Positions 1 to 37,160 of a stretch of DNA of 37,160 nt are shown here, one piece after another (positions within the stretch are counted from its first letter, which is position 1; every line of letters starts with the position of its first letter). The position numbers and the translations under genes were made by a program. Origin of the DNA: Craspedostauros australis (lineage: Eukaryota). The notes under the pieces are model-generated. The model worked only from the letters and a program-made list of their open reading frames with translations. It was not told the origin of the DNA and ran no database searches. The stretch spans positions 1-37,160 of the forward strand of contig JALAGF010003637.1 in NCBI GenBank assembly GCA_030167865.1, in the 5' to 3' direction.

Positions 1-85
1 GTCATCGTCTATGCTGTCGTAAATTCCGTCCGCGGTTTCATCAAAGCAAGGCCCCGTCTTCCGCTACGGTATTTCCAATTGATCG

Positions 86-480
86 CTATCGCGCTTCAAA
101 CTGGATCACTATTGTTGCATCATCGTCGCGGATTCGTAGAAGTATCCATGGTGGAAGCAAAAATCGTCCGGTTTGAAGGTAGGAGCGACATCAATTTGCA
201 GGGTGTCGTTGTGAGTGGATTTCAGGCCCGCGTTGAGTGCATTCATTCTCATAAAGACAAGCCACGGCACAGCATAGCACATTCCATCACAGCGCATCGC
301 AACATAGTTCCACTTACATCGCTTCGTGCGCGTCTTGTAGAGGATGCGGAACCCGCATTGCCGACATCGCACGGGATCGCCTCCCTTGATCATGTTGCGG
401 GCACCGCAGTCTCCGCATCGGTACTCCACACCGCGCATGATTGGCAGCGGCGTGGCGCCTGTCTGTGTGGTGCTATCCAT
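86..480 (-). CDS. RPB12: RNA polymerase I/II/III shared subunit RPB12/RPABC4, 61 aa; exons 480-318 and 108-86, intron 317-109
   Basis: Exon 1 encodes the zinc ribbon YRCGDCG...[25 protein letters not shown] donor at 317 and an AG acceptor at 110-109 join T+TG to give the conserved C-terminus LIQFEAR then TAG (88-86). Spliced length is 186 nt, in frame. Confidence 0.95.
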
Positions 481-910
481 GATGCTGACGACTCTGTTAC
501 TCTCTGTGTATTGTAGAGTGCGTCCACTGGAATGACTGCTCCGCTGTTGAAGTTGGAGATTGTGGGGAATGTCGTGAGGTCGGCCAAGTGATGAAGATGG
601 ACTCGGAGACTCTGTCGTGATGGGTGTGTGCTTGTGTTTGGAGTTGGTTGGAAAACGCAACTGGATGTTGTCGCTTGGTGGTTGGCAGTTTTGTCGTGTC
701 GTGTTGGCGCGAAATCTAACGGACGACAGCAAGGCTATTCATGTTTGACAACATTCGTGAATGAGTAGGAGTGATAGTATCTTGAGAGTAGATTTCTATG
801 TTTGTTCTGCGAACGCTTCTGCACTTGAACGGGAATGTGCCGGCAAGTCATATCGCGATGTGTAGAGTACCAGTCGAGGACGATAGTGCCGCGATTCTGG
901 CTGCAACCCA

Positions 911-3900
911 TCAAAATAGAATCGACACCATCCCATCATCTTCTGAACCATCCGCTTTGATGTCGATGGCGATCCGCAGAATGGAGCCGCAGCTGTTCGG
1001 GCCTCCTTTCTGTGGGACTTGCGAGTGGATACTCCACGTCCCCTGCTTGCCACCAACTTTGACACGAACGGAAGCGGTGTTGATGACGGGCACGAACACG
1101 TAAATGTACTTGCCCAACCGCTCCAAGTCGCGCTTGAGGTTGATCTCGACGGTGTTGTTGTCCATGAGGTTGAAGCTATCAACTTCCAGTCCGCACGAGA
1201 AGTGAATATCGCTACCGATGTATTGCGGTCGGCTGGGTGTCACTGGACGGACATGGAAGATCTCCGTCTCGTGCGCCTGCAATCTGCGGCTGAGGTATTC
1301 ATGTTTCGTCGATGCTCCACCGCCATTCTGTTCTGCTTGGGTGTCTGCCGTTGGCGTCGTGTGATCAATCCACTGGCACTGCCCGGACCAGAAAGAAAAG
1401 ACATGATAGCCGTTGTGGGAATGCGATCGCGAAGCTAGGGAATTGGGCGATGTTTCGCCGTCGCGGCCGGCACTATCTATCAGTTTGCCTGCATCATGTG
1501 GCGTCTGAAGTGCTGTCCGAGGCACCCGCACCTCCGATGGCTCGTCAGACCAGTTGCTGACAGATAGCATCGTCCATGTGCCGACGTTGTCGGCAACGTG
1601 CAAGCAGCTGCGTTGCCTCTCGTTCGGATGCGGCGCCGGCTGATCCAGTTGGAACGAAGATAGTCTTCCAAAGTGGGTGGCCGCGTGGTTGGAATCCAGT
1701 TTCAGCTGCTCCCGTTGATCGCCCTGCCGTGCGTGATAATCACGTATACCGCCCTCCTTGTCAGTACACCACAGCCGCAGCATGCTTGGCAAGCCGTGTG
1801 CTGGCGCGGAGTGCAAGTCGAGAATGACAGCGCTGACGCCTGTCATGGGGAATATCTTGGTGAGAATGCTGGTCCTGGATGGAATCACTTTGGTCAGATC
1901 ATCTGACAGGAGCAGCATGCCGCATGTCATCGCGATGATCGATGCCGCGCTTGTGACTTCGATGTCCGTCAAGCTGGTGCTGGTTCCCAGCAGCAAGCAA
2001 TCGGGGTCGTTGTGCCACCACCGATGACCCATCGGGGCTCGGTTGATGCTGTTGCGGATCATACTACGCAGTGCTGGCAGAGTTCCGTTGTCCCACCAGG
2101 GAAGCGGGAAGGCCGGGTACCACGTGGGGCCTGTGTCAGCAGACACTCTCATTCCGTCCACGTAGCCGATGCCAGCGCCGATAGGACAGCCGCAGCCAAT
2201 CAGGAAGACGTCGGGACCGGCCGCCTTGCGGATGGTGGCCAACGCGAGGTGCATGGTCTGCGCTCTCGTCATGGATGGGTCAAACTTGCCATTTCCCTCT
2301 AAACACGCTGCGTACAGAAAGTCGATCTTCAGCACGTCGAACCCCCAATCCTGCACCGCACGTCGAATGCACGTCGATACGTACTCGCGAACTTCGGGGT
2401 TGGTGGCGTCCAGACCGTAAAAGAACTTGCCGCAGTTGGACGAGTTGGCTGGGATTCCGTGATCGTTGTGAATGATCCAATCCGGGTGATCCTTTGCGAC
2501 CTTGGAATGCTTGTCGCACGTGTACGGTGCTAGCCAAAGACCAGGACGCATCGAGTTGGCTTCGATGTCACGAGCGACGACGCGCATGTCCGTGAACTTG
2601 CCAGGTTTGAAGTTGTCCCAATCACCCCATGCGGTCATGTAGCCGTCGTCGACTACGGAGACATTCGTGGGAATGACCTTTCGCATACCTTCGAGGCGAG
2701 CAAAGTTCGACCGCAAGGCACCCTCCGAGATGTCCTCGTAGTAATGGTACCAGCTGCACCATCCTGTGAGCAACGGCCCATTTTGCAGAGGGCGGGCCTC
2801 GTTGTGCGAAGCGACGGCATGCAGAAAATCTGCCATGGGTTCTTCGTCGTAGTGGTGCGGGGCAACGAGCTGCGCGTAGCACCAGTCGGTGGAGATCCTG
2901 GAGGTCACCAGCCCTTTGTGCGACACGCTCATCTGCGCACATCGCAGTCCAGCATCCACGAGGACCAAACCCAATTGCTGATGCTGTGCCAGCCAACCCA
3001 GCACAACCGCCGGACCGCCTATCTCGTCCATCGGTTCGTCTCGTGACGTGGTCAGACAGGTGAAGAAGTCTGATTTGTATGCGGTCCGAGGAGCGAATGT
3101 CGGTTGCGTGGTGGACTCGCGGAGGTTGTCCACGGCCATTCGGGATCCATCTTGAATTCGGAATGATGGTGACAGGGGCATGCTGGCGCCAGCATTGAAC
3201 GCCCCGCTGAAGGTGCTCGGTAGCGCAGGCCGCGGCTGTTTGCTGCCGCGCGGGATGGAGCCAGTATACGACCAGCTTTGGTATCCTTGAATGTAGATGT
3301 GTGACGCTGGTTCGCCCATGTCGACGGATCCTTCGAAGACGGTGATCGTATCGAGATAAGCGTCGGAGTATGGTGCTGGCGGCAACTCGACCTTCCACAG
3401 GAGTGGCAGATTTGAGAATCGAGCTGCTGTTGTCGGCATTGCGAAGGTGACGCAGATGAGTTGGTTGATGTCAACATGATCTGCAACCGCATCCGTGGCT
3501 TCCTCTTCATTCTTCGCGCGGGGGTTCCGATTATGTGTGCTTTCGTCCAACAGGATGGATTTCTCCTGTGAATCATGTGGCTGTTGGAAACGGTCCCACT
3601 GCATGGGATACATCTCCCGATTACCCTTGCTGCGTTGGTCGTATTCACGAAGAACCTTCTGAAAGTCCTGCTTGATCGGGACCGGCAAATCGGCATCATC
3701 CACATGCGTGGAAGGTCTCGAATGCGGTCGCAGATAGAGTTGCACACCATCGCATTGTCCAATGCCGCGGATGGAAAGCTTCGTGTTCTTGTGCAACACG
3801 ATGTCCTTCGAAGTGTAGACCTCCTCCGTAACGGTCGACGTCGCCTCTGCCGCAACGCACCCGCAGGTGATGCAATTGAGATGACGCCTGCTTCTCTGCT

Positions 3901-4234
3901 GCATGGTGTACTGCGCGACACCCTGCCAAGCTGGTTTGTGGACGATCTTGAGCAACGCATTCGATTCCAGCGCGTCTCCGGCCGGGCTGGTGAATGTCCA
4001 GCCCAACCTCTGCGTGTGGTTTGCAGCTGGTGCGGTCGATGGGTGTTCGAGAAACGGCGCCTTCTCGTCTTCGTTGGCTGTTTCTTGCGATGGTGCATTG
4101 CCATCACCGCCTGCCTTTGGGGCATCGCGCGTCCGCGCAGGTGTCTGCGTCACGTCCAGTTCGATTCCGTGCTGCTGTCCCACTGAAGGACCGATGCGGA
4201 GAGACCATCGCTTGAGCCCATTGCTGTCGGTCAT
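911..4234 (-). CDS. Glycoside hydrolase family 36 alpha-galactosidase, 1107 aa, apparently intronless
   Basis: Clan GH-D motifs in order: GWCSWYHYY, VDDGY..AWGDW, PGLWLAPY, LDATNPEV, LKIDFL (nucleophile Asp), GCGCP, MRVSAD (acid/base Asp), WHNDPDCLL. Long N-terminal extension with no obvious signal peptide. Confidence 0.88.
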   Translation of the reverse strand: MTDSNGLKRWSLRIGPSVGQQHGIELDVTQTPARTRDAPKAGGDGNAPSQETANEDEKAPFLEHPSTAPAANHTQRLGWTFTSPAGDALESNALLKIVHKPAWQGVAQYTMQQRSRRHLNCITCGCVAAEATSTVTEEVYTSKDIVLHKNTKLSIRGIGQCDGVQLYLRPHSRPSTHVDDADLPVPIKQDFQKVLREYDQRSKGNREMYPMQWDRFQQPHDSQEKSILLDESTHNRNPRAKNEEEATDAVADHVDINQLICVTFAMPTTAARFSNLPLLWKVELPPAPYSDAYLDTITVFEGSVDMGEPASHIYIQGYQSWSYTGSIPRGSKQPRPALPSTFSGAFNAGASMPLSPSFRIQDGSRMAVDNLRESTTQPTFAPRTAYKSDFFTCLTTSRDEPMDEIGGPAVVLGWLAQHQQLGLVLVDAGLRCAQMSVSHKGLVTSRISTDWCYAQLVAPHHYDEEPMADFLHAVASHNEARPLQNGPLLTGWCSWYHYYEDISEGALRSNFARLEGMRKVIPTNVSVVDDGYMTAWGDWDNFKPGKFTDMRVVARDIEANSMRPGLWLAPYTCDKHSKVAKDHPDWIIHNDHGIPANSSNCGKFFYGLDATNPEVREYVSTCIRRAVQDWGFDVLKIDFLYAACLEGNGKFDPSMTRAQTMHLALATIRKAAGPDVFLIGCGCPIGAGIGYVDGMRVSADTGPTWYPAFPLPWWDNGTLPALRSMIRNSINRAPMGHRWWHNDPDCLLLGTSTSLTDIEVTSAASIIAMTCGMLLLSDDLTKVIPSRTSILTKIFPMTGVSAVILDLHSAPAHGLPSMLRLWCTDKEGGIRDYHARQGDQREQLKLDSNHAATHFGRLSSFQLDQPAPHPNERQRSCLHVADNVGTWTMLSVSNWSDEPSEVRVPRTALQTPHDAGKLIDSAGRDGETSPNSLASRSHSHNGYHVFSFWSGQCQWIDHTTPTADTQAEQNGGGASTKHEYLSRRLQAHETEIFHVRPVTPSRPQYIGSDIHFSCGLEVDSFNLMDNNTVEINLKRDLERLGKYIYVFVPVINTASVRVKVGGKQGTWSIHSQVPQKGGPNSCGSILRIAIDIKADGSEDDGMVSILF

Positions 4235-4828
4235 GGCGAAAGCCTTTCAGCGCAATGGAAGACTGCGCTTTGTTCTGTTTTGTGTGTGTTGCTCGTATTG
4301 GTACGCGTGACGCAAAGATGCTGATGATCAATCGATCAGTCAGTCAGCTGCTTGGAGCTCTGGTACGACGATGATCAGTTGGCTGTGGCATCCGCTCTCG
4401 TGGTGGTGATTGTGTGGTTTGTATTGTCATAAGTTGCACAACTACCAGTCGGCAGCAGCGCGCTCTGTAGGGGACTTGTCACACGTTGAGAAGGTGGCCA
4501 TCAACGAAACTGATGGCTGGCGAATTGATCATGTGACGTCTTGAGACCACAATCGGAGTTGTTGATGTCTTTCTTTGGAGTCCATGGTACATTACATTAT
4601 GTAACATTAATTGACGGAACGGATACTTCACTTGTTGGACCGTCAAAGTATGATAATAAAAATAATAACCATTCCCACGCAGCTTTAGAAATCTTTTCAG
4701 ATCGCAAGATCGCAGCATGAGCCACAACAACAGTCGCAGCAATAGCAACGACCACTCTCACAGAATCTGCTCATAGACAGCGGCGCAGGCAAACCCGCAA
4801 GCATCAAAGAGAGAGAAAGACGTTGAAG

Positions 4829-7800
4829 ATGGCTGAAAATGGAGTCCCCAGGCTGCCAGATGGAGGCACGAACTCGGGCGAAGCGACGGATAAGGATTCC
4901 TCTTTGATCATCACGCTCGTCTGGACTAGCCTTGCGGGTCTTCTGTTGTGTTGGTACATGCGGCCATCCATCCAAGCAGGTTCGCCGGACATCTCCAACG
5001 ATGAACGGCGCAAACGCATGGCCGAAGCGGCAGCCAATCGCCTCATGACGCAGTCCGCGACGGTCAGATCCATCCAAGTTCCCGATAAGATGGTTGAGTC
5101 CAAAATCAATTCCGGAGTTGACGAAAGTGGAGCTCTGTCCAAGGAGTCTACCGTCCCACAACACCAAGCGCCATTGGCGGCACCGGAAGTAACACCGGAT
5201 GTAGAATTGGAGGCAGTCCAAGCACCACCACCACCACCACCAGTACCAGAAAAAGTGGTCGAAGAAAAGGAAACCATCGCAGCGGCACCAACACCAGAAA
5301 CGACGACGGCCACCGAGCAGTCTGTCTCCGATACGGAAAACCTGCCAGACCAGCAGCACCCAACGGCGAACGCAGCCCCGAAGGCGAAACGCAAGAAGCG
5401 ACGGCGGCCACCCATGCCGCAGATTTTCTGCGAGGCGCTATCCGAGATACTGCAGGTCCATATTGTGGTGGAACAGCGCGATGATGCCGAGGCATGGGGC
5501 GGATTGGGGTGGTGGAAATCGGCCAACAAGCACGCTGCGATCATCTCTCTGCCTTTGCATCGGCATTACTCTGCCGAATACAGTCAAGACGGTGAGATGA
5601 CACAAGGTGCCATCGAAGAGCTTGCGCGTTGTTTGGTCGTTGACCTCGTGCCACGAGCAGTCGACATTGTGGATCTGCAGCATGCCATCAGCATCTACAA
5701 CCGAGCTGCCGAGATAGCAAGAGTCGGCCATTCGCCCCATTTGCTGAGCCGACAGGATGCTGGATTCCTGCAGTTCGTCTCGGCCGTGCAGAAGATCAAG
5801 GCTTGGGTGATCGCGAAGGCTGCTGAATGGTTGGAAAGCGATGATTCGATCACCAACTACCAGGCCGCCGTACCAGGTGACGTCGATATCGGCGACGACC
5901 TGTTCAGCGATGAGTACGACACGTCTGTTCTCACGCCGACACCGTTGACGGACGCAACAGCAGACAGTGCGGATCGGCGATCTCTCGCCTTCCTCATTGA
6001 TCTCCTGGTCAACTCACCGTCGCAGATTTCCATCGGTTTCTTGGTCGACGTCAATGATGCTGTCGAGGTCTGCAGTGTCTCCGAGAAGATTGTCGGCGAT
6101 CTGCTGCGTCGGTTGAACAGCCAGATCTTTCCCATGAACGAACCGTCGCAACGTCAACCCGATTCGGCACTCTCGCAGGAAGCTACCAAGGTTCTTGGAG
6201 CGATTGGGACGGTCCTCACGTCTGCGAAGCTCGCGACCTCTGCTGCACACCGCTTGATCGAGGCTGCCGTGTCGGATCTGCAAGAGAAACAGTCCAGCGT
6301 CAGCGTCCGTGCCGACAGTGGAGATCATCACAACGGAGGAAGGTCGATGGAGCAGCGGCAGGTCTTCGTCACCCTATTCACAGCAGTCGCGTACTCGCTG
6401 GACGATTCGGCTCTATTGCTGGCGCACAAGACACGCTCACAGCAACGCAATCGCCCAACGTCCTTCCCTTCCATGTATCTGAGAGAACTCGAAACCCTCC
6501 AAGCATTCCCGGCATGCGTCTTCACCGCGCAGAGTCCCAAGTCGCCATTGCAGCAGCAGATGAAATCCTCGCATCGCATGATTGCGCAGGCTCTGTCCGT
6601 TTCTGAACGGTTCCTCAAGATTGCGTTGAAAAACAAGCGAATCGTCTTCGAGTTCCTTCGGCAGGTCGTTGAAACCAAGTGAGTTGGACGGAGATTATGT
6701 GCATGCAACCATCGCTCGGGCAAGAAATCACTCACCACTTCTGTCCGTCGCTTCTTCCTTTTCTGCCCCTCGCTATTCACTCGCCTTGGCGCAACAACAT
6801 CGCAGCCAACGACTCATCGATTTGCCAAAGGTGGAACTCGTGAATCTTGACGCCGACAGTGCAATGTCGGAGGCTGCATCGATGGCGTTTCTGAACGGAT
6901 TGGCGTACGCGCTGGTCGGATTTTGCGGTACATCGCTGCAGGACCGGTTCCAGCAGAAAGGTCATGGCATCTTTGATGCCGCCTACTTCGACGATTTGGG
7001 CTTCAACAAGGCCATGGATTCGCCGCTCTTCGTGAATGATACTTCCACATGGAACAGCGCGAGCACTGTCCGCAAGAAAGATGCGGGCAAGTACTCTGGC
7101 AGCACGGAACTCTTCTTTTTGACTTCGGCCATGTTGCGGTTGGGGATGCAAACGCTGCTGAAGAAACAGAAGGAATTCCGGAACGTGCATGGGCGACTCT
7201 TTGACGAGCTCCGCGTTCCGCAACACTCCAAGACTATCCACCCACGACAGCTCAAGTACGACATCAACCCCAAGGTCGCAGCGCTGTCCGGATTCGCATG
7301 CTTCCTCAACAACGCCGAGCTGATGACGCCGGTGACCAACTACTACCTCCTCCAGCTGGAGTGGGTGCTCTCCGTATGCATCAATTCGGAACAGAAGCGA
7401 CTGCTGCTGCCAGATTGGATCTGTAAGGATGTCTCGCGTTGGCTTGGATACGTGGCGAAGACGTCACCGCACTTGCTGACGCCAATCCAAACCGACCGCG
7501 CTGTCGATTGCTGTGCGAAGCTCCTTCAGCTCGGGATCGCGGATCACAACTTCTCTCCCATCGTCATCACGGCCTTGGTTCGTGTCGCATCCAACTTCAT
7601 CAATGTCAGCGTCGACCGCGCTTGGCACCGACAACGCAATGCTCGCAAGGGACCGAAGGTGGAGGATACGCGGGTATTGGAGATCTACACCTCGTTCGAT
7701 GCGAAGGATCTGGGAGTTGCCGTCTTCGCCAATGAGCAGGTCTGCACGACATTCTGTCCCACGCTGATTCAAACATTCTACGCATTGGATGCAGTGGAAG

Positions 7801-10431
7801 GTCTCGACATGGACCGGGAGATCGATTTTGACAAGTTCGGGGTCAAATCGGAGGTCGCAGATTTGCTGATGCGATTGTGGGCTCATCCCAACGGCAAGTG
7901 CCGTGCATCCGTAGTAGCAGTATCTGGTGACCGCTACCTGCGCTTTGTGGGCTCCGTCGTTTCCGCACTCGCTGTATTCCTGGATGACGCAGTGCAAAAA
8001 CTCGGGACAGTACTCAAGATGTTGCGGCAAGAATCGTTGAGCGACATTGACAAGCGCTTCGTGGACGGGCATCTGTCCGGTGTCAGCAGCGGCCTGCTGG
8101 GTTCACGCCGCCTGTTGATGCTGCTGACCAAGTTCTCTCACGAAGAGCAACTTTGCAGGCATCTTTGCGGCGTGCTACCTGGATCAGAACGTGCATTGAG
8201 AGACGTTTGCAACGCCTTCGTCCATTTCTTTGACATTCTGACGCAAGCTGACGGAGGCACCAACCCAGAGCTTGAAATCGGTCTGTCCAAGTCAACATCT
8301 CAGTTGCGTAAGGATTGGGATTCGTTGGGTGACGACGACAAGAAGAGTATCCAAAAAGAGATTCAGGACGCCCGCTCGTTGGCAAGCGCGGAGGGCGGGC
8401 TGAACGTTTCCATCATCTGCCATCAGCTGATGGCGCTTCTCGCCAAGTGGCACTTGTCATTCTCAGATACAGAGGATCGGGCGGATCAGCCCTCTCCAAT
8501 TTTGAAGATCCTCGCAAAGCATGAGGACGTCGATCCCGACCAGTACCACGGTATCTTGAACCGCCTCATCCAGTTCGAACCAGTTGAAGCTGGAGACGAT
8601 CCGGCACATTCGCTGCTTGCGCATGACGGATACGCATTTGAAGACATGGCGGAAGAGTGCGGGTATGACTTCAAGGATAGCAGTAGACGCAAGCAACGAT
8701 CGAAACATGACCAAATCACGCATCGAGAACTTCAGAACATCGCCAGCGACCAGGACATCCTCAAATTCCTCGATGAGCTCGCACAAGAAAGCGCAGCACA
8801 TCGACGTGACGAAGCTGCCAATACTACGGATCCAAAAGAGGCGAAGGTGCTGGAGGCAACAATCATGCATGATTCAAACGTTGCGAGCTTTGCTGAGCAG
8901 GAGGCAACGTACGAAAATGCGATGTCGGACTGGGTTGTGTCATCATCCCCTTTCATGAATGAAGCGAACAGATTCCGACATTTCTACGATGCGTCGGCCA
9001 GATCCAAATCGACCCAAGCATCGTCCAAAACGCTCATTGCGGAGGCACGAAAATGCCACAAGCTGTTGCCAACGCCTCACGCCAACTCATCCATCTTCGT
9101 TTGCTTTGCGGAGGAACGGATGGATCTGTGCCGAGCGATGATCACCGGCCCAGTGGACACACCGTACTCGCTGGGTCTGTTCACATTCGACATCTTCTTC
9201 CCATCGAGCTATCCCAACTCCCCTCCGTTGGTCACGTTCATGACGACGGGCGGAGGACAGATCCGCTTTTCTCCCAATCTGTACGTGGATGGCAAGGTGT
9301 GCCTCTCACTGCTGGGATTGACATTCTCGAGACAGGATCACGAACGTTGGACGCCGAAGGAGAGCTCCATCGCGCAGGTCCTCATATCAATTCAGAGTCA
9401 AATCTTCGATGTTGCGGAGCCGTACTTCAATGAAGGTTCAGGTAAGTTCGTGCGTTCGTTGACTGTGGTTATTGAGCGTGGTCGTCAGTGTAATTGTTGA
9501 GTGTGGTCGTTGGTGGGGTTGTACGAGTATGCGTTGGGTCACCGAGTGAACGTGCATGATGCTCTTCAGTACATCCGAGTGCCACAGCAATCTTCTCACA
9601 CGAGTGTTCGAAATGAATCGTCCATCTCCAAATGAATGCTGGCGGGGGCACATCGACCATGTTCGATTCACAGGAATCCCGCAATTCGTGAAACAAACAG
9701 CAGCGGGAAAGGAAGGATCGTGGAAGCATAATCTCAGTTTGAGACTGGCGACCCTGCGATACGCTGTGTTGGACGTGCTGCGTAATCCACCGTGCGGATT
9801 GGAGAGCGCCGCGGTGCAATACTTCTCTCTGTGCAGAAAGCGGATTGTCGTGCAGGCGCATCGATGGATGCTGGAGTCCAAATCAACACAACTCTTTGCG
9901 AAGTACCAGAAGGTGTACAGGAACTTGGTATCAACGCTGGCAGATACCAAGTACTCGAGTGAAAAGGCGTTGCAACCGCGGAAGGATGACGTCGATGCAA
10001 TCTTGCAACTGGAAGCATCGGAATCCACCGTCTTGCTGAAGGGCATGCCGACACCAAGTGACGAAGCAGAGTCCGAATCCGTGACCGGAGTAGCCTTGGA
10101 TGCAGTGGATACTTGCGAAGCAGACCAGAAACAAAGTGGACAATCGCCGGAGACCAGTGGCGCTGACTATCCGCGCGTTGAAGTTCCGGACGAGAAGTTG
10201 GGCGTCGGAGCGGTAGAAGCAACAGAATCAGCCACGGCTGAGCCTGTTGCTAACAACCCATGGGCTCAATTGTCTCACAATGCCAATGCGCTACCCCAAG
10301 AGCGGCAGCAGGTGGAAGAAGCAGAGCTATCACAAAGCAGCGCACCGCTGACAGCGAACGCCAATCTCAAACAGAGTGGTAGTGATGATGAGTCTAGTGA
10401 CGACGACGAGGAGGAGGACATGTACAGCTAA
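4829..10431 (+). CDS. Three-exon ~1747-aa protein: N-terminal TM helix + VIM motif + Ufd2/UBE4-like core + BIRC6-type ubiquitin-conjugating (UBC) domain + acidic tail; exons 4829-6678, 6806-9441, 9674-10431
   Basis: Intron 6679-6805 (GTGAGT...CGCAG, phase 2) and intron 9442-9673 (GTAAGT...CACAG, phase 1) join the three track ORFs in frame (5244 nt total). UBC motifs: IFVCFAEERMDLCRAMITGPVDTPY..GLFTFDIFFP..YP..PP...TTGGGQIRFSPNLYVDGKVCLSLLG...W.PKESSIAQVLISIQS...EPYFNE. Ufd2-like motifs: STELFFLT, LPDWICKDV, FDKFGVKSEVADLLMRLW, LRFVGSVVSALAVFLDDA. Confidence 0.85.
6679..6805 (+). other. GT-AG intron 1 of the Ufd2-UBC gene (127 nt)
   Basis: GTGAGT donor, CTCAC branch-like site, pyrimidine-rich tract, CAG acceptor. 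Removal restores the frame (AA+C then QRLIDL). Confidence 0.85.
9442..9673 (+). other. GT-AG intron 2 of the Ufd2-UBC gene (232 nt)
   Basis: GTAAGT donor right after EPYFNEGS. The acceptor at 9673 is phase-compatible and yields ...HNLSLRLATLRYAVL, matching the expected last UBC helices. The CAG acceptors at 9569 and 9587 are out of phase. Confidence 0.78.
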
Positions 10432-10563
10432 TGCATGAAACAGAACTGCGACGTACTCGTAGGATGGAGCATCGCGTTGCACCGCGATTAGGAAAGACGC
10501 TGAAGGCATTGACTTGTGCGCAATGCATGCGCTAAACCATCCCGTATGATGTAGTACATGCAG

Positions 10564-12093
10564 TTACAGACCACACCTTTGCTGTCCTTGCGGAGGTCCG
10601 TAGCGCGATGGGTAGACTGAGAAGCTGAGGAATGTGTTCTGAGCTTTCCGCAGGAACTCCACATCCTCGTCGCAAAATCGAACCATGTTGGGACCCGGTG
10701 GACTATCCACGAACGAGAATGCCCCGCGGAACCCCTCCGGTCCGACGTTGACGGGCGAATTCAGATGGGCCGGGATCACTCTGTCAAACGTCCATTCCGT
10801 CGTGATGTAGTCCAGCCATTCTTCCAGCTTTTCCGGCTCTCGCGACAGGATGATCTGCACGACGGTATAAATCAGCGGTTTCCCCTCGGCGCTGTAGGTT
10901 TCAAAGTCCAATGTTTCGATTCCGTCCGACTTCCATTGGTACGGCATCCACCCTCCCCAACCGTAGGGATAGGTGGGGGTGGAGAGCGCTGCCAATATCG
11001 GCTTGATGCCCAGATCGGCAATGCCCGATCCGGGAAAGAAGAAGTTGAAGAGCAGCACTATCCGTCTCCATCCCTTTCTGCGATTTTCCGGCGTGTCTTC
11101 GACCAGCTCGTCCTTGGAGTCGCGAGCATGGAACAGCAGCGCCCGGGTGTATTCCGGTTCCTCCGTCAGGATGGCAGGCGGTTCCCTGGTGACGGAAAAC
11201 ATGGCGTCGCAAATCATCAGGGTCTTGCTCGGTTTGTGAATCAACGCGACGTCCTGGTACTTGGATGCGGGTCCAGGCGTGACAGTGAGCACCTTGAAAT
11301 CGATGCTGTCTCCGAAGATGGTCCTCGTTGATTCCACGTCGGTCGGCAACGGTTTGGCCCAGCTCGGCAGGCCCAAGAATCTGTTCGGCAACGGCACGGG
11401 GAAGGAGTACTGCTGATCCACGATGTAAAAATCGGCATTCGGGAATTGGCGAGCAAAGGGCCCGGCGTTGACCTTGTGCTCCACAGCCACCGACGGCAGC
11501 ACGATGTGTCGGACTGGTCCGTGCTGCGCAATCAGTTCGTCGAGCAAAGCCAGGCACTCCTTCGTGGGTGCGACAGGTGCGTACACCAACAGACCACCAT
11601 CGACGGTGATGACCGTCATACGAATGGGGACCTGCACGTAATAAATGCCGATCAGCTGATCGAAGGTCCAAACCTGATTGGGCACGATCTCCTCACGGAT
11701 GGTCTTGCGTCGCGAGTAGGGTGCCACCGGCAGCGCGGGCCACAACGGCCATTGGCTATCGGCGGTGATCTCCGCGTTGGCCGTGAGCGGCGATGCTGTC
11801 AGCGCGGCTGCGCTTGCCGCGATGGCTGAAGCCTTTCCCATCGATCCGAACCATGATCGTCGGTCCATCGTGGCGCTCGTTTCGGTAGCACTCTCGATGC
11901 CGTCATTGGGATTGTCATGATCGGTGCTGGGAATGGCAGCTGTCACGGTCCTGCTTCCGGCGCTCCGTTGCTGCTTGAGTGATCGATGAGGACTGCGAGT
12001 AGTGCCGCTGAGTTGCTGCGGCTGCAACGCCTCAGATGGCGACATCATCGCCAGCAGGAGGAGCGCACATGGCAATGTTCTTGGCCGCGGCAT
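10564..12093 (-). CDS. DUF4336-family protein (cyanobacterial/plastid type), ~509 aa, with a complex N-terminal targeting presequence
   Basis: Mature part WPLWPALPVAPYSRRKTIREEIVPNQVWTFDQ...VPIRMTVI...GGLLVYAPVAPT...EHK...F.R.FP.A...IPAH matches the DUF4336 pattern as recalled. The first ATG is at 12093; the track start at 12108 is GTG. Confidence 0.82.
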   Translation of the reverse strand: MPRPRTLPCALLLLAMMSPSEALQPQQLSGTTRSPHRSLKQQRSAGSRTVTAAIPSTDHDNPNDGIESATETSATMDRRSWFGSMGKASAIAASAAALTASPLTANAEITADSQWPLWPALPVAPYSRRKTIREEIVPNQVWTFDQLIGIYYVQVPIRMTVITVDGGLLVYAPVAPTKECLALLDELIAQHGPVRHIVLPSVAVEHKVNAGPFARQFPNADFYIVDQQYSFPVPLPNRFLGLPSWAKPLPTDVESTRTIFGDSIDFKVLTVTPGPASKYQDVALIHKPSKTLMICDAMFSVTREPPAILTEEPEYTRALLFHARDSKDELVEDTPENRRKGWRRIVLLFNFFFPGSGIADLGIKPILAALSTPTYPYGWGGWMPYQWKSDGIETLDFETYSAEGKPLIYTVVQIILSREPEKLEEWLDYITTEWTFDRVIPAHLNSPVNVGPEGFRGAFSFVDSPPGPNMVRFCDEDVEFLRKAQNTFLSFSVYPSRYGPPQGQQRCGL

Positions 12094-12566
12094 GGAGCGA
12101 TATGGCACGCTACGAAGAACGTTGGGAGGACGTGTTTGGAGCGGAGAGTACGAGCCAGTGGAGCGTTTGTAGATTCAGGAGGCATCTTCTCTTCGTCTGT
12201 CTGCGAAATGATTGCTCAAGCCAGGTGTATGGTATGGGATGGTGTGCACTCGTACACATGTGATGGGTGGCGAAGCCAATGATGCATCGGTGATGTGTGA
12301 TGGCAGAATTGTTGATGGTTGGTCGTTGTGACTCAGAAAAATGAGGTAATGCGGGACTTAAGTGTGATACGGGACTAAATAAGGGGAGACGTTTCGCGAT
12401 CTTTTGATTCACATCTCACGTCGCCACATATTTGGTGCTGGGGATTGTGCGGAGAGCAAAGCAAGGCAAAGCAAGGCAAAGCAAGGAACAGCAGAGAGCA
12501 GAGAGCAGAGATAGACGTGTGCGAGGTACCCAAATCAGCGCTGCTGTGTCTTCTGCTCGTGCGGAG

Positions 12567-13622
12567 ATGAGGTTGCAGCTCAGAGGTGGTCGATTGAACT
12601 CCATCGTCGTTGCGATGATGTCGTCGTCATCGGCCCTTTCATCCAGTGCGGCGTTCTATCGCATCGGAACACCAGGCGTTGCGTGGGGCGATGCCGAGCG
12701 CACCCAATGGCGGGAACAGACCAAAGTACAGCGCTCGTACAAGTCGGAGGTGCTGGACAAGCTGAAGTCATGGATGAAAGACCGGCCCGATGGTCCATTC
12801 GATCTCGTCGAGTACGGATCGCTGTCGCATGACCCGCAGCGGTATCCGCTGGTCGCCGTCAAATCCAAGGCGTGGGACGAGGACAAACCCTGCGTGCTCA
12901 TCACGGGCGGCACGCACGGATACGAGACGTCCGGCGTGCAAGGGGCGCTCCAATTCCTGCAGTCAGATTTGATGGATGCGAAGTACGTTGACCGCTTCAA
13001 CTTCGTCATTGCTCCCTGCCTCAGCCCGTGGTCGTACGAGACCATCCAGCGTTGGACCTTCACGGCCGACGATCCCAACCGCAGCTTCCGGCATGATGAC
13101 GATGCGCAGCGCACGGAAGAGTCGAGGGCCTTGATGCGGTGCCTGCACGACGAGCTTTGCATCCCGCAGTGGATGTGCCACCTGGATCTGCACGAGACGA
13201 CGGACACCGACGCCACGGAATTCCGCCCAGCGCGTGACGCCAAGGAGGGCAAGGCGAAGTTCGTGCAGTCGGGCATCCCGGATGGATTCTACCTGGTCGC
13301 CGACGCCCCCAATCCTCAGTTCGACTGGCAGGCTGCCATCATCGAGAGCGTGCGCAAGGTGACGCACATCGCACCGCCGGACGATGCAGACGCCAACACG
13401 ATCATCGGAATGCCGGTTGTGCGCGAGGGCATTATCGCCGTCGACACGAGGCAGTACGGTTTGTGCGCATGCGTCACAAACGCCAAGTACTGCAGCACAA
13501 CGGAGGTGTACCCGGACAGTCCCAGCGTGACGGACGCCATTTGCAACGACGCGCAGGTTGCGGCGATTGATGGAGCGTTGCGGTACATCCTGGAAAATGA
13601 AGGGAGCAAAGAGGAACCATGA
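12567..13622 (+). CDS. M14 zinc metallocarboxypeptidase / succinylglutamate desuccinylase-aspartoacylase-like protein, ~351 aa (alternative starts 12615/12618)
   Basis: M14 motifs GGTHGYETSG (HxxE), DPNRSF, HLDLHETTD and TTEVYPDS. The N-terminal YRIGTPGVAWGDAER resembles proteobacterial M14 homologues. Intronless. Confidence 0.87.
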   Translation: MRLQLRGGRLNSIVVAMMSSSSALSSSAAFYRIGTPGVAWGDAERTQWREQTKVQRSYKSEVLDKLKSWMKDRPDGPFDLVEYGSLSHDPQRYPLVAVKSKAWDEDKPCVLITGGTHGYETSGVQGALQFLQSDLMDAKYVDRFNFVIAPCLSPWSYETIQRWTFTADDPNRSFRHDDDAQRTEESRALMRCLHDELCIPQWMCHLDLHETTDTDATEFRPARDAKEGKAKFVQSGIPDGFYLVADAPNPQFDWQAAIIESVRKVTHIAPPDDADANTIIGMPVVREGIIAVDTRQYGLCACVTNAKYCSTTEVYPDSPSVTDAICNDAQVAAIDGALRYILENEGSKEEP

Positions 13623-14199
13623 TACTACTCATCATGATGGAACTCGATACCATGGAGAATGGGTTGTCAACGAATGCTGGGACGAGGTATGATATGCTCT
13701 GCTCTCTAAACTATTATATTAAATTATATAATATATCATCAGAGTCATATAATCGATGTCATAACGCGTGCAACAACAGGTATTTCATGTCCTTCACGTT
13801 TGCTTGTAAAATATTTTGCCTGGCCGTCTCTCGACCATTTGTCTGTGTGCGCGTTGTTGGCGAAAGATGTCGTGTTTGTGTGTGTTTCTCAAAGAGAAAC
13901 TGCCTGTCTGTCTGAATCGCCGAATTGTGACTGTCTTCGCATTTGTCAGATTGAATTTTTGGCGCGAAACGCGAATCTCATCAGGAGGCGCATCCTCCAT
14001 TGTTCGTTCGCTCGAGAGAGAAAGACACAATGTGCTCCTCTTGCAGTTGGCATCCAACCTGCTGTTTCCATTGTCATACGTGCACCATGCACAACTTGAT
14101 ATTGATTCCAGGATCCGCGCAACGCATTCCTTTCATCTCTTCCACGTAGTCTGATTCAAATCAAATGTTAGTAAATCAAATCGATTCCGTCGGTTCCAA

Positions 14200-15012
14200 T
14201 CACAATTCCCCACCGATCAAAAAGACGACCATGGAAGTCATGGCCTTATGAATTTGCTGCTCGATCAGTTTCATTCCCAACAACAGCAAGATGGAAACGG
14301 CGGTTGCCCAACCCGTTCCGACCTGCTGCTGCAATGCCCGAAAGACGGAGACGACTCCCATGATGATGCATTGCAAGGCATCCGCGATGGGCTCGGAGAG
14401 CCGTTCGAAGTAGGGCCGGCGTCGTTGCTTCTTCGCGTTTGTCATGAGAATCGTGTAGGGAGAGTGGCGTTGTTGCTGCTGTCCGATTGCAGTGTGGTCC
14501 GGTTGGATGAGGTTGGCCACGATCTCTGCCATGTGGTTGGATTGCGAACAGACCTCATCGACAAGAGATCGCTGATGCAACGATTCGTCGACGGTGGATG
14601 GCGTCGCGCTGTGTTGCGACATTGAACTCGATGACGAGATGATCTGCCCCGCCCATTCGTCGTTGGTGACGACCTTTTGCTCACGCGTTGGCGACTGCTG
14701 CCGTCGCGTGTAGTGCTCCACGATCTGCTTCATCTCGATGGCGTTGTATTCCGCGAACGTGGCGTGGTTCCTGGAATCATGCACGACCTTGGATGTGTCG
14801 TTGGTGCCGATGGTGTGATGGTCGTCGACCCATGTGAGCGTCGTGGTCTCGTCGAACTCGGCGCGGTTGGGGATGTGCAACGTCATGATGCAGGACGTGT
14901 CATCGTGACCATTGCCGTTGGCGTTGTTGTCTGCAGTGGCATGCATCTTGCGTAGTGAAGGGTCGGTGCAGGATAGGCACGATGGCGATTTCAAGTTGGC
15001 GGTGTCGATCAT
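14200..15012 (-). CDS. Hypothetical protein, 270 aa, hydrophobic C-terminal segments
   Basis: ATG-initiated ORF with coding-like composition and no recognisable domain. Confidence 0.45.
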   Translation of the reverse strand: MIDTANLKSPSCLSCTDPSLRKMHATADNNANGNGHDDTSCIMTLHIPNRAEFDETTTLTWVDDHHTIGTNDTSKVVHDSRNHATFAEYNAIEMKQIVEHYTRRQQSPTREQKVVTNDEWAGQIISSSSSMSQHSATPSTVDESLHQRSLVDEVCSQSNHMAEIVANLIQPDHTAIGQQQQRHSPYTILMTNAKKQRRRPYFERLSEPIADALQCIIMGVVSVFRALQQQVGTGWATAVSILLLLGMKLIEQQIHKAMTSMVVFLIGGEL

Positions 15013-15653
15013 TCTGAAGTGATGATGATGCCGATTGTGTTGTTGATGCTGATGTTGATGAAGTGGAGGGAGTTTGATGCACAGCGCAACGAAATGGAAT
15101 GAAACGAGCTTGCTGCTGCTCTTGAAGGAACTCTGCAGTATGATGCCAACAACAGATCGCGCGATCGACGAAGATGCAAATGAAGAATGTTACTCTACAA
15201 ACAACAACACTGTTCTTGTCGTCCTGTGGTGGCGTGAGTCATCGCCGGATTTGTGATGTGCTCGATTTGGCGGAATGAGCGAACGGAAATCTTTTTTGGG
15301 GAAGCCGATAACGACAACCGTTAAAATCTACGTTGACACGCTAACGTAACGAAGATAGTGAGGAGTTGGCAGCATACGAGCGAAGGACGGACGCGGTCTG
15401 AGCATGCCAAAGATACGGGTTCACGTATCAAGACGAGTTTCCTGGTCGCAACCGTGCACATGACGACCTCAATGACAACATGTTACAACTACTCTGCTCC
15501 TGTGCAATACCAGTACGAATGCATGTAAAATACAATTTGTTTGCTGTTGTTGCTAAATTGATTGTCGCGTTTCATGTTACTGTAATACTGTTGCCTATCG
15601 CACTTGCGCACGATACGATACGATCCGCGCATGGCGCTGTATGCGATTCGATA

Positions 15654-17072
15654 TTACTTGGTCGGCAGCGGCAGCAGAAGATCGATCTCCTCCTGCGGAA
15701 TACCCAGCTTGACGAGTTCTTTGCGCCGCTTGAGGAGGAGGACCTTGGCTTCGATATCTTCCGTGGAAGATTTGTTGGTGCGTTTCTTGGTGCGCGTTTT
15801 GGATTTGGAACGTGATTTGGATCGTTTGGGTGTCTCGTCTTCTTGCTGCTGCTCACGCAGATGGCGCTCCGCCATGGATTCCTTCCTGAGGCTTTGGGAG
15901 CGCTTCTTGGGACCGCGCTTGGCCGGATCGTCGGCGGCGTTGTCATTGAGGTTCATCTCACCAATGTTGGATGCGATGTCGTTGGCGTGGATATCGTCGC
16001 GATCGGTGTGAAGGGACTGATCCAGTTGCGAGGCTTCGGCTCTTGCCGCGGCCGCACGCCGGCTCATGGGACCGATGCTTTTGCTACGGCCCTTTTTGGT
16101 GACGCGAGCGGCGGTGCTCATGCGACGGTGCTGCGACTGCGCCCGCACGGGGCTGTTGGCCACGAATGACTTCTTGCGTCCCTTGGGGGTGGTGGGGGGC
16201 GGCGTGCTGATGGGCGAGCGATGGTGGTGGCTGGAGGAGTCCATGGAGAGCGGCGGCGGAGGCGGTGCCATGGTCATGACATCGTCCAGGTCGTCCTGGC
16301 TGGAGTCCCCCGTTCTGTAGCTGTGGGCAATGTCGACGTGGCTGATATCGTGGGCGGCTTCGTTGGCGTTGCCGTGCAGGTTGGACTGCTGGTGCTGTCC
16401 CCTGTGCCTGGTGACCTTCCTCTTGCCGTGCTGCGATCTGGGTGAGAGCAAGGCCGAGTTGGCAGAGCGATGGTGGGACGAGGAGGACAGCGGCGGAGCG
16501 GAGATGCCTTGCGATGCGGGAGGCGTGGCCGCGGATGCCTCAGTGGAGCCATGGTGCGAATGATGCATGTCCTTGACCTTCAGCTTGAGCTTGCGCTTGG
16601 CCGACTTGGGCGTGCGTCCGCTGGTGGTGGTGGTCGGCATGGAGCTGGGCGGGCTGATGTTGCTTGGGTTGTGGCGGCCGCGAGTCATGCTCTTGCGGCG
16701 CTCGTTGGATGGCTTGCCGTTGACGAGCTTCTTGCCGTTGACCCTGACGGGCTTGGCCGACACGCTCTTGCGCTTCTCCAGCTGCTTGGGGATGCCCGGA
16801 GACAGCAGCTTGAAGAACTTGCTGGGTTCCTTGGTGTTGGCGATCTTGAAGTTCTTCTTCGGCTTCTGGCTGGGCGTCGCCGGGGCTTGTTCGACCGCCA
16901 TGTTCATGCTGTTCTTGTGACCGACGGTGGAACCGGAATGAGTTGTGAAGGCAATGTGGGTGGTGGTGGTGGGAGAGGAGACTGGAGGCTTGTTGCCTTT
17001 GATGCTGTGTCTGCCTGTTTGAGCGGATGTATGTGGTGGTTGTTGTGTCTCTTCGGTGTAATTGTAACGCAT
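15654..17072 (-). CDS. Hypothetical basic, S/K/R/H/P-rich largely disordered protein (start 17072 or 16907) with a short helical C-terminus
   Basis: Long ORF with strong C/G third-position bias from about 16907 downward. Ends EDIEAKVLLLKRRKELVKLGIPQEEIDLLLPLPTK. Start uncertain. Confidence 0.62.
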   Translation of the reverse strand: MRYNYTEETQQPPHTSAQTGRHSIKGNKPPVSSPTTTTHIAFTTHSGSTVGHKNSMNMAVEQAPATPSQKPKKNFKIANTKEPSKFFKLLSPGIPKQLEKRKSVSAKPVRVNGKKLVNGKPSNERRKSMTRGRHNPSNISPPSSMPTTTTSGRTPKSAKRKLKLKVKDMHHSHHGSTEASAATPPASQGISAPPLSSSSHHRSANSALLSPRSQHGKRKVTRHRGQHQQSNLHGNANEAAHDISHVDIAHSYRTGDSSQDDLDDVMTMAPPPPPLSMDSSSHHHRSPISTPPPTTPKGRKKSFVANSPVRAQSQHRRMSTAARVTKKGRSKSIGPMSRRAAAARAEASQLDQSLHTDRDDIHANDIASNIGEMNLNDNAADDPAKRGPKKRSQSLRKESMAERHLREQQQEDETPKRSKSRSKSKTRTKKRTNKSSTEDIEAKVLLLKRRKELVKLGIPQEEIDLLLPLPTK

Positions 17073-17441
17073 AGCTGGTGTCTGATGATCTTCTTCGCTT
17101 TGCTTTACTTTGGTTTGCTTGTTTGGTTTGGTTTGGCCGGTGCGATTGTTTGTGAGTATGGAAGTCGTTGATGCGCGCAACAGCTCCGAATTCAATTGTT
17201 TGGCGCGAGAGTTGGCGCGATGCAACGTGGACAATGCAATGATGTGACGAAAAGGCGCCTTTCTTGGTTCCTCCGTTTCTCGTGTCTGGGTTGTGCTCTT
17301 TTCTTTTCTTGGTTGCTGTCGTTGGTTGTTGATGGTCAGTTGTTGACGGGAGATCTGTTTACGCTTTGACTACTTTGGCTCCTGTTGCTGCTGAGGTGCG
17401 GAACTACTATACGATTCTTCTGCTCTTCTTGATTCTGAGAG

Positions 17442-17509
17442 TGCTGATGGTGTTTGCTGATGATTGCGTCTGCTGATGGTTGCGTTGCTGATGGTTGCGT
17501 CTGCTGATG
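17442..17509. repeat. Imperfect minisatellite, ~15-16 bp unit TGCTGATGGTTGCGT(C), about 4.5 copies
   Basis: Read directly from the sequence. Confidence 0.75.
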
Positions 17510-18705
17510 CCACTTCGGGTCGGGTAATCTGTTTGCCTGCGAGAATTGTGTCGGAAGAGGCGGTCTCTGCTGTCGGAACCGAATGAGTTCCTCCACCTGT
17601 CTCCGCGGCATGTAAAGGAATGCAGAGGTCGATGTTTGTGTTCGAATCAAATAGAGTCAAGCACCTCCACTGCACCTCCACGACTGTGTGGTTTGATTGT
17701 GTCGGTGTCGCATTCTTTTGCGTCTTTGCTGCGCCTCGTCTGGCGCTTTTGTTGTCGTTGGCGCGCGTCGTGTCTGCAGTGATCGTGGCAGGTGTCAACG
17801 CAGCATTAGTCGGTACTACCACCGCTATCAACGTTATGCCCATTCACACACGCACTACTACCAGCCAAACAAGCGAAACGCACTTGACACAATCACACTG
17901 GTACTGGTACAACGTGATGCTGGTGAAACAAGAAGACCAGTGAGTTACCACCTCGTGCACGAGCTCCACAAGTCAATCACTATTCTTCCTGACTCGGTAC
18001 TGACCCTGTGTCATGCGCCGCTTCAGTTTGTCTTGACAGAATCATTGGGTATCATTTCATGTCACGTGAGACAGCATCACTTAATAAACCGTGAATGATA
18101 CTACCTCGGTGGTATTTTTGTGGTTCTGTCATCAGCACAGCGAAGGGCACAGACAGAACTTTGCCAAACTTGTACCGGTTTCACCGAACAACTTAGAAAA
18201 ATGAGGTCTCGGCGGAACTGGACCAGCTGTTCTATGTGTGACTGTGCAGGGTTGGCAACTCTGTGTCAAGAAATGCCAACAGGCAACGTCGTCGCGTCCA
18301 TCGCTCGCTGTTGTGCTGGATACGGGAGAGAGGTTCCTTCATCTCTGTCACGGCATCATCCTCCTTGGCCTTCATCCCGGTATTCGTGCACGTATGCATT
18401 TGTGCATTGCTTCATACGAATACTCTATGCAGGACGGGACTGTACCTGCAATGTTCTCTGTATGGGATTGGCAGCAGTATCGTTCTCCTGTTCGCGTCAT
18501 TCATTTCTGCGCATGGGGACAGCATTTGACTTCGGCTTCGTTTCGGAATGCGTGACGCCCCAACTTATCGGCTCTCCCAAAAGTAAAATCTGTGCCTGTT
18601 GGGTGATAATTCCACCATGTTCCTCTTCACTCTCTCCTTCCACAACATGCCCATTCCCTTCTCTTGCTCTCTCTCTCTCTCTCTCTGTATCCTCGGATAA
18701 TAGCT

Positions 18706-20493
18706 TCATCCTCCCCGTTTCGGCGCCGCCGCAACGCCGTTGCTGTATCCGTAGGTCTGCTTCAAATGCGCTTCGAATCGAGGCAGCGCCGTGCGTTGGT
18801 TGATCCTCGTCTGACGATTGGAAACGGACGAGACATGCGGAACATGCACCACCCAGACGGTGGGTGGCAGCACGCCAAATTTGTAGTTTGACAGATGCAC
18901 CTCCAGCACCCACGCGACCTTGTTCATGCCGTAACCGCGAAAGTCTTCAAAGTAGCGCGGCAGCAGCACATGCTGCTTGTCGTTCGGAATGACGCCGAGC
19001 AGATAGGGTTCGAACCACATGGCGTATTGGATGGGATACCACAGTCGCCGATCGGTGTGCGACAGCGTGGGTCGCAACGACGTCCATCGCGTGAAGTTCG
19101 TGGGGCCGTGGCCTTCCGGAAATCGTTTCTTGTGAAAGGAATGAAGGTCGTCGCTCTTGAGCTTGTCGAAGAGATCGATCGTGGCATGCGGCAGCGCGTG
19201 GTCCGTCGCTCTGCCTCGTGCCTTGCGTTCGCGCAACGCAAAGGCGGGCAGCACCATCATGCGATGATTGTGCAGCAGTTCCTGGCGGACCGTCGTTGCC
19301 TGCATGTTCTTTCTCTTCGCGTCGCTGCCCTTCAATGGATTCTCGTCGCCGTCATCCTTCAGCAGTCGCTGCAGTTCTTGATGACAGTACCACGACGGAA
19401 TGAAATCCACATCGATCGCCACAAAGAAGTACCGCCTTCGTTGTTGTTGTTGTTGTTGTTTGGAATGGCTCTGGTCGTGCTGCGACAGCGTGCGCACGTG
19501 ATCGAGAGCGACGTTGCGCAGGACGTTGTGTGGATACGCCAACGATTGGTCGGACGGTGAGACCTCCATGACGACATGGAACGAGATCCATTGCGACCGT
19601 CTCAGCGCGATCGTGGCTGGCAGCGCCTGCGACAGTTCTTTCCAAAAGGCAACGAGCTGCGCAATGTGATCCCGAGTGGAGACATACACGGCCACGGAGA
19701 TGGGGCCGTCATGCCACCACTTCTGCTGTATCCGCAGCACGTCGATGCGTTGCATGGAGATGTGAGATATCAGCACAATGTCGTCGGGATAGTCGTAAAT
19801 GCGTTCGTCGTTGTTGGCGTTCCTGTGCAAAGTATCTTCTCGATTGAATCGGAAGACGTTGGAGAAGCATTTCTGGATGTACGGCGTGCCGTCGTAGTAC
19901 CGAATATCGGACGTTGATGCCGTGCCTTCGAGCTGCTGCTGGGCCTCGCTGTAATGGCGCAGCAAGTCCGCCTCGATGGCATCCAAGCTCGATGCTGGAG
20001 TCGATTGGCTGAGTTGCTCGAACACAGACTTGGATGTGCCCCAAGAGGAGAAGGAAGACGAGAAGCTCCAAGATCCACCGTTGAAGAATGATGACGTTGA
20101 CGAGGATGTTGACGATATTGGTAACGTCACATTGCTCCCGTAGTACTGCTGCATCCCAATGCTGCCGCTGCCGCTGCCGCTGTGACTGTTGACGGAAGCG
20201 TCGGCATCATGAACTCTCATCCCCACATTCAAATCCACACCATACCTGTTCTTTGGCAGGAAGAGAGTATTGTTAGCAGTGACGCAAAATGCGACGACGA
20301 CCAACACCAGCGATGGGATGTTGAGTCGTCCACAGCTGCTCCTGTCGAACGGGACGAAGGAGAATGGATGACGGCGCTGTTGCTGCCTCAACGGTATCTG
20401 CCGATCGGCAGTCGCTGTCATGAACCATCTCAAAAGTGCGTCTTTGCTGGATGCGCCTTTGCTAATGTTGCCACCTCCTGATTGGAACTTCAT
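18706..20493 (-). CDS. Glycosyltransferase family 49 (LARGE/B4GAT1-like), type II membrane protein, ~595 aa
   Basis: Motifs YPHNVLRNVAL, IDVDFIPS (DxD), VLPAF, GHGPTNFTRW, FEPY, PRYFEDFRGYGMNK, FGVLP..WVVHVPH. N-terminal TM IPSLVLVVVAFCV followed by a Ser-rich stem. An upstream in-frame ATG at 20622 is also possible. Confidence 0.87.
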   Translation of the reverse strand: MKFQSGGGNISKGASSKDALLRWFMTATADRQIPLRQQQRRHPFSFVPFDRSSCGRLNIPSLVLVVVAFCVTANNTLFLPKNRYGVDLNVGMRVHDADASVNSHSGSGSGSIGMQQYYGSNVTLPISSTSSSTSSFFNGGSWSFSSSFSSWGTSKSVFEQLSQSTPASSLDAIEADLLRHYSEAQQQLEGTASTSDIRYYDGTPYIQKCFSNVFRFNREDTLHRNANNDERIYDYPDDIVLISHISMQRIDVLRIQQKWWHDGPISVAVYVSTRDHIAQLVAFWKELSQALPATIALRRSQWISFHVVMEVSPSDQSLAYPHNVLRNVALDHVRTLSQHDQSHSKQQQQQQRRRYFFVAIDVDFIPSWYCHQELQRLLKDDGDENPLKGSDAKRKNMQATTVRQELLHNHRMMVLPAFALRERKARGRATDHALPHATIDLFDKLKSDDLHSFHKKRFPEGHGPTNFTRWTSLRPTLSHTDRRLWYPIQYAMWFEPYLLGVIPNDKQHVLLPRYFEDFRGYGMNKVAWVLEVHLSNYKFGVLPPTVWVVHVPHVSSVSNRQTRINQRTALPRFEAHLKQTYGYSNGVAAAPKRGG

Positions 20494-21112
20494 GGCGATG
20501 TATAATACAACAGTAGTTGGTGTTTGATTGCTTTGTGTGATGTCGTTACGTGTGATGTTGTTGTGTGCTGTGTGACGTCTTCTCTGCTGTCTTTCGCCTG
20601 GCCATGGTGTTATGGTATGCATCTCTGCCTCAAATCATGTGGCTATTGATGCCATGATGTGATCAATGGTGGAGCGCGATGAGTGGGTGATCAATCAATC
20701 AATCAATCAATCACAGAGATGCAGACATGCGAACACGGTCCGTTGCAGGTTCGTGATTTGGCTTCAACCCGGCAGAATTATAGCCCGTTCGCAACGTGCA
20801 TTTGTGTCACACACACTTCGTTTTGGCGCCATTTGTTTGTCACTCCTGTATGACTCAATGCTCGTGACTCGATCTCCTCCCAATCATGGGACTCTTTGTT
20901 GCTGGGAAATGTACGAACTTTGAGGCAAGCACAACTGGAGAAAGACGCAGAGCAAGGTCTTTGAATCTATTCTCCTCGTAGCTCGTACTCGACATATTAT
21001 AGAATACTTCCACCAACACTTGCAACGAGATGCGAATGTTGCTCTTTGACGAGTGTGATCGGCGTATTATGCTATGCGAGTACTCTACTTGTGTCAAACA
21101 CGTGCGCGACAT

Positions 21113-22294
21113 TTACAGGCCAGCATCCTGACGCTTCTTCACCCAGCCCTGATGATCGACCACGATGGCGCCAGAGAGCTCCGTCGGCAGGACGTCCTTG
21201 GTCAAGCCGAACTTCTTCTCCAACGTCTTCACAACGTGCTTGTCCGATCCGGAATGCACGCGGATGCGCTTGCGCACCGTGTCACCCAAGAAGAGCTTCA
21301 TGACAGCGAAGACGATGGCAAAGAACTTGGGCGGATGGCACATGTGCGCGACGCTGATGCGCAACGGCAGGCATCCGCTGATGCTCTCCATGTTCATCTT
21401 GGCCTGCGCCCTGTCGAATTGACCGAACTTCACCGTCTTGCCGGTGACCACGAGCACGACCCCCTTGCGCTGTGCGACATCGTCGTCTTTCAGCACGGAA
21501 TGGACCATGTACCACAGCGACCGACACAGGGATTCACGCGTGTGCTGCGATCTATCCTGATGCGACGGATCCACCAGGATCAGTGGCCTGCCGGTGTTGG
21601 GCTCGCGCGTTCCCAATGGCTGCATGAATCCCAGGTTGATGGCGACGTGATCATCCTTGAACGCACCGTCCAAGGTGAGCGGCAGGAATGCCTTGTCAGG
21701 TCCGAAACGTTCAATTCGCCTTTCCCAATACTTACAGTATCGCTTGGCCGCAAGCTGCGAGCATCCAATGCAGCGGGGGAGTGCGGCGCAATAGTGCGAC
21801 AACACAATGGCATTCAGCAATTGACGAAAAGCAAAACGAAAGTGAAAATGCTGTGATGTGAGAAATGGGTGCCTCTGTTTCATTCATGGTGAGAAGCAAT
21901 GCATCCGAACGCACCATGGAATCGCAGCAATAGCAGCAGCAGCAGCAACAGCAGCAGCAACAGCCGCCACATTCTCAGCACATCATGTGATCCTCCATCA
22001 TCCGTAGGTTTCGCACCCACACGGATGCTCCGCGCATGCCCATGCTGCACTCACGTCGACATGGAAGACTTCCGCTCGAAGGAACATCAACTTGAAGTCG
22101 TCATCCAGCTGGTCGGGACATTTGTCCTGCGCTTGATGGACGCCGGCAGTCTCATCTTGCGGCATCTCCTTGACGAACTCATGGAACTCCTGCAGCTTCC
22201 TCTTGATGAGCTCCGGGCTCTCCTTCGGGTGCAGTTGACCGCAGCCGTCAGGTTCCGAAGACTCGAGGGGGACATCTGGAGGTGGAGTAGACAT
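21113..22294 (-). CDS. CRAL-TRIO/Sec14 lipid-binding protein, copy A, 293 aa; exons 22294-22055 and 21754-21113
   Basis: Motifs FKLMFLRAEVF / LAAKRYCKYW.RR...FG, GRPLILVD, GCLPLRISVAHMCHPP, RKRIRVH, LPTELSG. Phase-0 intron 22054-21755 (GTGAGT...CAG, 300 nt). Confidence 0.9.
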
Positions 22295-23068
22295 GCTGAT
22301 TGATGAGGATGCTTGGTGATGATTGATGATGTGCTGACCGTTTCCGTAGTTATGCGTTGCTGCTGTTGCATTTGGTCGGTCGTTCCTGAGATTGTGGAGT
22401 GTCGGATGTCTTGTTGTTCCTGTTGTTCCTGCTCACCCCACTGCTCCTATTTCTCACGAAGTTCATGGCTGCGGAGGATCCCCTTGTGTCATTGATTTGT
22501 TCTTTGTTGTGGCTGGGGCCGATTAGTGTCATGCCGTCCGCCTTGTGGTCGTGAAATGGCGATGTTTCAATGACCACCTTTGTCGATTTTCTTAGCGGTT
22601 CTTTGTGCCGTGCGTTCGGGTCTGTTCGGCAAGAATGTCTTCATCGATGTTCTCACGAAGTGTCCGTCATCACTTCATCGTGAATAGTACCTGTTCTTCA
22701 TCCACAAATGACAAAAACTGGTTTAGGGATATGCGGTAAATATAAATTAGGTAGAGAAACAAAACAACGAAACCATGCCATCCAACCAATGCAATCAACC
22801 ACCGACAACCGAGTCAGAGGGCATGATCGGACGATTCTCTCTCTCTCTCTTTCTCTGAAGGCATACGACCTACCAATACATGGCACACTGTGCACTCGAA
22901 GAAGAAGAAGAAATGAGCGACTGCTAATGGATTGAGCTGGCGCGATCTGAGTTATTGAATGTGATCTGTAGCAGAGAGAGAGAGAGAGATAGATGAGTCA
23001 AGTCGCCGAGTCGTCCAATCATCCAATCGGAGAGCAAGAGGCGACCGTTGCAGTTAATGGACATCAAC

Positions 23069-24112
23069 TTATCGGCCTGCCTCCGCTTGCTTCTTCAGCC
23101 ATCCCTGGTGATCGATCCTGACATTGCCAGCAAGCTCCGTCGGAAGGACGTCTTTGGCCAAGCCGAACTTCTTCTCCAACGTCTTCGCGACCTTTTTGTC
23201 TGATCCTGTGTGGAGGCGGATCCTCTTCCTCAACACTTCGCCCAGCATCATCTTCATGAAGGGGAAGATGAGAGCGAAGAAGGTTGGTGGGTGGCAAAGG
23301 TGGAACGCGGCGACTCGCACGGGCAAGCAACCACGGAGACTCTCCATGTTCAGCCTGCCCTGCGCTTGATCCATCTGGCTCAGCTGGACATTCTTGCCGT
23401 ATGCCAACATGATGATGCCCTTGCGCTGCGCAATCTTGTCGTCCTTGAGGATCGAGTGGAAGGTATACCAGAGCGATCGGCACTTGGATTCGCGTGTGTA
23501 CTTGGTGCGATCCTGACGAGATGGGTCCATCAGGACCAATGGCCGGCCAGACTTTGGATCGCGTGTGAGCAAGGGCCGCAATTGTCCCATGCCAAGGGCC
23601 ACATGGTCGTCCTTGAAAGCTCCGTCCAAGGTGAGCGGGAGGAATGCCTTCTCGGGCCCAAACAGTTCAATGCGCTTATCCCAATACTTGCAGTATCGTT
23701 TGGCTGCGAGCTGCATTACCATTATGGTATGGTATCAGCACATTCATGTAGTGTGTTGATCGTCGTGTGCATAGTAACGGAATAGAAGGAGGGCGCAGTC
23801 CAGTGTAGGATGTGAGAAAAAAGAGTGCAATACGCAACTTGCAGGCCACCGTTGTCATTTTTGAACGCTTACGTTGACGTGGAACACCTCGGCCCGAAGG
23901 AACATCAATTTGAAGTCGTCGTCGAGCTGTTCCGGGCACTTCTCCTGCGCTTGATGGACGCCAGCTGCTGTTTCGTGCGGCATGCTCTTCATGAACTCAT
24001 GGAACTCCTACAGCTTGCGTTTGATGAGCTCCGGGCTTTCCTCCGGATGGAGTTGAGCGTAGATGTCAGGTTCTGGGAATTCGAGCGGGACGTCTGTTGG
24101 TGGGGCAGACAT
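23069..24112 (-). pseudogene. CRAL-TRIO/Sec14 copy B with an in-frame TAG at codon 35 (24010-24008); exons 24112-23873 and 23710-23069; possibly still translated from Met44
   Basis: Same exon sizes as copy A (240 + 642 nt) and the same phase-0 intron position (23872-23711, GTAAGC...CAG). Reads AAG CTG TAG GAG where copy A has AAG CTG CAG GAG. Confidence 0.7.
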
Positions 24113-24987
24113 ATTTCTGTCAGTTGTAGAGAAAGTGAATGTGTGATGTCGAGTTGAAGTACTCGTATTGTGGTTGATTGTTGGAATGTTACTGCTCGTA
24201 GCTCTTACGGATTATGTATGCTTGCCTTTGTTGAGGATGGAATGGAAATTATGGGATGATCTCATTCCGAATCCCCCTGTGTACACACCCATGAGCACTT
24301 CGTTGCTACTGCAATAGGGCATCATTGCGTGTGTTGGTCCTTTGTGCTATTCGGGCTGGTGCGGTATCTCCTCCTGAGCTCGTACCCAAAAGGATGCGGA
24401 TCTCAAGGTAGAACATGATATGCTTTTCAATCTCATTTGATGAATGTAGAACCGCTTCGATGTTGATCGTTGCGCGATTGATTCATTCAGCTCAGTTGTG
24501 TAGAAAATGCGGACACCGATCTCTGTAAATAATCAGACCCCGCAGCGTCTCATTTCGTGTGCCTGGATACTTCCACGAGTTGCAGATGCGAAATCATCGC
24601 GATGAATGTATCCAAGATTTGTTCAGGCCGGAGACGCTGTTCCTGCAAGTTCGCACGAGTTGAATGGACCAGTCGGTAACTCCTGCGTTCTGTCAGGCAG
24701 TACTGGTACACCGACGTCGCCGACCAGCTCTCCGTTCAGACCAAGACGAAACAACGGCAAGCAGGTCGCATGTTCCATCGTGCTCTCAGTATCCAATGGC
24801 GAGTGCCGACGGAGTAACAGCAGAGCAGAGCAGTGGCGAGGGCATTGTAAGTTGATATTCTAACTATGTATGAGTATAAGAGTATTATTGTTGCCCCACC
24901 CCAGACCAAAAACGGTCCCGTCCCATGTGCATACGAGTAGTCGTATGCAACCCCTCCTCGCGCATCCCTACATACTTGAGATATTGC

Positions 24988-27900
24988 TCAGTCCATCGAA
25001 ATGAAATCCAAGGAGTCCCCGAACGAAGCACCGTAGTCGATGGTATCTTCGTCGTCAAAGCTCCTGCCTCCGTCTGCCGCTGCCGCCGCATCCCGCGCAC
25101 TGTGAGTGTGTTGCGTGCAGGCTTCAGCCACGCCTTCGGGATGAGACCGGAGCATGAGGTATACCGAATTCAACGTGGAGACCTCCTGCCCTTGGCGGAT
25201 GGCCTTGAGGATCAAATGATATCGCCTGACGGACAGCTCATCCAACGGCGTCTTGAGCACCCTGCACTGCAGCTCCGCCAGCCGGAAGAAGGACATCCAG
25301 GACGACTTGCACGCCACCATCTCGAACGGGAGCATGTTGGTGCATGGGTCTGGCACCGACAGCGAGTTTGGATCGTACTGCAACAGAATGCAAATATCGT
25401 TCAAGGTCTTGCCGCTTGCGACGGCGAGATGCAGTGGCATCCGCCCTTGTGCGATACGCGATGTGTCTTCGACGGCCTCGGGGTACGATCCTGCGATCGT
25501 CTCGATGGAGGTCTTGTTGTGAACCATGGCCTTTTCGAATGGCAGCGGTGCGTACGGTTCCGTCATGCAAGCCACGTGAAGCGGGTACATGTCTGTCTTG
25601 GGGAATGGCGTCGCCGGTGACATTGGATTGGTCTTGACGAGCAAGTCGATGATCATGGGATGCGTGCCGCCATCGAGAACGGCGGCATGCAGAAGGTAGA
25701 CGTCTTTCTTGGTGAGGCGCGGAAGCATGACCTGCGCCTGTCCCACGGTGCGTCTGTATCGCCGCCAGATCTGCGCCTTGACCTCGTCCCACCAGCCCTT
25801 CAGTGCCTGTGGGATTCGTCCCTTCTTGATGGCGCTCTGCACCATGCGCATGTTTGTTTTGTTGACAACCCACGAGTACTCTTGGTATGTGCCAGCGCCC
25901 ACAGACCGGCTGCTTCCGCTGGCAGAGACCGCATCTCCACTGCTCGTCGGCGTGGTGGTTGGTTCACATTTGTAGCACCATTGCAGCGCCAGGACCGCGA
26001 CTGGCCCGACGCGCTGTTTCAAGCAACGTGCTTCCTTCTGGCTCCCGTACTTGGACGCGTTGACCACAGATGTCTCCGATCGCAAGATTTGGTAGACATT
26101 TGTGAGCTGGGTCAAGGTGGTGCTGTCCTGGTCGTTCGCAGATGGCGAACCCAGACGCGGCAAGGACGCCAGCTGGAAGGGGTAGAAGCCAGTCTCCACA
26201 TCTCTCGCCCCCAGTATTCTGGAGCTCATCTCCTGGAGGGTGTGCACGAGCTGCGGCTTGTACTTGCCGGCGGCGATGACCTGGATGAGCGACGATTTGG
26301 ATGCATGCAGTTTCTTCAGGGACATTTGTCGCCGGAGCTTGTCCTGCGTGCGGCCGGAGAGGAGCTGCAGGATCATCTGGGTGTCCTCGTCCATGCCGTT
26401 GGACGTGGATTGCCACGGTGAGTTGTGCTGGACCATCTGAAGGGGCAACAAGCCCGAGTTGGGCTCCACCTGCTTGATGGCCTGCGGGAAGAGCTGGACG
26501 AGGAACTGGATGAGCCTGGTGGGGATGCCGGGGATGGCCAGCGACCTGTGCAGGATGTAGGCCGCGCTCAGCTCCAGGACGGTTTCGATCATCTTGGGCT
26601 TGTCCTTGGCGGCGCAGTACCCCACGATGAACCAGAGCTTGTACCACCAGTCCTGGCACGCCTTGGACGGGATCTTGGTCTTGTCGTGCTCGAACTCCAG
26701 CAGCTGATCGCAGAAGGGCAGCGTCAGGGACTTGGTGCTACTGCTGTTGGTGCTGCTCGTGCGGCTCATGGCATCGTCGTGCCAGCACTCTTCGCGCGTT
26801 GCCGCGCCCTTCTCGAAGTGGACTTCGATGGCGCGGCGCATCTGGTACTTGATCGACGACAGCTCGATGGCGTTCTGCGTTTGCTTCTTGGGCAAGCTGG
26901 AGAGGCTCCACTTCTCGCGCTGCTCGACAACGCCGGGATGGTTCACGACGCGGAGGATGGAGACAACGTTCGATACCGGGTAGTCGCCAGCCAGCAGCGG
27001 TGCCAAGGCGTCCTCCAGATTGCGCGGTTTGTGGACGAGGAATGCGTGGCTGATGTGAATCAGCTTCTCCACCGTGTACGGTGGTGCGTGCGCCTCCATG
27101 GCACGCTTGAGCAATGTCGCTTCGCAGGGCAGCGAGAGGTACTTGCGTCGCGTCGTGAAGGTGTCGCAGAGGAAGTCCACCAGATCCCATGCGTCATCCA
27201 CGTTGATGATCATGGCCGCACGTCCCTTGTGATGACTGGTACTGGCGCTGGTATCGGACTCCCTCTTTCGACTGCCGCTGCCGCTGCTGGAGCTTGTTTG
27301 GCTGTGTCTGCTCCCCACGCTGCTCTGGCGCGCATACTGCGATTGCCTCTTGGATGGCCGTTTCCTCGCAGCCACAGAATTTGGGTCTGCTGGAGATTTG
27401 GCCCTCTGATTGAAACTCGCATCCAAGGCACGGTGCACGGCATGATATATGGGCGTCCTGCCGCGTCCATCGGGTGTCCACAATGCCGTGGGGAACGCAT
27501 AGATCAACCGATCCAACGAATTCTTGGGAATGGCATTGGCCATGGCGGCATGCAGAGGGTAGGTTTTGGTGGCATCCTGCGATGTGCAGGGTATCGATGC
27601 CGCGGAGCGTTCCACGAAGAGGAGCTTCTGCAAGAGCTTGGGTGGGATGGTGCGCTGCTCGCATGCTAGATGCAACGGCGTGCGTCCACCATGCTGCTCG
27701 TCCTGCTCCAAGAGCGGCGATGTGATGGGCCCGCTGTTCTCGTCATCGATAGCGTTGAGATCCTGCAAGAGATCGTCGCAGTCGACGAGATCGTCGCCTT
27801 GTGAGGATCGGCGTCCGCTTTGGTCGTCGGACGAGGTGGATGCGGCGGCTTTGGTCATGTTGACACTCTTCCTGGTGGGGAAGAGCTTCATAATCTTTAG

Positions 27901-29271
27901 CTTGCGCGTCGACTTTTGAGGCTTTGGCGACAGCGATCGACTGGCGCTGCTGTTGTTGATGCTACCGCTGCTGGTGCGGGTCGTGCTGCGGCGCACCGGG
28001 CTCCTGCTGCTCGTGCGTCCTGGCTTGGTCCCGGGCGATGGCGATGAGTCGGTGTAGAGCTTGCGATCGTACGATTTGAGCAAGAATTCCAGATGCTCCC
28101 AATCGTGGTTGGCGATGGCCGAGCACCATTCCTCCACGGGTCGGTGATGGTACGACTTGCCTGTCATGGCGGACGTGACGGACTTATCGAAGGACATGAT
28201 GGACCTCGTCGACGTCTCGCGGTGCAGCATGTTGGTGGGAGGTGCTGGCCGCCCAGTCGCGGATGGATGCAATGCGTTGCCGGAGTTGCGATTGCCGCCG
28301 GTCTTGTGCAGGTTGGGCACGGAGAATCCTCTCATGAGCATGGAACGTCGCTGCGTCATTCCCTTTTGCTGATGAAGTGCTCTCGATGTCGATGCCTTTG
28401 TCGGTCTCGGGCTGATCCCCGAGTAAGAGTTGCGATGCTTGGGCGCGATCGTGCTTCCAGCGTGGTTGTCGTTGATGTTGCAATCTCCTGGTCCTGACAA
28501 CTGCGCGATGGCCAATCCACCTGTGGCGTTGGTTGTGGCAGCGAATCGCTTCCTTTGGCTGGGTCCGACGGGAGAGATGCTGTGCGATTTGACGCGGCCG
28601 CTCACGAGCGGGCCTTGCATCTTCGTGCCTTGCAACGGTGCCGACGTGCGCTTGGCACGCAGACCCGCTTTGGTGGATTGGCGCAGCTTGCGTTGCTGCT
28701 GCTCCTGTTCTGGCGACACCACCGGCGATGACAACGGCGACACATCATCCTCCGATGTCTGCGGTGACATGGGGACGACCTCGTCGAAGGCGACGATTGG
28801 CTTGGGACCGTTGATCGGGGTCCATGTCTCGTCCGTCGTTGGCAGCGTCTGCTGTGGGCTCGGCACCTTCGGTCTCGACTTGGCATTGGTGCCAGCCGCG
28901 TTGCCGATGGCGCTTGTGTTCAAGCAACGCTCCGACGTCGGACGCTGCACTGAGGCGGGATGCTTGTTCGTGCCTGTCATCAGCGAAGACGTCGATGCCG
29001 GCTTCTGCAGGATGTTGCGCTCGGATTGAGATCGCTTGGAGAACCAGCTCCTTCGCGTGGCTGGTTGCTTGCCGCTCGTTGATTGCCTGGCACCCGTATC
29101 TGAAGTCCTGGGCTTGATGGACTTTGCGTTGGTTGGACGAGTCAGAGACTTCGAACGCCTCGGCAGAGATGAGAGCGCGTCGTTCGACTTTTGCCGCACT
29201 CTCGCAGCTGACGAACTGGGCGGGTTCCTCACGCTGCTGTTCGCGCCGATCGATGGCGCTTGTCTTATCAT
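24988..29271 (-). CDS. 1427-aa protein with a disordered S/T/R/P-rich N-terminus and dispersed ankyrin-like repeats
   Basis: Repeated motifs GGRTPLHLACE, YPLHAAM, DGRGRTPIYHA, SGLLPLQM, RDVETGFYPFQLAS, YPLHVAC, GRMPLHLAVASGK, DPCTNMLPFEMVA. Uninterrupted ORF. Confidence 0.8.
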   Translation of the reverse strand: MIRQAPSIGANSSVRNPPSSSAARVRQKSNDALSSLPRRSKSLTRPTNAKSIKPRTSDTGARQSTSGKQPATRRSWFSKRSQSERNILQKPASTSSLMTGTNKHPASVQRPTSERCLNTSAIGNAAGTNAKSRPKVPSPQQTLPTTDETWTPINGPKPIVAFDEVVPMSPQTSEDDVSPLSSPVVSPEQEQQQRKLRQSTKAGLRAKRTSAPLQGTKMQGPLVSGRVKSHSISPVGPSQRKRFAATTNATGGLAIAQLSGPGDCNINDNHAGSTIAPKHRNSYSGISPRPTKASTSRALHQQKGMTQRRSMLMRGFSVPNLHKTGGNRNSGNALHPSATGRPAPPTNMLHRETSTRSIMSFDKSVTSAMTGKSYHHRPVEEWCSAIANHDWEHLEFLLKSYDRKLYTDSSPSPGTKPGRTSSRSPVRRSTTRTSSGSINNSSASRSLSPKPQKSTRKLKIMKLFPTRKSVNMTKAAASTSSDDQSGRRSSQGDDLVDCDDLLQDLNAIDDENSGPITSPLLEQDEQHGGRTPLHLACEQRTIPPKLLQKLLFVERSAASIPCTSQDATKTYPLHAAMANAIPKNSLDRLIYAFPTALWTPDGRGRTPIYHAVHRALDASFNQRAKSPADPNSVAARKRPSKRQSQYARQSSVGSRHSQTSSSSGSGSRKRESDTSASTSHHKGRAAMIINVDDAWDLVDFLCDTFTTRRKYLSLPCEATLLKRAMEAHAPPYTVEKLIHISHAFLVHKPRNLEDALAPLLAGDYPVSNVVSILRVVNHPGVVEQREKWSLSSLPKKQTQNAIELSSIKYQMRRAIEVHFEKGAATREECWHDDAMSRTSSTNSSSTKSLTLPFCDQLLEFEHDKTKIPSKACQDWWYKLWFIVGYCAAKDKPKMIETVLELSAAYILHRSLAIPGIPTRLIQFLVQLFPQAIKQVEPNSGLLPLQMVQHNSPWQSTSNGMDEDTQMILQLLSGRTQDKLRRQMSLKKLHASKSSLIQVIAAGKYKPQLVHTLQEMSSRILGARDVETGFYPFQLASLPRLGSPSANDQDSTTLTQLTNVYQILRSETSVVNASKYGSQKEARCLKQRVGPVAVLALQWCYKCEPTTTPTSSGDAVSASGSSRSVGAGTYQEYSWVVNKTNMRMVQSAIKKGRIPQALKGWWDEVKAQIWRRYRRTVGQAQVMLPRLTKKDVYLLHAAVLDGGTHPMIIDLLVKTNPMSPATPFPKTDMYPLHVACMTEPYAPLPFEKAMVHNKTSIETIAGSYPEAVEDTSRIAQGRMPLHLAVASGKTLNDICILLQYDPNSLSVPDPCTNMLPFEMVACKSSWMSFFRLAELQCRVLKTPLDELSVRRYHLILKAIRQGQEVSTLNSVYLMLRSHPEGVAEACTQHTHSARDAAAAADGGRSFDDEDTIDYGASFGDSLDFISMD

Positions 29272-30401
29272 GGTGATTGACTGTGCAGCCGATGGCCGAT
29301 TGTTGATTGTTGATGGGTTCGTCGTCGACCGCGAGTGCGAGTGTAACCGCCGTTCCTTCGCTTGTCGCTGTTGCTCAGGCGTTCAATGAGGAATGCGCGG
29401 ATCACACAATGTACATCTGCAAGTGTGGTTGGAAGATGTGGGCAGCGTCGATTGCGATGGCTGCGTTGGTCTGGGGTTGCTTTTGATTTTGTGTCTGCTG
29501 CACACCAATACGATCTGGACGGCCTGAGTTTGAGTTGAGCAACTTGGCTGATGTGGGTTTGAGTTGGTCTGTTTGGCTCTGCTTCTGTGATGTGGATGCA
29601 CGCGCGGTTCTGTTTGTGCTCTCTTTCTGCACGTTGTTGCGATGGTTGTCAGGAACGAATGACCAAACAACGTGCATTCCTTGTCGCAAATGCCTGTTTT
29701 GTGTGCAGAGCTGAGCAACGGCGGCTCCAACAAACACGCCACACAACACGGCCATGAATGGCAACCGCATTGTGTGAGAACGCGGCAGAGTTTGGATTGT
29801 TTCTAGGCACAAACGAACGATCTGGAATGTCAGCCGTTATGTGACCAACTCTCATCTTCTTCCTGCTTCGGACTTTTGCTGCTCCGGAGGAAGTTTGTTA
29901 CATCCTTTCATGGGCCTGCGCGTTCTTCGTGACACATCCTCAACGTTAAATGACCTTCGCGAGGGTCGTTTGTTGTGTCCATTTTATCGGTTTCGTTCGT
30001 GCGATATTGTCCATTGGGAGTTCGCGACTCAGTGTTTGAACGCAATTCGTGATTCGTTCCACGTGCGCAACGACAGAGAGCGTTGAAGGGTGTAGCCGCT
30101 TCCGCCACAGTGCTCACTGGTTGTCCAACAGGCATTGTGTCCATGCAAGAAGAAACTAACAAACACGAGGGAGGTTCTGGATTGTGACCTTTCTATCCTG
30201 ACAATCGATCAATCAACCAACCTGTCACCCAATCGGCAACGAACACACATCAATGCATACCTCTAGCTCGTGGCTATGACACGTATTGTGAGACCTGCGA
30301 TGTGATGCAAAAGAACGCATTTCGTGGTGTGTCGTGCTGTACTACGATCTGTGCTGGGCAAGCCATCGCCACATCTCTCGCGTGCGATAGAAAAGATAGA
30401 C

Positions 30402-30405
<4 letters not shown>

Positions 30406-30436
<31 letters not shown>

Positions 30437-30460
30437 GATGATGACGATGATGATGACGAT
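30406..30460. repeat. Compound microsatellite, (GA)n followed by (GAT/GAC)n
   Basis: Read directly from the sequence. Confidence 0.9.
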
Positions 30461-31951
30461 CGTCTTCTACCAATACACCATTACATGCATACCCACTCGT
30501 CGCCTTCGGATGAAAGACGTGCTCTACTCCCCTGCCGACTATTATATTTGTACTGGTGCTAACGAAACCTTCCTCTTCTTCTCCTTTCCAGGGTTGCAAT
30601 CTGACACATTCTATCATGGAGAATATTCTATTGTACGCAATACCCGTTTGAATTATCGGTGAAGTAACGATGCTTTTTGGAGTACGATAAAATAGATTGG
30701 AATGTTGAGCTATTCTCCAGCATGCCCATGCCGTCAGGGTGTGTCCGCAGCATGCCAAAACGGCTTCAACCCACACACTCATGCCGCAATTCATTGAAGT
30801 CAAAAGAGTAGAGCAGAGCACCGTCGTTTCTCTCTGTCTGTCTCTCTCGCTCGCTCTCGTAGATGCTTTTCGCGCGGGAGATCGTGGCATGTATCACATA
30901 GTCGTACGAGCTATGTACAGCGTCGACGGTGTCAGATTTGTTCTCGTAACTTGCTTCCCTGGATGTGCCCTCTATTGCTTCTTTTCTATCGTTTGGGGAG
31001 CATGGCCTGCAGAACACCATGCGTACGATGAGTAGTAGAGTATATAGTACTGCAGAGTCTTGCGCACTCGTATTGTGTGTACTAGTGCACTCGAATCACT
31101 TGGAGCAGAGCTGCAGTTGGTGCTCCCACTTGGCATTTCGTTCTGTCGACTGAAACGGCGGCCCAACGAGTTGAAAGAATGTTCCGGTCTCATTCGCAGC
31201 TCGGTCACGTCTCCCGAAGTGCAACATTTCCACAAAATTAGTGCGGAGAACTCACAAGGGATGAGATGAAACGGCGTAAGAAGCAGTAATTCTACTCTTC
31301 GTCACCCAGATGAAGATCTGCCACGGAATGCCTGAATACGATCTGATGCATTGCATTCGTCTTGCTCATGGTATTCCACCCATGACACTGCAGTCACATT
31401 CAAGCGACACAGTGGACAGGCTGTCGAGGTGAGGAGAAACACGCATGTGTGATTTGTATGTCGTGTCTGCGGGAGATCATGTAGCGGTTCGCGCCGGTCG
31501 GAGAGATTTCCCGCAATCTTGAGCAGCAACCTGGAGCGTTTCTGGAATCCTCCTCTTCACATTTTGTTCCGTCGCGATGCCGACTTGGCCAGAGTAATAC
31601 AAGTACAAGTACAAGTACAAGCACGAGCCCAACTACTCCCACGCTCCACACCAGCTCCACGCTTGTTCACATCTGTTATACGATGCATCATTGCGCAAGG
31701 CCCATGGGTTCCTCGCACTCCGTCACAGGAGCAACGTCAGCATTCTCGTACTAATACCAATGGAACGAATACCACACTCGTTTTGGAAAGATAGCTCTGG
31801 GTAAACACTAACGCGCTCATTTTGTTAGCCGTAATTATTTGTATTGTAGAGTATGGTTTTGTCATTCGTTGTTGCTATTCTCGCATGTCGTGACGTGACA
31901 TGCCATGCCATGACGTTGTTGCGTTTGCCCCAAAAAGTACACTGTTGCTGC

Positions 31952-34582
31952 TTAGAAGGAGAAGAGGTTGGTCTTCGTGTGCCCAATGGCGGTGAGGTTG
32001 GGTGTGCAACCTCTGTCGAGCATGATCGGTGGTCCGCACATCAGGTTGAAGACGTCGTCGCCTGGCGCGTACAGCTCCTGCTCGAAGAGCTTGCGGTCGA
32101 CGAAGCCTGTGGAGTACTTCCAGTCCTTTGGCCATCCGTCGGAGAGGATGTAGTGCACCTTGAACTTGTCTGGGAACTGGGCGGCCCACTCATCGAGTGT
32201 GGAGCGCATCAGGAGATCACCCTCCTCGCGGCAGGCGAAGATGAGGGAGCACTGCGTCGTGTCCTGCGGATGGCGCAGGATCTCAGCGGCGATCTGCATC
32301 ACCGGCGTGATTCCGGTTCCTCCGGCGATCATGTTGAACTTGGTGGCCTTGCAGGCCTCTCCGTCCAGCAGGAAGTCGCCGTTGGCGAGGTACTCGAACT
32401 CACCGACTGGTCCGCGGAAGTCGAGGAATTCGCCGATCTGCAGGTTGTCCAAGTACTGGGACATCTTGCCTCCCTCCGGGAATCGGTCGCATGGTCGGTA
32501 GGCCTTGATGACGAACTTCACGGTGCCGACATCGAAGTTGGAGGAAATTGGGGTGTAGCGGCGCACGACGACCTCTCCGTTGATGGTGGCGGAGAAGAAC
32601 ATGTGCTTTCCGGTCGGAAGGCCGAGGATGTGCTCTGGGGTTGGCAGGGCGAAATCAAGAAGGAAGGAGTCGCGCGACAGCACGATCTTGTTCTGCAGCT
32701 TGAATGGTGTCTTCTTGCGTGGGTTCAGCGCGAGCTTGCGGCCCTGGGCGTCGGTGAGCTCTTCCTCCTTGACGTCCTTCTTGATGCTGCTGACATCGAG
32801 GTCGCCGATGTAATATCTCTCGAGCATCTTGGTCGCCTTCATGGAGTGGATGGCGACGAAGTCCTCGGTCGAATCCTCACCGGCGTTGATGGTGATCGAG
32901 TCGATGCCGCCTGGGTGGAGCTCGAGGTAGTCGGTGCAGTCGTAGACTCTGTTGTTGACGACGATCCAGACATCCTCCTCGTGGTTGTGCTTGTTGACCT
33001 CGTCCATGGTGAAGATCTTCTTGGCGCCGTCTGCGGTCTTGGCTGCCGGTGGTGGTGGGACGTCGTCGTTGGCATCGGCCTGGATCTCAAGGAGCTTTCC
33101 GAAACCAGCGGAGTGCGGCTTGTCGGCAATGCGCGTCATCCATCCACCCTGCTGCTGTCCTGGCTGGGTTGGGTGCTCGAAGCGGAAGACGTGCTCGCCG
33201 TTGGCGGCCTGCTCGAGGTGGATCTTGGTGCGGAAGACCTGGTTGTTGCCCATGCCCATGAGGTTCCAGGTGGGGTGGGTTGGCTGCGTCATGTTGGCCT
33301 CATCCCAGGCGCGGCACCAGATCTCCTTGGCACCCACGAGGTCGGCGACCTTGATCTCGAAGTCCCACCAGATCCAGCACCAGTACATGCCGTGGTTGGT
33401 TGGCTTCTCCTTGCGGTCGATCTTGGCCAGCTGCCAGTGGGTGCCGCCGTCGAGGGAGATTTCGACGCGCGTGATGGCGCGGCCGCCTCCTGTGTAGGAG
33501 TATCCGGAGAGGGTGTACATCTTGTCGACATTCTTGGCGATGGCGATGGTCTCGTTGTGATCCGGCTTGGAGATGGCGGAGTTGATGTTGAGCTCGTTGA
33601 AGATGTACTCCGGCTTGTACCACCATCCTCCGGAGAGGGATTCCTCGGCCGTGATGTGCGGTGGGAGGATGCGGTTGTCGTGGTAGTGGTAGTGGTTCTT
33701 GGTCTCGTACGGGATGACGTTGATGTGCTTGAGCCACTTGATCATGCGGCCGCCGATGTATCCCGGGATGATCATGCGCACCGGGAAGCCGTGATCGGGC
33801 TGCAGGCGCTCGCCGTTGGCCTCCCATGCCACGAGGATGTCGTAGGCCGGGTTCATGGCGCGCGTGAGCGGCAGGGAGGTTCCGTACTTGACGAGCTTGC
33901 CCCATGGCTCATCCTTGAAGGGGCCTGGGCCGACCTTGTTTGGCAGATCCTCCACCCCGATCATCTCGACGTGGTAGCCGGCCATGTTGTCGCTGTCGAC
34001 CCCAGCCGCCAAGAGGAGATCGCGCAGCAGGCATCCCTTCCAGACGTTGGTGGAGACACCGGATGGTCCCCAGTTGAATCCGATGGTCTGACGGATCATG
34101 TTCTGCTCCTTGCGCCTGTTGCCGGCGCAGACGAGGGTGACGGGGAGCTCGCGGTGCGGGCACAAATCGACCAGCTTGTCCATGGTGAGGTCGAGCTTGT
34201 TGGAGACCTCGCCGCCGACGTGGATGGTGTGCTCCTCCCAGGAGAGCTGGGGGCAGGCACCGTGGTTGCGCACGTAATGCAGGGAGGATGGTGTGATGAA
34301 TCTGGTCTCGTTGATAACCGAGAGAGGTGGCTCGACGTTGAATGGGTGACGTCCCGTGAGGCGCACGAGGCGTCCGTCACGTGGGAGCCACTCATCTGGC
34401 GTTCCGGCATCGCGGTAGTCCGGGTACTTGCCGGAGAGGTCCTTGTAGGACTTGGCCTTGGCAATTTCCTCCGGCGGTGGGCTTTCCCCCTCCTTCGAGA
34501 GGAACGGGACCGGCACGGCCGATGGGTACGGTCCGTACAGCTCCTCAGCTGTTGGCTGCGATGTCTTTTCTTGCGGCGCCAT
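31952..34582 (-). CDS. NR: Assimilatory NAD(P)H nitrate reductase, 876 aa, intronless
   Basis: Moco domain (RLTGRHPFNVEPP, YVRNHG, LVCAGNRRKEQN, PDHGFPVR, GGRMIKWL), dimer domain (WCWIWW, WNLMGMGNN), cytochrome b5 domain (HPGG, AIHS), FAD/NADH domain (RRYTP, GGKMS, AGGTGITP, CGPP). The N-terminus ELYGPYP..VPVPFL is of the diatom type. Confidence 0.98.
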   Translation of the reverse strand: MAPQEKTSQPTAEELYGPYPSAVPVPFLSKEGESPPPEEIAKAKSYKDLSGKYPDYRDAGTPDEWLPRDGRLVRLTGRHPFNVEPPLSVINETRFITPSSLHYVRNHGACPQLSWEEHTIHVGGEVSNKLDLTMDKLVDLCPHRELPVTLVCAGNRRKEQNMIRQTIGFNWGPSGVSTNVWKGCLLRDLLLAAGVDSDNMAGYHVEMIGVEDLPNKVGPGPFKDEPWGKLVKYGTSLPLTRAMNPAYDILVAWEANGERLQPDHGFPVRMIIPGYIGGRMIKWLKHINVIPYETKNHYHYHDNRILPPHITAEESLSGGWWYKPEYIFNELNINSAISKPDHNETIAIAKNVDKMYTLSGYSYTGGGRAITRVEISLDGGTHWQLAKIDRKEKPTNHGMYWCWIWWDFEIKVADLVGAKEIWCRAWDEANMTQPTHPTWNLMGMGNNQVFRTKIHLEQAANGEHVFRFEHPTQPGQQQGGWMTRIADKPHSAGFGKLLEIQADANDDVPPPPAAKTADGAKKIFTMDEVNKHNHEEDVWIVVNNRVYDCTDYLELHPGGIDSITINAGEDSTEDFVAIHSMKATKMLERYYIGDLDVSSIKKDVKEEELTDAQGRKLALNPRKKTPFKLQNKIVLSRDSFLLDFALPTPEHILGLPTGKHMFFSATINGEVVVRRYTPISSNFDVGTVKFVIKAYRPCDRFPEGGKMSQYLDNLQIGEFLDFRGPVGEFEYLANGDFLLDGEACKATKFNMIAGGTGITPVMQIAAEILRHPQDTTQCSLIFACREEGDLLMRSTLDEWAAQFPDKFKVHYILSDGWPKDWKYSTGFVDRKLFEQELYAPGDDVFNLMCGPPIMLDRGCTPNLTAIGHTKTNLFSF

Positions 34583-35656
34583 TATTGTTGAACTGCTGTT
34601 GTTTTGGTTTGGTCGTCTCGGGTTTTGGTTTACAACGAGAGTCTGTGCATTGGATGGGATCGCAATTGGAATTCAATGGTAATTTGGACATGAATGATGT
34701 GGTCGCATGACGTTCATTGCATGTTCATAGATGACGAATTGATGATGATCAATTCAATCCAATAATTACATTGAATTCGACCCATCGAGTGAAGTGTTTG
34801 TTCATTCGTTTCATTCGATCCATGACGGTCGTTGAGATGAACACGAGAGATGCATCGGAGATGAGATGATCGATGATAATTAGTATGGCGTCGAATGAAT
34901 TACATCAATAAATCAAATGGTCCGTTGCATTTCGGTGATTTGTATTGTGTGAAAGAATGAAGGCACATCCATGAAAGATGTGAGGAATGAATGGTTTGGA
35001 GAAGAGAGCTTGGTGAGTGATGTGCAATCCAACATTGTGTGCAGCAGTTGTATCCGTTCTTCTTGTGGTGCAGACATGATGAGAACCTCATCGATGCGTT
35101 GCGTACCGCATCACATCACATGAGAACAGATGAGATGAATGCAATTCCGAGTATTGCCCAACGAAGCACGCCCATCAACTCGACATGACTTGTGATGATG
35201 TGCACAGAGACATGCACCATCACCACCATCTTGCACATGTCGATGACGACGACAGCCACCGCAAAGAAAGTGCGACCGTGACTTCTGTTGACGTCTTTTC
35301 TTCTCGGAGCGTGGCTTGTCATCGTCGTCGACTCATGTGGATTGATGGATGGATGGGTGCTTGGATGGATGGATGCATATCGAGATGGATGGGGCTTGCA
35401 TGCTTCCTTGTCCAAGTGCTTCCTGCATGCCTGCTCATGCCAATACCACCACCATGACTGATGATGATGATGATGATGATGAACCAACAGAACGTACCAA
35501 CAAAATAGTTAAATGAAGTTTGTGACCTGTTGAAGAGAGAGAGAGAGAGATGCAGAAGTTGGTCGATCCTTGGAGTGTGCGAATAGCACAGTGCTGTGCC
35601 GTAGAAAAATGGTGTCACGTCACGCCGAGTTGATGTGTTGTGTTGTGTCGTGTCGT

Positions 35657-35683
35657 GTTACGTTACGTTACGTTACGTTACGT
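35657..35683. repeat. Pentanucleotide repeat (CGTTA)n, about 5 copies, upstream of NR
   Basis: Read directly from the sequence. Confidence 0.85.
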
Positions 35684-36817
35684 CGCGTTGTGGTGCTTTT
35701 ACGTCCACACAGATGCACACCACCCTCTTCTCCAATCTCTGCTTCCGTCCCCATCCGATGCCGTTGGCACATGCCGCGATCTTTGGAACTTTTACTGCAG
35801 GCACCGATGTTCCACCACGCACACAATTTACGTCAAAGTTTGGAACTTGTTGCCCTGCAAGCAACACGCCAAAGAACAAATGGTTCGAGTCATGGTTACG
35901 AGAAATCTGTTCTGGCACGAACTGCTGGCACTTGACACGTCCTGCGACATTCACTCCACCAATCCGAATCAGTGAACTGTCCGTTCACGAACGAGGTCCC
36001 GTGAGAAAGCTCAGGAAGATCGCTGGAGGACACCGACGTGTTGCGCAACGGGCGATGGCCAGGTGAATCCGCAGAATTTCTGGGAGCGGAAGGAACGTGG
36101 GCAGCTGGTCAACGTGCGGAAGAGGGATTCCTGTTCTTTCTTGAGTCGAACAACCGCGTCCTTTGTGCGTCCGAGTGACAAAATCGAGAAAGTTGGTGAG
36201 CGAACAATACTATGACTCGTTGGATTAGAACAGCTGATTGATGACCCGCTGGACTAAAACAACATGGGACGAGAAGGCGCTGAAATAGTGTCGAATTCAG
36301 GATGACGCGGAGCATCACATTTCGGAGAAACCTTTTGGCGATGGGGATGGAAGGACAAGCTGGCGGACAGAATTCAGAAACTCGGCAAGAATGGAAGTCG
36401 GCTCGCCAAGGAACGAGCGACGCGATAATTGAGCTGACGTCACCAGGTGTCCCGACATCGAAACGCAAATAGTTTCTACGAACGAAACGACCTGTCCGTG
36501 ACCACTCTTCTCTCCGTTCTTGTGCCTTGGCTTCACTGAAGGGAATGTACGCGTCATGCGCCCATGTCTTGGGTACTGGTGTATCGAGGGGGCGCAGGAG
36601 GTTGTGCGGCAAGGAGGACGAAATTGCCACGCTCGCTGTTTTGTGCACTTCCGCAGGTCAGCGAACGGCCTTCGCAGTGAACGAGATGTTCTTTGGGGGA
36701 CCATCGTCCCTTGTTGGATGTGTGTTGGACGTGGTCAAAGGCGACACGCCCAGTCGTTTCCCACCATCGGCATCTGTTTCAGGCGTTTGGCGGTCTCCTC
36801 TTTGAACTCGTAGTACT

Positions 36818-37024
36818 AGGAGCCCCCCGAGTGAGTCGACCTGCACTTTGTCCTGGGACTCAACACCTTTTTTCTCAGATATCCAAACCAACCACATATT
36901 CATAATCCCCATATTCTAAAACCAAATAATGATTCAAATTACTTTCCGGTTAGACCTTATTTTAAGTTTTATGAGCCCATCAAGGCATTTTTGAGTCGTA
37001 TGGGTCGAACCCCATGAAACTCCT
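36818..37024. mobile_element. Candidate 207-bp MITE-like insertion
   Basis: AT-rich island with ends AGGAG...CTCCT, a subterminal inverted TCGACC/GGTCGA pair, and ACT direct repeats at 36815-36817 and 37025-37027. Short matches and a single copy only. Confidence 0.3.
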
Positions 37025-37160
37025 ACTTGTTTCTCAGAAGGTTCTGTGATGTTCTTGATTATTTATCGGATGGTACTCAGTCACGAAGACGGTGTCGAAG
37101 ATGTCGTTCGGTTGGTACGCGTTAAATACACGTTAGCATGTGGCGCATGATCTCACATTT

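Follow-up and report, generated by a model that had tools for sequence, protein, structure and literature searches.

A putative VIM-type Cdc48-binding helix next to a predicted signal anchor in a Ufd2-like E2 protein of Craspedostauros australis

Gene structure and translation start

The window analysed here is a stretch of 37,160 nucleotides from Craspedostauros australis (contig JALAGF010003637.1 of assembly GCA_030167865.1, positions 1 to 37,160 of the forward strand). It holds a forward-strand gene at 4829-10431, whose three exons (4829-6678, 6806-9441 and 9674-10431, stop included) encode a predicted protein of 1747 aa. Both introns (6679-6805 and 9442-9673, forward strand) have GT..AG ends, with the splice sites read from the sequence, and the spliced reading frame is open throughout. 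BLASTP of the model against the full-length relative P0018 returns a single segment, residues 30-1605 against 6-1573, which spans both junctions. Splicing and the 5' end of the model are predicted assignments, made from sequence and homology.

The putative start codon, ATG 4829 (M1), is the first in-frame ATG downstream of the stop at 4718-4720 and lies in the context AAGATGG, with A at -3 and G at +4. If the first 60-70 residues were untranslated, with the true start at M44 or M64 or a 5' exon missing, the combination of membrane span and motif described below would be an artefact of the gene model, and some automatic gene calls in the cluster of one relative do begin downstream (P0020 and P0022). 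However, the -3 position is T for M44 and C for M64, the module of span and helix is in frame and conserved in all 16 N-termini compared, and the alignment with P0018 already begins inside the span. A downstream start is therefore highly improbable in our view.

A Ufd2-like body with an E2 domain in place of the U-box

Most of the protein resembles Ufd2. Residues 195-616 (5411-6676, forward strand) form a helical domain similar to the N-terminal region of yeast Ufd2, which opens with the conserved block PPxQxxCEALS...WGGxGWxK. With the exon-1 model, VIA-align ranked 2qiz_A first (Z 10.1, rmsd 6.0, 269 aligned, model 195-616 against Ufd2 -5..292), but the next row has Z 9.3, and the likeness of this region to Ufd2 is therefore suggestive only. 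No Pfam family matched residues 195-616, and a Foldseek search of the PDB with the exon-1 model listed weak armadillo-repeat rows but nothing at E up to 0.001.

The first 700 residues of exon 2 (6807-8906, forward strand) make up a Ufd2 core-like armadillo-type domain, matching Pfam Ufd2P_core (PF10408) with 45.5 bits against a cut-off of 20.4. The AF2 model of this core has a pLDDT of 83.8 and a pTM of 0.85. All seven of the PDB hits that Foldseek gave for it at E up to 0.001 belong to yeast Ufd2, and VIA-align gives Z 17.1-18.2 over 507-540 aligned residues (model 1-700 against Ufd2 291-~903), with the next family at Z 13.7. The Ufd2-like core named by the first-pass annotation is thus borne out by both Pfam and fold; that annotation named the core only and not the E2 domain that follows it.

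The first part of this UBC (E2) domain lies at 8997-9441 on the forward strand (Pfam UQ_con, PF00179, 71.4 bits), and the domain continues in exon 3 from 9674. Its best solved relative is the UBC domain of BIRC6 (143.6 bits, E 6.8e-41), followed by UBE2O. The catalytic Cys codon is at 9300-9302, in GKVCLSLL, and the position of the HPN triad reads SPN; the relatives have H, N or S at its first residue, and BIRC6 has N. No U-box family was found among the Pfam hits up to E = 1 for either exon 2 or exon 3. Since a BIRC6-type E2 domain takes the place of the U-box, the protein is an E2 chimera rather than a canonical E4. It shares with the giant E2-E3 hybrids BIRC6 and UBE2O a very large size and an E2 domain near the C-terminus, but its body is Ufd2-like, and no BIR, BIRC6 or UBE2O N-terminal domains were among the Pfam hits.

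A predicted signal anchor at the N-terminus

The N-terminus was compared in 16 sequences, namely the 1747-aa protein and the relatives P0002-6, P0009, P0010, P0011, P0013, P0014, P0015, P0018, P0024, P0027 and P0028. The relatives were gathered by an exhaustive search together with a search seeded with P0018; word-based homologue searches with exon 1 alone and with the exon-1 alignment A1 gave no matches.

The protein begins with an acidic segment of 23 residues (4829-4897, forward strand), which carries a net charge of -3 across the 15 residues preceding the hydrophobic span and has an AlphaFold pLDDT below 50 over residues 1-21. The hydrophobic segment that the first-pass annotation had placed at about 4904-4957 is located exactly there, as LIITLVWTSLAGLLLCWY (L26-Y43, residues 26-43 counted from M1 at 4829). 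The Kyte-Doolittle maximum over 19 residues falls at residue 26 (1.92), which makes this the most hydrophobic stretch of the entire protein. Delimited by charge, the hydrophobic uncharged span covers the 21 residues S24-M44 (4898-4960, forward strand), bounded by D23 and R45, and AF2 places a helix at residues 23-43, with block pLDDT up to 91. We predict that S24-M44 is a single-pass signal anchor.

An equivalent hydrophobic uncharged span of 16-30 residues is present in all 16 N-termini. The next charged residue downstream is basic in 15 of them, an acidic residue precedes the span in 12, and the charge difference between the C-terminal and N-terminal flanks is positive, which favours an N-out/C-in orientation, in 14. 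For the C. australis protein this difference is only +1, and the 15 residues after its span have a net charge of -2. The arrangement of a 21-residue uncharged span with D before and R after resembles that of an N-out/C-in (type III) signal anchor. From charge and hydropathy, residues 1-23 are accordingly predicted to be luminal or exoplasmic.

A cleaved signal peptide, or a bipartite plastid-targeting start, would instead place motif and enzyme in the lumen of the ER or in the periplastidal compartment, for instance to work with the symbiont-derived SELMA Cdc48. The relatives with a known source do point to diatoms (P0028 is from Thalassiosira profunda and P0024 is a marine eukaryote transcriptome entry), and diatoms are reported to have a second, periplastidal Cdc48 system. 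The span of P0018 also begins as early as residue 6. However, the 23 residues before the span of the C. australis protein are acidic and offer no basic n-region, and uncharged spans of 16-30 residues resemble a transmembrane segment rather than an h-region. The acidic-before, basic-after pattern given above and pre-span lengths of up to 110 residues among the 16 N-termini also argue for an anchor, and we regard targeting into either compartment as very unlikely.

A VIM-type motif in the helix after the span

The predicted anchor is followed by an alpha-helix at residues 57-79 (4997-5065, forward strand), which is an AF2 prediction with a mean pLDDT of 86 for residues 61-70. Beyond it, the AF2 model turns to disorder in a Pro/Glu/Thr-rich low-complexity linker (residues 80-185, 5066-5383, forward strand). 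The pLDDT is below 50 over residues 80-181, the linker is not alignable among the relatives, and it is predicted by the model to be disordered.

The helix bears a VIM-type motif, RRKRMAEAAANRL (R60-L72, 5006-5044, forward strand). The R-x5-AA-x2-R signature claimed by the first-pass annotation at 5009-5041 is exact as a pattern match: RKRMAEAAANR occupies residues 61-71 (R61-R71) and is the sole match in the 1747-aa protein. An extended VIM consensus is given as Rx2h3AAx2Rh in the excerpted text of PMC5389986. Against this form the protein reads R-KR-MAE-AA-AN-R-L, with the trailing hydrophobic residue present as L72 and an h3 block (M, A, E) that is only partly hydrophobic. The extra preceding Arg found in gp78 is also there (R60). 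The VBM consensus is EhRRRRLxhh, and the same excerpt describes VIM and VBM ligands as sharing one N-domain cleft in opposite orientations (PMC5389986). The VBM consensus does not fit the C. australis protein, where DERRKRMAEA has a basic run and M, without a hydrophobic residue after E or a hydrophobic end.

A pattern this short can arise by chance. At least one strict match occurred in 970 of 20,000 shuffles of the whole protein, so that the pattern alone is only a matter of about 1 in 20 per protein, while 50 of 20,000 shuffles held one in the first 100 residues. Among the six-frame ORFs of at least 100 aa in the whole window (29,441 residues) there are two strict matches, RKRMAEAAANR included. 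The motif alone is therefore weak evidence, and it is its position and its conservation in relatives that lift it above chance.

Conservation of the N-terminal module

An Arg-rich segment follows the hydrophobic span in all 16 N-termini. The strict R-x5-AA-x2-R pattern occurs within 60 residues after the span in eight of them, where shuffles of those 60 residues that keep the composition predict 0.21; these eight are not independent events, since the relatives share ancestry. When 13 of the 16 sequences were scanned for the strict motif outside the post-span site, it was found once, as a second copy in the linker of P0013. The column of the last Arg (R71) is flagged as at least 90% conserved in the alignment of the 16 helices, and this Arg is termed pivotal in gp78 in the excerpt of PMC5389986.

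The remaining eight N-termini are degenerate or VBM-like at the same place. Near-VBM Arg-rich helices are found in P0028 (EEREARRRRALLRF), P0005 (EEIRQRRIAAAARY) and P0018 (EEERKRRRLQAIKRF), and an additional Arg-rich copy farther down the linker of P0015, ERLRRRRLEAL, is close to the VBM consensus. P0006 has both a VIM-type and a VBM-type motif in tandem, while P0009, P0002 and P0010 fit either consensus poorly. The conservation in orthologues expected of a true VIM is thus seen in part: the column of the last Arg is largely conserved, and half of the N-termini retain the strict motif, far above expectation, while the other half lack it.

These data bear on the possibility that the segment is a generic basic juxtamembrane region, serving positive-inside topology, lipid contact or as a basic sorting or nuclear signal, with the VIM match a by-product of an Arg/Ala-rich helix. 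The pattern is short enough to turn up in the protein shuffles at the rate given above, R and A abound in the post-span regions, and half of the relatives are without the strict pattern. However, shuffling the same residues does not reproduce the eight matches, the motif does not flank the span but lies 17-35 residues away, and the helix is kept while the surrounding linker is unalignable. Moreover, relatives without a VIM tend towards the VBM consensus and not towards random basic sequence. We therefore consider a purely generic basic segment unlikely.

More distant proteins with the same two enzyme domains differ at this end. A scan of 11 distant Ufd2core-UBC proteins (P0036-45 and P0051) found a VIM or VBM pattern in none of them (0/11), and inspection by eye found none with an N-terminal hydrophobic anchor. 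The module of span and helix therefore appears to be restricted to the diatom-type clade.

Modelled complex with the Cdc48 N domain

A complex was modelled between a peptide of residues 50-88 and a eukaryotic Cdc48 N domain that served as a stand-in (L028, metagenome-derived and from another organism). An archaeal Cdc48 had been set aside for this role as too distant. The three runs gave ipSAE values of 0.72, 0.73 and 0.74 (median 0.73), and the best of three controls gave 0.03, on a calibration that does not cover peptides. The ipSAE mark applied is reached by 51 of 78 solved complexes and by 2 of 108 mismatched pairs. The runs share at least 97% of their contacts, and the partner pLDDT is at least 61.

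On the peptide side the modelled interface consists of N57, R60-A65, A67, A68, R71, L72 and Q75, and on the Cdc48 side of residues 31-36, 50-54, 68, 70 and 139-143. The last of these form the EAYRP loop, which is named as part of the VIM/VBM site in the excerpted text of PMC5389986. The binding to the Cdc48 N domain proposed in the first-pass annotation is thus matched by a prediction that passes its controls and puts the VIM residues at the interface, with a stand-in Cdc48. Since similar complexes have been solved (3TIW, 5KIW), the pass may be a memory of those, and the model shows likeness and not binding.

Searches with the helix itself point weakly in another direction. At E up to 10, phmmer with the 39-aa helix region found nothing among PDB sequences. 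A profile built from the 16 helices gave nine weak PDB hits, none of them a VIM-bearing chain, and the three best of the nine were gp78 G2BR peptides (3h8k_B, 3fsh_C and 2lxp_B, E 0.11-0.18). The helix might accordingly be an E2-binding element of the gp78 G2BR or Cue1 U7BR kind, which would sit on the backside of an E2 and tune its activity instead of binding Cdc48; that E2 could be the protein's own UBC domain, reached across the flexible tether, or a separate ERAD enzyme. Besides the rank of the G2BR peptides, the common S-x-[DE]-E-R ... A-x-x-R-F features and the presence of an E2 domain on a long tether favour this idea. However, the profile E-values are not significant and the alignment requires two 3-residue insertions. 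Strict VIM matches are about 40 times as frequent as composition predicts, and the Cdc48 N-domain model passes its controls through exactly the VIM residues. The G2BR is specific for Ube2g2, while the UBC domain here is BIRC6-like. An E2-binding helix is thus quite unlikely.

Comparison with known Cdc48 cofactors

The layout of the first 80 residues is that of VIMP/selenoprotein S, described in the excerpted text of PMC5725882 as a single-pass protein with a short luminal N-terminus and RX5AAX2R in a cytosolic helix after the span, which recruits p97 to the ER. VIMP differs in being a 189-aa adaptor with a selenocysteine tail, whereas the C. australis protein runs on into a 1650-residue enzyme. 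VIMP chains were absent from the helix-profile hits against PDB sequences at E up to 10, with a motif that is too short for such a search to exclude a relationship.

For gp78/AMFR, the likeness lies in the motif, which fits the gp78 form RRx5AAx2Rh, as excerpted, with its leading extra Arg and trailing hydrophobic residue, and in both being membrane-bound ubiquitin enzymes, by prediction for the C. australis protein. However, gp78 is a RING E3 with several membrane spans and has its motif at the C-terminal end, near the CUE domain and G2BR, while the present motif is N-terminal and adjoins the single predicted span of a Ufd2-core/E2 protein.

Within the Ufd2 family, mouse Ube4b, a Ufd2 homologue, is reported in the available part of PMC2654131 to bind VCP through a VBM within its N-terminal 16 residues. 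In UBE4B/Ufd2a, too, a Ufd2-family enzyme carries a short Arg-rich helix for p97 binding at its extreme N-terminus (PMC2654131, in excerpt); for the C. australis protein the binding is a prediction. Several of its relatives are VBM-like at the very same site. UBE4B differs in being soluble, with a U-box at its end, and the helix described here fits the VIM better than the VBM. The fold of the 1747-aa protein is collinear with residues ~1-903 of yeast Ufd2, but Ufd2 has no membrane span and has a U-box where the present protein has its UBC domain. Ufd2 is a Cdc48 cofactor, and the excerpted text of PMC3791797 describes the yeast protein as using the C-terminal tail of Cdc48 and not an N-domain motif.

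Proposed function and significance

Collectively, these models and predictions lend computational support to the first-pass reading of a membrane-anchored, Cdc48-recruiting, Ufd2-like protein. In its extended form, we find it reasonably likely that this is a single-pass N-out/C-in Ufd2/E2 enzyme with a Cdc48-docking VIM-type helix just after the span. The short acidic N-terminus would face the lumen and the remainder the cytosol, as in VIMP/selenoprotein S. The Arg/Ala-rich helix at residues 57-79, about 15 residues past the span, would be a VIM-type motif that binds the N domain of the protein-extracting motor Cdc48/p97, and a disordered tether of about 100 residues would join it to the Ufd2-like body ending in the BIRC6-type E2 domain. 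The helix would dock in the interlobe cleft of the Cdc48 N domain and could thereby keep Cdc48 at the membrane next to a self-contained enzyme that builds ubiquitin chains. The simplest candidates for this membrane are the ER and the outer plastid envelope that is continuous with it, and substrates under extraction could have their ubiquitin chains lengthened there on the spot.

The separate modules are known: a signal anchor with a VIM as in VIMP, the Ufd2 core and the BIRC6-type E2 domain. A full-text literature search found no account of a Ufd2-core/UBC fusion or of a membrane-anchored version. In the databases such fusions are present only as unnamed or automatically named proteins, the named relatives being 'hypothetical protein', and a cluster look-up of 10 relatives returned only 'hypothetical protein' or no name. 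In the search seeded with P0018, 24 of 51 hits carry both PF10408 and PF00179. The protein atlas has one cluster with PF00179+PF10408, with 64 members, but the best rows were generic UQ_con clusters at 0.85-0.86, below the reliability mark, and the atlas is therefore a lead only for the existence of that cluster.

More tentatively, diatoms may possess a lineage-specific, self-contained and membrane-tethered E4-E2 machine, in which a covalently attached BIRC6-type E2 domain has replaced the U-box, a flexible tether runs to the signal anchor and the Cdc48-docking helix, and chain extension is hard-wired to Cdc48 at the ER or the plastid envelope continuous with it. In this picture the docking helix would have shifted within the family between the VIM and VBM types, and the family would offer a natural experiment in how one class of motif turns into the other; this broader proposal is possible but doubtful. 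If the reading of the protein as a Cdc48-docking enzyme is true, Cdc48 would be physically and directly coupled to the building of ubiquitin chains at a membrane in one of the major groups of algae. The protein would be a candidate ERAD or envelope quality-control factor, testable in transformable diatoms, and its family would be one in which VIM-like and VBM-like helices share a site.

Gene model and relatives

An ORF opens at ATG 4829 on the forward strand, and the spliced model (exons 4829-6678, 6806-9441 and 9674-10431, forward strand) has an open frame of 1747 aa. At the first intron, ORF 4823-6682 closes at GTGAGT (6679), and frame and homology restart after CAG at 6805; at the second, GTAAGT (9442) closes ORF 6669-9500, with the UBC domain restarting after ACAG at 9673. 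In BLASTP, the spliced protein aligned with full-length P0018 (P numbers denote relatives from the homology searches) as a single segment spanning both junctions, 30-1605 against 6-1573, and was also collinear with P0024, P0027 and P0028. The ORFs of 10 of the 13 relatives in the exon-1 alignment terminate at a single aligned column, which holds Lys or Arg and lies one residue past the window's exon-1 translation; at the same column one ends in Gln, and two read through. The pattern points to a first intron position (6679-6805) common to the window and its relatives, whose genes are about 20-30% identical. An in-frame stop lies at 4718-4720, and 4829 is the first in-frame ATG downstream of it. 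A true start further downstream is disfavoured by the sequence context of ATG 4829 (A at -3, G at +4) and by N-terminal conservation; at the following two in-frame Met codons, position -3 is T and C, respectively.

Searching exhaustively with exon 1 in HMMER yielded 18 matches, and seeding the search with full-length P0018 yielded 51. Only P0028 and P0024 are named, the former as a 'hypothetical protein' from Thalassiosira profunda and the latter as an entry in a marine eukaryote transcriptome, which points to diatoms. Every sequence containing the N-terminus was compared (n=16), i.e., the window and P0002-6, P0009, P0010, P0011, P0013, P0014, P0015, P0018, P0024, P0027 and P0028. Left out were P0001 and P0008 (N-terminally truncated), P0007 (repetitive, with a short matching stretch only), P0012, P0016 and P0017 (C-terminal exon-1 fragments), P0020-22 (one 90% cluster with P0003), and P0023, P0025, P0026 and P0029-34 (ORFs covering exon 2 only).

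The upstream neighbour, a 1107-aa ORF (911-4234, reverse strand) with a weak match to a melibiase/GH31-type TIM barrel (48 bits), is divergent from the gene studied, with an intergenic region of about 600 bp between them. Downstream lie a DUF4336 protein (10567-12174, reverse; 317 bits), a weak AstE_AspA match (succinylglutamate desuccinylase/aspartoacylase catalytic domain; 12408-13619, forward; 29.4 bits, cut-off 25), a Glyco_transf_49 protein (18709-20634, reverse), a CRAL/TRIO protein (23072-23734, reverse) and an ankyrin-repeat protein of 1464 aa (24991-29382, reverse), none of which is Cdc48-related. The single ORF at 31955-34672 (reverse) has the full domain architecture of a eukaryotic assimilatory nitrate reductase (Mo-co, dimerisation, cytochrome b5, FAD and NAD domains). 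The 913-aa ORF that overlaps it on the other strand (31850-34588) matched no Pfam family and is probably an antisense shadow of it.

Predicted membrane anchor and juxtamembrane helix

The first-pass annotation placed a transmembrane helix followed by a VIM near the N-terminus, and both positions proved exact: with M1 at 4829, the hydrophobic segment LIITLVWTSLAGLLLCWY is residues 26-43 (4904-4957, forward strand) and RKRMAEAAANR, an R-x5-AA-x2-R match, is residues 61-71 (5009-5041, forward strand). Hydropathy along the entire protein peaks at residue 26 (1.92), within an uncharged span of 21 residues (S24-M44) preceded by D23 and followed by R45. The motif pattern by itself is hardly above chance, occurring in 970 of 20000 shuffles of the whole protein (in 50 of 20000 within the first 100 residues) and once more among the window's long six-frame ORFs. 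The hydrophobic segment is more distinctive than the motif pattern taken alone.

In all 16 N-termini there is a hydrophobic span, 16-30 residues long and free of charged residues. An acidic residue directly precedes it in 12/16, the first charged residue past it is basic in 15/16, and the flank charge (15 residues after minus 15 before the span) is positive in 14/16. Such flanks are typical of an N-out/C-in signal anchor, which would place both motif and enzyme on the cytosolic side. The cytosol is where ubiquitin enzymes and Cdc48 work. The long acidic region before the span, and the span's transmembrane length, speak against the stretch being a cleaved signal or a plastid-targeting peptide.

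The strict motif occurs at most 60 residues past the span in 8 of the 16 sequences (window, P0003, P0004, P0006, P0011, P0013, P0014 and P0027), against 0.21 expected in total when each 60-residue segment was shuffled, although the sequences are related and the events not independent. The surrounding linker is otherwise unalignable among relatives. In its strict form the motif is kept in half of the set, and the other eight sequences lack it. P0018 and P0024 retain one of the two motif alanines, and several of the eight carry an Arg-rich helix nearer the VBM consensus EhRRRRLxhh, e.g., P0028 (EEREARRRRALLRF), P0005 (EEIRQRRIAAAARY) and P0018 (EEERKRRRLQAIKRF). Among the 16 aligned helices, the last Arg (R71) occupies a column flagged at 90% conservation or more (15/16 by eye). 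The alternative of a generic basic juxtamembrane segment is disfavoured by the shuffle control (0.21 expected, 8 observed) and by the distance of 17-35 residues between motif and span.

Some relatives have two Arg-rich helix copies. P0013 has two strict VIMs, P0006 has the VBM-like TIRKRRLERL directly followed by the VIM RLDRTRAAAMR, and P0015 has two VBM-like copies, the second (ERLRRRRLEAL) further down the linker. These doubled helices suggest either multivalent docking or ongoing motif turnover.

In one review, the VIM consensus is Rx2h3AAx2Rh, with the gp78 form RRx2h3AAx2Rh and a pivotal last Arg; VIM and VBM are both basic helices that share one hydrophobic cleft on the p97 N domain but run through it in opposite orientations (PMC5389986). 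In the window, RRKRMAEAAANRL departs from the gp78 form only in its h3 block, which is partly polar.

Structure prediction and Cdc48 N-domain model

AF2 of exon 1 (18 aligned sequences; mean pLDDT 61.9) predicted a helix at 23-43, a loop, a helix at 57-79 (pLDDT 86 for the block 61-70), a disordered stretch (80 to about 185) and a helical domain thereafter. For a Cdc48 partner, metagenome contigs were scanned with a degenerate Cdc48 N-D1 linker pattern, which gave 118 loci; 14 intact N domains with 57-77% mutual identity were taken from these. The domain chosen, L028:70-666 from one such contig, lies inside an 839-codon ORF (CDC48_N 80 bits, CDC48_2 50 bits).

With this stand-in eukaryotic Cdc48 N domain, window residues 50-88 scored 0.72, 0.73 and 0.74 (median 0.73), and the best control 0.03. 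Of 78 solved complexes, 51 attain the mark used, as do 2 of 108 mismatched pairs, in a calibration that does not cover peptides. The runs share at least 97% of contacts, with a partner pLDDT of at least 61. The confident peptide contacts (N57, R60-A65, A67, A68, R71, L72 and Q75) are motif residues, and those on the Cdc48 side take in the EAYRP loop (residues 139-143), which the review counts as part of the VIM/VBM site (PMC5389986). Because similar complexes have been solved (3TIW, gp78; 5KIW, VIMP), this modelled pass indicates likeness to VIM complexes rather than binding. On balance, we lean towards functional Cdc48 binding by the window protein.

When a profile built from the 16 helices was run against PDB sequences, three gp78 G2BR peptides came out on top at non-significant E-values (0.11-0.18), and no VIM-bearing chain was found among its matches. 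It is therefore possible that the juxtamembrane helix is an E2-binding helix. G2BR is the Ube2g2-binding helix and adjoins the VIM in gp78; the resemblance may be coincidental or reflect common descent.

Ufd2-like body and UBC domain

The Ufd2-like core of the first-pass annotation is borne out by exon 2, which matches Pfam Ufd2P_core (45.5 bits, cut-off 20.4) together with UQ_con (71.4 bits), as P0018 also does. The AF2 model of exon-2 residues 1-700 was confident (pLDDT 83.8, pTM 0.85). All seven Foldseek PDB matches at E of 0.001 or below were yeast Ufd2 (next match E 9e-3, TM 0.11), and VIA-align placed 1-700 on Ufd2 291 to about 903 (Z 17.1-18.2, 507-540 aligned), ahead of beta-catenin (Z 13.7). 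The exon-1 model gave no Foldseek PDB match at E of 0.001 or below; for its helical domain (195-616), the top VIA match was Ufd2 -5..292 (Z 10.1, 269 aligned; next row Z 9.3), a likeness that is no more than suggestive. Taken together, the body follows Ufd2 collinearly as far as the point at which the U-box would start.

A U-box was not detected, and a UBC domain stands in its place, nearest BIRC6 (143.6 bits, E 6.8e-41), then UBE2O and UBE2Z. Its predicted catalytic Cys codon is at 9300-9302 (forward strand). The active-site HPN triad (about 9270-9290, forward) reads SPN; relatives have H, N or S, and human BIRC6 N, so that SPN seems normal for this UBC subgroup. As the body is Ufd2-like and carries a UBC domain with no U-box detected, the protein (body 5411-10431, forward strand) is a Ufd2-core/E2 chimera, i.e., an E4-like scaffold with a BIRC6-type UBC. 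A canonical Ufd2/E4B or BIRC6 identity was rejected on the same features.

Directly after the disordered linker lies a strongly conserved block (5384-5530, forward; residues about 186-233), KAKRKKRRR then PPxQxxCEALS...WGGxGWxK, in which Q198 and C201 are invariant across the 14 sequences of the exon-1 alignment; the block matched no Pfam family.

The Ufd2-core and UBC architecture is widespread: PF10408 and PF00179 are paired in 24 of the 51 matches of the P0018-seeded search and in a cluster of 64 members in Atlas, a protein cluster atlas. Because none of 11 more distant Ufd2-core/UBC proteins scanned has a VIM or VBM pattern, nor an N-terminal anchor seen by eye, the anchor-plus-helix module appears specific to the diatom-type clade.

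Proposed role

The first 80 residues have the layout of VIMP/selenoprotein S, which spans the ER membrane once, has a short luminal end, carries RX5AAX2R in its cytosolic helix and recruits p97 to the ER (PMC5725882). A precedent for an N-terminal p97-binding helix on a Ufd2-family enzyme is mouse Ube4b, whose VBM, located within the first 16 residues, mediates VCP binding (PMC2654131); in yeast, Ufd2 acts as a cofactor of Cdc48 by way of the Cdc48 C tail (PMC3791797). Given this layout and these precedents, the protein is probably a chain-building enzyme, tethered to a membrane and docking on the Cdc48 N domain. Either Cdc48 would be recruited by the enzyme or the enzyme by Cdc48, and the membrane may be the ER, the ER-continuous outer plastid envelope or another. 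The proposal that the protein would recruit Cdc48 to a membrane is supported by all computational tests run. No description of a Ufd2-core/UBC fusion or of a membrane-anchored form was found in open-access papers and preprints. Collectively, the family represents a conserved, uncharacterised enzyme architecture, for which the proposed mechanism is clear and easily tested.

Follow-up and report, generated by a model that had tools for sequence, protein, structure and literature searches.

The diatom gene described here codes for a protein whose C-terminal tail is, judging from its conservation, a selected linear motif of the Cdc48-tail or HbYX type, and which very probably works as a docking signal. 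We read the tail as a selected motif because its tyrosine and an upstream Asn-Pro-Trp (NPW) are conserved across relatives, and because control proteins are devoid of this ending. The reading that we tentatively favour, with a probability of about 0.4, is that the tail mimics that of Cdc48 and would be read in trans by a protein with a PUB or a PUL domain. In the gene family itself, as far as its sequences tell, a Ufd2 core and a BIRC6-type E2 domain are fused in a way not described before, together with a probable membrane anchor and a putative Cdc48 N-domain-type motif. A full-text literature search for Ufd2 together with diatom gave no paper on this fusion family, judged by title.

Gene model and protein architecture

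The window is the whole stretch of 37,160 nucleotides of Craspedostauros australis that was analysed, and all the features described below are on its + strand. The gene, whose exons were read from the sequence, consists of three exons (4829..10431) and 1774 codons. Exon 1 (4829..6678) starts with the ATG at 4829 and codes for the N-terminal region of the 1774-residue protein; a Pfam scan of its product returned no family at E<=0.1. The end of this exon was aligned with orthologues by eye, and the donor AA/GTGAGT follows position 6678. We infer intron 1 (6679..6724, 46 nt, GTGAGT..AG) because the frames of two long open frames need joining. Exon 2 (6725..9441) carries the Ufd2-type core and the UBC domain, and is followed by intron 2 (9442..9673, 232 nt, GTAAGT..CAG). 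The product of the exon 2/3 junction, EPYFNEGS-G-IPQF, corresponds to an uninterrupted EPYFNEGSGIP in the relatives P0180, P0186 and P0094. The last exon, exon 3 (9674..10431), lies inside the open frame 9550-10431. It starts with the extension helices of the UBC domain, conserved to about L99-P101-D105, which are followed by a linker (9674..10254 for both); this linker is unalignable among relatives and is probably disordered.

A 599-base contig of one public run, the kind of which is not on record, aligns with 9939-10537 without a single difference or gap. Because this contig is colinear with the window, the final 490 coding bases, the stop and the 106 bases beyond it show no splice; a differently spliced 3' end, which the earlier note had considered, is not observed. 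The segment that follows the stop in the same contig (10432..10537) is a possible 3' untranslated region, the kind of the run being not on record.

The Ufd2-type core (ubiquitin chain elongation factor core, 6867..8027) is matched by PF10408 with an E-value of 5.1e-12. The Ufd2P_core match spans residues 48-434 of the exon-2 product in Pfam, and orthologues have it too. In Foldseek, the model of an orthologue is similar to yeast Ufd2 (2qj0, 2qiz, 3m62 and 9khs, with E 2e-6 to 5.5e-6 over 638-685 columns). The UBC (E2) domain is of the BIRC6/UBE2O type (8997..9441, Pfam UQ_con E 7.7e-20). Its best sequence match is the UBC domain of BIRC6 (3ceg_A, E 7e-41, query 758-903), and the fold comparison of an orthologue model with the BIRC6 UBC gives a TM score of 0.79-0.82. 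The predicted catalytic cysteine is located in ..SPNLYVDGKVCLSLLG.. (..DGKVCLSLLG..). The fusion that the earlier note had claimed is therefore found both by these two profile matches and by the folds of the orthologue, which are those of yeast Ufd2 and of the BIRC6 UBC. The UBC domain occupies, after the core, the place of the U-box of Ufd2, and the Pfam scan detects no U-box family at E<=0.1 in any exon product. Since it has no U-box and has a UBC domain after the core, the protein is not a canonical Ufd2/E4B.

Near the N-terminus, a hydrophobic stretch of 19 residues, LIITLVWTSLAGLLLCWYM (4904..4960, Kyte-Doolittle mean 1.92), is a probable membrane anchor; its equivalent is present in 9/9 full-length family members, with Kyte-Doolittle values of 1.48-3.02. 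Basic residues follow this stretch in the window protein, from which we infer, by the positive-inside rule, that the bulk of the protein is cytosolic. The predicted basic helix ERRKRMAEAAANRL (5003..5044) appears VIM-like when it is compared by eye with the consensus Rx2h3AAx2Rh. PMC5389986 gives this consensus for the VIM, and EhRRRRLxhh for the VBM. By the same by-eye matching, RKRMAEAAANRL of the window agrees with the VIM pattern apart from M-A-E at the h3 positions, while orthologues have a VBM-like RRRR..L..RF, those of P0004, P0294, P0288 and P0012 fitting the VBM pattern with RF. A VIM/VBM-like motif is found 10-35 residues past the hydrophobic stretch in 9/9 full-length members, in agreement with the earlier proposal that putative Cdc48-related motifs stand at both termini. 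The context made up of the Ufd2 core, the UBC domain and the VIM/VBM-like helix fits an enzyme that would be linked to Cdc48.

The C-terminal tail

Reading the sequence confirms the bases, the frame and the stop that had been noted at the end of the gene. Positions 10381-10428 read AGT GAT GAT GAG TCT AGT GAC GAC GAC GAG GAG GAG GAC ATG TAC AGC, so that 10381-10431 encode SDDESSDDDEEEDMYS (S D D E S S D D D E E E D M Y S) and then the stop TAA (10429-10431). The tail consists of the acidic run SDDESSDDDEEED (10381..10419), with E-E-E-D directly before the methionine, and of Met-Tyr-Ser-stop (10420..10431, with TAC AGC TAA at 10423-10431), which is a hydrophobic-Tyr-X ending at a free C-terminus. 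The likeness to the Cdc48/p97 tail and to OTULIN that had been pointed out also holds, in that E-E-D-M-Y matches the EEDMYR of OTULIN given in PMC4017264. The NPW motif (10255..10263) is 58 residues from the end of the protein. By our estimate from the usual residue frequencies, hydrophobic-Tyr-X would be expected at about 1% of random C-termini. The ending of the window protein, taken as a single sequence, is compatible with chance; across relatives, the same ending is beyond chance.

The AlphaFold2 model of the orthologue P0006, with the core, the UBC domain and the tail in one chain, has a mean pLDDT of 79.9 and a pTM of 0.82. The last 78 residues of this model are at pLDDT 26-40, disordered and undocked, although a docked state may exist. 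The prediction of a complex, from the window sequence alone, between residues 1-745 of the exon-2 product (the part before the UBC domain) and the last 67 residues scored 0.00 in two runs, for which controls were not folded, so that the score weighs neither for nor against binding. A phmmer search of PDB sequences with the last 24 residues gave no match at E<=10, as is expected of a short and biased query, and an ESM Atlas search with exon-3 residues 185-251 gave no usable match.

Conservation of the tail and of NPW

Among the 307 proteins compared, 40 have a terminal NPW (at most 60 residues from the end) and a hydrophobic-Tyr-X end. Once near-identical cluster members are removed, these 40 tail-bearing proteins are reduced to 29 non-redundant ones, including that of the window. 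No protein out of the 307 has a terminal NPW without the hydrophobic-Tyr-X end; conversely, the ending is found without NPW in two proteins, both of which come from gene models truncated within the UBC domain. An acidic run followed by [L/M/F/I/Y]-Tyr-X-COOH ends the window protein and its 28 non-redundant relatives, and the penultimate residue is a tyrosine in 29/29. The residue that precedes this tyrosine is L in 12 of these members, M in 7, F in 7, I in 2 and Y in 1. When near-identical members are counted, D or E occupies the 5th place from the end in 38/40 proteins and the 4th place in 29/40. The distance of NPW from the end is 26-48 residues in the other tail-bearing relatives, against 58 in the window, whose tail has an insertion of roughly 20 residues relative to the other relatives in the alignment.

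In an alignment of 22 sequences with the exon-3 product, N194, P195, W196 and Y250 are invariant and the remainder of the tail is unalignable, the relatives being 28-37% identical to the exon-3 product of the window over the aligned C-terminal part. The controls came from the same searches and were BIRC6/UBE2O-type UBC proteins with at least 100 residues past the catalytic cysteine and without a terminal NPW (n=152); none of the 152 has a hydrophobic-Tyr-X ending. In two holders of the tail, the ending is seen at the mRNA level: P0018 of Pseudictyota dubia (MMETSP) and P0181, an MMETSP ORF marked 'complete'. NPW and the tail are both missing from relatives of other lineages with a Ufd2 core and a UBC domain, for example the pelagophyte P0061.

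Four known C-terminal or linear codes were rejected. A PDZ ligand does not suit an ending in which S or D comes last in 27/40 proteins, and 14-3-3 mode III, where a phospho-residue must stand ahead of the final one or two residues, was dismissed on pattern. The EEY signal of CAP-Gly domains would need the tyrosine to be the last residue. A LIR/AIM at NPW was discarded as well, W-x-x-[LIV] being present in some members only.

One clade, which includes Thalassiosira profunda and T. oceanica, has a UIM-like helix instead of NPW and the tail. NPW and the hydrophobic-Tyr-X end are lost together in this clade, which retains the same Ufd2 core. The eight UIM-like rows form a single clade (support 100/98) that lies among hydrophobic-Tyr-X rows (90/84). 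The tree was rooted by its midpoint and by one long outgroup row; the rows without the anchor pattern (P0169, P0061, P0059, P0053, P0042 and P0051) were left out of it, as were P0181, P0185, P0222 and P0264. UIM-like ends also occur in UBC proteins of other lineages (P0129, and P0202 and P0290 of Rhynchopus). With this rooting and these other UIM-like ends, the swap may have gone in either direction. The UIM profile PF02809 hits the extreme C-terminus of 5/7 UIM-like tails, never reaching the cut-off of 21 bits (18 bits for the best, E 0.0025), and the scan reported none for P0004 and P0027. The earlier note had made the penultimate tyrosine its test of the motif; the tyrosine is conserved throughout the class that has NPW, but the orthologues of the Thalassiosira clade are without it, which the note, taken literally, had named as a refutation. 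We read the UIM-like helix as the swap of a module, not as a sign of neutrality. Given this clade, the function that we attribute to the tail is replaceable or dispensable.

Possible readers of the tail

In the reading that we favour, the tail would be a short linear motif carried by a disordered stretch and made of an acidic run, a hydrophobic residue, a tyrosine and a last residue with a free carboxylate. The low pLDDT of the tail in the P0006 model is what one would expect of a free linear motif. The VIM/VBM-like helix near the N-terminus would grip Cdc48 via its N domain, and the tail of the enzyme would bring tail-dependent cofactors, or take them from Cdc48, to a membrane site where the enzyme would build ubiquitin chains. 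The way in which tails of this kind are bound is described in PMC4017264 and PMC5389986: PUB and PUL domains have a hydrophobic pocket that receives Leu804 and Tyr805 of p97, Arg55 of PNGase binds the terminal carboxylate of the p97 tail, and a basic ridge of PUL is proposed to accept the acidic residues that precede the Leu-Tyr of p97. In OTULIN, according to PMC4017264, the core of the motif is Asp-Met-Tyr, in which Asp54 stabilises a kink; with the substitutions D54A, M55D and Y56A, binding is weakened or abolished.

Some observations do not sit well with a PUB or PUL reader. The place of the hydrophobic residue is taken by F, I or Y in 10/29 members, against Leu or Met in known PUB/PUL ligands. 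The Met-type motif of OTULIN is reported in PMC4017264 to bind the PUB domain of HOIP and not those of PNGase or UBXD1, so that the Met variant of the window may not suit every PUB domain. The existence of a diatom PUB protein in print, sPUB of Phaeodactylum tricornutum, fits a reader of this kind, but this protein is in the periplastidal compartment and not in the cytosol (PMC3101018). The invariant NPW lies outside every model of a Cdc48-tail reader, and the real reader may differ. The plain Cdc48-tail mimic proposed earlier accounts for the form of the tail; it missed the NPW that travels with it and does not explain it. To our knowledge, NPW is not known from Cdc48 itself. As for PUL domains (Doa1/Ufd3/PLAA), they are widespread in eukaryotes.

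A bolder form of the mimicry, which we find quite improbable, is that the enzyme impersonates Cdc48: anchored in the ER or in the outer plastid membrane and clamped to the N domain, it would use its surrogate tail and NPW to draw PUB/PUL or 20S readers away from the ATPase and towards the place where chains are built. Alternatively, the tail would be supplied in trans for the one of the two diatom SELMA Cdc48 variants that has lost its own. The Thalassiosira clade would do the same job by binding ubiquitin directly through its UIM. If this were true, the Cdc48-tail mimic would be a portable and swappable module of an E2/E4 hybrid, and this would be a control of cofactors that is undescribed for Cdc48 systems.

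The same ending may be addressed to the proteasome. As an HbYX motif, the tail would insert between alpha subunits of the 20S proteasome, and either tether the enzyme to the protease or help to open the gate. All 29 non-redundant members fit this code, the F, I and Y variants included, and PMC5070193 describes the Cdc48 tail itself as an HbYX motif conserved in eukaryotes. The same paper states that plastid-bearing heterokonts keep 20S subunits without the 19S cap in the periplastidal compartment, and that one heterokont sCdc48 variant lost the motif. HbYX requires neither the acidic run nor NPW, however, and both are conserved in the family; the carriers named in the cited papers are multi-tail ring ATPases, activators and assembly chaperones, whereas nothing indicates that the enzyme is multimeric. 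Besides, HbYX endings are common in proteomes (1.92% of viral proteins, for example, according to PMC11475706), so that the pattern alone predicts little. We consider this docking unlikely, and favour a Cdc48-tail reader over plain HbYX because the acidic run is strongly conserved, HbYX being defined without it. NPW may instead form, with the acidic hydrophobic-Tyr-X end, a bipartite signal that contacts a single reader, neither PUB/PUL nor 20S and perhaps specific to diatoms, in which case the likeness to Cdc48 would be convergent. The two elements co-occur in 40/40 proteins, NPW never being alone and the ending being alone only in the two cut gene models; their spacing is confined to 26-58 residues, they were lost jointly in the UIM-like clade, and both are absent from other-lineage relatives such as P0061. 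Yet the tail alone already fits two well-studied recognition codes, and no known reader of NPW was found, a full-text literature search for the NPW motif giving only papers unrelated by title, on human CD8 beta and on Sac2/INPP5F; such a dedicated reader is doubtful in our opinion.

Binding of Ufd2 and Ufd3 to the Cdc48 tail is said to have been described by Bohm et al. in 2011. The tail may be a pseudo-ligand of the Ufd2 core of the enzyme itself, bound at the site that takes the Cdc48 tail in yeast Ufd2, either in cis, as an auto-inhibition that Cdc48 would relieve, or in trans, as a head-to-tail assembly. The parts of such a switch (Ufd2 core, VIM/VBM-like helix, Cdc48-like tail) are all present, and the reliance of yeast Ufd2 on the Cdc48 tail, on which the earlier note had drawn, is found in PMC4192671, according to which Ufd2 of yeast contacts the extreme C-terminus of Cdc48 and its mammalian homologue the N domain, through a VBM. 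This mechanism leaves NPW unexplained, and the clade with UIM-like tails keeps the same core, which implies that the core does not need the tail; we regard it as distinctly improbable. Last, the tail may have no function and be a low-complexity acidic stretch that ends by chance in Met-Tyr-Ser. The ending alone is expected in about 1% of proteins, the linker is unalignable and the window has its insertion of about 20 residues, all of which would suit a neutral tail. Against this, the penultimate tyrosine and NPW are invariant at 28-37% identity and the ending is absent from 152 controls, while the two transcript-derived endings argue against an artefact of gene calling. Chance is therefore scarcely credible, and we retain the Cdc48-tail mimic read in trans as the working hypothesis.

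Significance and comparison with known systems

The choice of cofactors on Cdc48/p97 depends on only a few linear motifs. Those that read its tail (PUB, PUL, yeast Ufd2, perhaps 20S) are thought to see it on the ATPase, with OTULIN and SPATA2 as animal exceptions, and here a family of diatom enzymes has a conserved copy of a Cdc48-type tail. If this tail binds Cdc48-tail readers, tail mimicry would be an old and general way of wiring ubiquitin enzymes into Cdc48 pathways. In that case, changing the tyrosine to alanine, or removing the last three residues, would be a simple tool with which to dissect the degradation associated with the ER or the plastid of diatoms. Nature already offers a comparison in the clade where a UIM-like helix stands in place of the tail.

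Like the tail of Cdc48/p97 (DDLYG in human p97), that of the diatom family is unstructured and combines acidic residues, a hydrophobic residue, a penultimate tyrosine and a last residue with a free carboxylate, and Leu-Tyr is its commonest form (12/29). Unlike the former, it is carried by a ubiquitin-conjugating/elongating enzyme and not by an AAA ATPase, its hydrophobic position can be L, M, F, I or Y, an invariant NPW is added, and binding to PUB/PUL is only predicted.

HOIP and LUBAC are, as far as is known, an animal system. OTULIN and the window share E-E-D-M-Y, identical over five residues, of which Asp, Met and Tyr matter in OTULIN (EEDMYR, PMC4017264). The motif of OTULIN is internal and specific to the PUB domain of HOIP, whereas that of the window closes the protein, as the tail of p97 does; the same paper relates the failure of the OTULIN motif with the PUB domains of PNGase and UBXD1 in part to its not being C-terminal. 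The last three residues, hydrophobic-Tyr-X, are also those of the HbYX proteins (PAN, Rpt2/3/5, archaeal Cdc48), but the latter are ring complexes or 20S chaperones, their motif has neither the acidic run nor NPW, and the link of the diatom enzyme with the proteasome is hypothetical.

The Ufd2 core, by profile and by fold, is common to Ufd2/E4B and to the diatom protein. Mammalian E4B has, in addition, a basic helix near the N-terminus that recruits Cdc48 (the VBM; PMC4192671, PMC5389986), to which the putative diatom helix is similar. The diatom enzyme differs by a UBC domain of the BIRC6/UBE2O type in place of the U-box, by a probable N-terminal membrane helix and by a Cdc48-like tail of its own. 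With BIRC6 and UBE2O, it shares a UBC domain flanked by N- and C-terminal helical extensions, the activity of the diatom domain being predicted; contrary to them, it has no BIR or UBE2O-type substrate domains and is fused to a Ufd2 core.

Gene structure and reading of the C-terminus

The Ufd2-core/UBC fusion is encoded by a eukaryotic-type gene, in which two predicted introns with standard ends link three long frames of the + strand. In our own reading the coding sequence (4829..6678, 6725..9441, 9674..10431) has 1774 codons. With 46 nt (6679-6724, AA/GTGAGT...AG/A), intron 1 is very short, and it is predicted solely from reading frame and splice consensus. Intron 2 is predicted at 9442-9673 (G/GTAAGT...CAG/GA), and the product of the exon 2/3 junction, EPYFNEGS-G-IPQF, is found as an uninterrupted EPYFNEGSGIP in relatives.

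Positions 10381-10431, whose codons sit within the open frame 9550-10431, translate to S-D-D-E-S-S-D-D-D-E-E-E-D-M-Y-S, followed by TAA. A 599-base contig of one public run (of unrecorded kind) covers 9939-10537 colinearly, with no differences and no gaps, so that the reading holds for the final 490 coding bases, for the stop and for 106 bases past it; this contig gives no sign of an alternative 3' splice of the gene. The ending DDDEEEDMYS described in the earlier note is thereby confirmed. In SDDESSDDDE (10381-10400), Ser residues are followed by acidic residues, an arrangement usual for casein-kinase-2 sites, and phosphorylation there would extend the acidic run of the window tail.

On the - strand, the frame of a convergent DUF4336 protein (10567-12174, E 1.6e-94) reaches to within about 135 bases of the fusion's stop codon, so that the two 3' ends nearly meet. 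The same strand carries a melibiase-like protein (914-4246), a Glyco_transf_49 protein (18709-20634), an ankyrin-repeat frame of 1464 codons (24991-29382) and an assimilatory nitrate reductase of full architecture (31955-34672), in one open frame of 906 codons with molybdopterin, dimerisation, cytochrome b5, FAD and NAD domains. A complete nitrate reductase among the neighbours is in keeping with an algal source.

Domain architecture and relatives

The exon-2 product matches the Pfam families Ufd2P_core (E 5.1e-12, residues 48-434) and UQ_con (E 7.7e-20, residues 796-892), the products of exons 1 and 3 have no match at E<=0.1, and no U-box was reported for any exon product at this threshold. 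Among PDB sequences, BIRC6 is closest to the UBC part (E 7e-41) and UBE2O is next. The AlphaFold2 model that we built for the orthologue P0006 (43-row alignment, mean pLDDT 79.9, pTM 0.82) matches BIRC6 UBC structures (E 1.8e-16, TM 0.79-0.82) and yeast Ufd2 (E 2e-6 to 5.5e-6 across 638-685 columns). These matches indicate that the U-box place of the Ufd2 core is taken by a BIRC6-type E2 domain. In this otherwise confident model, the loop around the catalytic Cys (residues 809-837) has a pLDDT <50, possibly because the gene models behind many rows of the alignment continue into an intron there.

Scanned in full with HMMER, 1.84 billion representatives yielded 6998 matches at E<=0.001, and two profile searches by word index returned 25 and 147; among the best 150 of the 6998, the top identity to the window protein is only about 42%. 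The named relatives are diatoms (Thalassiosira profunda, T. oceanica, Pseudictyota dubia and a Bacillariaceae MAG). Proteins with a Ufd2 core and a UBC domain also occur outside diatoms (P0061 from Pelagophyceae sp. CCMP2097, P0059 and P0200); the C-termini of P0061 and P0059 have neither the Asn-Pro-Trp (NPW) motif nor the Tyr tail, and the fusion seems to be older or wider than the tail. One narrow full-text query of the literature on Ufd2 in diatoms found no description of this family.

Conservation of the Tyr tail

Hydrophobic-Tyr-X endings are common (an estimated 1% of proteins; 1.92% of viral proteins according to ProEnd, PMC11475706). Judged by sequence, the window tail taken alone is not beyond chance, and its recurrence across relatives is. 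NPW at most 60 residues from the end is combined with an [LMFIVWY]-Tyr-X end in 40 of the 307 collected proteins, or 29, window counted, once 11 near-identical cluster members are dropped. None of the 307 has a terminal NPW without the Tyr ending, and the two with a Tyr ending and no NPW are gene models cut within the UBC domain. All 152 UBC proteins used as controls, which have 100 or more residues past the Cys and no terminal NPW, lack a hydrophobic-Tyr-X end. The penultimate Tyr, whose conservation the earlier note proposed to check, is kept in every NPW-class member.

Across the 22 rows of an alignment of C-terminal parts, which are 28-37% identical to the window, the residues N194, P195, W196 and Y250 never vary, and the intervening tail is not alignable. 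The residue before Tyr is L (12), M (7), F (7), I (2) or Y (1) in the 29 non-redundant members; D or E stands five residues from the end in 38/40 and four from the end in 29/40, near-identical members included. Two holders of the tail, P0018 and P0181 (marked complete), come from transcript assemblies, so that there the ending is that of the mRNA product. In the window, NPW (10255-10263) lies 58 residues from the end, owing to some 20 inserted residues, and at 26-48 in the other tail-bearing relatives. We know of no reader of NPW. Many relatives also have, between the UBC extension and NPW, a Lys-Pro-[Ala/Ser]-Ala motif preceded by acidic or basic residues (e.g. DRKPAA; columns about 430-445 of an alignment of the relatives), which is not recognisable in the window protein.

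An alternative, UIM-like tail

A second class of relatives ends in a UIM-like helix (..LARALELSL..), with neither NPW nor the Tyr ending (P0004, P0027, P0163, P0182, P0183, P0090, P0203, P0288 and P0294). Among collected proteins in which the family anchor pattern is followed by 120 residues or more, 33 tails are NPW/Tyr, 21 UIM-like and 5 other, near-identical members included; P0294, counted with the last, is UIM-like by eye. The Pfam UIM model matched 5/7 of the UIM-like tails, all below the cut-off (best 18 bits vs 21).

A maximum-likelihood tree built from 33 rows over the conserved UBC-extension region groups the 8 UIM-like rows in a single clade (100/98), which includes T. profunda and T. 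oceanica and adjoins a group of Tyr-class rows (90/84). Orthologues that lack the terminal Tyr motif, which the earlier note named as grounds for refuting its proposal, thus literally exist. The root is a midpoint with one long outgroup row, and UBC proteins from other lineages can have UIM-like ends too (P0129, and the Rhynchopus proteins P0202 and P0290), so that the tree does not fix the direction of the swap: as read from the sequences, one clade carries the UIM-like end in place of the NPW/Tyr tail, and the exchange may have gone either way.

N-terminal helices

A hydrophobic 19-residue stretch (Kyte-Doolittle 1.48-3.02; window 4904-4960) is present near the N-terminus of 9/9 full-length members, all of which have a basic helix 10-35 residues past it (window 5003-5044). 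In the window this helix, RKRMAEAAANRL, is VIM-like and resembles the consensus Rx2h3AAx2Rh; in several relatives it reads RRRR..L..RF, which is VBM-like and resembles EhRRRRLxhh (both patterns from PMC5389986). This suggests a membrane-anchored enzyme that would recruit Cdc48 via the Cdc48 N domain. The claim that Cdc48-related motifs occur at both termini of the fusion holds at the level of motif likeness.

Possible readers of the tail

We favour, at a probability of about 0.4, that the tail is read in trans, and would either draw in PUB or PUL cofactors or compete for them at the membrane site of chain assembly by the enzyme. We infer these partners from the form of the motif and from literature on other organisms. 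Phaeodactylum is described as having a PUB-thioredoxin protein, albeit one of the periplastidal compartment (PMC3101018). HbYX-type docking on the 20S proteasome, also put forward in the earlier note, is rather unlikely: the hydrophobic-Tyr-X pattern fits perfectly, the Cdc48 tail is itself termed an HbYX motif, the periplastidal compartments of heterokonts reportedly have 20S but no 19S, and one sCdc48 variant has no HbYX motif (PMC5070193), but the conserved acidic run is better suited to a PUB/PUL reader.

The perfect co-occurrence and joint loss of NPW and tail would fit a reader other than the known ones that takes both, which we consider about as doubtful as 20S docking. That the tail is a pseudo-ligand of the enzyme's own Ufd2 core is less probable still; the one-chain model of P0006 proposes no docked state for the last 78 residues (pLDDT 26-40), which is not counted against binding. 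A tail without function is very improbable. That the Tyr and UIM-like tails are mutually exclusive modules at one place speaks for function rather than drift.

Comparison with the Cdc48/p97 tail

PUB and PUL domains take Leu804 and Tyr805 of p97 into a hydrophobic pocket, the terminal carboxylate is held by Arg55 of PNGase, the PUL basic ridge is proposed to take the residues preceding Leu-Tyr, and phosphorylation of the Tyr abolishes binding (PMC4017264, PMC5389986). The invariant EEDMYR of OTULIN works through Asp54, Met55 and Tyr56 (PMC4017264). Yeast Ufd2 takes the very C-terminus of Cdc48, and mammalian E4B instead uses a VBM on the N domain (PMC4192671); with its VIM/VBM-like motif and its Cdc48-like tail, the diatom enzyme would join an N-domain-type motif to a copy of the tail. 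Of the Cdc48-tail mimic proposed in the earlier note, the motif stands as real, conserved and Cdc48-like, one clade has another tail, and the reader is only a candidate. In form the tail matches the C-terminus of Cdc48/p97: it is disordered, and its acidic run is succeeded by a hydrophobic residue, an invariant Tyr in the penultimate place and exactly one further residue. The Tyr tail is a putative variant of a type of signal already known.
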